DNA of 64,000 nt from positions 16,514,101-16,578,100 of the forward strand of contig NC_092677.1 of NCBI RefSeq assembly GCF_964355755.1. The letters run 5' to 3'. Positions within the stretch are counted from its first letter, which is position 1. The number at the start of each line of letters is the position of its first letter. This stretch comes from Antedon mediterranea. Its lineage: Eukaryota; Animalia; Echinodermata. Below are positions 1-64,000 of the stretch, one piece after another. The notes beneath the pieces were generated by a model. It had not been told where the DNA came from. It worked only from the letters and a program-made list of their open reading frames with translations, and ran no database searches. Made by a program: the position numbers and the translations under genes.

Positions 1-32
1 ATTGCAGCTGTAAATATTATGGAGTATGAATT

Positions 33-177
33 AAGCTCTGTCTACACTTTCAAACTACTGTAGTTTGACAACAAAATTATGATGTGCCCAAATATGGTAG
101 TGATACCCAAATATGGTATTGATATGTCATCATGTCCATATATTGGCACATCACATCTTTTGTCAAATAAAGCTTTA
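33..177. mobile_element. MITE family A (PIF/Harbinger-like), degenerate copy
   Basis: Begins AAGCTCTGTTCTACACTTTCAAAC and carries internal CCCAAATATGGTAGTGAT repeats shared with the copies at 2913, 43580, 49747 and 54468. Confidence 0.7.
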
Positions 178-339
178 GAGTGTGTTATCGTCCTTTCATT
201 CAAACTGCATATAAAAATACTTTGCCATAATGTGTGGCTATTCACTGAAACCTTACACATTATAACTTCCCAATCTCAGGCACCAGAGTAAATATCATAT
301 ATCATAAAGATGACAATTATGATTTCCTTGTGATCTGCT

Positions 340-735
340 CGTGATACTGACTTGATCATAAGTAAATCCTAATACTGATAATATTTACTGTAGTTTTTTT
401 GCAAGGCTTTAGTTAGTGTTCTTGCTCATAAGCAGATCATGAGTAAATCCTAATAAGCCTACTGCTCAATATGTTAGTTACTGGGATTGGAAGATTAACT
501 GTAAGGTTTCAGCTTAGTGAAAGCATATGTTTATTTCTCACGAGAAGATCATGAGCAAATCCTAATAATGATCAATATTTACTGTAATTATTGGGTTTCA
601 GTTAGTGAAGACATGTTCTAAATCCTAATAGGTCTACTGATCAATATTGTATTTACAGTAGTTAATGGTAGATATGTGTAAGGTTTCAAGTTTTGTGAAG
701 ACATGTGCTTGAGCATGATTAGATCATGAGCAAGT
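340..735. repeat. Degenerate tandem repeat
   Basis: GATCATGAG(T/C)AAATCCTAATA, TGATCAATATTTACTGTA and AAGGTTTCAG..AGTGAAG blocks each recur about four times. Confidence 0.6.
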
Positions 736-1164
736 TAAGATAAAAAAAATAGCTCATGTGATTGTAAAAATATAGTAGTGTAGTACTGTAGTACCTTTGA
801 ATAGAATTGTAATACTAGTTGAATTTGATTGAAAAGAAGGAGACTCGAAAGAATGAAATTCTGGACTAATTTTCAATCTTTTATTGTCCTGTGTTTTATA
901 TGAATGTAACACACATACATTATTTATACACAGTATATGTTATTTCTGTAATCATTGATGTCAATAAAAGAGCCAAATGTTGCAATAGACAGTTTTTGTA
1001 AGCTTTTCTGGTCAGTGCATATATACATATATATATATATACATATACATATATATATACAATTTTTGTTAAAAATTACACAAATTTTATTCATTATTTA
1101 AACTGCATGATACTATACAGTATATAAAAATATCAAAATGTAAATAGTACTATGTTATTACAGT

Positions 1165-1381
1165 ATTATTTCTTTATACTGGGTGACATCTTCAGTCAAA
1201 GACGGTTCTCCCAGTCAGGCTGTTTAAAGTGCACATGAGCTAGTGTACACTGGCCCTACGATTTATAGTCCTTATCCGAAAAGACCAGACCCATAGAGCG
1301 AGTAATTACAGTTCCATTGTCTTAAATAAATAATGGCTACATATAAATCGAACGATTGATTGATTAACCGCTCGGCCACTA
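1165..1381 (-). mobile_element. tRNA-derived SINE remnant with Deu-like core
   Basis: Minus strand shows box A AGTGGCCGAGCGG, a GTTCGATT box B remnant, then GTCTTTTCGGATAAGGACTATAAATCGTAGG, resembling the conserved DeuSINE domain (recalled, not searched). Confidence 0.55.
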
Positions 1382-1862
1382 ACTACAGTATATGGTTATA
1401 TATATAAATATAAAAATATTTTAGTAGGAATGTATACATATAGCAAAATTTCAATATATTATTTATACATTTTTGTTCTAATTTTAAAGCTTAACTAATA
1501 GGAGGAAAGTACTCAAATAAAAACAATTAATCTTTAGTTAGACCGGCGTTCTGCAAACTTTTAATTATCTTGGCTCAAAGTTTGCAGAAAGTCGAGTTAA
1601 GCATCAATGAAATCTATATTTATATATGTCTAAAAATTATATTTGCCCAAAAAAAGAATTACAGCAACTCTGAATTAAACACAACAGAAGGAAACTAAAA
1701 AGAAAGTAAAAAGGCCACCAGAAAGATAAAAATATAACTGGATAAACCAAATAAAAAAAGATTTAAAAGACTTTAGTACAATATCAAACCATCCTGCCCA
1801 AAATAGACAAATATGGGAAAAAATCCTGGAAAGCGTAATGTCTGAGAGAAAGTGTTAGAAAG

Positions 1863-1986
1863 TCACACTAAATAAGGTGTGTCTATAACTGAGGCTCCGA
1901 CTCCTACACCGCCCTCATCTACACCATTTGGTTTTGTTCTTACTAAATGTCCTGCAAAGTCGTTCATTACAGCATTTTTTTTGTCA
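1863..1986 (-). CDS. GSS: Extra GSS-like terminal exon B, a candidate alternative last exon of copy 1
   Basis: 124-nt exon with a poly-T/CTAG acceptor like exon A, and the same length and phase. Translates as (S)[40 protein letters not shown]. No other GSS exons were seen between 1987 and 5385. Confidence 0.8.
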
Positions 1987-2912
1987 CTAGAAAAAAAATA
2001 ATAATTTAGAGTTAAAAAAATGTTAGATTATGGCATTTATATTAGAGAAATATTTTTTTTCAAATAATTATGTCCAATGCATACACACAAAACAACTAAG
2101 GCAATTTGCTGTTATCTGTAAATATTATAACATGGAATGGAACATAAACTAAACAGCACTACATACATACAGAAATATTTGTTCAAATATGTCCCATGCA
2201 TACACTACAAAACACAATACAAACAAACAAGGAAGTCAGTATAGTAAGAGTGTAAGCTTGATTCTCCACTTTGATGCAATGCAATGATGTAGGCGCAATA
2301 CAATGATGTAGGCGCAATACAAGTGAGTTGACCAATCATTGTGTTGTGGTCAAATTACTTGATTTTTTAAATAGAATGCAACACACAGTAAATTACAGAA
2401 TCTGTAAATCAAAGTCTCTTGCATACACTATTGAAACTTGCTAGGAAGCAAATGAACTATAAAAAATCTAAAACCTATGGGCGGGCTTTTGCTGATTTTC
2501 TCATGCTTTGACACCACAGGAGCAAATACAGAATAGTTTAAACAGTGCTAACATAAAAAATATTAATATTAGTCAGGGTGGATGAGCACATGTCAATGAG
2601 TGCACCCTGGACCCACCGCGACCCTCTGCATTCTCCCCTGAACGATGTCATATCAAGATTGTTATTTAGTTGCCGCTTTTTTTTTTCTTTGCAAATGAAA
2701 TTTAAAATTTTTTTCAGTGTTGCCATTTTAGCTGCCAAGGCCATTTTGAACCAGTTTTTCTTGCCAGCAGGTCCTATAGCACTGAAAAGCAATATCCCTT
2801 GATGAATGTTGATAATAGCATTGATTAATGGTTATGAAATATATGTCATGCATACAAATTTGATGATGCAACATGTGACATGACAAAAGCATATAGTACA
2901 TACTAAACTATA

Positions 2913-3055
2913 AGCTCTGTCTAAACTATCAAACTTTATGTGACAATGTGATATGCCCATATATAGATGTGATGATGTCATATCACTACCATATTTTTTC
3001 ACCACCAGATTAAGGCACATCACACTCAAACTAGTTTGATAGTGTAGACAGAGCT
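2913..3055. mobile_element. MITE family A (PIF/Harbinger-like)
   Basis: TIRs AGCTCTGTCTAAACTATCAAAC and GTTTGATAGTGTAGACAGAGCT in a TAA/TTA context. Confidence 0.8.
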
Positions 3056-3873
3056 TAATAGTAACCGGTCATACCAAAAATTCTCCCAGGAGGCCTTGTA
3101 TCGCCTGGTAGGGTTGTATGATACAGAATGATATAAAGTACATGTTATTATCATGCCCTATGGGTAACTTATATATTTTTTTTCAAAAACAAGTTAAAAT
3201 AATATAGTTCAACTTTTCATTCATCACAACGTGTTCAATGCAGTGCACAAATCATCACTTATCACAGAGGGATTTTTGGAATAAACCTAATCAGTATTTT
3301 CACATTAAAAATGTATAAAACACTGTACAAATAAATATCACAATAACATTTATATCAAAAAACCCTACAGGCCCTAGTATGCCCAGTATGACCAAGCTCA
3401 TACTAACTAACCATTGAACAATCCAACACTTGACTTTACTTGGTGGTAGTATCCATTGTACACTCGTAACACAGAAATTCAAACACACAAACCGAGACGG
3501 TGTCCAGATTAATATTAATTTTTATTAATTCTATGGCAGTGACCCTTTCATTTAAATTAAGTGCTGTATCTCCACATTCGACAATATTTTCCACGTATCA
3601 TTATGAAAATTCCATAATACAGCATCTCATGTGTGTCACATGTGGTGCCTGTATCATGTACTGTAAAGTTAGGTTTAGTGTTAGGAATTATGGTCTTTGA
3701 TTCTAGGCGATACATGTGAAACACATGTGATACTGTATTACAGAATTTAGATAAAGATACTGGAGAATCTAGGTACACTGACTGTGACAGTACCGAGGAA
3801 TGTGTTCAGCACAATTATTCTATCAACCTTCATAAATAATTATTTTTACATTATATTTATTTGTATCTTCTTG

Positions 3874-4284
3874 CAAAGAACTTATAACACAAGAATCTCC
3901 TGTTCGTCCGAAGCGCGTAACAATTTCAAAAGGCATTGTGGGATAGAATAGAGCTATGGGTGGCGCCATTGTGAGCCATGGAGTAGGGCGCCCGCATCAA
4001 ATTAGAAAGTCAAAATCATAGAGGGGATCTGCTAATGCTCTAGGGGGGGATAGAGTAATTGACTGAGGAGTAGGGCGCCCGCATCAAATTAGAAAGTCAA
4101 AATCAAAGAGGGGATCTGCTAATACTCTAGGGGGGGTAGAGTAATTGACTTCCTAGTTTGGAGGGGGCGCTGCTCCATGCTGTGAAATGGCGTCGCCCAG
4201 TTTGACCTTTTAACCCTGTACTTCCGATACTGTGTTTTGAATGCAAATTGAAGAACAGGAGATTCTTGTGTTATAAGTTCTTTG
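3874..4284. mobile_element. MITE with 32-bp perfect TIRs (P-element-like termini)
   Basis: TIR CAAAGAACTTATAACACAAGAATCTCCTGTTC at both ends. Flanks CTTCTTG and CTTCTTA form a 7-bp TSD with one mismatch. An internal duplication of about 87 bp spans 3980-4150. Confidence 0.8.
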
Positions 4285-4319
4285 CTTCTTATCTATATAT
4301 CTATATTTATTTTTAAAAA

Positions 4320-4641
4320 TCCATTTTGGTCCAATCCGTTTGGTAAAGATATTCTGGCTTCTAATAGATTCAGGGATATGTTACCGTCGTACAAATCCGA
4401 TAGACTCAGTACTAGATCTCTCAGAAGTTATGCAGGCAATGGCTTGGAGAGGCGTAGGTGTAGGACTGAAAGACTAAACAAGTCAACAATACCGTACCTA
4501 GCTAGAATCTTGTAACTTTTTAGGTTTACTTGTAATTTGTGTTTTTCATATTTGTATTTTGATGGAATACTTTTGTAAACATTTTCAGCTTTTGCTGCTG
4601 GTGTGGAAGTTGTTTTAAACCATAAATAAATAAATAATAAA
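4320..4641 (+). mobile_element. LINE 3' end remnant (CR1/L2 group)
   Basis: Frame ends CRTERLNKSTIPYLARIL*, typical of a LINE ORF2 C-terminus, followed by a 3' UTR and an (AATA)n tail. Confidence 0.6.
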
Positions 4642-5385
4642 CCTGGATCTGTAATTAAATTAAAAGATTATTAGTGTTGACTTAGACTTGCCACAAGTCT
4701 GTAGTTACTTTTCTTTATGTTAGCCCACAAGTCATTGTTTCCAATATTACGTGAATTATCACCTAGAACCTAGAAAACAGCGGACTGTATTAAATTTCTA
4801 ATCTCATTTGTTAATAATGATTATCAAGAATTTACCAAAAAGTATTTCTTAAAAAAACAACTTTCCAAAAAGGTTGGAAAGACAATTAACTATAAAAAAA
4901 TATTTTACTATTAAAAATAATTTTTGCATAAAAAAGTTATTTTGGCATTTAAAATATTATGAGTAATCAAAAACAACCTCTATAAATACACAGGTACCTG
5001 TATTTCCAATATTGGTATATATTACTGTATTCACTTATTAAAATAATATTTATTTCTAACAAAAAAATAATAATAATAAAATATTACATATTTCATTTTA
5101 AAAATCAATAAAAGGTTTAGGAGACCAACAATCTTTGAACATTTTCATGAAATTTCTGCTCGAATAATTAAGATATTATTAACAAAATCTTAATAAAAAA
5201 TCCTTTCCCACTCTTAGTAATGTTAATTACCTCCTACATAATCAAATATATTTGCCTGTGAGTCTGACCAAAGCTAAAAACAACGTTTATTAGTACAAAT
5301 AAATGGAATATTAGTACACTTTGGTTATTTTACTCAAGGCATGTATTAATTCCCCCTCTAACTATTAAATGTTACAAAACCATAT

Positions 5386-8300
5386 TCATATCAAGAAAGG
5401 TGTATCAAGTGCCGAGGCCCCCGCAGCGACACCGCCCTCATCGACTCCATTGACTTTAGTTCGTACTAAATGTCCTGAATACTCGTTCAGAACAACATCA
5501 TTTTTGTCACTAGAAAAAGAAAAGTGAAATAGATACAAAAATGGGTTAACCATAGGATTGTGAAGTAGTATTCGCTGTAATTAGCAATTATTCTAACATC
5601 ACTGTTATTTGGAGTGGCACTGTCTTAAACGCTCAACACACAATTTTAGCAACCTCAAGTACAACTTAGCAATCAGAAAAACAAATGAATTCTATAATAT
5701 CAACAACATTCCAAATTTATGACTTAACTGAACTACTCATTCAAACTCAAAGATAGTTATATATAAATATTATATAAAAATCACCAGCGCTGGGCGTACT
5801 TTCACATCAAGTATGAATTCAGTTATCTGGTGTCAAGGTTATTCATGTTTACTGTTGATTGGTCAAAAGGTAAAAAATTGTACGATTTTAAGAAACAAAT
5901 GGCTTCTTAATCCATCGCTCCGAATTAGGAGCCCGAATCAGTTATGGATTCAAATCATATGATTTTGGTGTAAACCAATGAACCCGTTTTCCCACAATAC
6001 TTTTCTCAGGGCACCAGACCGAATTTGGTCATGATGTGAAAGCAGCTTTACACCATACTGTATCTCTCCATCGCTGATAACACATCACTGTAAAACCAAA
6101 ACTGAAGGCAAATATTACTGATTATGGTTATTTATGCTGTTAAAATATTCTATATAATCCCTAGTTGCCTCAACGAATGTGAAGGGAAGAGTTGCCAATA
6201 TTATCAATTAATGTATTGTATATTTATTTAAAACAAATCTGAGTTTAATAATTTGCTCACCTAACCAGTGCTCCAAACATGCCAAACTCTGAGACCATAT
6301 TCTGTAGTTCCGGCAGTTCTGGTGACGACACTACTTTGTAGCCTGGGACAGTGACTGGGAATATTCTATCCATCAGGATATATGCATTTCTTTCTGATGT
6401 GTTCTGAATTCCCAGAAGTTTGGTGCGAATGTCAACTCCATAGATATTATTTCCTAAAATAATACCAACACAATTTAGTAAAGCTCATTTAGAGAAAATT
6501 GAATGCTGAACTTGCACCATTTAGATGTTTCAATGGCAAAAACTACATTTAAAAAAGAGTAAAATTAGTTAATTTTGTTTATCTTAATCTTCTTGGTTAA
6601 AAATTGATGGAATAATAACAAAATAGCAAAAAACTGATTTCAAATAATTAATCAACTGGGAATTAAACTAGATTTTATAAACTACGTTTCACAAGGCTCA
6701 AGTGGTGGATCTGTTTTTGGCCAATGAGAAAAGTTGTGGAGATGTAGAACTGCTTTCACAAAGGAAAAGATAGGTATAAGTTATGTCATCCACAACAGCT
6801 ACAAATCCAATGTTATTAATTCTGTATACAAATAACTGTTCTCTCTTTAGAAAGATATTGCAAACAAAAGTTGCTTTAGTCTCTTACCCCCTCCTTCCTT
6901 GTTGGGTTTCATCACAAATTTTTCTGGTGAGGCGATTGCCATTGCGATGGCCTTGTCACCTTCAGCACCCTAAAAGAATTTGACATTTAAAATACTAACT
7001 TTATAGCACTATTCTGTACTTTTTAAGGCAAATTGTTGATGAAAGATGGGAGGTACATTATGTACAATAGGGATGGAATGGTGGAATTGTCAGGAATCAA
7101 AACACAATGTGAGGGAAGGCAATAGGAAGGTTCCAAGGCCTGAATCCGTTGTCTATATTCCTGGACAAGTATAATTAAAATTGCCTATATATAAATATTA
7201 AACTTGAAGGTGAACTTCAATAGAATCAAAAGAACATTCCTAAATTAATTGCTGTTAAAATTTGTATTAACTTGTGGCAATGATATGAAAGTTTTATTTA
7301 TTTATTTATTTTATTCATTTCCTCCTAAACTGTTCGTCCTAAAGACCCATTCAGACAACAAACAGAAACAAATTTAAAAACCAATGACAACGATAAAAGA
7401 CAACCCAGAAAACCACAACTAACTCTTAGCCCAATTACAGGACTTGGCACCAATAAATGAAAGGTTTGTGTACAAATGTTTATTATTTTCCCTCTGTAAA
7501 GTGGTTATCCATAGACGTAATTATGAGGTATATTACGGTACAGTACTTACAATATCAAGAGAGTATTGGCCAGTGAATGTTGCCCTGATTGCCGCCACTT
7601 TATCTGGATTTGATATGAACCTTTCAACCATCCCTGGCTTAGCTATCGCTTGTTGAACTTTCTTAGTTCCAGCTAAATGTAAAGAAACGTTTGGACAACA
7701 TATTGCACGAGACCTCGCTGCCAACAGTACAGCATTCCACTCCTGCATGAATTAAATATTCTACATCAATAAAATGTGGAATCTATTTGTAAATCAATCC
7801 ATACACAATATCTACAAACTATGGAAAGATTAGACTCTGTCTAGGTAATGTTGATAAAAGATGGTGGTAATTAAAGATTAGAAACAAAATAGGAAAAAAA
7901 GATGAGTTTCGAAAAACCTGGCGTAATGTTATAAGAACCGGAGCACTGACCAATTAGCCATATGACTTGATTTATGAAGGAGCGATGTTATTACTAGTTA
8001 AGTCAAATATTACACACCCTCAATTAGGCCGTACAGTAAAGGTAAAGGTGAGTCCCGTGTTCAATCTGAACGTGGGGGAATGAGCTGTTAGGAACTCATT
8101 GTACTAAGCCTCGGCATTAGGGTGGCCAGTTCCTTTCCACGCCGCCTTTTTTCTCCCTAGTATTTTCAACTAGGTACTTAATTACAGCTGAGTGGACTGG
8201 GAGTTGTCGGAAATTGAACCCAGGTCTATCTGTATGACAGTCAAGTGTCCTAACCACTCGGCTTTCCAACCACTTTACCGTAGAGTAGTGTCTGGATTGG

Positions 8301-11300
8301 AGATGCCAAGCGTAGATGCAGCAAATTAAAAAAAAAAGATATGCCTGTTGCATATTCTATGATTTAAATATACATTTAATACATACCGTCTCAGACTTAA
8401 AATGTGAAGGAATGTAACCATCTCTGTAGTAAACTATGGCAACTTCAGTACCATCACTAATTTTAGGGGAAAAAAAAAAATGTAAAACTAAGAAACTGAA
8501 CAAAGTACTGGGCACTCTTTAATATTCAGCCCATATTGAGCATAGATAACGTAACTGATATCAATAATTAAATCTTTTTCTTGATATGGCATGGTCTGAT
8601 GTTATAATAATTAATTTATAAATATTTGCAAATTAAAAATTCAGGGTGGATTACAATAAAAAAAGAAAAAAGACATTAAAATACAAAACAAGTTACAAGT
8701 TACTCTAAATATTCCATAAGTATGGTATTGTGTATTTTCTTCATCTCTCAGTATGACACCTACACCTCAACAAACAATTAGTTGCACTACGTCTGAGAGA
8801 TCTAGTAGTACTGGTTCTATCAGATTTATATGGCAGTAACGTATGCCTGAATTTAGTAGAAGCCAAGATAAATTTACCAAATGCTAAAGCTTTCTTTACA
8901 TGTACTGGTATTGGGAGAGTTGACTGTATTTCTAAAACTATCTGTGCTAAAGTCCATTACATGTATAACATTAGGGACTTTACGAAACATGACAGTTAGG
9001 GGAGGACTTCTTGTGTTCGCTAGAGTGTAAAATTATTTCTAATCGTTCCTCGTAAACGGGAAAATGGCAACTTTATCGTCCTCAAAAAGACGACAGAATT
9101 TCACACTAAGCTCTGCTTAATTTGTTAAGGTTCGTGCATAAATTATTCATGAGCACCGTCCTGTGGCTTCCTGTCCTGTTTCTTAAAATTGACTTGTATA
9201 GGATTTGTCATATTTATATATACATACTATACAGTACTTACACTATTAAGCGCCTATCATCTGACAGTTTTCCTTTTGAACCAATGTCCAATAGGGTAAT
9301 TCTCTTTACTGGAATGTCCAAATTGATTTTCTTAACTTCAAACTCTAAAAGTCTTTGGTCAAATACATTTCTTTCTGTAGTTGAGACAACAAAGACGATA
9401 GCTGCCCTGCATTTAGATGAAATATACAGCATTAGGAACCAAAACAAAACGTCATTTTTCATAATTTACTATAAATCGAAATAGAAGTTCAGACAGGTGG
9501 GAAAAAAGATTTAATGTCACAGACACCTATTAACACCTCCTCCAGTTCCGGCTCTAACGCGGCAAATACAATGGCGTCAAAATGTTTCGATTTCATGACA
9601 CACATGCAGCTCACGCCAATCCTCTTACTTGATATGGTCGTAGCTCCTTGATGAGTCATGAAAATGCTAATGCTGTATGCGCAATTTGACGCAAGCCTGA
9701 ACTGGATTCAGACCCGGAGTAGGTGTGAAAAAAACTTTAAAGCCCTGGACCCGTCACATATGAAACTTACTACAGAAATTTTACTACTCAGACTGCTTCA
9801 GCAGTGAATCTGTTGCCTAATTACATATGGAATACCTGGATACACACTCACTATATTTACTGAGCGTGAAAACTTAGAAAGACTGTTTGAACATAATATT
9901 AAAAATAATAATGCACATACTTGGGTGTGTCGTAAACTTCCCATGCTTTTACAAATGCTTTTGAGTACTTTTCTATGTGATTATTTGTCGGCAGTGACTT
10001 TTCTACATCACATCGTCCACCAAGAAGTTGGGTAGTGTATCTATAAATAAAATAGCATTTTGTGATAGTGATTACTTATAGGTCATCCACGTAGTCATAG
10101 TGGAGGTACCAAGAGCCAAGGTGATGCTATCAAAAGGTAACAAGGTTTGCATAGTATGACAATTTTGTAGATAAACAGAAAAACACAATGATGAGAGGCA
10201 TGTTTTTTTTGTTCCGAGATGTCCAGAGATGTTAATGTGTGCACATGTATTGACCTACAATTAAAGTAACCAATGTAATCGATTTATATAGATGAGACCC
10301 CCTAAGTACTAAAGTTAAATTTGTTGAGACCCACTAACCTACTTTTATTTACCTATGTACTAGAGTTAAATTTGTTGTGAGACCCAATAAGCTACTTTTA
10401 TTTACATATGTACTAGAGTTAAATTTGTTGCTACTTTTATTTACCTATGTACTAGAGTTAAATTTGTTGTGACAGCCCCCAAGCTACTTGCTATAGTGTT
10501 TATCTCAACCATCTTTGGCAGCATCTCATCTGTCGATCCATCCAACAGGTAATCTGATCTTAGAAGTGCTAAAACGCCGGCCTAGAAACAAAAACACACT
10601 TTTAGGTCCCTGGCATTTGAATTGTCTTCTGCATAATTATCATTTTTACTGTACAGTAAAATGTTACAATTGCAATACATTCTTATAATTGTAATCATTG
10701 TTATAATTATCAGAATCACTTTTGATACCATCATCATCATGTATTTTAACTGAAAAATTAAAATCAGTAATACTTTAGTCTTCTAAAGCCTACAATAGCA
10801 AACTTCACAAAACTCATGTTTAAAAACTCAGAGTTTGCTACATTTTGGAGAAATGTCAGGTTTATAATATATATATACATATAATGAGACATTATATAGC
10901 GCTATTTCGTGAAGATCAGAGCGCTTTGAGTGTTAGTTGACTATTAAAATTATCTAGAAAGGCTAACCAAAGGCAAGAAATAGGCTAACAAAAGACAACT
11001 CGTTAATGACAATAAAAAAAATAAAACAAAGATGATTCAAACACCACCCCTATCTACACAATTAAGTTTAAAAGTCCAGTTCCTGGAGGTTGCCACTTTG
11101 CTTACCTCACATAACTACACAACTGTCATTTCAAACCTTAGGAAGAAGCTGTAAAGCACCTACCTTTTGCAAATTAGTTATCTACAGCTTAAAGATTTGT
11201 CATTTAGTTCCCGGTCTTCAACCCGTCCACAGCGCTCTCGCTGCAAAGAAGTTGGGAGCATCCGCAAAGCCGCTGGAGCATGCGCAAAGCATTGTTGTTA

Positions 11301-12092
11301 TGCAGTCATTATGGGCAAGCACTATAATATGGTTGATTGATAGGGCACTTACTTCATCATGTGACTCACAATTGTCCAATCAAATGACTGGAATCTCTTT
11401 AGGTGTTATATAATCTACACTAGCAAACTTTGGCAACTTGTTATTACCAAACTTGTTGTTTGCTAAAGTTTGCAAAGTACATGCTACTGTAGACTAAGCT
11501 TACCAGATGGGTAAAGCAGCCTCAATATCTGTGTACTTACATCAGCAATACCTTCTTCTAATATTTTTTCCAATATCTTCAACAGCCTGCCAGTGAAATC
11601 GTCAGATACTGCTGCTCTGAAACAATTTTCAATAAAAAAAAGATTCAGTATTGATTATAGTCCGGTTGAATAAATAACACAACCGCATACATTCAGTATG
11701 AATCATGGTGTCCCAAAGGAGGGGTTCTACTTTACTTAAGACATATGGATCAGCTAGCTGGTTTACAAACGTGTCCTGTTCAACAAGAAAGAAATATTGT
11801 TTTGTGATTCTTACGATTTCAATGTTTCTCGTATAAAATCATAGTCTTTTGAAATAAGATACAACAGCTCATTAATGTACATTTGCCCGTCTGCAAGTTG
11901 GTGAAAATATTTCCTTGGTATCGGTGCTGGCAGAAGAGCATGTGGCCCACACATCACAGTATCTGAAGAAGTTGGATTCTCAAAGGTCCGAAAAACGAAA
12001 CCATGTGAGACAGCGCAGTCTTTTGATTGGTTGACAGCATCTGACAGCAGACTATCAGATAGAGGAAGTTTAACAGGAGGATCCAATTCCAT
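5386..12092 (-). CDS. GSS: Glutathione synthetase-like ATP-grasp ligase, copy 1, with proximal last exon A (about 478 aa)
   Basis: Ten GT-AG exons join in frame: 11815-12092, 11541-11616, 10445-10581, 9921-10040, 9242-9406, 8387-8456, 7551-7742, 6888-6969, 6261-6453, 5386-5509. Eukaryotic GSS motifs are present: [59 protein letters not shown] and GGVAAG...DTPF. Confidence 0.93.
8036..8270 (-). mobile_element. tRNA-derived SINE with (ACCTTT)n tail
   Basis: Minus strand has AGCCGAGTGGTTAGG (box A), GGGTTCAATTTCC (box B), a CCAGTCCACTCAGCTGTAATTAAGTACC core and an ACCTTTACCTTT tail. Confidence 0.75.
10301..10470 (-). repeat. Tandem copies of the GSS copy 1 coding-exon-3 end plus splice donor
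   Basis: CTACTTTTATTTAC(C/A)TATGTACTAGAGTTAAATTTGTTG occurs three times, plus a partial fourth copy. Confidence 0.85.
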
Positions 12093-12629
12093 TTCTATTA
12101 CAGAATGAAGAATAAAAAAGTTAAATCATTTTTCTATATTAATTAAAATTTAAACAGTAGTGCTCTGTGTGCTTGTAAGCAACCTATTTCGAAAGATCTT
12201 TAAGAACATTAAAAATATCATTTCAAATCAGACACATTCCCACGCATTTAAACTTAAATTGAAAATACACCATAAAGTACTGAAATCAGTGGTTTATCTG
12301 TACATTTTATGTATAGTAATTCTAAAAAATATATATAAGTTAAATTAACCACTAATATGTTAATAACATCATCATAAAACCCTACCAGGTGATACTGGGC
12401 CTATCGCTGATACGCTTTTGCTATCGTAATTGGTTCTGGTCAATACTTGTTACATATATGAATGTTTTTTTAGGCCTAATGTATAATTTTTTTTTTCAAT
12501 TTATTTTACAGGTGATTGCAAGAAGTTTGTGAATGTGTGCCGAGACCTGTAAAATTTAAAAAAAAAACAATTTAAATATAAAAATATCCACACGGCAAAA
12601 GCATACCTTGCGCCATCAAATCGGTAAGT

Positions 12630-12875
12630 ATGTAAGCCAATGGGTACGAGTTAGCCAAAAAATGAGTACGAGTATAAGCCAAATAAGGGACCATGGGTAC
12701 GAGTAAGCCATGGAAATACTTACGTGTACGAGTTTGTATGGGTACGGATTGGTTTGGGTACGGGTTAGCCACAGTGGGTACGAGTTGACCAATTATTTGG
12801 GTACGACTCGAGTTAGCCAAGTTGGGTACGAGTTGGCATGATGGGTTCGTTTGGGTACGGTACGGGTTGCCCAGC
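12630..12875. repeat. GGGTACGAGTTAGCC short-repeat array, probably a subterminal arm of a DNA transposon
   Basis: About ten GGGTACG(AGTT) motifs in the same orientation. Confidence 0.6.
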
Positions 12876-12915
12876 ACCCAACAGATTAGTAGCAGGCTAG
12901 GCCTTCTACTTTTAG

Positions 12916-13455
12916 GGGTGTCTGATCATTTCGGCCGCCAGTCATTTCGGCCGCCGGTTATGGAATTGCCAAATTCATGAAACGCCAAAAAGGACAAAAT
13001 ATGTATTGTTAATTTCGGCCGCCAGAATTGTAATTATTCTTGAATATGTATGACACGCCATGTGTGTTAAAATGTTAATATTTTACTAAATAGTGTATTA
13101 TTAAGCCGAATCGGCGGTCTTCAATTCCAGAAACAGCAAGCGATATTTATAGCGTGCACATTGCCATCACTACAGTGAATATTAATGATATTTTTTTAAT
13201 AAGAAGGAGTTGATGCTGAAGTTTTTAGCCCATTGCACAACTGATCTCTAGTTTAAATGATGATAATTCTCTGTGTGGCGTTCCATTTTTTTTCACTGTA
13301 ATTCTGTACAGTTATTTCTGGCTATTTCAATTTGGCGCGCCATACCTGGCGGCCGAAATGATCATGCCATATTTTGTCCTTTTTGGAGTTTCATGAATTT
13401 GGTCGTTCCATAACCGGCGGCCGAAATGATTGGCGGCCGAAATGCACTGTGACCC
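12916..13455. mobile_element. MITE with long (about 90-bp) imperfect TIRs
   Basis: Arms GGG...CATTTCGGCCGCC(x2)GGTTATGGAA...CAAATTCATGAAAC.CCAAAAAGGACAAAATATG are mirrored at the other end. TTTTAG is directly repeated at 12910-12915 and 13456-13461. Confidence 0.85.
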
Positions 13456-13615
13456 TTTTAGGCGCCTAGGCTAGTTAGGCCTCTGGCCGGCAAAAGACTA
13501 GTCTGGGGCCAGCCTAGCCTAGCTAGGCGGCCCTAGAGGCTAGGTCTAGGCCTAGGCTAGGCCTCTAGTAGGCCTAGACTATATTAGGGCGCTATAGTAC
13601 GTAGGCTTTACTTAC

Positions 13616-13740
13616 TTCTTTTTAAGGCACAGAGCCTACTATAAACATATAATAGCCTTACTTAAAAAATAAATATAAAACTCTGCAGAGTCATGTGTTT
13701 TTTTTTTATTGTTATTAATGTAGCGCCCTCTTCAGTAAGT
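13616..13740 (-). promoter_or_regulatory. Probable non-coding first exon and promoter of GSS copy 1
   Basis: An acceptor lies 2 nt before the ATG, so an upstream exon is required. A GTAAGT donor sits at 13615-13610, followed by a TAGGCCTA-rich tract. A similar donor for copy 2 lies at 20287-20282. Confidence 0.45.
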
Positions 13741-14603
13741 AAACTTTTTTAATACAATAATTTTCTATTATTATTTTCGTATACTATTATATCTTGACAC
13801 AGATAATATATATATATATATAATTACATACTGCAATAAATCGTAATTTTCACTACGATGAAATCTTAAAATAAACAAAATGACACTTTGCATAAAACTG
13901 AAAGTAAAGTTTAGTCTCAGCTTCAATATTATGTGAAATAGGCTTATTGGTTAACTTTATCTTTTTGGAAAATCTTTTATTCCAAATACGGATGATCATT
14001 AACTTTAATTTCTGTAAAATTCTAGGCCCTATTCTAGTAATGATTAAACGTTTTTATTTATTATTTAAAGAATATTATATTGTTTTACGGTAACGTGAGC
14101 CTATTGTTTGAAAGTCTTTTTAGGCACTATATCATTTAATATTTTAAACATTTTAAATAACATGTTAGTAACAGGTTTCACACGTAATGCACCTAGAAAA
14201 TATTGTTTAACTATAACAAGAAACTATTTATTGATTGGATCATGCAAAACTTGAATATATTAGTTAATTATAATAATTATTATAATAATTTTTTACTAAA
14301 TGAAAATACAACATGCTAACATTGAGGAGGGGTTAATGTTAACTATACTCAAAAACTCTGACTTCATTTCTGGCTGTTTTACACTTTATCGTTTTGATGA
14401 TTTATCTTGTTGCTTTTCTTTTTTATTTCTGTTGAGCTGAGCTGATTTCCACAGCATTGCCATGAATAATATTCTAATTAAATATATACGTATTTGTTTT
14501 AGTTGAATAGTTTTGATACCGGGTAAGCCTACTCTTACAGATTATTATGTAGTAACATTCAGGAAAAACAAAAGAAACCCGTTACTTAGATTTACGATTT
14601 GAT

Positions 14604-17600
14604 TTAAAATTCAACCAAGAAAGGCGTATCTGAAATCGAGACTCCGACCATTATACCACCCTCATCCACACCGTTGGGTTTCGTTCGTACTAAATGTCCT
14701 GCAAACTCATTCAATACAACATCATTGCCATCACTATATAAAAATGACACATTTTTATTCATGTAAATCATCAAGAAACTATTGTAAAAAAACGTAGTTT
14801 TATTAGTATTACGTACATTTTCATGGATGATATAATTACGCAGATTTTCGTCATGGAGCTAAAGCTTGGTTCCAACTAGGATGCAACTCAAGGACGTAGA
14901 CGCAACGTAAGTGAGTTGACCAATCACAAGCGATGGATTATTCGAACTGTCGCTTGTCATTGGTCAACACATTTGCGTTGCGGTTACGCCATTGCTTTGC
15001 GTCCTAGTTGGAACCAAGCTTTAGTAATCGGTCAGAATGATGTTTGTTACGGTAGTGTGTACTTAGCATAGTATATATAGACATACAATTACTTTAGATT
15101 ATGGCAAAATCCGACCAACTACGTTTTATATTCCTTGTAAATAATATATACTGTAATAAAAAGAAATAAGCTGATGGTAATATTTCTCACCTAACCAGAG
15201 CTCCAAACATACCAAACTCTGAGACCATATTCTGTAGTTTCGGCAGTTCTGGTGATGACACTACTTTATAGCCTGGGACAGTGACCGGGAATATTCGATC
15301 CATCAGGATATATGCATTTCTTTCTGATGTGTTCTGAATTTCCAGGAGTTTGGTGCGAATGTCAACTCCATAGATATTATTTCCTAAAATAATACCAATA
15401 CAAAAAAACAAATGTCAGTTTTAGTTAGTTGAGGCTTATTCCTCACCAATGACAGAATGACTAACATATTGCAAAAGTGTGAAACTAGAATGTTAATCTT
15501 CTCAGATATTAAAATTCTTGATAAATTTTGTCAAATAAAATTAGCAAAATGTAATAAAGAGAAGTAGAGTGAATCAACATATCGGTATTTCCTTTTCTGA
15601 GACTATGTGGTTGTGATTAACGTAGTGACAACGCTTGGTCCTCCTCATGGACGCAACGCAAGCGGCTGGCTCAACGTGTCGACGACGCATACATGCCGTA
15701 ATAACATATTGCGTGGGTACCGACGACGTTTCCTAAACTTTTATTCAACACTCGTTTCTGCTTGGGCGTACGTTGCAATCGACGTGATGGTTCAACTTCT
15801 TGTCGTAAGAGGGGGATGGAAAAAATGATAGAACAGTATTTCTTCTACTAGTCGGAAACAAGCTTTATACAATTCCTAGTGGTCTCCACCCAACCACCAC
15901 ACCAATCTGTATAGACATTATCTTAGTTCACAGTAAAACGTATTTTACCTCCTCCTTCCTTGTTTGGCTTCATCACAAAGTTTTCTGGTGAATTAATCGC
16001 CATTGCGATTGCCTCATCGCCTTCAGCACCCTAGAAACAAATTGAAAGAACTACAAGAAACTGCAAGATAGTATCTTTATTGTATTATAACAAATTGCTG
16101 ATGTAGTATGAGAAAGGTATTATATGAAATGAGCAATAGTTGGGTAGAAAAGCGAAGACATGAGTTACAAAACCATCTTATTATCTTTTCGGAAAATGAC
16201 TAAACTACAATTAAATTCCTAAACAAAGCGGCTACTGCACATCACTCCATAGGCATAGCTAGCAACCATGTTGTAATTGTATTTCTATGTAATTATCCTT
16301 GCCAAAAGGTTATATGTCCAGTTTCGTTATCCGAATATAATCGCCGTCTTACTTTGAATAATTTTTAACAACATGGATCACGGTACTTACAATATCAAGA
16401 GAGTATTGGCCAGTGAATGTTGCCCTGATTGCCTTCACTTTATCTGGATTTGATATGAACCTTTCAACCATCCCTGGCTTAGCTATCACTTGTTGGACTT
16501 TCTTAGTTCCAGCTAGGTGTAACGAAACGTTTGGACAGCATATTGCACGAGACCTTGCAGCCATGAACACAGCATTCCACTCCTATATAAATTAAATATT
16601 ATTATTATTATTTATTTACAAAATACTGTACGTATTGTTTATGAATTAATTTAATAAAATGAATAATTATATACATACCATCTCAGACGTAAAATGGGAT
16701 GGAATGTAACCATCTCTGTAGTAAACTATGGCAACTTCAGTACTATCACTAATTATAAATTAGTAAAAGGAAATCAACAGTATTACTCTTTAAATATCGT
16801 TTAACCAGCCAATCAATGGTTATTACAATTAATCTATGTTGGTTCTTTAATAAAAATGGCAGCCATTTTTGTTATTGAAATTTGAAGTAGATAAACGTTT
16901 GTGGTTTTTCAAAATAAGCATTGGTTCAGGATTTAAATTTCTAGATTCAGATTGGTACATATTGATAGAGCAAAGAACAAAAAAAAATCTATATTCTAGT
17001 GCCATCTCGCAATAAGACATAAATTGATGATATAAGGATGTACCTACGCTGCTGATTGTCATATGTAAAAACTTTACTTTGGGTTTTGTTGAACGCTCGA
17101 TTTAGACATAAAATCAACAGGCAATGGGAACTTACAAGACAATGCGGATTGTTTTGCAATTGTCAGATTGTGGAAGTCTAAGCATATGTAAGGCGACAAT
17201 AATTACTTGCTTTGGCACTAAATTTTAACTCTGACACTTACACTATTAAGCGCCTATCGTCTGACAGTTTTCCTTTTGAACCAATGTCCAATAGTGTAAC
17301 TCTCTTTATTGGAATGTCCCAATTAATCTTCTTAATTCCAAACTCTATTAGTCGTTGGTCAAATATATTTCTTTCTGTACGTGATACAACGAAGATAATA
17401 GCTGCCCTGTTTTATACGAAATACACAGCATAAATTTTCAGTTTAAATAAAATTTAATTTAAATTTTAAAAAATAGAGAACGACAAAACACATTTAGCAA
17501 GAAGTAAAATGTTCTAACTAAATAGTACAGTGTTTTACTCGTAAATGCTAAAATTATAACTTGAAAGGTTGTTTATTGTTTTTCTTGAAATTATATCATC

Positions 17601-19492
17601 ATTTTCTTTTTCTTTTTACAAAACGAAAATAAAGCGAATTTAAAAGTTGACATACTTGGGTGTGCCGTAAATCTCCCATGCTTTTACAAATGCATTTGAA
17701 TACTTTTCTATGTTATTGTTTGTCGGCAGAGACTTTTCAACATCACATCGTCCACCGAGAAGTTGAGTAGTGTATCTATATATAAATTATTTATTTGCTA
17801 TTACTTTTGTGTTATATTTGTCTTTTCCCATTATTTTATTACTATTTCCCATGTTTAGTAGACTATAATTATTTGTGATGATTCTATTTTCTGAGGAGAA
17901 TACTCATTTACTTATGTACTGGAGTTAAATTTGACTGGATAGCCCCGGCGCCACTTGCAATAGTGTTTATCTCAACCATCTTTGGCAGCATCTCATCTGT
18001 TGATCCATCCAAAAAGTAATCTGATCTTAAAAGAGCTAACACTCCGGTCTAGAAAAAAAAAATTCTTTTAAATTATTATCATCTGCCATCATCATCACTA
18101 TTTCAGTTCTGAAGGTATTCCAATATTTAAACCTTTAAGCATTGTACTTCTCTAATTAATTTCTCGTAATTCACCTTCCCTGATTTACTCAACAAAATAC
18201 AATCTATTTATTCATTCTTTTCATACGCATTCAAGAGCGAGTACCTCGCCAATTACAGGATGGATCAACTATTTTAATAATTGATCTTGCTTGTTAAACT
18301 AAGTCTCATTTGATTATTAGGGAGTGGAGTTGAAAAAGTCGTGAGTTACATCCCTGGCCTGGGATTAGAAGGTACGTTAACGTTAAGTAGCTACAGCTCC
18401 ACTTCGTGCCTCACTATCAATAAAGCAAACTTCAATTTTGGCAAGACAATTTCCAAAAGTTCGACAAATCTAGTTTGCCAACTCGAGCAAACTCCGAGTT
18501 TGTCAAGTAAGGTTTGCTAGTGATGTACAGTTGACGAACTTCAGCAAACTGCAACAATCATACACATCTTTAGTTTGCAACTCGAGCAAACTCCGAGTTT
18601 GTCAAGTAAGGTTTGCTATTGATGTACAGTTGACGAACTTCAGCAAACTGCAGCAATCATACACATCTTTAGTTTACAACTCGAGCAAACTCCGAGTTTG
18701 TCAAGTAAGGTTTGCTATTGATGTACAGTTGCAATCATACACATCTTTAGTTTGCAACTCGAGCAAACGAGTTTATCAAGTAAGGTTTGCTTGTGATGTA
18801 CAGTTGACGAACTTCAGCAAACTGCAACAATCATACACATCTTTAGTTTTCAACTCGAGCAAACAAAAACGTATACTTACACCAGCAATATCTTCTTTTA
18901 ATGTTGTTTCTAATATCTTCAACAGCCTGCCAGTGAAATTGTCAGATACTGTTGCTCTGAAACAATTTAACATGAAAATATTCGATTCAACGTCAATCGT
19001 ATCTATTTTTAGATATTTTTAGTCGCGTGGACGCGACTCTATAGCTCACTATGTCGGTCGGTCTGTCGGTCTGTCGGTCTGTCTGTCGGTCCGGTATCAC
19101 TATGCGTTTTAGCACGCAACTTATGGCTGTTGGCCTTGTTTAGTACTTGAGAGCTATGTGTTAAGTTTTATACTCATATTTTGAGGACAAATATTATTTT
19201 TATGTAATTCTTACGATTTTAATGTTTCTCGTATAAAATCATAGTCTTTTGAAATAAGATACAACAGCTCATTAATGTATATTTGAACTTGTGCAAGTTG
19301 GTGAAAATATTTCCTTGGTATCGGGGCTGGCAGAAGAGCATGTGGTCCACACATCACAATATCTGAAGAAGTAGGATTCTCAATGGTCCGAAAAACGAAA
19401 CCATGTAAGACAGCGCAGTCTTTTGATTGATTGTTAGCGTCCGACAGCAGACTATCAGGTAGAGGAAGTTTAACAGGAGAATCCAATTCCAT
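14604..19492 (-). CDS. GSS: Glutathione synthetase-like ATP-grasp ligase, copy 2 (about 480 aa)
   Basis: Exons 19215-19492, 18881-18956, 17912-18048, 17656-17775, 17242-17406, 16679-16748, 16391-16582, 15949-16030, 15191-15383, 14604-14733. Exon lengths and phases match copy 1 except the last exon (6 nt longer), and the frame is intact. C-terminus is GHLVRTKPNGVDEGGIMVGVSISDTPFLVEF*. Confidence 0.93.
14863..15020. mobile_element. MITE family B (PIF/Harbinger-like)
   Basis: TIRs AGCTTGGTTCCAACTAGGA and TCCTAGTTGGAACCAAGCT with TAA/TTA flanks. Related copies lie near 2254-2450 and 25615-25749. Confidence 0.8.
18470..18863. repeat. Tandem repeat, unit about 99 bp, about 4 copies
   Basis: Unit CTCGAGCAAACTCCGAGTTTGTCAAGTAAGGTTTGCT...TACACATCTTTAGTTTGCAA, with an internal deletion in one copy. 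Intronic in GSS copy 2. Confidence 0.9.
19016..19141 (+). mobile_element. Helentron-associated (HINE/DINE-1-like) non-autonomous element
   Basis: Starts in a T-run with the hairpin AGTCGCGT-GG-ACGCGACT, continues into a (GTCG/GTCT)n microsatellite and ends CTTGTT. Confidence 0.7.
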
Positions 19493-20629
19493 TGCTAAAG
19501 CAGAAAAATGAAACACCCCTCTCAATAAGAAAAGCACTCTATCTTAAACTATTGATTAATAATCGGGCAAACATGACACATTCTTGTTAAAACAGAAACC
19601 ATTTATACAAGAGTGCGGAATAAGGCCGAAATAAGTTTGGAGACAAACTTAAATGTTCTTATGGTCATCCCACTTTCTTCCACTAAGTCTTTTTACATTA
19701 GCCATTAATTGTTCAAAACGATATTGCGCAATGTGTTCAGTTTCAACAATTGGAACATAACAATATGTTTACGACGATGATTTTGTTTAAATTATAAATA
19801 TAACATCATATGTTACTGATTAATGGTTATGCTAATTAAAGTGAACTCATTGAACTGAAACGATTGTAACTGCTATACCATTGAATGTGTTTTATGTTTA
19901 TGTGACCAATGCCACTTATAAAAGTGTGTTAGTAAACATTGTGCAAAAGTGTAGCATGCAAGTGACATTTCACTAATAAATAAAATATTAAAATAATAAT
20001 TTAACCTTACTTAGATATGTGTATTTATTTATAATATTATATTTACAATTAATTCACATATACTAATATATTAAAGTTGAAATATGAAAATATCATGCTG
20101 CAGTAGTGTAAAGCTAATCCTACACTTACCGATACACACTGTAGATACTTAATTTCAATTGTAATGTACATGGGCATAAAGGTTTGTAGACTCTGTTATT
20201 CAATTAGTTGGAGAGGGCAGAAGCTTTGTCGACAATTAGATTGCTAAATATACTATTTTAACAAACTATTTCTACAACTGTACTTACTTTCTTTATTTAA
20301 AAAGCGCCCATTCAGAGGAATATAATATGCCATATTTGAAGATGTGCCCCGAACTCAAAAAAGTTCCTAAAAGAAACAAACAAAATACTAATTCAATATA
20401 CACAAAGGTCCAGAGAAAAATGCTCCAGACGTAAGAGGCGCTTTCGTTTTATTCCATTCATGTAGACCTCTAGTTGTAATAGCATAATGAGGTTCCAACC
20501 GGTAGAAGCAGCATTTCATCTTAATTCTTTCTGATCTATACAGTATATCCCATTTTTAAATTAAATCTACTATTCATATCGGTTGTGTGTACAGCGTAGC
20601 TTCCTCCAAATTAACCATAATAATGACAT

Positions 20630-21720
20630 TGTTTATTTCTTCTTTATTTCATCTAACAGCGAAAAATCGCCAATAATAGGATGCATTAAAAATATTTATA
20701 TATAAATATATACATAAAAATAAAGAAAAATACAATATGAAACATACAAAAATGGCAAAATTATATCTAGATCTAAAAACAGTCAAAAATATTGTTAGTC
20801 TTATATTTGATAGAAATTGAATTGTAAAGCTTGAATAATTTTTCGAATAAAATATTTTCAGTTACGTTGATTCGACAATGGGCAAGGGAAGAAAGTGTAA
20901 TTTTAAGAGAGAAAAATTAAAATTTAAAAAAGGGAGTGAAAGCATTTGAAGAGAATATTCAATTTGAAAAAAACTTCTCCAATTATGAAGCGGAGGAAGA
21001 TTGATTAGAAGACCAGAATTGTGGTTAATGAAATAAATAAATTTGGATTGAACACGTTCGATTCTATATGATTGAGAGATCGAAATATAATTATAAATTG
21101 TTGATGAAAAATATAAAAAATCAGTCGGACATGAAAATTGACTTCATCAAAGCTCTTCAGGATATTCCAAGATAAACGATCAAAAACATTGCATATAACA
21201 ACCTAATTAGTTCTAGAAAAATAAAAAATAGTCCTAAAGTATGACTATCACGAGCACAGGAATCAAAATAAAACTTAATATAAAGAGACTCCTGTGATCA
21301 GAATCAAAGAACAATTGTAACATTACAATTGTATAATTAGGCTAACATTAAGTATTACAAAGTACAAGATCTAAAATGTTATCCAAACGAGTATATAGAA
21401 AAATTATATTGCGAAAGGTTAAAATGATTAAAATTGATCAGAAAAACAAACATTTTAGTAGCAAAGTCGATTTATAAGTATGGCTACCGTCGTCAATTCA
21501 CTAAAAACCGAGCAGGTTAAAATCGCCAACTATAACTAATTATTTAGCCTTTGTGGATCAAATATTAGCTTAAAAGATTGATGAAGAAGCTGGACGTTGT
21601 TGTTTGGTGGTCTATAATGCAGTCCAATAATACACATTTTTCTGTGTATGAGGCCTTTAATTCAATCCACATAGTTTCACTGCCAGCATATTGAACCAGC
21701 CTAGTTCTAACCAGATTACT
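20630..21720 (-). mobile_element. Degenerate LINE with APE-type endonuclease remnant
   Basis: Frameshifted minus-strand translation gives ETMWIELK, IIGLHYRPPN, VIVGDFNL and DSDHR, the APE endonuclease motifs in the expected order. No reverse transcriptase domain was seen. Confidence 0.7.
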
Positions 21721-21767
21721 AATAACTGATAACTACCAGAATCAAAAGTTCTACACCTCGCTTATTA

Positions 21768-22025
21768 TGGACTTTACGAAACACGACGGGAAGCCACAGC
21801 GAACACACGTTGTACGTTGTGCATGTCTTTTTGTTGTCCTTTTCTTCTTCCGAGTATGTTGTATTTTTCTGCGAGTACGTTATACATTTCTGCGAGTACA
21901 TTGTACGTTTCTGCAAGAACATTTTTACGTTTCTGCGAGTACATTTAATATTTCAACGAATATATTGTATGTTTGTAATTGTAGGCCTATTTTTGGCGGT
22001 GATTGTCTTCCATAGTAAAGTCCCT
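21768..22025. mobile_element. MITE-like element with internal TTTCTGCGAGTAC repeats
   Basis: Ends GGACTTTAC and GTAAAGTCC. The left end GGACTTTACGAAACA also occurs near 8974. Confidence 0.55.
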
Positions 22026-22759
22026 ATTTATACGATCCAAACGGTGCAACATGAAACAGGAAAGCGGCTAAATGTGTCAATCACCTTTTCAACCAATTTC
22101 ATTGTCATATAAACAAATATTTTTGTATTACTGCTAGGGACAGCATACATGTTGGCATTGAATTACTTATTTACTTAGACTTAGTTTCTCCTGTATTCTA
22201 AAGAACATTGAGCAGCAACATCTGATATCCATTTCATTGAATTAGTTTCTCGCAAACATTTAGTGTACTAAAAAAAAACCCGGAAAATAAAAAAAAAAAA
22301 ACATTTTGCAATTGTTTAGCTCAAGCTATTCCACCGTTAAAAAAATTGAACACTTTCTGCTGAAAAAAAAAAAAAAAAATACAAATACGCCACATGCATA
22401 ATACACACACAATATTATATACTATTAATTAGGCCTATAAAAACACAAACATATTTATATTACTATTAGTACAATTCATTGATTTAATTCCATTGAACAA
22501 GCATTTTGATAGAATTGTTAGTAGGCCTAACTGTAATTTTCTTGATATTAACTGTGTTGTATTTTTATAATATAATATCTAGGGAGAATTGATTTGATTA
22601 TACATGTGACCATATTAATTACACCCAGAAAACGCCTACCTCGAATACACTCACCCTAATATTTTAAATGAAAACCCTTCCGAACAACGTGTATTCGCGA
22701 ATAAATATAGTAGTAACATAGAAAGTTTGTTATCAGAGAAAAAATGTACAGCTGTCACT

Positions 22760-23340
22760 TTTTGACCAATCAACTGTCTTGTTACAAATGTCTTATAAAC
22801 TCAGTGAACCATTTAACCGGCCGGCGGGAAGGAAATTCAATTTCAAAGTTAGCTCCGTTAAACGTACTGAAATTCATCATTTAAGTATAATTTAGAAAAG
22901 GTAAGCTATAAGTTAACATCCAAATTCATTCTAGTTCGTATTTGTACAATTTATTTTTTTCCAACGGTCTTGTGTTTGCAAAAAAATGTCTTTGCATATT
23001 TGATAACTTGTTTTGAACAATTGAGCGCGCCCGCGAAAGAGGACGGTAAACAAAGGTTGTAATTTTATCAACTAAGCTCTTAATTTTGAAATTTTTTTAC
23101 TACAAATCACATAACAGATAATATTTAAACTACATTCAGTTATTAATTTTAAAAATTGAAGTATATTTATTGTGAAAATAATGGTGTTTATGTGAGGGTT
23201 TTCGCGGCAAAAACGCCATCCTACGGCTGGCCTGGCAGCTGATGCGCAGACACAGCTGCGTTGTATAGCTGGCTTATTGGCGCTGGCGGGATCTGTTAAG
23301 GCAGCATCGATTGTTAGAAAGTTCTTCAATAAATGTAAGT
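22760..23340 (+). promoter_or_regulatory. Cyclin E promoter and 5' non-coding exons with E2F-type sites
   Basis: CpG-richer patch with CCAAT near 22766, GGCGGGAA 22823-22830, CCCGCGAAA 23030-23038 and TTTTCGCGGC 23199-23208. Splice donors at 22901 (GTAAGC) and 23335 (GTAAGT). Confidence 0.6.
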
Positions 23341-24758
23341 TTCTTCACTTATCGGCTATAATTTGTTATAAAACTAAGGGAATTGATAAATAAGGTTATA
23401 ATCTATATATTTAAGTAAGATTTGTGCTGTGTTATATATTTTTAAGTTGAAAATAAATCGATCAAAGATAGGTCGTTCTGTGCAAGCTGTCGAAGAAGGC
23501 GGCTAAGCCTGACAAAACCTGAATCTTATTGTACCGGTATCCCAGCTTCCTATCCAACTCTTTGTCTCAAAATACTTCCTGTAGAAAAAATTCTAAATAT
23601 TTTAAGATTTTTATATATTTATTCAATTTTTCATGATAACGTTGTTAATAATTATATCTTTATTTTTAATCCAGATATTGTATTTCAGGTAGGTAGCCTA
23701 GCTACAGTACGATTACCCCTACAGTACAGTACACTCAGCAGTACAGTGAGTGTTCTTGTTCCCCCCAAAAATAAATTGTATTTGTTGCTATACTAGGCCT
23801 ACTCTGAATATTGAATGTCTCTGAATTAATAAAAATAAAATTTTAATTATTAATCTGTTTTACTAACTACAAAACTATGTGAAAAAAGTCTTTGTATGAC
23901 CGAAATATTGCATATATTTCTACTGGATTTTGCATTACGTTTACATCATTTCAATCTGTCAAAAAGACCGTGTTTCCACAACCAAAACAAATTTAATTTT
24001 TTTTAACAAGTCAGATAATTAATAACAAAATAAAGTGCGCATGATCAAATTTTACCGAAAAACCAATGAGTCCAAACGTAACGATTTGTCCTTCAGGTCA
24101 AAGGTTGAAAATTGCATTTATGTGATAATTATCTGATTTGAATGAGACAATTATTGGTTAATTTTTAACGAGTGCAATTAAGCCCGGTTTCCACACAGAA
24201 AATTCATCGGTTAATTACTGGTTGATTTTTGGCTGGGGAAACACGGCCAAAACCGAGTCTTTTAACTGCACCCATATGACCAGTAACATTTAAACAGATC
24301 AGAATTGAAAGTCCAAATAAGTAGATTTTAAAATAAACATAAGTTTAATTTAATAAAAGAATATTTTTTTTGACTTGAGGTGTACCACCACAGTCTTTGT
24401 AACTCTTTCATTGCCATTGTTTTTCCATGCTTTTGTTATCTGCACCATCAATGATAATAATAAAGGGTGTAATTGTTTTAAAATGCTACAGCTTTTATCA
24501 CCTTGTGTGTTAGTCATTCATCAGCGAACACACTGGTAGGCATGCATGTTGGTTCCTCGTAAAATAATAGTTTTTTTTCATGATGGTTACACTAATAATC
24601 ATTTGTTTTTCAATTTTGCATGGCATAAAATGTTTGAAAATAAATACGATTAAATAAATTAATTAAATAACTCGGTTTATAGAAGTCAATTTATTCAATA
24701 CTAACACATTTTTCTATTTATTTTTTAGGTTATTATAATCTATTGTTTACTAAAGATA

Positions 24759-27700
24759 ATGTCAAGAAGAAGGTATGCTATAGTTGTATTATTATTTTGT
24801 ACACGTACATTCAGTATTTGGAAAGTGTGCATGAAAAAAATAGGAAACCCAAAAAGGTTGAAAACTTAAAAATTTACCTTAAAAAAAATGGCCTAAAAAG
24901 TACCCATTAAAGAAAATAACATCTTGGTATACAACTTTATAACTTCCCCTATCTCTCCCTCCCCTATTCCTTTCTCATACAGTATCTGTGAAACCAGTAT
25001 ATGTAATTGATAAGTAAATTTCTAGGCTCATTTTTATTTTAGTGGAAGATTGCAAGCAAAGCAGAGGGTAGTGCAAGCTCCCTGTACCATCACAGAAGAA
25101 GACTTTAAGATCTGCACTAGAAAGCGCAAGGCTAAAGACATGATTGGAGAGGTGAGATATACTAATAATTAGTTGGTATGCCTTATTACTTGAAGTCTGT
25201 TTTTTGCTTAGACTAGCCAAATCTAAATTTATACCACCCAAATGTTTTATAAGATTTAGTGTCAGCTTAGGACCAGGACCAGTCAGCTTGGTGTATTCTT
25301 GTGCGCTCATCCCATGAAACCGCTTTACAAATTTCTAATGCTGACCTTATCCAACACCCACAAAATTACTTTATTTGATTGTTAGGCAAATTTTATTCAC
25401 AAGTTTAATGATTTAATTTTGTTTTAAGGCGGATATCAGAAGTATGGAAATTCAGAAGAGAAGACAGCAATTTCAAATACAGGTATAAATAATATTTTGT
25501 TTGTAATATCAACTTCCATAATTTACTTATTGTTCAAGCACTAACCTGCCCTTTGACATCGGGTTACAAAACGGTCAATCACCAGATCATACTACAGGTA
25601 GAACACCTATTAAAAGCTTGGTTCCAACTAGGTCGAAATGCAAATATGCTAGCGCAATTCAAATAAATTGACCAATCACTTTGGCTTATCTGAACTGCAT
25701 TTGCATTGCGGTTACATTGGCGCATTGCGTCCAAGTGGGAATTAAGCTTTAGGGAATACCTACAAAACCCAACAAAGTGTACCTTAATAGGGGTTTTCCT
25801 TAAATAGGAGTTTGTAATTATGTTGCACCTTGTTTTATTCGCTTCAAAAGAGGGTTCATACTGTAGTGTACTGTATATTAATCATTTAATTAATTTTTCA
25901 TTAGACTTGCTGGATCCCAATCTCCGAGACAACTGGTGTACCAACTAGTACAATCATCCCTGCGCAGTTTAACCCTAACCCACCTACAACACCGGAGTTT
26001 TGTGAGAAGAGCTCGATATTTCGTTTCAAGAACCTCTTCCCGACCCCATCTACGCTTAGGTCATCACCATTACCAACGTTAAACTGGGCGGATCATCAAG
26101 ATGTGTGGCGGTTCATGCTCGAGCAGGAAAACTCATACATGAATAAATGCGACGGGAACTACCTACATAAACACCCTAATCTAGAAACTCGTATGCGAGC
26201 TATATTATTAGATTGGTTAATAGAGGTATGACCATCGTTTGTCTGAATATTATTGAAATTATTAGAAATACAACTTCTCATTTTAAACAATTGCATAATA
26301 TTTTTGTTGGATTTTAAATTATTACATTTCGAATTAATCATGTTCAACATCAAGCCATCTGAAGTCAGGGAGGCATGCAATCAAGGGGATCCTAAATTTT
26401 GAAATTTGCTGTGCAAAAGATAGTACATTAGGTTAAGTTCTAGGCCCCACTATTTCAAAACAAAAGACACACATTTGGCACTGGGATATTTAGGCCTTAC
26501 TATAACTTAGCCTATAGAGGCATTTGTTAGTCATTGTATGCTGAACTATGGCAAACATGTACCCAAAATACAGTACCTCCACACATTTATTCCTGTTATT
26601 ATTTTCCTATATTCATCTATAGGTTAGTGAAGTTTACAAATTACACAGGGAAACCTATTACCTAGCTATGGACTTTATTGATAGGTTTTTATCGGTTAAG
26701 ACTAATATTCCAAAGAATAAACTGCAACTTATAGGAATCACAGCATTATTTGTTGCTGCCAAATTAGAGGTAAGATTTTCAATTTATATAGTCTTTACAC
26801 ACACTCGTTATCGAGCAGTCAAGCTTGAAAAACATCCAGATATGTTTTAGCTGGCTTTGCTTAAAAATATAACCTTCCATCTTTCACCTAATAAATTTAT
26901 TTACCACATTGCACATTCATTATTTGTATACCATTACACCATACACTCTCTCAAGAATCAGCTAACATTCTTCAGTAAATGAACGTGTGTGAACTGATAT
27001 TATGTTTCTATTATTGCAGGAAATCTATCCACCAAAACTTACAGAATTTGCGTATGTAACTGATGGTGCTTGTACAGATTCTGAAATACTAGACCAAGAA
27101 CTTGTAATGTTAAAGGTAAAGGGCTTGCATACTATTCTCTAACAGGTTTCTCCAATTAAAGACAGTTGTTCAGACCATGTGGGTCTGTTCTCTACATTCA
27201 GTATATTGTTCTGTACTACTATTTTTTTGCCCCATTAAAAACCCAGATCCAGTTCCTTACATTATATCTCATTTAATAACAGATGTAGGTAAAGACAATA
27301 AAGGCTCCTTCACGCTCTGCTATTTACCCTTGTTGGTTCCTACCCACCAAAGTTAGTGATGACCCACCCATGAAACCAACTTACCCTGCTAGTAACTAAG
27401 CCCCAACAGGGCCTAAAGAGAGCTTGGTAAGGGCCTAGGATCTACGTCTTTTGAATCCCACAAAATATTTCAAAGAATGAAGTAAGGAAGCCTGTCCCCA
27501 CATGTGCACAATGAATTAGCATGGAGGAAAAATAGGCTTTCAGCTAAACTAGACAAATAATGATGTATTTTTTATCATATAATTTGTATCTTCATTACAG
27601 GCCTTAAACTGGGAGTTAACTCCAGTTACAGCCAATGCCTGGCTGAACACTTATCTTCAATTGTGCAATGTAGATGAAATTATTCAAAATAATTCCAACT

Positions 27701-30700
27701 TTGTCTTCCCAAATTACTCACAAGCAGCATTTGTAGAAATAGCCCAAGTAAGTATTGTTTTCATTGTGTTCTGTTCTGTACACCTCATTACAATAATACA
27801 TTGATTTTTTGTTTGTGTTTTGTAGGAGTATAGTAAGTAACTGTTGTCATGTACCTTTACATGTGTTATTTGTTGTTGTTTGGTTTTATGGTTATATTTG
27901 ACCGCACCATAGTTTTTGCATGTCAAATTGAACCAAAATAAACCACATCAAACCCCAATGAACCAGAGTCAGAGTGTAATTCATTTTTGATTTTGTGAAT
28001 GCCACTGTTTTAAAGTTGTTCAAATAAACAGAGCATGGGCATGTGTATGCATTTCTGAAATAAGAAAGTTTTTTGTAGTCATATAAGCTATGGAGGTTTT
28101 TTATACCTCCATGCATAAGCTATCACAATATTATTTTATGACTGCAATGCGTTACAGTTTTCACAGAAGTTACTGTATCCTTATTGTTTTGAAGGGCACA
28201 CTCTGATGTATTTTCTATTCTTTTATTATTAGTAATAGTTGTTCATATTCTTGTATTGTATTTAATATGAGAAAAACACATGTATTAGCGTTGTGTTTCA
28301 CATATTATATTAAATATTTTCCAGCAATTATTGTTTTATCTTTCATTTTTCATTTATCTTTATATAGTTAATTGATTTATGTACCTTGGATATTAGTTCA
28401 CTGCAATTTCATAATAGTACAATAGCAGCTTCAGCATTCTATCATCTGTCTTCCGAGCAGCTTACCTACCAAGTCACAAGTAAGCCATAATTCTTGGGCC
28501 TAGCCTAACGTTATTTCAATGCCTTCCTTCCATATTCGTTAATTCTCATCTACAGGTTGCATCCACCCCACAAAACCACTACTGCAGTAAGTAGGATCAT
28601 GTTAATCCCAAATGATGGTTATTAGTCTTGTGTGTAATTCCTTATCTTCCAGCCAGTACAGAATTATTTATTAATGATTAGTGAATTTCTAGATAAATTG
28701 ATTAGGCATTTCCTTTGCAAAACACAAAAGGACTCACAATGTTCACCCTGTAATCAATATTATCACTGATCTTTAAACCACAGACTTCCTTCGCATTTTA
28801 AATGTTGCCTAATCTGATAATCTTTTGTAGGTCTTCAGTGGGACGACATAGCTACGTGCGTGCAATGGATGACAAGCTTTGCAATGACAATACGTGAAGC
28901 TGGCCAAGCAAAATTAAAAATGTTCCCGAACATCACAAACGATGATTCGCACAACATTCAAACTCATGTTAATGATTTAGCTTTGCTGGTAAGTTTACTT
29001 GTGTAGATAAAGATACACAGAAACATTATTTACCAACAAAGTATTCTACCTCAGAAATACTTTATATTTAGACATTAATCATTTTATTTTAAAAAAAATA
29101 TATTTATACAGGATAAAAAAAAATACTGTATGATGCATAGCTATTGCACTTGTTTACATATGGTCTTGTTTTCTGAAAACTAAAACAGTAAAAATCGCTA
29201 TACTAACAAAAAATAAAAATATTTACAATGTTACTATTTAAAATATATACAAGAACATATTCATATTAATCAACACCATCTAACAATTTCCACAAAACAA
29301 TATTAAGTAAAGAAAAAGGTGTGTTATAGTAACACACTTAAAGGGAAAATAAAATTGACCTTGCTTTGTTTATTAACAATGTTAGTTTCCACTTTCTAAA
29401 GCTTTAGTACATGTTGGCAACAAATACCCTCACTAACAAATTGTTGATGCAATGATGTCTTTGTTGTGTAATCTTCACACCCTATTGTTATTGTCTCACT
29501 ATTATAATCCATAGACCCTTCAAAGTAAAAAACATGTCCTTGTTGCTTAATCCAGCAATTGATTTTTCCATGTATGTGTTGAGGGTACCTAATTTGTTGA
29601 TGGTGTAGGTGTGCTGGGTGTTAGGTGGGTGGAACCAACCATTACCGTTTATTTCATCCAGGTTATTTTGAGATCTTCCAGCCATCTTAATTTGGCATAG
29701 CGTCCCACCAAAAACTAAAAAATAATTAATTTTAATATTAGCTATTTTTTGTCCAAAAAAGTGGTCATATTCAGTAAAAAAAATTCTATTGAAATTGCAT
29801 GTTAAAATTAAGCATGTAAGGTCAGAATAGCTATTATTATTGTGAGGGCGTGTGGCGCAGTGTGTTGGACGTTGGACTACTGATCGCGAGACCGAGGTTC
29901 GAATCCAACTCTCGCCGCATTGCTTGTATCTGTAGGCAAGATACTTTACTTACGTTTGCCTCTCTCCACCCAGGTGTATGAATGGGTACCCGGTTAGATC
30001 AAGACACAACTTTGCGCTGATTACATGTTTGATCCAAAAAAAATGACTGGGGTAATAATGTTCAGCGCTTAGAGGTTTCCTTACATTAGGCGCTATATAA
30101 ATCCAGGATATTATTATTATTATTATTAGTAAACATAAATCCTGGTTGCTTTATAGTTATACTGTTTTCTAATGTATTCCATATTTGAAAAAAAAAAGCA
30201 TCATTTCATCCATATTACATATTTTAAATGAATTTCAAATTTGCCTCAATACATTAGTGTCGGCTATAAATACATCTCAAGCTGTTTGTGTTGCTGAAAT
30301 ACCAATCTACACAACAAAAGCATATCATACAAATGAATGTTTATGAGTAATAAAATGGAACGAATAATTTTATGATCTGAAAGATGAAAATATAAACAAT
30401 TTTCATCTTTCTCATTAATAAATATAAAACATTTGTTTCATTGTCACACCTAAATTAATGGAAGGCTAAGGCCTAAGCCATTCATAAGGCAGGGCTCCAA
30501 TTTTGGACGCAGAATAAATTAATTATAGACGCATGAAACTACAGGTTCCTTGTGTGTGATCAGTAAACAACAGCCTAGCATTTTTTCGCTCATACACTTA
30601 CTGTGTAAAAAAAATGAAATCCCAAAACGAAATTGCAGTACTCTTTGGTATATAACAAACTTTCAAAAGTGCTACAGTACATATATTTAAAAAAAAAAAA

Positions 30701-30934
30701 TGAATAAACATATCATTGCAGGATGTTGTACACAACTATATCCTTGTATATTTTCTTGTCCTGCCTAACAAAAACAGAAATCATTTTTTTCCAATATCTT
30801 TTGTTTTGTAGGATAAAGCCCAAGATGTAGCGAAAGATACACATAACTTATTGAACAACAATAGTCCAGTATTCATGCAAGGCATCCTAACACCACCACA
30901 AAGTAGTAAGAAAAGGCACGAGCAGTGTTTATGA
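24759..30934 (+). CDS. CCNE: G1/S-specific cyclin E (about 426 aa)
   Basis: Exons 24759-24772, 25043-25151, 25429-25482, 25905-26225, 26623-26769, 27020-27115, 27601-27747, 28368-28479, 28831-28988, 30812-30934. N-terminus [12 protein letters not shown], cyclin box [47 protein letters not shown], and C-terminal Fbw7 degron ILTPPQS. Confidence 0.96.
25615..25749. mobile_element. MITE family B copy nested in an older TA-flanked element
   Basis: AGCTTGGTTCCAACTAGG...CCAAGTGGGAATTAAGCT lies inside TACAGGTAGAACACC...GAGGGTTCATACTGTA (about 25594-25865). Confidence 0.6.
29845..30128 (+). mobile_element. tRNA-derived SINE with CORE-like body and L2-type tail
   Basis: Box A TGGCGCAGTG, box B GGTTCGAATCC, body GGCAAGATACTT...TGCCTCTCTCCACCCAGGTGTATGAATGGGTACC, and tail AGCGCTTAGAG...GCGCTATATAAAT...(TAT)n. 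Confidence 0.85.
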
Positions 30935-31194
30935 TGATGATGGATTGATGCGCTCATGCATGAAGTTTAGTCTTTGTAGATGTGACAAGATTCAGTTTTT
31001 GTTCTTTATTTTGTAAATTGTGATTGTAGGATTTGAAGTCACTATAACATAATGACATGTCATACAGTACTATATATGACAATGTCCAAATGCGAGATTA
31101 CAAGCATGCGTTGCTCACATGATTCAGAGTTGCAATATTTGCCACACGATAGAATAGATAAAAGATAAAGCAATTTTGTGTATTCGAATCATAC

Positions 31195-31500
31195 CTGATG
31201 AAAATCAAAGAAAAGCTGTACAACTTGGATGTGAACAGTACTTGAGGATGAAAATCAAAGCAACAGCTTGGACGTGAGCCGTGCTTAGATTGAAATCAAC
31301 GGGAAAAAGCTTTACAACTTAGATGTGAATCGTGCTTGGATGGAAATCAAAGCAACAGCTGTACAGCTGGAACGTGAACCATACTTGAAGATGGAAATCA
31401 AAGCAACAGCTGTACAGGTTGGACATGAACCATATTTGAGGATGGAAATCAAAGTAGAAGTTGCAGAGCTTGGATGTGAACCGTGCTTGAGGATGTAAAT
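31195..31500. repeat. Degenerate tandem repeat of about 50 bp downstream of the cyclin E stop
   Basis: About six copies of GATG(A/G)AAATCAAAGCAACAGCTGTACA.CTTGGATGTGAACC.T.CTTGA. Confidence 0.8.
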
Positions 31501-31653
31501 ACAAGATACCATGAATTACATTGCAATTTTCTGACTACCAACAGATGTATAGTTCAAAGATAGACTTTGGCATCTCTAATTGACTCAACCTTGTCGGTAG
31601 ATGATGATGATTTTGCATTTCCAGGCATATCTTCATTGAGATCAGTACAACTG

Positions 31654-31745
31654 ATGACAATTTGGTCACAAGGAATGACAATTTGGTCACAAGCAATGAC
31701 AATTTGGTTGCAAGCAATGACAATTTGGTCGCAAGCAATGACAAT
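31654..31745. repeat. 21-bp tandem repeat
   Basis: ATGACAATTTGGTCACAAGCA about four times. Confidence 0.85.
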
Positions 31746-34253
31746 GGCTACAAATATTGACAATATGATAAAGTAAAGTAATGAGAATTTGGTTACAGAC
31801 AATGACAATTTTGATTGATAAAAATGCACTAAACATCAAGCAGTACTGTGGGTATTTTGTAAAACTTCAAATTCCAAGAAAGTGCGGTGAACTGGCAAAC
31901 AGATGACTAGCATGTGTCAATTCCTAAGATTCGTAAATAGCAACTCGATCAGTCCGTCCCAGATGAAACAATCAGTGGACATGCTATTTTATGTACCTAG
32001 ATGTATACATTCTTTTAGTGGTATTTGTTTATATATTGTATTAGTGAAAGTAACCGTCTGCCACTTGTATTTTTCTTTAGAAAATTATTTAATTGTATTA
32101 ATATATAAATATTTCTTATTATATACATGTACAGTAAAAAATAAACTAAACGGGTTATGTTTTATTTAAAATGTTGTATTTAAATTGAACTATTTTTGCA
32201 GTGTAGATAACCTTAGATCCATATCATTTCTGCCAAATATTTTTGTTTGGTTAATTCCCAACTGGGTGGTAGTAATTTGTACAAAAAATGTATGTTTAGC
32301 AATTTAAAGTGTTACCATAAAATATGTAAATAAACTTATTATTAAATGCTAACTATCATTTGAATGCTAAATTATGCAAATTGTTTAAAAATATGCAAAT
32401 TGTTTACAAATATGCAAATTGTTTTAAAATATGCAAATTATTTTGATATGGTTTGAATAAAACCATGTGGTATGGTTCAGTACTACATTTTATGAATATG
32501 ACATTTGTTTTAGCAAATTTTTAAAATGTCTTATACCACTCAGTTTACAATTAAATTAATTTTTTATTAAATGTAATTTTAGCTTTCATCAAATTCATAA
32601 CATTAAATATTCTGACGTTGTGTTCTTATAATTTGTAAGAGATATGTAATTCTTTCTGCTAATGGTAACATCTTAAATATGAATGCTTTTGTGTGTTTAA
32701 CTATTTATTAATATTCAGAATTAATTGTACTTAACATAAAAGGTGCTGAATGGTGATTAATTTTGCATTCATAAGCATTATATTAACGTACAGTAGTAAC
32801 ATTCAGTTAATTATACAGTAAAGTCATTTCCATAATATTGTGTTTTATAGTTCAATGAAATACAAAACACAACATTGTTTTATATGTAACCTCATTTTTT
32901 AATTGAAGTGATTTTTATACTGTATTTTTTTAAATTTAGAAAATATTTTTTAATGTAGTATTAAAAAAGGGGAACAATCAAATTTTAACTATTTAATAGT
33001 TTATTTTTTACAAAATTGTCTTTGAATGAATTTTGATGTACTGAGTGTGTGATTTTTTAAGTAAGTGGTAACCAGCCCCGGCAGTTGAGAATTTGTCAAT
33101 AAAGTTTTTACGAAATAAAGTATGTTTTCTTTGCGTTTTTCTTTCTGACATAATATTTATACATTTTAATTTATTTCCTAGTGTCTTATAGCACATTCTA
33201 TTAATGTATTAGTGGTATAGTGTAATAACACTACAGCAGAACTCCTATTAAAGAAGACATCTTCTTAATGTCTCTCATTGTTGTGCTATGTCAACATAAT
33301 GTCAATGACGGCGAAATGTCCCCAATAATGGGGATAGCTTTGCAAACAAGTAACAACAGAGATCATTTTGATCTCGACTAAAAGTACCACAGACAATATT
33401 GTAACTCAATCTGTTCAATTACACAAGTATAGCTCTGTCTGCACATCACATTTTTGATAGTGAAGACAGATCTAAACATACATTTGAATGGCATGGAAAC
33501 AGAACAGTGATATACTGCTGATGGTGAGGAAATCTGTGAATGAGGTAAAGCTGCCCCAACTGTCAATCGATCTGGAATCTTCTGCTTGCTAGGCAGACAT
33601 TTCATCTTGTAGTTCAGGATTATTGTGAGATTCGAGCCTTACAAATGGTGAATCAGTGGCCATCCACTTGCCAATATCGATGTTATTTGTTTGCATCCCA
33701 GTGGTGCAAAAGTTGAATATGTTTAATAACTTGGAAGAGTTTAACAAACAATTTACAGTATTTGTTATACGGGGGCGTTTATTCAAATAAATACAGTATC
33801 TATATATCTCTGAACTAGGATACTGTAGTGTTCCACTGTTTGGTGTTTTAGTGATATAATGTGAAATGGGTAATGACTTATTATGAGCAGTAGTTGTTAG
33901 TATTGTACATTTTTTAATGAAATAGTTGTTGAAAAATAACAAGCAGAAACATATACGATATAAAATATTTATTTAATCATGTCATGATTTGTTGTTACAA
34001 AAATAACATAATAATATTGTTTTGAAAAGGACTGTTTAATAATTGTATTTCTTGTCTGGGGTTTCGTCAGTACATATAAGCAATCAAAGACATGCTCATA
34101 TCAAGGAGAACTTGACTGAACACCACCGCATGAAACTTAGTTCCTGTCTACACCATTTGCTGTGATCACCACAATTATTCTGTCCTCACCCTCTGATTTA
34201 TGTGTGATACATGGTATGATTTTTACTGCACTCTCATTGCTAGCTGACTGATG

Positions 34254-37200
34254 CTATCGCTTCCCTTGGCGTGCTGCTTTAAATTTGGAAACCCTCTTCT
34301 GAGGTTGATCAGTCGAGTCTTGTGCCGTCATATTTTTAGTTTCTGGTTTTCGTTCAACTACAGATCCGGTAAAAACCTATATAGATGGGAATATATTTAC
34401 TGTATTACAATTGAAATACCTTAAAGATGTATTGTCCCCCAAAATCATGAAAAATAAAGATTTTTAAAATCGGACTTTGAATAGGTCATTTTGCAGTTTT
34501 AATGAAGTTGTTCACTTCCATAAGAAAAAAAACGGGGGAAAAAATTATTTCACCTATAAAAATACAAAATAAACAGTTAAATTACCCAAAAACTCGTTGT
34601 CTTCCAGACAATTTGACCATTTTTTGCTTGAAATTACATTTTTCTCAGGTAAATAAATTTTTTTCAGACCCAATTTTTTGTGAGAGTGAATAACTATTAT
34701 GTGACATTAAAATAACATATTCAACAAAAAAATTAAATCTTGAATAGAACCACAATGTAAACATTTTTGACAATAACACTACCGATTATAAAAGAAACAA
34801 TAAAAAGAGAGCACAATAAAAAGAGAGCGTTATTAAAAGCAATTTACCGAAGTTGGAGCTGGCTTTGGTTGTCTTGGAGGAGACTCTTTTACATCCTCTT
34901 TAGTCTCCAGTTTTCCATAACTGCTCTGTTTCTTTAAGATTGACTTCACTGCACCAGAAGACTTTCCTTTATCTGGAGAGGACTGGACAAGCTTGTAAAT
35001 ATCTCGTGGTGACTGTATCATTTCCGATTCAGATGTTTCTGGAATCTGAAATTTTAATTTTCTGTCTTAATTATCACACATTTAGGGTTTACATATTATT
35101 TTTTTCTCTTTTTCTGAAAATGCTTTTTTCCGGGATGTTTTAGTGTTTCTTGAATTTATTATTTTACACCGTATCATACTATATGACACAAACTAGACAG
35201 AAATCGTGCGGATCAAAGTGACGAGTTCATATCTAGTAACATTTTTAATGTTTGCATGTTTATGTCTTGTCATATTGTATTTTTGTGAGGGTCTATAATG
35301 ATCAGCTTCGGCTGATGGACCACCCTCATAAAAAAAAACGTACCTCTGTTTTAGATGAACTGCTGTGTTGAAATGTAATCTTGTTTACTGAATTGTCAGA
35401 CTTATCTTTCCACTGAACAGATTTATTTTTGGTTCCATAAGCAGGATTGTCACTCTCCTCATCTTCATCATCTGAATCAGAATCATCGTCATCCATCTCA
35501 TTTTCATCAAAATCAGACATCCTAAAACAGGTAAAACATTTATATTGTGTATTGTCAATGCAGTCTACAGGGATTGTGTGGAACAAAACACCAATACAAC
35601 TCCTACTCATCACATATTATAGGATGTACTTGGTCTGAACTAGACTTGCCACTGTCTGTCTGTCTGTCTGTAGATATTGTCTTTTTTATGTTAGTACACC
35701 AGTCTGTGTTTCTGATGAAAAGCCATGTGTGCCAAAATATTTATCCTTTTCCCAGACGAAATACAGTGTAGAATCTATAAACCAAGTTTGAAATTACAGG
35801 TATGGTTATAATTATTTTATAACTCCCTGGTTTTACAATAGTCAGGTATCCTTCAATTTGTAATAAAATGATATTGACTAACATTGCCAGTTCATCAAAT
35901 TCCTCTTCTTGTTTCTCTAAGGCATCAAGTCTGGCCAACAAGGCTGCTTCCATCTCCTCCATTCTCTTCTGTTTTCTTGTTTTCTCTTCTTCATCTGAAT
36001 TTTGTTCCTTGCCTTTATTTGGTTTTTCTGTAAGACAGATTTAATCAGTTGCATTTACATTGACTGTTTTTTAACACAGTAAAAAACACACAATTTTAGG
36101 TGGATAAAAAAGAAGAATCAGTTCTCGATCATTGGATCATGTTCCTGATATTAAAGTCATTCTTCCAGGTCCATATTGAAAAAAACATCCTGAAAATGTA
36201 TTACTTAGGCTCTATTTCTAAAGCCCTATCTCTGTCTGTCTGTGTTTATTCAAAGACTAGGTGTTGCATGGTCTTCAAACTTGGTGTGTAGGTGCAGCTC
36301 GGTATAAGAAAGAATGAGCTTGTGTTCGTCAGGTCGTCAAGGTGAAAGGTCAACTTTTAAATTTACAATCCAATCATTTTGCAGAAATTTAATGATTCTT
36401 ACATTTTTTGATACCCTTCGGTTAACGTTTTTCATTGACGCTATTTTCCAGAAATAAGGTTCTCGACGCACGTAACTAAAGTTTTTCGTATTTTGATTGC
36501 GCATGCGAAGATTGATTTGTTTACAAAATGGGTGGAGCTTCCAAGTTGCATGTTGGGAAATAGTGCTAAAGTTAAGGTTTACATGCTCCTGTGAAAACTC
36601 CCAAATGTGTTTGATTTATTTACTCACCATCAGTTTTACTTGTTTCTGCTGGTGATTGTTGTTTTTCAGATTTTCTTCTTTCAGCTGTTAAATTAGGTTT
36701 TGTAGCAATTTGCTTTTTTTTTCTTTCCTCTGAAACATAAAATAATAATATTTACAAATATACATAACACAGTAAGTAAGTAAGTATAGTAAGTACAGTA
36801 TCTTCCTTTTGTTTACTACAGTATAGTTTTAAATTTGCCAAAGTTCCCATCGAGCATCATGATCATTCCATATGGTTTACATTCATGGGTTTGTGAAGTT
36901 TAGAGATAACATGTTATAAGATGACAAATCCTAAGAACCTCTCCATTTGGCTTCTTTCTCTTCATCATACTCTTCCCTGATGTCCACAAGACCACTCATA
37001 TTAGATGACTCGGCCTTAAAATCAGCTGTGAAGCCTAGTCTGGCTTCCAGTAACTCTTTCTGTTTCTGAAGGTCTTTTATCACCTTTTGAACATCTAGAA
37101 AAGAAAAGTAATATGTACAGTATGTATTTTTGTAATGTATTATTTTATCTCACTCAGAATCTTCTTTATGTTTGGATGATCTTAAGTCATGTGACCAAGG

Positions 37201-39862
37201 AAACACTTTGAAACAGTACTTGCAGAAGGCTTTAGTGAGTTCTAGCATTTAAGACTCTGGTCATAGAGCATTTTTCTGTAATTTAAAGTTTAACATAGAT
37301 ATTGTTTATCAGTAATTTAAAGTTTAACAAAAATATTGTGTATCAGTAATTTAAAGTTTAACAAAGATATTGTTTATCAGTACTTTAAAGGTTAACATAG
37401 ATATTATTATTATTATTTATCAGTAATTTAAAGTTTAACAAAGATATTGTTTATCAGTAATTTAAAGGTTAACATAGATATTATTATTATTATTTATCAG
37501 TAATTTAAAGTTTAACAAAGATATTGTTTATCAGTAATTTAAAGTTTAACAAAGATATTATTTATCAGTAATTTAAAGTTTAACATAGATATTGTTTATC
37601 AGTAATTTAAAGTTTAACAAAGATATTATTTATCAGTAATTTAAAGTTTAACAAAGATATTGTTTATCAGTAATTTAAAGTTTAACAAAGATATTATTTA
37701 TCAGTAATTTAAAGTTTAACAAAGATATTGTTTATCAGTAATTTAAAGTTTAACAAAGATATTATTTATCAGTAATTTAAAGTTTAACATAGATATTGTT
37801 TATCAGTAATTTAAAGTTTAATATACTGTAGATATTATTTATCAGTAATTTAAAGTTTAACGTAGATATTGTTTATCTGTAATCTAAAGTTTAACAGTTC
37901 ACACTAAGGCTATGGCCACTAGCCATACTAATTGTAAGCTATCAACTGCCTTTTCACACGCAAATTCACTAGACAACCAAATTCACTGATGTTCAGGTAA
38001 TTTTAGTGCAAGATCCTAATAAATTGTAGTTTCCAAAAAAGCTTGTATCCTCAGGCAAGGCAATTTATTTATGTTTGCCTCTCTCCACCCGAGTGTACAA
38101 TGGTACTGTACCTAGAAAGGTCATGACACTGATTACTAGCTGCATTATGGGAGTATGTTTTCATTAGTATTTGATCCAAAAATGACCAGAGTAATAACAC
38201 ATACAGAGCTTAGAGGTTCCACAAAATTAGGCATTTTATAAATCGAAAATATTATTATTATTATAGAGCATCAGCAATATTTATGCTTTACGATCATCAT
38301 CCTAATATACCACCTACGTTCAATCCTTCTCTGTGCTATTCCACAGGCCTGTGTTGCTGACCGCTCCACAAACCAGTTATCCCCAAGCAGAACTGTTATC
38401 TCATTTGTGTGTATCAATTGCCCAGGCATGAATGCCATAGGCCCAAATGGCACCTGTATACAAAAAACACAATACATATTTTCATATTATGAATATACAG
38501 CAGTAGTTCTTATCAGGAGGCAAGTGAGTTAATACTCATTTTGACTGGTTCCTCTCTTGGATGTGTTGATGTGTTTGTCAAATGATTGTTTGAAATTATT
38601 TATAATAGTGGTATTGTCTATAACATGTTGTGGTAGCGCGTTTAATTTGTCTATGATTCTTGTGTCAAAAAAGTGTCTCTTGTTCCGTGTTGTAATTGTG
38701 GCTATTTATGAATAATAGGCCTCATAATATAGATTTATAGAGCGTAGTGCACATACCACTCAAGAGTGCCCAAGGATGAACTTTATGAAAAAATATAATC
38801 TGTTCTGGGTCAGCTATAGTTATATAGATATTGATGAGAGCTGAAGATTATCGATAACTAAGTAACTTAAAGAAATTAGTTTGAGGAAGTTGAAAGCGTG
38901 TCAATGAAATGTCACAAGGTATTTATACCATTTGTGTCTGTATTTTTTTTTGGTTCAACAAAAAAGTAATAATTTTTCAGTTTATTAAATAAATTATATT
39001 ATATATACATATACTTATGCAATTGTCAATTGAATGACGCACTATACAACCCACAAGAGAGGTTTGTCTGATGTGTGTCATACCTTATGTATACCATGAC
39101 ACATAATTAGTGATGGACTTTTACAGAACAATGACGCACCATTGACAGTCATTTTTTGGTGACGGTCCCTGCATAATCATTTATTTGTAAATGATGGGCC
39201 TCTCCCAGCAGGGGTCATATAGGGTCATATAGTGTGCCATACAATAACAACAAAAAGTGCATTATACCATAACTTGATGGGTCACTTTGTCTGGCAATGT
39301 TTTTAGACGTTCTTCTAAAGTTTCATAATCACTTTTGAATGATTCCCTGTAAAAAGTAGTAGAGAAGTAGGTTTTATGCATGATGAGGTAATTGTATTAA
39401 TTAAGATAGCATGACACTCAACTCTAACGAATCGCCCTCCCCTCCCCAAGTAGGCTAGAGGGCCTAGACTACTATTACTACTTGGCATACCTAGCTAGGC
39501 CCTACTAGGTAGGCCAAGTAGTAATAGTAGTCAGGCCTACTAGGCTGGAGGCCCTACGGCTAGTAGTAGTACTATGATGCCTAGTAGGCTAGATAGAGAG
39601 GGCCAGGCCGGGGGCCACCAGCCAGGCTAGCTAGCTAGTCTAGGCCTAGTATAGGGCCAGGCCTAGCCCCCAGCCTACTTACTAGCCTAGCTGCTAGAAA
39701 ATGGGCTATTGCTTGAATTTAATGGCTTTTTAATGGCTAGACTTAAGGCAAAAATAATCTAAACTGTATATAAAATACTCACCATTGTTGTAACTTGGAA
39801 AGTGTTTCTTGAAATGCCTTTATTTGCTCTTCTTCGAGCCTTGTTATCTTCGATGAATTCAT
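34254..39862 (-). CDS. URI1: Unconventional prefoldin RPB5 interactor (about 398 aa)
   Basis: Exons 39783-39862, 39268-39346, 38318-38453, 36939-37094, 36628-36729, 35883-36027, 35344-35521, 34848-35045, 34254-34376. Prefoldin-alpha domain TLPDK...MVPFGPMAFMPGQLIHTNEITVLLGDNWFVERSA, an acidic tract, and the C-terminal URI box FTGSVVER...KRVSKFKAAR. Confidence 0.93.
37278..37895. repeat. 34-bp AT-rich minisatellite, about 18 copies, in a URI1 intron
   Basis: Unit AGTAATTTAAAGTTTAACAAAGATATTGTTTATC. Confidence 0.95.
38041..38263 (+). mobile_element. 5'-truncated copy of the SINE at 29845
   Basis: Shares GCTTGTATC..GGCAAG..TTTGCCTCTCTCCACCC, TTTGATCCAAAAATGAC, GCTTAGAGGTT and the (TAT)n tail. 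Confidence 0.75.
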
Positions 39863-40016
39863 CACACACTGGTTTCTATTCTTACAAAAATAACACACCG
39901 TGACCTATTGAAAAATAACGCTGCGTCCTATTGGTTTAAAGTTATTTGTTGTTAAAAAGTGACCAATGACAGATCAGATTATAGAAGTTCCGGAATCAGG
40001 ATAACCATTCAACAAA
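39863..40016. promoter_or_regulatory. Bidirectional promoter shared by URI1 and MRPL3
   Basis: The divergent start codons are only 154 bp apart. ATTGG near 39930 and CCAAT near 39963 face opposite ways, TTCCGGAA lies near 39988, and a YY1-like AAAATGGC overlaps the MRPL3 ATG. Confidence 0.75.
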
Positions 40017-43000
40017 ATGGCTGCCTCCGTGTCCGTCATGCCGTTTTTACGGAGGAGCTGCACATTTCTTAAATGTTTTCCAACTTACGCCGTACGAATA
40101 CAATGTGCATCTAGAAAACCATGGGAACCTCCGAAACATCCGTATGTTCAAATATTAGTACATTTATTGTTTAATTTAATAAGCATAGGCCTATAGAAGG
40201 TACATTTTATAAGACGTCGAGCTAGCTAGGCCTAGGCTAGGCCTAAGTAAGTTATTGTTTTTTGTACAAATAAGAAAGGTTGCCTGCCCGAGTGCCGCAG
40301 CTGACATGGAATGGCTACGAGGTCGTTTCGGCCAAAGACATTTCGACCAGTCAGTAGTCGTTTCGTCTTGTTTTGGCCCTGACAGCTAACAAACTAGGCC
40401 TATAAACAATTTATTATTAATTTATTTAAAAAGTAAAATTTAATGTAGGGGGCCTATTTAATATTAATTAACTAGCCTAGGTTAGGCCTCTAGAGCTAGC
40501 TAGGCCTATATTTCTTGAATTGAGAACTAGGCTAGGCCTAGGTAGTAGTCTATCCTATAATTTGATTTTTTTTAAAATTGTTTTTGATCAATATTAGGAT
40601 TGATTACTTGGCAACCAGACCACTTGATACAACTATTTATGAAAATGACATTACAAAAGAAAACGAAGAATTATTAAAAGAGTGGAACATAAAAAAGCAC
40701 CAGTATGACACAAGTCCACTGAAGGAAGCACCGTGGGAAAAAGGCAAATGGGTACCGAAATCAAAGAGAACAGGTTTAGTTGGAATGAAACTTGGAATGA
40801 TGAGACTATGGAATAAAGAGGGCGAACCATTAGCAACGACCGTAGTTCAGGTATTGCATTACTTAAAGATGTATTGATTGTCCTTTTGACTAATTCTAAA
40901 AAATTTAAAAAAAAAACCAGGCGAAATGTAATCAAATTAATTTACCTATTAATTATGTACACTTTTTGTTTTTGGCTCAAATTTTTTACTTAAAGTGAAT
41001 AACGTTAATATTACTTTTTTTGATATGGCCAATTTAAATTTAGAATATTTTCACCTTTTTTGTGTTTCAAGGGACAATACATCTTTAATACTAGAAATCA
41101 GGAAAGGCAACTTAACTTCAAAACTTTCAGTAATATAAAGCTCTAACCCATTCTGTACATTTATAATTTTCTTGCAGAATATCATTCATTGGCATGATAC
41201 CATAGGCCTACCTTTGATTTACATCTATGCTTATATAGCGCCCTCTATAATTACCGAGAAGGCAGTAGTGATTATATTTGTCGCATTATGCAGAAAAAAT
41301 GTCTTGACCAGTGGCGTAACAGTTGAGCACGTACTGGCTTATGGGGGCCCCCTGAGTAGTGCCCAGAGGAAAAAACAGCCATTAAAATAGGCCTATGTTG
41401 AAAAAGGCTAAAAATGGCCGAAGCCTGTTACGCTACTTCTCTTGACCCGTACTGTAACAGTGCCAATTTAATCAAAAATAGTGTTTTTATTTTATATTTT
41501 TATAAACAATAATAAACAAAAATGTATTCTTGTTTGTTATAGTAACATTTTTATTTGATTTTGTGTGCATTTGTTTTCCAGGTTTTAGAAAACACAGTAC
41601 TGAAGTATGAAAGCCCTGAGGAGTATAAATATAGTTCAAAGCGTGGAAACTACGCTGCATTAACAGTTGGGTCCAAAAACATACCACCGGATTCTGTAAG
41701 TAGAAAGATCTATACAAAGATTGTTGTCATTTATAATTAGACAGTTTTATTATTGTGTAAGTAGTATTCAATAGAATCTATCCTTAATAATTTATTTAAT
41801 AAATATTCAATGTAATATTCTTGTACTGTGCCTTCATCAGTGCTTATTAAACTCAATGATATCTTTGTGCTGGGTGGCTTCAAAGTCTACTCAGCCTAAG
41901 CTTGTTTTTAAGGCCTTCTATTAGAGTCTAAATTCAACACAGCACATACCACTGGATATCGTATCCATTATTTGTTTGTAAGTACCCTTGACAGTGGACA
42001 CCCCACGCTCTACATGTCTCTCGCCACATCATTCTAACCCTTGCTTTATCTGTTTTATTTCAGCGTGACAGAAGCTATATCGAACTGTTTAAAGGAACAG
42101 GTGTCCCTGTTAAAGATTTTTTGGCAACATTTACGATATCTGAAAATGCCAAGCTTCAACCAGGTAACTTTATTTTTATTCTGTATGAGAATTACCAATG
42201 ATGGAAAATTAGGTTTCTTATTGACTGTTTGTTGTCATATGACTCTAAATCAAATTTCCACTGGTTCATTGACCGACCAGTTAGAACACAGTCTATAGTA
42301 ATGCTGTGTGGCTTATTGTTTGTAGGACCAGTTGGAACACAGTCTATAGTAATGCTGTGTGGCTTATTGTTTGTAGGACCAGTTAGAACACAGTCTATAG
42401 TAATGCTGTGTGGCTTATTGTTTGTAGGACCAGTTAGAACACAGTCTATAGTAATGCTGTGTGGCTTATGGTTTGTAGGACCAGTTAGAACACAGTCTAT
42501 AGTAATGCTGTGTGGCTTATGGTTTGTAGGACCAGTTAGAACACAGTCTATAGTAATGCTGTGTGGCTTATGGTTTGTAGGACCAGTTAGAACACAGTCT
42601 ATAGTAATGCTGTGTGGCTTATGGTTTGTAGGACCAGTTAGAACACAGTCTATAGTAATGCTGTGTGGCTTATGGTTTGTAGGACCAGTTAGAACACAGT
42701 CTATAGTAATGCTGTGTGGCTTATTGTTTGTAGGACCAGTTAGAACACAGTCTATAGTAATGCTGTGTGGCTTATGGTTTGTAGGACCAGTTAGAACACA
42801 GTCTATAGTAATGCTGTGTGGCTTATGGTTTGTAGGACCAGTTAGAACACAGTCTATAGTAATGCTGTGTGGCTTATGGTTTGTAGGACCAGTTAGAACA
42901 CAGTCTATAGTAATGCTGTGTGGCTTATGGTTTGTAGGACCAGTTAGAACACAGTCTATAGTAATGCTGTGTGGCTTATGGTTTGTAGGACCAGTTAGAA

Positions 43001-45051
43001 CACAGTCTATAGTAATGCTGTGTGGCTTATGGTTTGTAGGACCAGTTAGAACACAGTCTATAGTAATGCTGTGTGGCTTATGGTTTGTAGGACCAGTTAG
43101 AACACAGTCTATAGTAATGCTGTGTGGCTTATGGTTTGTAGGACCAGTTAGAACACAGTCTATAGTAATGCTGTGTGGCTTATGGTTTGTAGGACCAGTT
43201 AGAACACAGTCTATAGTAATGCTGTGTGGCTTATGGTTTGTAGGACCAGTTAGAACACAGTCTATAGTAATGCTGTGTGGCTTATTGTTTGTAGGACCAG
43301 TTAGAACACAGTCTATAGTAATGCTGTGTGGCTTATGGTTTGTAGGACCAGTTAGAACACAGTCTATAGTAATGCTGTGTGGCTTATTGTTTGTAGGACC
43401 AGTTAGAACACAGTCTATAGTAATGCTGTGTGGCTTATGGTTTGTAGGACCAGTTAGAACACAGTCTATAGTAATGCTGTGTGGCTTATGGTTTGTAGGA
43501 CCAGTTAGAACACAGTCTATAGTAATGCTGTGTGGCTTATGGTTTGTAGGACACAAACATTTTCATTTGCAATTCATAAAGCTCTGTCTACACTATCACA
43601 CTTTATGTGACAAAAAAATGTATATCACTTGGGCATATCACTACCATTATTTGGGCACGTCATACTTTTTTTGTCATCAAACTAGTTTGATAGTGTAGAC
43701 AGAGCTTAACAATGATTGATTTATTTTCAGGTACACCTTTGTTTGCATCACATTTTAGACCAGGAATGAAAATTGATGTTTGTGGGAAAACGTAAGTTCT
43801 ACTATAAACCTCTAAAATATACTAGGAGCCATGTCATTTTATTTCCTTTTTAACTTGTTTTTGCAACTATTTTAATTTTTCTTCCTGTTACTTCATCATG
43901 TGGTAAATAAACAAAAATGATTAACATTTAATATTTTGTAGTAAAGCTAAGGGTTTTCAAGGTGTGATGAAACGATGGGGTTTCAAAGGGCAGCCAGCCT
44001 CTCATGGAGCTACTAAGACACATAGAAGAATCGGTGGTTTAGGAGGTGGAGGGGTAGGTACAATTCTTCCATAAGGACTTAAATTTTCAATGCCATACAA
44101 TGCACAGAATTTAACAAAATTTAAAACTGTGCAGTACAATATAATTCTTTGCATTTATAAATAATACAGTACAATATATATAATATATTATATTACATTT
44201 TTTTATGATGTTCTAGTCGCCCAGTCGAGTCTGGCCTGGAAAGAAGATGCCGGGGATGATGGGAGATAGATGGAGGTGGAAGTATAATTTACAGGTAAGC
44301 ATTGTCTTTATATTTTCCTTTCTTCTAATTTTGAACTTTACTTCCACTACCATCATCTTCATCACTATGTCCACATTTAGAGTTGGAGTCCACTACATAA
44401 CTATTTTTATTTATTTACAATCTTTAAAAAGGATAACCCATGCAGATTCTTCATTAAAAAGTATGGTTCAAACAAAATACTTGAAAACACAATATTGGAA
44501 TTTTCTTTTTCACTGGTGATTTGGATATCAGGAAACAATACTCTATGAAGAACTGTACAATGAAGTATCATGTATTGTTAAATTGCCTTTGATATAAGAT
44601 GGTGCAAATAAATTGATGAAATGATTTTTGTAAAAAAATTCCTCAATTCAGCTTTTGTGTCTGCTACGGATTTGTATTTACCTTTGAATTGTTTTGATGC
44701 TTTTTATTCAGTTGTCATAAAGATACCGAGATATATATAATAGATATTGTTCTCACAATGAATATTTTATTACATTGATAGTCTTTTATAGCTTACATAA
44801 TGATTATTTTTTTCCTTTACCAGATTCTTCGCATTAATACCAAACACAACCTTTTATACATTGCTGGCACTTTCCCTGGATTCAAGTACGATTTTTGCAA
44901 GATTAAAGATTCACAAATTACTCCTCTCACGACTGCACCCCCCTTCCCAACATTCTCTCCAGATTTGGACGAGTCACTGGATGAAGATCTCTACGCTGAT
45001 CAAATTTTTAAATTTTCCGATGAGAGTATAAAATATGAAGAGGAAGAATGA
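40017..45051 (+). CDS. MRPL3: Mitochondrial ribosomal protein L3 (uL3m, about 356 aa)
   Basis: Exons 40017-40141, 40598-40850, 41582-41695, 42064-42163, 43731-43791, 43942-44053, 44217-44294, 44824-45051. Motifs [55 protein letters not shown] and PPFPT. Confidence 0.95.
40867..41084. mobile_element. Kolobok-like MITE with TTAA TSD
   Basis: TTAA-AGATGTATTG..TGTCC ... GGACAATACATCT-TTAA. The same left end occurs at 34421. Confidence 0.7.
42275..43549. repeat. 51-bp minisatellite, 25 copies, in MRPL3 intron 4
   Basis: Unit GACCAGTTAGAACACAGTCTATAGTAATGCTGTGTGGCTTAT(G/T)GTTTGTAG; 1275 bp / 51 = 25. Confidence 0.98.
43580..43706. mobile_element. MITE family A copy
   Basis: TIRs AGCTCTGTCTACACTATCA and TGATAGTGTAGACAGAGCT with TAA flanks. 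Confidence 0.85.
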
Positions 45052-46829
45052 AATGACTGTAGTATTTTAATTTCTTAAAAATCAATTGATTACAAAGAAC
45101 ATCACCAAATTGTAAATGAAATATTGATTGCTAGAATAGCTTAGTATTTGTTTGAATCATCGCAATAATTTGCGATTATTCAGCACTTCTACTAAATGAT
45201 ATGACACTAGGCTATCACACTATTCAATGTTTTATTTTTGTGTTTTACAAGAATTTGTTGTCGCATGTACGATTTTTTTAAATATGCAAGTTTCCATCTA
45301 ATTAATAGGCAGGTTGCATACTCCAGTGAAACAAGCAGATTGTGTGTCACACTATGAGGTACTGTGTCAGTTCAGTATCTTTTGTAAATAAATAAACTGA
45401 ATAACTAACAATCTGTACTGTTTTATAAAATACAGTAATTCAATTTAGAAACATTTTTGTACTGCTGCGATTTCTTGTTTGCAAATGCAATAAATAAATT
45501 GTTTTCCGCCCTCTATATTTTTGCTCATGCCAATATTAATTTGTTTGCCGCCCTCTGTAGTTGTACCAAGTCAAGTCACTCGAGCGAAACGCACATGTAA
45601 AAGGTTTGATTTTGATAGCTCGAGTTTATTTTATGTAAAAAATATTATTTATATTAACCATTTAGGATAAATTATCTGCTTTTCATGTGTCAATATTTGG
45701 TTTAGCCTGCCCTAGGCCTAGCCTAATCTAGTGTGTCGTGAACGGAAGGCCTACTAGGCCTACCGTAATAATATCGTTCAATTCTCCCGACCACCCGCCG
45801 CCAGCTCGACGAGGGCTGGTAGGCCGGACCTAGCTTACACCGGGGCCTATCCTACAAAAATGTAGGCCTAGCACAAAAGTAGACTAGCTAAATAGTCTAG
45901 CGGCCTAGGCCCCTAGCAGCCAAGGCCCAGCCATTCTTAATTATTAAGCCGACCTCTACTCTAGAGTCTATCTAGTATAGGCCTAGCTAGCTACTAGGCC
46001 AATAAATTATTATGAAGTATAAAATGTATTTAAAATTAATACATTTTTACTTCATAATAATTTATTTATAATAATTATTATTTAGTACTCGGTCAGTCTA
46101 ATTACTGAAAACAAAATAAAAAACAAATAAATTCACAATAAAATCTATTTTCATTTAGGCCTAGTAACATTACATACAAGAGTTAATGAGTTACAAAATA
46201 GCATTTTTATTCTTGATTAAACATAATACGAGTACTATTCAGTATATTGTTAACTCAAGTGACGAAAACGCGTAAGCAATGTGCCAATGTTATAGGTGCT
46301 AAAATCATGCTTTGCTTTTGAAAATCGAAATACTGAAAACGAAATGGGTTTATACTTATAGATTCTGTAAGTAAATGTTTGTACGATTTTGAATTGTGTG
46401 CACACTACCATTTCGTAGGGTCTTCCTTGGTTTTGCATGCGCGGTCTTCTCTGTGTATCTTAGCTTTAGAAAAACTCCCATCAGAGAGGGCGACAATAAA
46501 AAAAAATATTGATACAAATTTGTTTTCGGGTTTTTGTTTTGGTACCAGGCCTATAGTAATACTTATTAATAAGGTCTACTTTTGAGTTGTGTGGGCTATC
46601 TACCTAGAGCCTCACTCTAGGGCAGGCTTATCTGGCTATAAATACAGTAGTACTAAGGCCTAATGTAATGCATGACAGTGATTAATGTAAGAATAGCCAC
46701 TGCATAAATTATTTATATCTAGTTTTAAGGGTTGTTAACGTTTAGGGTCTTGATTGTTTGAGGAATTTTAACATACCGGTAATTTTGATTTATTTTCTAT
46801 TTTTAGATATTTGTTTGTATTGCATAGCA

Positions 46830-49800
46830 ATGGCAGTAGTTTTGTGTTGGTGCTCTAAGTACTTTACTCTGCCATTATTTCAAACAGCTCGTCTTTACCA
46901 AACAACTGTTCCTGTTGCAGCTGGGAAAGCTTGGAGAGAAAGGTAGCAAGATAATCATGAGTAACTTGTCTAATAGTGTAGAAAATGAAATTACAACAAA
47001 TATACTGTATATATATATACTGTAATAATACAATTTTCTGGAAATTATTAGTAGTTATAAATTATATAGTGATGGGTTTGAAGATGGGGCTATTTTTGGG
47101 CAACTAAAACTAGGCCATGAATACCAAAAAGTTTACAAGTAATATAGGCCTAGACATTGATCGAAATGTTACCCTACTCTGATGTGCTTTTGTAGTTTGA
47201 GTAACACCAAATAATTTTTTTTGCAAGTGTTCTCACTGTATTATACTTGGTATAAAGTAAAAAAAATATGCCAGAGTAAGGCAAACATCTGTCCAATTAC
47301 TCAACTTCTTGATGCAAAGCTACTGCACAGTAATAGAATTAACATAGCCATACTCCAGGCAGTGAAATACATCCCATTGTGAATTCACTATTTCAGAATG
47401 TAATTGTATTTTTATTTCAGCCAAGGACATGCAAGAACTGGAAATGAATATGGACCTCTGACTGACCTACCAGATTGGTCCTTCGCTGGTATGTACATTA
47501 TTATAATATAGAGCGAGAAGGAAGGACACATGACATCCATGGGCCTGTTTCTGCTGCATAAAAAATAACCGGTTAAAATCGGTGTGAATAAATTAAAATC
47601 GGTGTGAATAAATTAACTCCTGTTTCTTGGCAGCAGAAACAGGACAAATTTGTGGTAACCGGTTAAAAGGCAGCGCAAAATAACCGGTTAAAAACACCAA
47701 TTTAAATCGGTGTTAGAACGCCGTTTAACCGGTTATCGCTGAACAATTCTTAGCTGCAACACGAAATAACGGTTATTTGATTGACAGTTATGACCCCGGG
47801 TCAGATACCGTGAAGTGAACATGTATGTGAGATACCGTGAAGTGAACATGTATGTGGATGAATGAAATCACAAGATATGTTATTCAGTTGTGGGGGGAGA
47901 GAAAGTACGGGGAAGGATGGCAGGCAATAGAAAAGAATCACAGATAATAAATAAGAGCATTTTTGCGAAAGTAAAAGAGGAATTTGGGGTGGAGTTCCGG
48001 GGACTACCCAAGCTAAGCAATTTGAGGCGTTGGTACACGCTCGCGAAGGGTATGGATGGTCCTATATAAACACCAAAACGGAAACAAAAGGGACTCAGAA
48101 TGTTGCAAATACCTACCAAACGAGAGTAAATAATGGTTAATCAATTATGAAAACCCAAATTTTATAGCAAAAATCATCCGAATTTATGTTATAAACGATG
48201 AATTTAGCAACAAAAACTTAATCCAAACGAGCGTATTTTTATGGCACGCCCTTAGTGCCTTTAATAGGAGAACAATCTTACTTTGATCGTTTTACATATA
48301 ATTTTTTTAGAAAAACATCACATCGACCGAAAACAAAGGTTATCAGAGCTTTTGATAATATATTAAATATGATTTTATTAAGCATATAAATGTGTTATTA
48401 TTTATGTTAGTACATAAATATACGAAACAATGTTTAATACTATTATCCTAGGCGATCGGGCGCTGCACGACCCTCCCCATGTTATTGAAGGCGCCATGAG
48501 AATTAATTTTATTAACGATGGTAAGTAGGCTTTACAAAAAAACAAAACTTGTAGACCTGGAGACAACATTTTATTATGTTAACATGTTTAAGATGGCGAT
48601 ATCACACACGTGTGTGTACTGACGTCGATGTAAACAAACAGCCAACTTACTACTTCCGTCTGAGTGTATTGCATTTTGGGTAATGATGACGTTTTGCTCG
48701 ACGACCACCCATAGATTTAACCGGTTATTTCGGAGCACAAATTGAGCAGAAACGCGGTCTTGTTATTGTTATCTATTTTTAATCTATTTTAAAATAACCG
48801 GTTAAATTGCGTTATGCAGCAGAAACAGACCCCATGACAGCTGTGTAACATAAAGTTATAAATGTTGGCGATTGTTTACTTGCAGATGGACGCCCTGCAC
48901 CTATGAGTCGTTCAATCCGGCAAAGACAAGAAATTCAGAGTAACATTGCAGTAAGTCAGATTCCTATAAGTAATATACAGAGTTTTTCATTTTAACCACA
49001 AATACAGCCAGGCAAATAGAACATTGTGCTAAACAATGAAAAGCCTAGCAAGATCGTCCAGACTTGATTTAACCAGAAGTATCAACGTTTTAATTTCACA
49101 AGCTATTAAAGGCCAGGTACGGGCAAAAAATTTCTATTGATCATACATTCCAATAATTATCGATCTTTAGTTTCCCCTATGTTTCATAATTTTTTTTAAT
49201 TTTATTTGTGTTACACGAGCTTGTTGAAAATAAGCACTTTCTTATCAGTGGGGGGATAGTTCAAATTACACAGTAAAATCTCTATTCTTTTGTACACAAA
49301 TTTTGTAAATAGTGAGGCATTTTAAAAAGCTATGAAAAATAAACGGGGTGGTAAAAAATGTTATCAGATGACTAAATATAGGTAATATAACTTGAATATT
49401 ACATTTCTGATATTTTTATTCAACTTTAGATTTTTATTTTCATGCTATAGCAAAAATTATCTACTGTATATCCACCATCTTTTTTCACCGTCTAGGTAGT
49501 CATCAGACATGTTATTACATTAGGTTAACTACCTTACTACTGATAAAAAGTCTTCCTGGTTTTTATGGAAGAATTTTGCCAAATTTTGTATTTGACCATA
49601 TTAAGGGAAATTCATGTTTTTTTGTCTCGATTTCTGTTACAAATATTTGATTTATGTACAATTAACTAAATATTATATTTAAAATTCATGCCTGTACCTG
49701 AGCTTAAGTCTAATTCTTATCTTGTTTATGACTGTACAAAGTCTGAAGCCCTGTCTACACTATCAAACAAAAAAAATGTGATAATGTATGCCCATATATG

Positions 49801-50447
49801 CACATGATATCATATCACTACAATATTTGGGTATATCACACTTGTTTTGTCATAAACTAGTTTGATAGTGTAGACAGCTTTAGAAGGAGTTTTGACTTGA
49901 CTGTCACTTGATGTTTTGATGCCAGAGATGATCGCGAGTAGACAAAATGAAAAACAAGTTGACAATTAGTGTATTTCTTTACGTAGAACGCAACAAGTCA
50001 GCTGTGATAAACAATGACCTGGAGTGCAATGATGCGTAACCCATAAACTTAAAATACGTTCGTTACCAGGCCTCATGACATCAGGTTGATTAAAAATATA
50101 CAGATGGTTTGAGAAAGAAAATGTGACCCCCTCCAAGAAACTTTAAATAAATAATAAGTATTTAAAGGATTTTAAACATAAGCCAGGGATGGTGGAGCGG
50201 TCACATCCCACGGTGAATATTTGCATCAGATCCTAATAATTCATCATCAAATGCTAGAATAACGTGTATAAGCATAAGCAAATATTAATTTTTCTTATAG
50301 GAAAGAGTTCAAATGCTAGGAAATGAGATGTTGACTGCTGTTCAACAAACAAAAGATAAGAAGATAATGAAAGAAAGGGAAAAACAAATATTAGAATCAA
50401 AGAAACTGAAGCCAAAGGGATTAAAAGTGAAGCCATCCAGAAGATGA
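46830..50447 (+). CDS. MRPL52: Mitochondrial ribosomal protein L52 (mL52, about 130 aa)
   Basis: Exons 46830-46942, 47421-47488, 48886-48950, 50301-50447. Signature AGKAWR...[19 protein letters not shown] and C-terminal LKPKG. Confidence 0.92.
47541..48832. mobile_element. 1.3-kb non-autonomous PIF/Harbinger-like element
   Basis: TIRs GGGCCTGTTTCTGCTGCATAA and TTATGCAGCAGAAACAGACCC, a 3-bp CAT TSD on both sides, and several subterminal AACCGGTT palindromes. Confidence 0.85.
49110..49703. mobile_element. Kolobok-like non-autonomous element
   Basis: TTAA-AGGCCAGGTACGGGCA ... TGCCTGTACCTGAGC-TTAA. Confidence 0.6.
49747..49881. mobile_element. MITE family A copy
   Basis: CTGTCTACACTATCAAAC ... 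GTTTGATAGTGTAGACAG. Confidence 0.8.
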
Positions 50448-50856
50448 AAGGGGAAAGAAAAAGAAAATGTCAATCAGGGAAATTGAGACTGAATATTTTA
50501 TTGTAAAAATTTGTAACATCTTCACCATAATTTTCGGTCATAATTTTATCTAAGCTTTTCAGGGGCATGTAAAAAAACATTTTTGTTTACATTGTTAAAT
50601 AACGTTATGTTTATATTATTCATAAACACTCATCTTCAGTACATATAAACTGTAAGGTATGTGTACCGATTTTACATATACACATAAAAAATGGTATTGG
50701 TGACAAAGACCAGAGACACATTGTATGTTTAAAAGTAGAAAGTGTCGATCACTGATAAGTCGCAAGCTGATATAAAAAAAATTAAAGCAACTACAGAGAT
50801 TCACAGACAGTAGTGTGTTAACTTTAACAGACATGAATTGATATTTTGCCATTTCT

Positions 50857-53800
50857 TCAACCATTCTTTTCTATACATACTTTTACAACATAAAGTTTTT
50901 TAGAAGTTAGTACAAAGAGTCTTTGATTAGTAGCTTGCATGCCAAGTATATCATCAGTAACATCTAAACTTATCACCTGCTGTTTAGCAAGTTCATTGAC
51001 AACACGACCACTTTTTCGATTTCTTAACGGCGATAACGTTGGACTCGGTTGGTGATAGATATAGAGATGCCGAACACAATCGCATAATACAGCATATGAG
51101 GTATCCTGGGAACAGGATGCAAATTTCTTTGATGTTTTAGCGGCCTGTATGTAACCTAGTGCGTTGAATGTCGCGGCATGTTTCCACGCATTGGACTGCA
51201 GTTCATCTGGTGTCACTGATTGCCAGACAATGCCATCAACATCGTGACGAAGACAGATGCATGGCATTTGTTTTGGATCAAGAGTCACGTTGAACAGCCA
51301 CTGGTGACCACCTAAACTAACCTGTAAAAAAAGTTTATTTACCATCATATATTCAATATTCTGTAAGTAACAACTATGAACTCTAAATGCACATGGTTTA
51401 TGACATTTTTTAGCAATTACACATTACTTTATTATTACGTTACAGAATGTATAAACATATAGTGTGGTCCAAATTTTTGCAATAAGTAAATTCTTGGCCA
51501 GACTCAAATTAAAGTGTCTTGAATTAAAAAGCCATGCAATGGTAATAATATATTAAAATATACAATTAAACTTGCTTTATTAGTGATCTCGTTTGTATTT
51601 CCATCAAACCTCGACATGGATGCATCAGCCTCCGGGCAGGCATCGCAATCTTCAAGCTCCTGGGGTGTAATTCCAGGTCTGAATCCCCCAGGATGGGGAG
51701 ATGGACTCTGCAAGAAAGAGATAAAATTGTTATTCTCAATTTAGCAGCTTGTAGATAGACAATACTACACAGAAACTGATATAATATAAGTCAATGTTCT
51801 CTTACTAGTTCCTCTGACGTTAAATGTGCTAATTTTTCATGGATGATTCGTGCTTGGTCAGGATCAATTACATAGCGCCCTCTGGAGTTTCCTGTTACTA
51901 CTTCACTCCACATTGTGCCAATGTCTTTCTTTGCAAGCATCAAATCTAGTCTGAAAAAAGTGGGGGGAAAATTACCAAATTGTTTATTTATTCTCAACAG
52001 TTGTCAATGACAGGAAAAAAATGGAAAGAATACAATGCAAAAATGCCTTTTTTTTTGCAATTGCCCAGTCAAAAGTTCATGAACTGAAATATTTATTTTA
52101 AGGTTAGTTTAAATACAGCTTCCCACATGACAATCTTTCCTAAAATACAGTGGTTACTGTTCTTTCACAATATGGGCAACAATTGTAGCAAGCTAGGCTA
52201 GCTAGGTCTACTTACCATTATTTCTGCTACTAGTCTCTAGTTGAAAAGGGCACTTTAGACAAAAGGGGTTTGTTAGGTCAGTTAAAACATTTTTTCTAAA
52301 ATATAGTTGTTATTTAGACAAGGCGGTTTATTTATCCACAACCAAAAAACTGTTGCAAGCTAGCTAGGCCTATTTAGCATTACTTGCACTGTACTTCAGA
52401 CAAAGGAAGGTTTATTTCAAACCCTCAAACCTCCACAGGCTTGGTTACACATGATTCTTTATCATTGACTTTCTCTATAATTTATAGAGAATGTCAATGA
52501 TAAAGAATCATGTAACCAAGCCTGAGTAATACACCTACTCAGAAAAATTGCATAATACAGTACCAAGAAATGGCTGACAGTATGTCATCTTACTTTTTAT
52601 TTTCTACGGTCCATGAGCTTGTTTCTACATCTATGTACCTCGGTAGTTCTCCTTTCAGCAATACTATATCATTCTTGATGCTGATCTCAATGTGATCATG
52701 TGTCAATCGTATCGTGAGATCATCTTTTGTCGCGTCTTGCGGTATGATGAATGTTACGATGACATCTTCTTGAGTTTGTGTCCATGTGTAAAGCGGTATT
52801 TCTTCTTAAAATATTAAATATTTATTTAATAATTTGTTGCAAACCATTTTCTTTTATGAGTAAAGTATAGTCCTAGAGAATTATTTGAAAGTGTCTTTTA
52901 TAGAAATTATCTTCCATTATCAAAAGAAAAATTTTTAACAAAAGAAAATATTTACCCTCTTGTTCACTTTCTTCTGTATGCCCGTTTGATGTTATCGGCT
53001 TAAAAGTGTTCTGAACAACCTCAAAATCTGTTTCACTTGCCCACACTACAGCGCCACCATTACCGTCAATGGCTGCCATCCATGGAGCACTAGCCCCACT
53101 GAACTTTCGTCGCCCTATAATCTTTATAGATACATCTTCTGCAAGAAAAAAGGTAAGGAATACTATAACCCATTCATTACAATTATTAAAAATCATTATG
53201 GCACTTAAAAGCGACAAACAATTTTACTGTAATGATTAAAATGTGGTAAAGGATTTGGTACTGTATCAAAGATACCGATTGCTTAAATTACAGTATTAAC
53301 TCAAAGGGGGAAAAAACATATCGCGGGTGAGTAAATACTAAAAAAATTAAATTGACTTTCAATTTATTGTCGACAAGAATAAGAAATAAAATCATACATT
53401 GACAAAGGGTGAGGATATAATAAACACAAGTAAAAGACCAAACAAAATGAAAATATATAAAACGTGATAAATCTACATATACAAATAATTAAATAAATTT
53501 TGTTAAGTTTGTCTATTAAATAAATATTCCTTGACATATTCAACAAAAAGTTTCTTGCTTGAAACAGAACCCACAACCCCTTGACCACATCACTATGCAA
53601 ACCATGCAGCCAATAAAACAAGTTAAACTTTGTAATGAACACTGTTACGTATGCGGTGGGATGTCATATCATTTACTGTATTGTAGCAGCCATAAATTTT
53701 AATACAGTAGTGTATTTCTGGACACAACTTCATAACAAAATGAGCCATACTATTCATATAGATGACTGGTCAGAATTAGTTATTTAACCAGGTCATTTTT

Positions 53801-56285
53801 CTTTCTTTTTTATAGGCACAGTTTATCACTAACTTTGGTGGTTAAGGACCACCTTAACCTAGTAAACAACTAAGCATGCATTGAGAGGTCTTGAAGGGTA
53901 ATAGATTACACCAACAAATATTCTACCTGTTGTATTAGAAAAAGTAATCCATTCAAGAATAACTTCAAAACTGTCATCTTTCCCTGAACTTGCAGATCCA
54001 GACTTTGTTTTCTCCTGCATGTAAAGCAGCAAGCATTCATACACAGGTTCATCCCCATTCAGGGTATGTATCACAGAGTCTAATAGTACAAAAGGCTGAC
54101 TATCCTCACAAACCATATCTGAATATAGTACCTATAAAAAAGTAAATTAATCTCTGGGTTTCAGGTATATGATTACTAATTAATGAAATACCAGCCAATC
54201 ATTTTTCTTTGATGGTACAGTACACCAGGTTAGAGTGAATATCACTCTTATCCTTATTATACCACTGGTTGGTGCTGGTAGGCCTACAGTACAATTAAAT
54301 TAATAGAACAGTTCCACACGATAATAGAGAAATCCTATCTAACCATGATGAAAGAAGACTTGTCTCCAAACTTATCTCCATTTAATAATTATAATAAATG
54401 GGGCTTATATTGCGCGTTATACAAAGCTTCAATGCACTTAAAAAAGAACGAAAAGCGGAAAAATAAATCTGACAAAAAATGTGATGTGATACCATATTTG
54501 AGCATATCACTACCATATTTGGGCATATCACTACCATATTTGGGCATATAACTACCATATTTGGGCACATCACTACCATATTTGGGCACATCACACTTTT
54601 TTGTCAGATAACGTTTGATAGTGTAGACAGAGCTTTAGAGGGAAAAAAATAGTTAAAAAAGGTAAGTTTTCAGAGCAGCCTTAAAATGAATGAGTTGACA
54701 ATGACTACAATAAAATTTAATGACAAAAAACAAGATCGACGTTTCGGAACCGTCATGGAACCATTTTCAAGATCAAGTGATCGATTTATACAAAAAAAAC
54801 AACACCAATGGGTGACAGGAAATACTAATTAATTGGTTATTTAACATCAAAGAAGGCCTACAATACTAAGAACTTAAGTATTAATTAGCTCCTCCTTCTT
54901 AATTAATAAACAATTTAGCTTTGACTGAATCGGTTTGTTTATTAAGTGTAGGTTTTTGTAGATTTGACAGTTTGTAGAATATCCAGTTTAAATCATTTCG
55001 CTTTTATGACGTGGCAAACTCCTGGTACATGGTTCAGTAATCTAGAGGTCAAGTAAGTAAACACAAACAGATTACAATAATATACAAACAAACCTTCCAT
55101 GGAATGAGTTCAGCAGTGTCTCTCTCACCAGTTGCCAGAATAATCAATGTTCCTGTTCCATCTGATAAGATGCCGATCGTTTCAGATGGAAAGGATATTG
55201 ATACATTGTGTCTGTGCAAGGTTCTCTTCTGATCAAAATCAGGAATTTCAAAAACAATCTCTGGATTATTTAACTGTGTCTCCTAAATTAAAAATAAAGA
55301 TATTATGCATTGGTACCTGGAAGATTCAAGTGCTAATTTATTTAAATTTACAGATGATGACATTAAATACAAACATATGCAAAATATGTCAAATCAAAAA
55401 GCATACTTACTAAAATCACCCGTAAACGCCTAACATGCCATTTCTCATCAATGTAGTAGACATTGTTTGTATTAAAAATATCCAAGAAAAGGTGGTTGTG
55501 CAATCCAAACGCTTTCACGTGTTGGTAGGAATATTGATCGTCGCGTAAACGCACAGAATCTATTCCTGAAAACCAAGAAAAGAAACAAGAAAGCAAGATA
55601 AACCAACTTAACAGTACATGTCCAATCTTTAAGCATTTTGCGCATGAATAATGAGTTCAGTAGGTTATATCTCAAGGTAAGTCTGCACCAGTTCATATTA
55701 GGTTATTAAATCACACTATAATGCACAGATGATGTGCCCTAAAGTGAAAGATTGATTGAAATGACTAATAATGAATTGAATTACACAAAGTATACAGTAT
55801 AACAATACCATATTGAAACACTGATTCTCATCAGATCACCAAAGTAAAGCAACGTTCGGCTTGGTAGAACTTGGATGGTAGAATGTCTAGCAAAATAATG
55901 GGTACTTTCATTTCATATTCACAAAAGTGTGGGATCCTCTCCTAGTGTGCTGATTTAGGTGGGCTTGCACTTGCTTGTTGCTGTGAGTCCTGATTAAATA
56001 ATAATCAAATTTCCTTTGTTTCCATTAAGCATGAGGACCTGCTGTATTCTGCCTGTATTATGTAATAGCAGGGAGTTGTAAAATAATAATTCATTCAAGT
56101 TTTTTTCAGCAGAAAAAGAATTAGAAAACTATGTATGAACATAATGACTAATGTACGATTAATTGTTTACCTGACTCTATTGGTAGTGAATAGATTGGCA
56201 ATGAATCTAATGACAGTTTATACCCATCAAAATTTGGATCCAGCTGTGTTCGATCAACACTTAATGTCTCGGTAATTTCTGCCAT
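50857..56285 (-). CDS. NUDCD1: NudC domain-containing protein 1 (about 599 aa)
   Basis: Exons 56171-56285, 55411-55565, 55094-55282, 53927-54131, 52956-53138, 52594-52804, 51806-51950, 51576-51707, 50857-51321. Motifs LDPNFDGYKLSL, LRDDQYS..HVKAFGLHNHL, CS-domain start YTWTQTQEDV, QELEDCD, CLRHDVDG and FNALGYIQA. Confidence 0.93.
52436..52524. repeat. Near-perfect 89-bp palindrome in a NUDCD1 intron
   Basis: CAGGCTTGGTTACACATGATTCTTTATCATTGACTTTCTCTATAA pairs with TTATAGAGAATGTCAATGATAAAGAATCATGTAACCAAGCCTG. Confidence 0.9.
54468..54635. mobile_element. MITE family A, partial copy with expanded 21-bp internal repeat
   Basis: (ATCACTACCATATTTGGGCAC) about five times, then GTTTGATAGTGTAGACAGAGCT. 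Confidence 0.8.
54725..54965 (-). mobile_element. Penelope-like element 3' remnant with hammerhead-like motif
   Basis: Minus frame KPTLNKQTDSVKAKLFIN* resembles the C-terminus of Penelope GIY-YIG ORFs. It is followed by GATCTTGAAAATGG...CCGAAACGTCGATC. Confidence 0.7.
55797..55906 (+). pseudogene. Degenerate 5S rRNA-derived sequence (pseudogene or SINE3 head)
   Basis: ATACCATATTGAAACACTGATTCTCATCAGATCACCAAAGTAAAGCAACGTTCGGCTTGGTAGAACTTGGATGG aligns by eye to animal 5S rRNA with many substitutions. Confidence 0.75.
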
Positions 56286-57464
56286 TATTAAATGTTATCT
56301 TGACTTCTATATAATTTATACATAGTCCTAGATAAAAAGAAAATTACAGTATTTAATAAGATATAATATAGTAATAATATTCTGTATGCCTATAAACTAT
56401 ATTTAATAAAGGCAACTTAACAGGATGCTGAATGAGCTCCTCCAGAGATCAATGGGTTTATCTGTGGCTGTGATCAAAGGACTGTTACGAATTCCTATCT
56501 TTGCAAGGCGATCTTGGTGTCCTGCTGTTGATAGATTGTCTACAGAGTGGGGCCGGGAGGGCCTTTTTTATTCTGACCACATTAAGTCCCAACCCACCAA
56601 GAAGAAGAGTTTTCTTAACTAAATTGTTTACATACTATTTCCCCATATAAAATAGGCCTATGTACGCTCTTAGGCCAATTGGCAAAGGTAGGACCTAAGC
56701 TACTAGTAGTAGGGCTAGGGCCTCTAGGCCTATGTCTATACTTCTAACTACTGACATCTTAGTCATCATTATAGGTTAGATAGTATAGGCCTAGCTCTGA
56801 ATGCCAAACCTAGCTAACTAGGCCCTAGGCCTACTACTATAGTATTACTAGCCTAGCCTAGCCTAGTAGTTGGCATAATAGGCCTAGGCTAGGCCTACTA
56901 GGGCCTAGGCCTATAGTATAGGCCCTAGTCAGAATAAATTGCGCACCGCCGCGCCGCCTGGCGATTTCAATTAAAAATTTCACAAACACAACCACAACAG
57001 GCTTACAAAGTTTATCCGTGACAGATCATACAAAACTAGGCCTATGTTGTAAAACAAATTGTATTTGTACCCTCCCTCCTATGCTGCTATGGATGTGGTC
57101 AAAGAATATATATGTCATGTGGTGCATGTGGAGGTGTACAGTCTGTACTGCTGCTAGCAAAGAACTTCAAGTTCTTTGCTGCTTCAAGTTCTTTGCTGCT
57201 ATGTACACCAACACACGTCACACACGTCACCGCCAAAAAAGGGGTTATTCCAAATTAGAACGAGTGTTGACTTCTCTTTGGAAGAATACAGTACTACTAG
57301 GCCTAGGTCAGGTAGGCCTAGTAAGTTAACTAAGTAAGATCGTTTAATAAATTGTAGATATTTTCAATTTGAAAATAATTAAATAGTATTCGTTATATCG
57401 TTTTAATTATTCATTTACAATTCTATTTTTTTTGCAATTATGTGGACTACACTTTTTAATGCCA

Positions 57465-57590
57465 CATGGAAACCCCCTCTGATACAATTGAGTCGACTAG
57501 ATACAAGGGGATTTCCCTTTCTTATCCGGAAGTTGATGAGATGATCGTCGAACCTGGATCATCCTCGCTGTTTGCTTTCGTTTTAAAAAA
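57465..57590 (+). promoter_or_regulatory. NF-kB, Ets and IRF-like site cluster upstream of the death-fold gene
   Basis: GGAAACCCCC at 57468-57477 (reverse complement GGGGGTTTCC) and GGGGATTTCC at 57507-57516 both fit GGGRNWYYCC. CCGGAAGT lies near 57526 and CTTTCGTTTT near 57575. Confidence 0.55.
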
Positions 57591-58462
57591 AGAAGAGTAA
57601 ACTCTATTTATAAACTATGGTTTGTAAACGAACGTATTTTAAATAGTAGAGTGGAATTAACCAATAACTAAGTCAGACCCTAGCAGTGCTATTTCAGTTC
57701 AGTCTGTACTGACTGATCCAAACAGTCTTGTTTTTAGATGCCCTTTCTTAGGAGGTCTCGGGGGAGGTCTGGTTTAGAAATAGGGCCTATTCTATAAAAA
57801 GTACTTTGATAGGCTAGACCTAGCAGGACGCTGAGTGTTCCACTTGCCCAGATAGGCTATTGTAATGGACTTTGATCTGTAGTGTTAGGCTTTGACGAAT
57901 TAATATGTTGAATTGTTGTTATTGCTATTTAATTTCATTTTGACATCTCATTTTTAAAATTGATTTGATTGAATTAGACACAAAGTTTCAGATTTAACAG
58001 TTCTTTTAAGTTCTTTTTTTTTGTGAATTGAAATTGTGTCGTGTACCATTAAATTTCATTTTGACATTAAAATGCGTACATGATATATATACTCACTTTA
58101 TTGTTATGTTTCCCAAAGAAGTGTCCCTAAGACATTCTCATTAATTCTAGCATTGATTAATTTATATTGAAAGTTGGAAGGGTTTTGAATTAAATCAATA
58201 AGCATTTTTGCTGTTTGTATCCCATGTCACGTACACAATTGATCAACCATAAACTTTGGTATGAAAAATCTTCTATCTTCAAATGTTTTATGTTATAAAA
58301 CATTGGAGAACATTTTCAACAATTTTTATTTAGAATTAACATTAAAGTTCCTGGTTATGCATTATTTCTGTGAGTTCTAAAAACAAATTCTAATTATATT
58401 GTTCGTGAAGCTCCTATGACACTGTTTCTTACTACTATTGTTTTTTCTTTTTTATTTTAGAA

Positions 58463-61400
58463 ATGGAGACAAGATATCTTATTGTCAACATGGCTAAATC
58501 AGGTAGAACTTAATGGAATTCAAAGACTATGAAGCTTGATTTTACAATCATTGCATATAACATTCACCCTTCCTTACCTTACAGATGATAGAATAATGTG
58601 TAATCATTTCAGACCAAGAAAATAATTATTTGCCATTACAAACTCTACTATGTTTGCATTTGCCTCATAATTTGCATTCAGAGTATATTTTGCTAAAGGA
58701 TAACCAAGATTGTTTCTACTTTACATACTGTATTTATAAATAAAGTTGTTTCTGTTGTTATTGTTTTTTAAGAAATATTTGTGTTCAAACAAGTTGGTAT
58801 GGTATTTTACATTTTTGTTTTCTTTTTTTCCTAGAAATATCTGGCAAATCTTTTAACCAGACTTTGGTATGTTTTTCAACTTGGTATGATGACCGATCCC
58901 TCATCACAAAACTGAAAGTTTTGTACCAAGGTTATATTGCAGATGCTGACATACACAATGCCACTATGACGATGGACTTAATGAAACATTTGACGAATTC
59001 TGGACATCTTAGTTCAAAAAATCTAACCCTTCTATATGATACCATAAAAGCTACTAAACAGTTTGGTATTGTAGACGAGCTTCGAGTTCACATACCAGTA
59101 CCATCATTTTCTAGTGCTAAAGAGATGGTTATTTCAAAATTCAGTCATCATCAACAAAAAGTTCTGAATTTGGGTAATGTTCTAATAGAGGAGGATGTAA
59201 TAAAAATTGACAATATTTACAATGATCCACCAAAGAAGTATAAAGATGGATGGAACCTTATACTTCATCTACAACACAAAACCATCATATGTGAAGCAAA
59301 AATGGATGAATTTGTGGAGACCTTAAAAATTCTTAAAATTCCCCATGCTGTGGACATTTTTACTAAAGGTATATAGCCTACATTAATTCATTTTCAATAG
59401 TACATTTTGCAATGTAGCACTACTGTATTAGAAAGATCTTAAATTGATGCAGGCCAAAGCATAGTATTTGATACTACAGTTAAATGAAATGTATTATCAG
59501 GTAGTATAAAATATTAGGAAGTTGAAATATTTAAACTCTACTGAAATTTAATATAGAAAGACACAATGTATCAAGTGGAAGACAATATTGATTAGTTTTG
59601 TAGCATACAAATTAAATAATATTTGCTACAAGAAGACATAATATTTACTATTATTTTAAAACCGTTTTCAATGAAATTCAACTCTTGCATTTATAGTCAT
59701 TGTTTGCTAAATAATGATTGAACTGTGATAAATTGTCAATTTTCTAAATATGTCTTTTTCAGCCATTAATGTATTTTTCTATTATTATTAAAGAGGCTCA
59801 ATTACACTTAACTCTGAAACGTAAACGAGGAAGATCTAACTCAAGCTATCAACCTCCTTCGTCATCAGAAAGAAACCTTGATGAGTATCAACCTCCTCCT
59901 GGCCAAAGTACAAATCCTGTTGAGATTTTAGATCATCTTAACAAACATAAAGGCAATCTGAAGTTTGATGATGCATTGGAATTTACTGATAAACTACAAG
60001 AGCTTGTTAACTACTACAGTCAGCGTGGTGTAAAATTAACCCTCATGACAGAAGGATGTATAGTCTTCCACTTATCTGTCATTGATAAATATGCGCTGAT
60101 AAATTTACGTGAAATCCATGATAGTGGACAACTTTTGAAAGACTTAGCTGAAATATTAGTAGCAGAGGAAAATCAGCAGAAATTGTTTCAAAAGGAATGG
60201 ATCACACACATTGATCAACTTGAATACCACAATGGACTTTGCATGCTCATAAAAAAAGGTAAACATGTTTTATCATGATATCTATATATACTGGGTTTAT
60301 CATCTAATTTTTCCCCCGAAGTACCCTTTCAGACACATTTGTAATTAGGTTATATGCATTATCATGCATATAACATATTGACTATAACCTTATTGATTTT
60401 GTCAGAATCTTTATTTATTTATTCTTTCCTTAGCACTATTTTGTTCGTCAATTATCTTGAGATCAATTTCATCAGCTAAGTCAATTTTTCAAAGTATATT
60501 CTTTATGGCCAGGAATCGATATGGTTATGTTTTCACGATGCGCAATCAAAAATTACGCGATATTAACGAAATCACGTTTGGAATCATATCTTCACAAGCA
60601 TGTATCATAATCAAATTTGGTACTCATAAATTTCATGGCATATATTTTTTTTTTATTCGATCGAAAACAACAGCAATAATTACCGCCACTAACAGGTTTG
60701 ATACAGACAAAGACAGGACTGTTTAAAGCACCTTGATTGGTCCTAACATTGATCAAGGGCTTCTCTCGTCCAATGCCCACCTTGACCAGAACGTCTGAGG
60801 CAGATACTAGATGCAGGGGCTGCCATATTAAGAGTCAGCAATGCTGATTGTAAACGGGACCCCAGCTCAGTATACAGCAGATTTCCAGATGGTCTCCCAT
60901 CCAAGCTCTAACCAGGCCCAACGCTGCTTAATTTCGGTGATATGACGAGAACCGCTGTTTCAACGTGGTAAAGCCGTATTTCATCATATGGCAATACAAT
61001 TACGTGCGTAGCGCACATAACGCATGTGTACGCGCGCTTATATTTTTAAAAATAGATTTTCCATGAAATTAAAGTACTTTTCAGGAAATTGTAAGCGTTT
61101 ACAAAATTTTTATGATTTTCGCGTTAAACGTTATATGCACTCTTTTTGTTTTACAACCTTTCTAAAATAATTTCATCATATTTTATTCACGTTTTAATTC
61201 GAAATTGCGTTATACGAGCACGTCAAAAGTACGGTGGCCCACAACTGTCACGCACACTATACAAATCATATTCACACAATTAAAGAAGAAATCACACAAT
61301 TAAAGAAGGAATCGCATATAAACAAAAGAAAGCATGAAAATATAAAACGAAATGCACAAATAAAGAAGAAATGTGCAATTAAAGAGCTAAGCATAATTAA

Positions 61401-63050
61401 AGAAGTCCGCAACAAATTCGAAAGCTCCTCGCACAATTATAGAAGTCCGCAACAAATTCGAAAGCTCCTCGCACAATTAAAGAAGTCCGCAACAATTTTG
61501 AAAGTACCTCGCACAATTAAAGTACAGTAGTCCGTATGGAACGCCATCACTGCCTCCGGCAGCAAACTTTAATTCTATTCGGCTCTTATTCGGCCCATTT
61601 ACCATTACGTTCGGCTCTTTCAGCATTCGGCGCATTTCTATTCGGCCCATTTACCATTACGTTCGGCTCTTTCAGCATTCGGCTCTTTTTTATTCGGCCC
61701 ATTTACCATTACGTTCGGCTCTTTCAGCATTCGGCTCTTTTTTATTCGGCCCATTTACCATTACGTGTTATAGATTTTAACATAACGCCAGTGCGCCCTC
61801 TTGGACTGGCGATGTTTGTCCGTTTTTGCTGTCCCATGTAGTTATATTGAGTTATTATTAAAGCCATTAAAATACATTACTCGCATTACATCAGTCAACC
61901 TTATTGGCGTAAGAGATGTGAATAGTGAAAATGATCTTATTAGTTGCACTATGGTTCTCAAATCACTTCACTACATGATAGAAAATACTGCTTTAGTTTG
62001 ATTTTCGTTTTCTTTGCATTGTTTGGATATATAATTTTGTTATTCTGAAATAAAATGATCAATCAAGTGAATTTTTAAAACAATCAAACGTTGACTTGCT
62101 TTTTTATAAAACAATTAAATACCCTTTTTTGTGATCTTTTATTTTTCTGTTTAATAGTGAAAGATGGGTTGTGCAATGTTTAGTTTCATTCATTTGCATA
62201 ACATTTCTACATAAATGATGATATTTAATTTTGCTGACACTGGGGCTTATGAAGTGAATAAAGAAATCACACAATTTAGAAGATTTTTGTAAAATTAAGA
62301 TTCATACATTTTTATTTATTATATCTTATCAATTAGCCAAATCAAAGACATTTGTTGAAAAAAGATCAGAAGAATCAAAAGCAGGTGAGGTATAATACTG
62401 TAAACACCATAATTATTTCAAGTTGAAATCGCAAATGAATATGCAAATGGACTTGAATTCAATTTAGGTCCACAAACATATTTATTCTGCTACATCAATT
62501 CTAATTCTCAATCTTGTATTCTAATGATTAAAACATTCAAGATGTCCGCAACCAATGACTTTCTTAATTTTACTGTACTAGTTGTTTAGTTACATTTTAC
62601 AATAATGTTAACTAGGGGTGGCTGTGGCCTATCTTGTTCAAAGTGATACATCTGCCAATACAATTTAAAAATAAAGTGAATTTTGACCACTTTCCACCAT
62701 TCCGGCTAAATTAACCTCCTGCAAAGCATATTACTGGGATGTATCTTTGTCTTGATATTAATAGAGAAATCACACGATGCATCGTATCAGCCACTGAAGA
62801 AGGAATTACCATTCAGTTCTGAACCAAGTGAAATAGAGTTATTACCAGGTGAATTACAGTTATTTCAATTCAGACCAATTACAAATTGCTTTTATTGGAA
62901 AGAGTGAAGCAAGCATAAAACTACCAGTTAAAAAGTAGTTTGTTTTATGATTTTTATTAATCATTCAAAGTTATCATTTATGTCTTTTAGAAGAATCTAC
63001 GTATTCAGTGCGTCCTAAATGGCCAAGCAGATATACTAAACCTAAAATAG
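58463..63050 (+). CDS. Uncharacterised death-fold protein with tandem DED-like region and TRADD-N-like domain; 3' end not reached in the window
   Basis: Exons 58463-58502, 58835-59368, 59794-60258, 62337-62384, 62765-62848, 62991-63050 join in frame through phase-1 introns. Exon 2 shows a helical DED-like pattern (LKVLY...DLMKHL...G.LS..NL.LL.D). Exon 3 has GCIVFHL...LINLREIHDSGQLLKDLAEILV, resembling TRADD-N-like domains. Domain calls are by eye. Confidence 0.65.
60670..60978 (-). mobile_element. 5S rRNA-derived SINE-like element (SINE3 type)
   Basis: Minus strand TACGGCTTTACCACGTTGAAACAGCGGTTCTCGTCATATCACCGAAATTAAGCAGCGTTGGGCCTGGTTAGAGCTTGGATGGGAGACC is a 5S head. It lacks the 5S 3' stem and T-run terminator and continues into a GC-richer body of about 200 bp. 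Confidence 0.7.
61232..61770. repeat. Two adjacent short tandem arrays resembling DNA-transposon arms
   Basis: GCACAATTAAAGAAGTCCGCAACAAATTCGAAAGCTCCTC about three times (61390-61520). ATTCGGCCCATTTACCATTACGTTCGGCTCTTTCAGCATTCGGC three to four times (61578-61765). Confidence 0.75.
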
Positions 63051-63134
63051 GTAAAGTTTTATAGTATAAGTTTTTTTCGTTTCTGTTATGTTTACATATC
63101 ACTCAGTACTAGATTTTTTTATCTTTGTGAACGC

Positions 63135-63412
63135 ATAGTTGTCGAGAAGATCTGGCCTCAATTCATGTAAGCTAGAAGTTCCCACAACAACCAGGAGAAC
63201 CTTTGCTGACAGATCTTTTGACGTCTAAGGTCCACGGTTATGGAACGATCTTCCAGTGACCATTCGGTCTGAAACTAATTTTGATAGCTTTAAGCGTAAA
63301 CTAAAATGTTTTTTTTCCAACAAGTTTATGGAACATAATTTTGATGTACAGCGCTTTTGATAATGGTTCATTCTAAGAGCGCTATATCAGATGTGTAATG
63401 TAATGTGATGTA
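63135..63412 (+). mobile_element. L2-clade LINE 3' end
   Basis: Frame LEVPTTTRRTFADRSFDV*GPRLWNDLPVTIRSETNFDSFKRKLK, with tail AGCGCTTTTGA...GAGCGCTATAT and (TGTAA)n. Confidence 0.8.
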
Positions 63413-64000
63413 TACCAATAACTTTTTTTCTGCCACTACAGCATTGTATATATTACCTACATACACCATTTTGACAAATCTTTCCAAAACCATTTTCTAT
63501 ATAAAATATAATGAATCTATGAATGATTAAATCGGGTACTGTAGGTTGAACAATTTTATTGCAAACTGTTTCAATAGCAATTTACACTCGATTTGAACTT
63601 GTTGCTTTGGATGAGTTAGGTTATCCGGACAAACTCAACAAACTGTACAGTACGTTAAAATATAAACGTGAAACATGAAGGAACAACTTTGGAAGTTAAT
63701 TGTCTGGGCAACATAATATATATTAATATTTTGACATGAATTCATATCTACAATTCAGCAGCTTCTATGTTTTAATTTTCATTCTGAGGAGCTACAGTAT
63801 AACAGATTGGAATATACTATATAGATGAAATTAAGTAACCCACTTCATTAAAATGTTATAAAATCTACTTTATTATTTTTAATCTTAACAGCAAATTAAA
63901 ATTCATTTGAGTGATAATTATAAATTTGCCACTCAGTTCTAAAATAAAACAACATGAACCAAAACAAAGGTTCTGAATAAAGTGGCTTGAATCAAGTGAT

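Follow-up and report, generated by a model that had tools for sequence, protein, structure and literature searches.

Glutathione is regarded as invariant in animals, and glutathione homologues are described from plants. In glutathione synthetase (GSS or GS), an Ala-rich loop adjoins the glycyl end of glutathione, in line with the initial annotation of the locus studied here, and its main-chain amides bind the glycyl carboxylate (PMC2845819). Soybean homoglutathione synthetase (hGS; 3KAJ/3KAK/3KAL) has Leu-Pro in this loop, and rice OsGS2 is a GS paralogue that prefers serine (PMC6508825). Fission-yeast GS (wild type Ala-Thr) uses glycine only; loop changes create serine and beta-alanine use, but the Leu-Pro mutant alone keeps an 8.6-fold glycine preference and does not use beta-alanine, which needed the site at the L449 position together with Leu-Pro (PMC3473041). 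Trypanosoma brucei GS, with Val541-Met542, was solved with glutathione bound, and a bulky residue at the A463 position is absent from the variants listed for 23 GS (PMC2845819). Mutants of D458 in the human loop have altered glycine binding and cooperativity (bioRxiv 10.64898/2026.06.09.730884). As for the dipeptide, it forms a hydrogen bond with S151 and touches F152 (PMC2845819, PMC6297838). Cyst nematodes provide an animal precedent for repurposed GSS paralogues. Among nematode GS, Clades 1 and 2 have changed loop residues yet prefer glycine, and Clade 3 consists of secreted effectors with a rebuilt glutamate pocket and no canonical activity (PMC5919673).

Our literature search, mostly without subscription papers, turned up nothing on the GSS of crinoids or other echinoderms, no report of GSS terminal-exon swapping or of alternative exons in invertebrates, and no report of animal glutathione homologues; nor did it show that canonical glutathione has been proved by mass spectrometry in any crinoid, sea star or sea cucumber. 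The initial annotation had known of no such system described in animals, which agrees with the search as far as homologues go but overlooks the repurposed nematode paralogues. Neofunctionalisation of animal GSS was already known, in nematodes.

The 64-kb window, meaning the whole stretch of DNA analysed, carries on its minus strand two intact 10-exon GSS genes in tandem, which correspond to Antedon mediterranea RefSeq proteins. Every intron has GT-AG borders, and both copies splice to full open frames. Their features are as follows.

20288..20333, minus strand: small coding exon upstream of copy 2 (MAYYIP...), RefSeq-predicted, N-terminus placed at 20333, lower border deduced from phase
15191..19492, minus strand: copy 2 GSS exons 1-9, all GT-AG, open frame, matching XP_071958547
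19492-19215, 18956-18881, 18048-17912, 17775-17656, 17406-17242, minus strand: copy 2 exons 1-5
16748-16679, 16582-16391, 16030-15949, 15383-15191, minus strand: copy 2 exons 6-9
17912..18048, minus strand: copy 2 exon 3, encoding NTIASGAGA in the dipeptide pocket (human S151 replaced by G, F152 by A)
14604..14733, minus strand: terminal exon C, copy 2, loop GGIMVG
6261..12092, minus strand: copy 1 GSS exons 1-9, matching RefSeq isoforms X1 and X2
12092-11815, 11616-11541, 10581-10445, 10040-9921, 9406-9242, minus strand: copy 1 exons 1-5
8456-8387, 7742-7551, 6969-6888, 6453-6261, minus strand: copy 1 exons 6-9
5386..5509, minus strand: terminal exon A, alternative, copy 1, canonical loop GGVAAG (RefSeq isoform X1, XP_071958071/72)
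1863..1986, minus strand: terminal exon B, alternative, copy 1, loop GGVGVG (RefSeq isoform X2, XP_071958074)

The spliced products of copy 1 with A (478 aa), copy 1 with B (478 aa) and copy 2 with C (480 aa) agree with these RefSeq proteins, the last of which is longer by 16 N-terminal residues. The two copy 1 products share 438 identical residues and differ in the last 40 alone, acceptor loop included, which makes the locus a natural controlled experiment on that loop. Both Pfam domains, PF03917 and PF03199 (GSH_synth_ATP, GSH_synthase), score above cut-off (335-347 and 94-97 bits), and the AlphaFold model of copy 2 (pLDDT 92.4) matches human GSS 2HGS in Foldseek with a TM of 0.89 and an rmsd of 1.9, a comparison of ligand-free folds only. 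Among the best 120 matches listed in two protein searches, one of which missed three holothurian rows present in its own alignment, these proteins were the only Antedon GSS.

Each of exons A, B and C has an AG acceptor and is in phase 2, encodes GHLVRTK and DTP, and contains a stop codon, confirming on the minus strand the three intact, same-phase exons that had been proposed. They had also been called interchangeable; this is true of A and B, both of which are joined to copy 1 exon 9, and untrue of C, which is part of copy 2 and sits upstream of the copy 1 gene. A tblastn search of the window found no fourth terminal exon. A stretch of 44 bp common to the regions upstream of B and C is a dispersed repeat.

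Splicing was followed in contigs from sequencing runs, of which X1 is RNA by guess, with introns covered too, and X2-X5 look like DNA from a single sample. Run X1 has contigs joined exactly at 5509/6261 (exon 9 to A, depth 43) and at 1986/6261 (exon 9 to B, depth 28.2); both joints, from one study, fall at predicted GT-AG borders, with a short side of 21 letters, under the 31-letter bridging rule. Another contig is joined across copy 1 intron 8, and none of the copy 1 joints was found in run X3, which behaves as DNA. Copy 1 has alternative last exons, with one donor spliced to either terminal exon and each exon carrying its own stop and poly(A) signal (AATAAA 95 nt past the stop in A; ATTAAA 298 nt and AATAAA 772 nt past it in B). 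For copy 2, an X1 contig of depth 10.9 ends exactly at 14733 with 137 letters beyond, and the same depth covers 15277, within exon 9; together these point to a joint of exon 9 to C. In a wider contig comparison, the 15 joints listed of 626 were all repeats.

The duplicates are old and constrained. Among the terminal exons, dS is about 1, versus 0.23 for exons 1-9 of the two copies, and purifying selection acts on both (dN/dS about 0.2, Fisher p at most 5.4e-4, and 0.25, p=1.3e-12, respectively). The exons are constrained and, judging by the contigs of run X1, expressed. Four of 17 family-conserved positions differ among A, B and C, three of these being the loop, and the keeping of an Ala-Ala exon beside variants after a dS of about 1 implies that the exons are not equivalent. 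Despite the low body dS, the introns of the two copies cannot be aligned, 8 of 9 scoring no higher than the shuffle maximum; tract tests for gene conversion between the bodies were not significant (p=0.054, 0.17 and 0.35), and such conversion is only suggested. A tree of terminal exons places A outside a group of Anneissia, B and C (support 95/83), but removing one row lowers this to 86/83, the group collapses without the loop columns, and an all-Antedon clade survives an AU test (p=0.38), so that no single order of duplication is supported by the tree. The terminal exon probably duplicated long ago, and the bodies of both genes would be younger or would have been homogenised later.

To place these loops in the family, we surveyed 207 search-ranked proteins of at least 400 aa, a redundant set from which 3 of 210 had been dropped as short fragments. 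In this redundant, search-ranked set, an Ala-Ala loop occurs in 4 of 18 echinoderm sequences versus 154 of the 189 others. Seven of eight other named echinoderm species yielded only non-Ala-Ala GSS, though the protein searches were candidate-limited and may have missed canonical paralogues. The sole GSS found in Anneissia has GGVGVG, the loop of exon B. In sea stars, each of three genera has a loop of its own (LTV, LMT and LAM), a pattern that resembles a loosening of constraint rather than the making of one new pocket. Outside echinoderms, only 4 of the 189 proteins carry a bulky residue at the A463 position. The reading of the loop as the mark of a special product is not supported as it stood: a non-Ala-Ala loop is the usual condition in echinoderms, also in species where no Ala-Ala form was found.

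Alignment bears out the proposed equivalence of the two varied loop residues with human A462/A463 and with Leu-Pro of soybean hGS. In all three proteins, R125, E144, N146, E214, N216, Q220, R267, Y270, K305, K364, E368, E425, R450, K452 and G464 (human numbering) are intact, and the G-loop glycines are kept. Like human GSS, the Antedon proteins retain both domains, the fold, and the catalytic and gamma-glutamyl residues; unlike it, the locus gives three loop versions, the G-loop reads KPNKEGGG instead of KPQREGGG (Q366/R367 to N/K) in all crinoid proteins (4/207), both copies have Ser at Q211, all crinoid exons have Val at L449, and copy 2 carries S151G/F152A. This Val, shared with soybean hGS, occurs in 9 of the 207 proteins, from crinoids and holothurians only; the residues before RTK are Leu-Val in all three exons, versus Met-Val in hGS. 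As with soybean hGS and OsGS2, a duplicate with changed Ala-Ala is kept beside a canonical form. In contrast to them, one Antedon variant arises by splicing instead of from a separate gene, and the Antedon loops are Ala-Ala, Gly-Val and Met-Val, none of them the Leu-Pro of legumes. Exon C shares Met at the A462 position with T. brucei GS, and its loop is close to that of nematode Gpa-GSS22 (GGISVG), from clades 2 and 3 of plant-parasitic nematodes, in which duplicated GSS of an animal likewise vary at the loop (PMC5919673).

Our preferred reading, to which we give an even chance, is that the three isoforms of the two tandem genes all still ligate glycine, with the loop retuning kinetics and leaving the product unchanged. 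Exon A would give the textbook enzyme, and B and C may have been retained as kinetic variants, their loops predicted to affect glycine affinity, cooperativity and side activity; a separate 3' UTR for each of B and C would allow tissue- or stage-specific control. Echinoderm cells hold much free glycine, possibly the reason why loop constraint seems relaxed across the phylum. In favour of this reading are the intact catalytic residues, the binding of the glycyl carboxylate by main-chain amides, the Met of T. brucei GS, the glycine preference of nematode Clades 1 and 2 and of the fission-yeast enzymes, the scarcity of Ala-Ala and the diversity of loops among echinoderms, and the behaviour of the human D458 mutants. 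Counted against it are the focus of the A/B/C differences on the loop, the Ala-Ala exon retained beside variants, the rarity of a bulky A463-position residue, the hGS-like Val, the failure of the literature search to find mass-spectrometric evidence of glutathione in crinoids, sea stars and sea cucumbers, and the candidate-limited scope of the protein searches. The loop focus, the retained Ala-Ala exon and the Val also favour a switch of acceptor, in which A makes glutathione while B, copy 2 or both ligate another amine (beta-alanine, serine, alanine or taurine), giving a glutathione homologue in vivo after the model of legume hGS or OsGS2. The similar contig depths of the two copy 1 forms, a crude measure, the serine preference of OsGS2 and the new acceptors of fission-yeast loop mutants also speak for it. 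We nevertheless consider a switch unlikely: neither variant loop is Leu-Pro, assayed non-Ala-Ala enzymes mostly favour glycine, Anneissia and six other variant-only echinoderms would have to lack or under-make glutathione, and the literature search met no animal homologue. The earlier argument that loss of Ala-Ala by itself implies another acceptor is countered by T. brucei, nematode Clades 1 and 2 and the fission-yeast Leu-Pro mutant; the initial interpretation, glutathione plus one or two other gamma-Glu-Cys-X peptides, is partly supported overall. Its boldest form, similarly doubtful, is that splicing chooses the main thiol: glutathione would come from A, a homologue of the gamma-Glu-Cys-X type from B, and a third peptide from copy 2. 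As Ala-Ala has been lost from most of the echinoderm GSS found, homologues that routine thiol assays cannot separate from glutathione might then serve crinoids, sea stars, brittle stars and sea cucumbers in its place. A homologue would mean a new animal thiol, product choice via splicing and a reason to re-examine echinoderm glutathione measurements; if none is made, the locus still shows that substrate cannot be read from the Ala-Ala rule and that the loop is unusually free in echinoderms.

The dipeptide pocket distinguishes the two copies. Copy 1 has the complete gamma-Glu-Cys pocket (S151, E214, N216, Q220, R267, Y270), and copy 2 keeps five of these with Gly at S151 and Ala at the adjacent F152. 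Such changes at two dipeptide-touching residues could open the pocket to gamma-Glu-X in which the second residue is larger or is not cysteine, so that copy 2 would make another gamma-glutamyl tripeptide, its Ile-Met-Val loop being part of the same remodelling. Polarised by Anneissia, S151G, L152A, V155I and T156Q are copy-2-derived; donor-pocket change is seen in nematode effectors, and the Gly-Ala pair recurs with a changed loop (SGLRTG) in abalone protein P0142, a low-quality model and one of 2/207 with Ala at 152. We regard this donor shift as improbable, because the glutamate-pocket residues and R125 are intact, unlike the full substitution in nematode Clade 3, Gly at 151 occurs in 20 of 207 proteins, gar GSS among them, and the clustering of differences between the copies in codons 151-165 (7 replacement, 0 silent) is not significant (p=0.075). 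The least probable view takes exon B and copy 2 for redundant or decaying copies that lack a role of their own: copy 2 has the lower contig depth and more derived replacements (22, versus 14 in copy 1), but the constraint on terminal exons and bodies already largely refutes it, and frames and splice sites are intact at this divergence, with joints present in RNA-like contigs.

A possible parallel exists in arthropods, where RefSeq X1/X2 pairs suggest, on the basis of protein pairs only, that one GSS gene swaps an active-site segment via alternative exons. There, unlike in Antedon with its terminal loop, the exchange concerns an internal stretch around the dipeptide pocket (about residues 120-165), and Gly stands at S151 in one of the forms, as in Antedon copy 2.

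A sequence check of the window confirmed the positions of three terminal exons of glutathione synthetase (GSS) genes, each with its own loop:

1863-1986, minus strand, exon B, GGVGVG
5386-5509, minus strand, exon A, GGVAAG
14604-14733, minus strand, exon C, GGIMVG

Self-comparison of the window revealed two GSS genes in tandem, copy 1 and copy 2, each with ten exons, GT-AG introns, and frames that are open after splicing. Terminal exons A, B, and C, of 124, 124, and 130 nt, share phase 2. In the direction of transcription, copy 2 exons 1-9 come first, followed by C, copy 1 exons 1-9, A, and finally B. Therefore, the three-way interchangeability proposed in the initial annotation holds for A and B, which are exchangeable on copy 1, and not for C, which ends copy 2. 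Exon 1, used as the query of a protein search, matched two of 64 candidates, both of which carry the NCBI name Antedon mediterranea glutathione synthetase-like. RefSeq already contains both copy 1 isoforms, X1 with exon A and X2 with exon B, without comment on them, and also the second gene. A tandem repeat with a ~99-bp unit lies in copy 2 intron 2 (window:18471-18864).

Five sequencing runs covered the region, none recorded as RNA. Their contigs were matched to 1780-7000 at 97% likeness, and among the 15 of 46 joints listed, run X1 (a name unrelated to the RefSeq isoform) had joints with CT..AC ends at 5509/6261 (exon 9-A, depth 43), 1986/6261 (exon 9-B, depth 28.2), and 6452/6887 (depth 43.3), and run X3 had none of these copy 1 joints; this splicing evidence comes from a single study, in which contig depth is a poor gauge of expression. 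The short side of both terminal joints is 21 letters, as expected at a branch, because the first 9 bases of exons A and B are identical and 9 letters of the exon 9 contig are unplaced. For copy 2, a run X1 contig (depth 10.9) stops exactly at the exon C acceptor. A 983-base run X1 contig spanning the intron upstream of exon B (window:1960-2940, depth 11.9) may represent RNA not yet spliced, an extended 3' end of exon A, or DNA within the run.

The bodies of copy 1 and copy 2 differ by dS 0.23 and dN 0.059, vs 0.90-1.08 and 0.19-0.22 for pairs of terminal exons, whose silent divergence exceeds that of the bodies (Fisher P at most 3.5e-4). The introns of the two copies fail to align in 8 of 9 cases, which suggests that the duplication is old and that exons 1-9 were homogenized afterwards; tract tests for such gene conversion in exons 1-9 were not significant. 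In the tree, both bodies cluster together against Anneissia (support 100/98), and for the terminal exons an AU test failed to reject an all-Antedon grouping (P = 0.38), so that more than one branching order fits. Purifying selection acts in all three terminal-exon pairs (P at most 5.4e-4), and simple redundancy of the duplicates seems very improbable. Only 4 of the 17 conserved terminal positions (shared by 80% or more of the 189 non-echinoderm proteins) differ among A, B, and C, namely the three loop residues and position 472; therefore, the variation is focused and is not decay.

All three proteins (copy 1 with A, copy 1 with B, and copy 2) have both eukaryotic GSS domains, and the predicted copy 2 structure (pLDDT 92.4) matches human GSS with a TM of 0.89. 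By alignment, which supplies the human-numbered positions not covered by the passages cited below, the Antedon proteins keep the catalytic residues and most of those that bind the dipeptide; residue roles outside these passages are taken as background. Three features go beyond the initial annotation. In our survey of 207 proteins, pooled from two ranked searches, the G-loop KPNKEGGG occurs in all crinoid proteins (4/207), and Val before RTK is confined to crinoids and holothurians (9/207); soybean homoglutathione synthetase (hGS) also has Val there. The third feature is S151G/F152A in copy 2. Crinoids and holothurians have also lost the G-loop Gln-Arg (NK, QL).

The GGVAAG loop is present in 158 of the 207 proteins. 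Ala-Ala occurs in 154/189 non-echinoderm vs 4/18 echinoderm sequences, and the residue at the A463 position is bulky in 4/189 vs 11/18, with redundancy among the echinoderm rows. For seven of the eight other named echinoderms, only a variant loop was found (proteins P0020, P0122, P0133, P0134, P0009, P0135, P0006, P0010, P0127, and P0004 lack Ala-Ala):

Anneissia, GGVGVG
Amphiura, GGIGAG (two clusters)
Asterias rubens and Asterias amurensis, GGLTVG
Patiria, GGLMTG
Acanthaster, GGLAMG
Holothuria, GGVVVG
Sea urchin, GGVAAG

The protein clusters of sea stars and Anneissia listed no isoform with an alternative ending. Either variant loops yield glutathione or much of the phylum relies on something else, and the first option is more economical. 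Variant loops also occur in hymenopterans (GGIVAG, GGIIAG, or GGVVMG), a cricket (GGVVFG), and annelids and brachiopods (GGVATG) (P0149, P0161, P0165, P0176, P0183, and P0082).

The most likely mechanism, to which we give about even chances and whose functional steps we infer throughout, is that all three proteins would use glycine as the acceptor and vary in kinetics and regulation amid relaxed constraint. In the cited portions of published work, the glycyl carboxylate is held by loop main-chain amides, and T. brucei GS, with Val541-Met542, had its structure solved with glutathione (PMC2845819). GS of nematode Clades 1 and 2 carry changes at the two loop residues and prefer glycine, and Clade 3 effectors have lost canonical activity (PMC5919673). 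Loop residue D458 influences glycine binding and cooperativity, and S151 and F152 bind the dipeptide (PMC6297838, bioRxiv 10.64898/2026.06.09.730884).

The initial annotation had proposed non-canonical gamma-Glu-Cys-X tripeptides. That one or more variant loops make such a non-glycine homologue is a prediction we hold tentatively and as clearly less probable than glycine ligation by all three; what keeps it in contention is that the changes concentrate on the loop, that an Ala-Ala exon has long been kept next to the variant exons, and that the Val before RTK is hGS-like. In the cited fission-yeast results, Leu-Pro alone gave some serine use, an 8.6-fold preference for glycine, and zero beta-alanine use, and Leu-Pro plus Met-Val gave beta-alanine use, 1.2-fold over glycine (PMC3473041). 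Rice OsGS2 favors serine, and the cited portion of that report does not pinpoint the residues behind the preference (PMC6508825). A donor shift in copy 2, with its S151G/F152A, would be a further, unlikely, explanation. Gly at S151 also occurs in P0142 (Haliotis rubra, AAGAGS), P0158 (Lingula, ASGCAA), and P0076 (gar, AAGCGG); the abalone P0142 combines it with the odd loop SGLRTG, paralleling copy 2.

GSS duplicates with variant loops are already known in legumes, rice, and nematodes. With most subscription journals outside the search, we found no description of GSS terminal-exon swapping, no account of echinoderm-wide Ala-Ala loss, and no animal glutathione homologue. Arthropod GSS isoform pairs (P0014/P0100, P0017/P0096, P0019/P0091, P0030/P0121, and P0016/P0073) show hardly any difference outside a segment of 40-45 residues around the dipeptide pocket (NTIASSFGG vs NTIASGFGW/H), and P0013, P0050, P0114, and P0144 contain both versions. 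Apparently, this is a conserved mutually exclusive exon pair in insects, springtails, and probably copepods, on which our literature search found no paper.

Elsewhere, the window contains the following features:

25905-26231 (+) and 35326-36040 (-), exon with a Pfam match to the cyclin N-terminal domain, beside URI1-like exons
40566-40877 (+), L3-like exons
50857-54131 (-), NudC-like exons
58744-60278 (+), death-effector-domain-like ORF, scoring below the Pfam cut-off
42275-43552, tandem repeat with a 51-bp unit (~99% identity) and open frames of 456-498 codons on both strands
37270-37896, tandem repeat with a ~68-bp unit

We take the cyclin exon to be cyclin E-like and its neighbors, which have no Pfam match, to resemble URI1; CCNE1 adjoins URI1 in the human genome. 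The L3-like and NudC-like exons, also without a Pfam match, presumably resemble mitochondrial ribosomal protein L3 and a NudC-domain protein.

Follow-up and report, generated by a model that had tools for sequence, protein, structure and literature searches.

C-terminal substitutions derived from tandem exon duplication make up 77 of 236 human events, e.g. in GNAO1, as given in PMC8373072. In events of this type, homologous 3′ coding exons are used singly and the proteins are identical except for the C-terminus (PMC8373072), as at the Antedon locus described here, where exons A and B were found to be tandem homologous exons of one phase, with a common donor and intact frames. Unlike in GNAO1, the Antedon gene encodes glutathione synthetase (GSS or GS), and the swapped part holds catalytic residues and the substrate loop. 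The class of mechanism, i.e. tandem-duplicated last exons, is already known and both isoforms are already present in automated annotation; a literature search yielded no paper on tandem-duplicated last exons in GSS.

According to PMC5919673, GS is a single-copy gene in nearly all eukaryotes. In legume homoglutathione synthetases (soybean 3KAJ/3KAL; Medicago), variation occurs at the same loop pair as in Antedon and accompanies a change of acceptor (PMC3473041), and rice OsGS2 is described as preferring serine (PMC6508825). These are separate paralogues, whereas in Antedon one gene swaps its loop by splicing, to Gly-Val. The acceptor shifts described in the cited literature were all those of plant paralogues. 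Among animals, clades 1–3 of the GS of plant-parasitic nematodes are likewise duplicates with changed loop residues, and Clade 2, which keeps its glycine preference at a lower rate, is the closest model for isoform B; unlike in Antedon, whole genes were expanded and the effectors diverge chiefly in the gamma-glutamyl pocket (reported in PMC5919673).

Invertebrate enzymes tuned by splicing include oyster alternative oxidase, in which one exon is duplicated and spliced alternatively, and insect laccase-2 A/B; Antedon GSS resembles both, although they are other enzymes. The laccase-2 isoforms differ by duplicated C-terminal exons. Their catalytic efficiencies are reported to differ few-fold (PMC3313952), and one splice variant of the oyster oxidase is described as increasing when the animal is exposed to air (cited in PMC5829090).

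Two last exons of GSS copy 1

The window, a stretch of 64 kb of Antedon mediterranea DNA, contains a tandem pair of GSS genes, copy 1 and copy 2 (Table 1). Further Antedon GSS paralogues were not found among the best 120 of 1,192 protein matches listed.

Table 1. Features of the two GSS genes, in positions of the window
Feature	Position	Strand	Remarks
Alternative last exon A, copy 1	5386..5509	-	40 residues + stop; translation P0003, NCBI isoform X1
Alternative last exon B, copy 1	1863..1986	-	40 residues + stop; translation P0121, NCBI isoform X2
Penultimate coding exon, copy 1, common to A and B forms	6261..6453	-	donor GTGAG after 6261
Eight upstream coding exons, copy 1	6888..12092	-	GT donor in each
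First four upstream exons, copy 1	12092-11815, 11616-11541, 10581-10445, 10040-9921	-	
Next four upstream exons, copy 1	9406-9242, 8456-8387, 7742-7551, 6969-6888	-	
Transcribed 3′ UTR beyond exon A stop	5195..5385	-	contig 5195-5509; contains candidate AATAAA 5291-5286
3′ UTR beyond exon B	1086..1862	-	run X1 cover reaching at least 1223; candidate AATAAA 1091-1086
A–B spacer	1987..5385	-	unspliced run X1 contigs over part
Last exon C of copy 2, homologous to A/B	14604..14733	-	translation P0002, XP_071958547.1, from Met17
Nine upstream coding exons, copy 2	15191..19492	-	88.6% protein identity to copy 1

Exons A and B are 124 nt each and identical in phase, with a TGA stop at the matching codon and with neither an indel nor an internal stop. 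Both are preceded by a pyrimidine tract ending in CTAG, both start with TGACAAAAA, and the split Ser438 codon is common to the two forms. The original prediction had described the exons as equal in length, phase, stop position and acceptor context, 3.4 kb apart and different at about 32 of 124 nt without indel or stop, and the sequence agrees on each point: the spacer measures 3,399 nt and the mismatches number exactly 32, 18 of them at third positions. It had also put the swapped stretch at 41 residues; the swap is C-terminal, but A and B each provide 40 residues and a stop codon. Ten codons were changed silently only and 14 with an amino-acid change (pS 0.56, pN 0.17, dN/dS about 0.19, dS about 1; Fisher p = 1.8e-4), and pN equalled or exceeded pS in 0 of 2000 bootstrap replicates. 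Both frames are intact, and these values confirm the purifying selection between exons A and B that had been proposed in place of decay.

Both last exons of copy 1 are spliced to one donor, 6261. Contigs of run X1 linked this donor to 1986 and to 5509, the two junctions suggested for inspection, each with GT-AG ends (CT..AC on the plus strand), at contig depths of 28.2 and 43, respectively, which are not meant for ranking the isoforms. The constitutive junction 6888->6453 was also present in this run, likewise with exact GT-AG ends. Exons joined by coordinates translated exactly to NCBI isoform X1 (P0003, XP_071958071/72.1) with A and to isoform X2 (P0121, XP_071958074.1) with B. The proposal that the C-terminus of copy 1 can be switched by alternative splicing was thus borne out by both junctions and both annotated isoforms; the description of exon B as an orphan was not, since NCBI already annotates its product. 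The NCBI gene models may derive from data similar to run X1.

Junction support came from contigs of one run of one study; the run type was guessed as RNA, and run X1 was taken as spliced from its own junctions. Among the runs listed as matching the locus none was recorded as RNA, which counts neither for nor against splicing. An alignment of contigs over 900-20800 was dominated by repeats and gave no exonic joint among 15 of 598 listed, while a narrower alignment gave three among 15 of 25 listed. The upstream side of the alternative junctions comprised 21 letters, below the bridge threshold of 31 letters; this length follows from 31-mer contigs and the identity of A and B over their first 9 nt (30 - 9 = 21). 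It is very improbable that the B junction arose artificially, whether through assembly, copy 2 transcripts or a processed pseudogene. The short upstream side and a run type that is not on record would be compatible with an artefact, and for the DNA-like runs the absence of the joined form extends only to the 15 of 598 joints listed. However, the upstream 21-mer has the predicted length, occurs once in the window and shows two mismatches to copy 2, i.e. it is specific to copy 1; the alternative and constitutive junctions alike have exact GT-AG ends; contigs of run X2 spanned 1742-2938 and 4587-6397 with zero differences; and isoform X2 is annotated by NCBI.

Transcript ends and the spacer

AATAAA hexamers are present on the minus strand downstream of both exons, at 5291 and at 1091, as the original prediction had stated. 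The minus strand carries 129 copies in 64 kb (2.0 per kb), nine of them in 1-6260, so the two signals are no commoner than chance. A proximal poly(A) site was not seen in the contigs of run X1. We infer that the choice between A and B might be governed by cleavage after exon A competing with splicing onward to the acceptor of B, which is more consensus-like (score 13.6 versus 9.2 for A, with a small home-made matrix built on 17 acceptors in these genes).

A competing account, somewhat doubtful yet the strongest of the alternatives, dispenses with a proximal poly(A) site: both isoforms would end past B, the choice would be purely one of 3′ splice site, and a long 3′ UTR of isoform A would comprise the 3.4-kb spacer together with exon B. 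Consistent with this, the exon A contig continued for about 90 nt beyond AATAAA 5291-5286, ending at 5195, and unspliced run X1 contigs covered much of the spacer (4584-4936, 4258-4613, 3034-3600 and 1960-2940), one of them spanning the acceptor of B; the background frequency of AATAAA points the same way. However, run X1 cover was absent at 4937-5194, the unspliced precursor of isoform B would yield identical contigs, the spacer repeats attract foreign contigs, and RNA ends are invisible in contigs.

Acceptor loop and predicted product of isoform B

Isoforms A and B have 478 residues each, are identical over 438 and differ at 14 of the 40 terminal positions. By alignment, the alanine-rich acceptor-binding loop was located inside the swapped stretch, where the original prediction had placed it. 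Exon A encodes the common form EGG-VAA-G, exon B EGG-VGV-G, and exon C, which has two additional residues ahead of the stop, EGG-IMV-G. The swap from A to B replaces the loop Ala-Ala (human Ala462/Ala463) by Gly-Val. In the homoglutathione synthetase of soybean this pair is Leu-Pro (Leu487/Pro488), a signature absent from both B (Gly-Val) and C (Met-Val).

Ten columns reach a conservation of at least 97% in 138 GSS from outside the crinoids and agree with exon A (human numbering N442, G446, R450, T451, K452, G459, G460, G464, D469 and position 473); B retains all ten. Three of the 14 changes altered columns conserved to at least 85%, two of these being Ala462/Ala463. Judged by alignment against the residue list given in PMC2845819, isoform B retains R125, S151, E214, N216, R267, R450 and the Gly-Gly before the loop; alanine stands at the S149 position, which it also occupies in many GSS of animals, and the gamma-glutamyl pocket is intact and common to both isoforms. 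Isoform B is predicted to fold as a complete GSS: it matched human GSS 2HGS (E = 2.8e-111) over a full-length ATP-grasp GSS fold, and its model had a pLDDT of 92.3 and a TM score of 0.92 to 2HGS.

Isoform B is most likely still a glycine-using GSS with altered kinetics; a different product is conceivable. According to PMC2845819, main-chain amides of the loop hold the glycyl carboxylate, and the T. brucei enzyme has Val-Met there; nematode Clade 2 GS without the two alanines is described as still preferring glycine (PMC5919673). Our preferred reading, which we regard as probable, is that donor 6261 is spliced to one or the other of two last exons duplicated long ago and that isoform B likely uses glycine, with the Gly-Val loop altering its kinetics. 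The two isoforms would then be distinguished by their affinity for glycine, their turnover or their cooperativity, and, the enzyme being a dimer, A/B heterodimers could arise.

An unlikely alternative is that isoform B has a shifted acceptor and makes a glutathione homologue from gamma-Glu-Cys and beta-alanine, serine, alanine, taurine or a comparable compound; one gene would then give two thiols via exon choice. B alters precisely the pair that matches soybean Leu487/Pro488, and swaps at this pair have had effects elsewhere: a change to Ala-Ala moved the preference of the Medicago enzyme partly back to glycine, and Leu-Pro gave fission yeast GSS the use of serine (PMC3473041). Also, the pair is distinct in each last exon (AA in A, GV in B, MV in C) at a silent-site divergence about fourfold that of the upstream exons of the two copies (dS about 1 versus 0.23), and echinoderm loops are unusually variable, Ala-Ala being found in 4 of 14 echinoderm GSS entries versus 108 of 128 others. 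However, Gly-Val differs from Leu-Pro, enzymes without the loop alanines may still favour glycine, and the yeast Leu-Pro mutant remained 8.6-fold glycine-specific (PMC3473041). The only Anneissia GSS found carries Gly-Val, as B does, and no echinoderm glutathione homologue was reported among the matches listed in the literature searches. Since the yeast change added serine use and Gly-Val occurs in 0 of 128 non-echinoderm GSS proteins, a changed acceptor in B remains conceivable. One idea is that high cell glycine relaxes the acceptor loop in echinoderms. For one urchin PMC12735097 describes gonads rich in glycine, and for another taurine, betaine and sarcosine; its account did not cover crinoids.

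Origin of the last exons and their meaning

In their upstream exons, copies 1 and 2 encode proteins that are 88.6% identical, and the introns are unalignable. Exons A, B and C might go back to an ancient duplication, with later homogenisation of the upstream exons in both copies and the last exons kept distinct. Splice-form subfunctionalisation after gene duplication, as outlined in PMC4417111, would fit copy 2 with C and copy 1 with A and B, but alone it leaves unexplained nine unalignable introns versus about 90% identical exons. A more specific proposal, in which crinoids switch the GSS loop by exon choice towards a non-glycine homologue and AA, GV and MV were kept apart amid homogenisation, appears slightly less probable even than a shifted acceptor as such.

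In a tree of the last 41 residues, A, B, C and the Anneissia sequence clustered (96/93), with the order within the cluster unresolved. B is therefore not assignable as the orthologue of the Anneissia exon, and this assignment was set aside. The Anneissia GSS cluster has one member and no second isoform on record, so conservation of the exon pair across species is unsupported. Short C-terminal fragments of further crinoids were also sought; the 13 proteins obtained had 38-49% identity and none looked crinoid-like, nor did another crinoid GSS appear among the protein matches listed. A 44-nt stretch common to the sequences preceding B and C lies within a repeated palindromic element, another copy of which is at 25613; it was rejected as shared ancestry of B and C.

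Exon B might also be the last exon left from a deleted third copy, or a plain duplicate, that is used for its strong acceptor and gives interchangeable isoforms. We consider this rather improbable, a step below the preceding proposals. Many loop sequences are tolerated in echinoderm GSS, the A–B dN/dS averages the whole history and could predate capture, and Anneissia has no alternative isoform on record. Against it, no other GSS exon remnants were found in the A–B spacer by tblastn or by local alignment, which stayed at null level, and the sequences flanking A and B cannot be aligned, whereas at dS about 1 the exon itself is intact; a dispensable exon would be expected to have decayed as they did. 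An origin as the relic of a third gene copy, the alternative named in the original prediction, may fit B without B being dead.

If, as in the preferred reading, isoform B stays glycine-using, the locus would be a neat but unexceptional example of how duplicated last exons tune an enzyme. If it takes another amino acid, an undescribed animal thiol would be implied, and a non-glycine product would be the animal equivalent of homoglutathione in plants, determined by splicing and not by a second gene. The two proteins, with 438 identical residues and a differing acceptor loop, constitute a natural paired experiment, by which the role of the Ala-Ala pair in the animal enzyme and the loop variability of echinoderms become directly testable.

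Expression of alternative last exons in GSS copy 1

The opening 20 kb of the window carry, on the minus strand, two tandem genes for glutathione synthetase (GSS). Exons A and B are alternative last exons of copy 1 (downstream) and exon C is the last exon of copy 2 (upstream). The coordinate-joined exons of copy 1 translated exactly to P0003 (isoform X1, XP_071958071/72.1) when ending in A and to P0121 (isoform X2, here isoform B, XP_071958074.1) when ending in B, and those of copy 2 with exon C to P0002 (XP_071958547.1); all three are listed by NCBI for the crinoid Antedon mediterranea. Copy 1 lacks the 16-residue N-terminal extension of P0002; an exon read by eye, probably the first coding one of copy 2, matches this extension. 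High contig depth marks the palindromic element within copy 2's last intron as a genomic repeat.

Features of the GSS region and its surroundings
Feature	Position	Strand	Remark
Exon A	5509-5386	minus	124 nt, copy 1 last exon
Exon B	1986-1863	minus	124 nt, copy 1 last exon
Exon C	14604-14733	minus	Ile-Met-Val acceptor loop
KPNKE-bearing exon, copy 1	6888-6969	minus	glycine-rich loop start
KPNKE-bearing exon, copy 2	15949-16030	minus	glycine-rich loop start
Nine shared coding exons, copy 1	6261-12092	minus	
Nine shared coding exons, copy 2	15191-19492	minus	
Residue-151 region, copy 2	17912-18048	minus	Gly at Ser151
Likely first coding exon, copy 2	20286-20365	minus	
Inverted repeat	12916-13455		110-nt arms, between the GSS copies; likely transposon remnant
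Palindromic MITE-like element	14859-15024		last intron of copy 2
Related piece	2295-2338		upstream of exon B
Related piece	25613-25679		
Tandem array	42122-43696		period 51 nt
Tandem array	37198-37889		period 34 nt
Tandem array	18479-18850		period 99 nt

The region was present in five sequencing runs, none recorded as RNA. Contigs of run X1 joined the shared donor at 6261 (end of the penultimate coding exon) both to 1986 (depth 28.2) and to 5509 (depth 43), i.e. both junctions by which the original prediction proposed that a switch could be recognised, and also joined 6888 to 6453; all had GT-AG ends and were among the 15 of 25 joints listed. On their upstream side, the two alternative joints had 21 letters, under the bar of 31 for a bridge. 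A side of 21 letters is forced on 31-mer contigs because the first 9 nt are the same in A and B; this 21-mer has a single occurrence within the window and two mismatches to copy 2. Run X1 showed scattered differences from the window, nine of them across 543 nt of the 3' UTR of B, and therefore likely derives from another individual. Contigs of run X2 crossed 1742-2938 and 4587-6397 with zero differences; this run may be the source sample of the assembly, so that its contigs check the assembly only. Copy 1 is spliced both ways, and both forms are already in the automated annotation. The run X1 junctions and NCBI isoform X2 together leave little doubt that exon B is genuinely used.

Acceptor scores were 13.6 for B and 9.2 for A, in a small matrix built from 17 acceptors of the two GSS genes (range 7.7-15.9). 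The stronger acceptor of B fits a mechanism in which the distal exon would win whenever the transcript escapes cutting at a putative poly(A) site after A. The exon A contig extended to 5195, beyond the AATAAA at 5291-5286, and unspliced run X1 contigs spanned much of the A-B spacer, one crossing the B acceptor; they may represent either precursor of B or isoform A with a long 3' UTR. The AATAAA signals described after both exons are present, but are only two of 129 copies on the minus strand of the window (about 2 per kb).

Divergence and origin of the last exons

Exons A and B, separated by 3,399 nt, proved identical in length (124 nt), phase and stop codon position, as the original prediction had described, and its count of about 32 differences was exact (18 at third positions), with 14 of 40 residues changed. 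The purifying selection proposed between them was borne out (pS 0.56, pN 0.17; dS 1.04, dN 0.19, ratio 0.19; Fisher p = 1.8e-4), while their flanks aligned no better than shuffles.

Copies 1 and 2 differed over 438 shared codons by a pS of 0.20 (dS 0.23), whereas A, B and C gave pairwise values of 0.52-0.57, near saturation (A vs C against upstream codons, p = 3.6e-5); no upstream 40-codon window exceeded 0.40. The nine shared coding exons were about 90% identical. The nine introns, however, were unalignable, scoring 23-35, at or near shuffle level, against medians of 69-245 (varying with indel rate) for introns simulated at dS 0.23. Introns and last exons thus look old and upstream exons young. 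These sequence comparisons would most simply be explained by an old duplication, after which gene conversion limited to the exons acted on the two copies but spared their last exons. If three old last exons had instead been shared out between recent copies, this would account for the exons, but leave the unalignable introns unexplained.

At the protein level the last exons were as distant from each other (65-72.5% identity) as from Anneissia (67.5-75%; upstream part, 71-73%), and a tree of the last exons with Anneissia did not order them. The crinoid stem branch is long. Zero remnants of a third gene body were detected in the A-B spacer, so exon B possibly arose by exon duplication, or by whole-gene duplication with later loss.

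Residues changed and the product of isoform B

Isoform B numbering is offset by four residues from human GSS (R454 = R450, K456 = K452). G466/V467 of isoform B correspond to human A462/A463 and align with L487/P488 of soybean homoglutathione synthetase. Exon B retained all ten columns that are conserved to at least 97% in 138 non-crinoid homologues and matched by exon A; at the eleventh, Leu449, all four crinoid tails have Val. Conservation reaches 85% or more at only three of the 14 A/B differences (462, 463, 468). The predicted structure of isoform B had a pLDDT of 92.3 overall and 79 over residues 461-470, with TM 0.92 to 2HGS. Ala-Ala was the pair in 108 of the 128 non-echinoderm entries, none of which had Gly-Val, and in 4 of 14 echinoderm entries; two motif-less fragments were dropped, unnamed entries were counted as non-echinoderm, and the entries, many from fish or insects, are not independent.

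Echinoderm acceptor loops were unusually variable (LAM, LMT, LTV, IGA and VGA in P0004, P0006, P0008, P0011 and P0056). KPNKE starts the glycine-rich loop in all four crinoid GSS proteins and KPQRE in 133 of 136 others. Copy 2, like a few other animal GSS, has Gly at the gamma-glutamyl-binding Ser151; with its Ile-Met-Val loop, this makes it, by sequence, a stronger candidate than isoform B for changed substrate use.

Replacing Leu-Pro by Ala-Ala in Medicago homoglutathione synthetase gave back part of glycine use, and fission yeast GSS with Leu-Pro gained serine use, still being 8.6-fold glycine-specific and requiring two further changes for beta-alanine (PMC3473041). Main-chain amides of the loop contact the glycyl carboxylate; in T. 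brucei GS the pair positions hold Val-Met (PMC2845819). Nematode Clade 2 GS, without the alanines, still prefers glycine, with a lower rate (PMC5919673), and the A-loop of human GSS also influences cooperativity and glycine binding (10.64898/2026.06.09.730884). Gly-Val is also the pair in the sole Anneissia GSS found, which argues that an enzyme with this pair is able to produce glutathione, provided that the Anneissia annotation has not missed an A-type exon. Because of this and the loop literature, isoform B is best read as a glycine-using variant with altered kinetics, which we consider rather probable. A changed product would agree with the swap falling on the acceptor-determining pair, but seems unlikely given the Anneissia enzyme and the glycine preference of nematode Clade 2 GS (PMC5919673) and fission yeast Leu-Pro GSS (PMC3473041); that isoform B makes a glutathione homologue is likewise improbable. 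Judged by its sequence, isoform B does not belong to the homoglutathione synthetases.

The class of mechanism is known: C-terminal cases make up 77 of 236 human tandem-exon substitutions (PMC8373072), a class whose mechanism the tandem-duplicated last exons of copy 1 share, and functional analogues among invertebrate enzymes are oyster alternative oxidase (as cited in PMC5829090) and insect laccase-2 isoforms (PMC3313952). Duplicated last exons in GSS are without description among the literature matches listed on crinoid, Antedon, echinoderm and alternative-exon GSS, which cover the main texts of largely open-access papers. As the swap sits on the acceptor-determining pair, it provides a clean test case.
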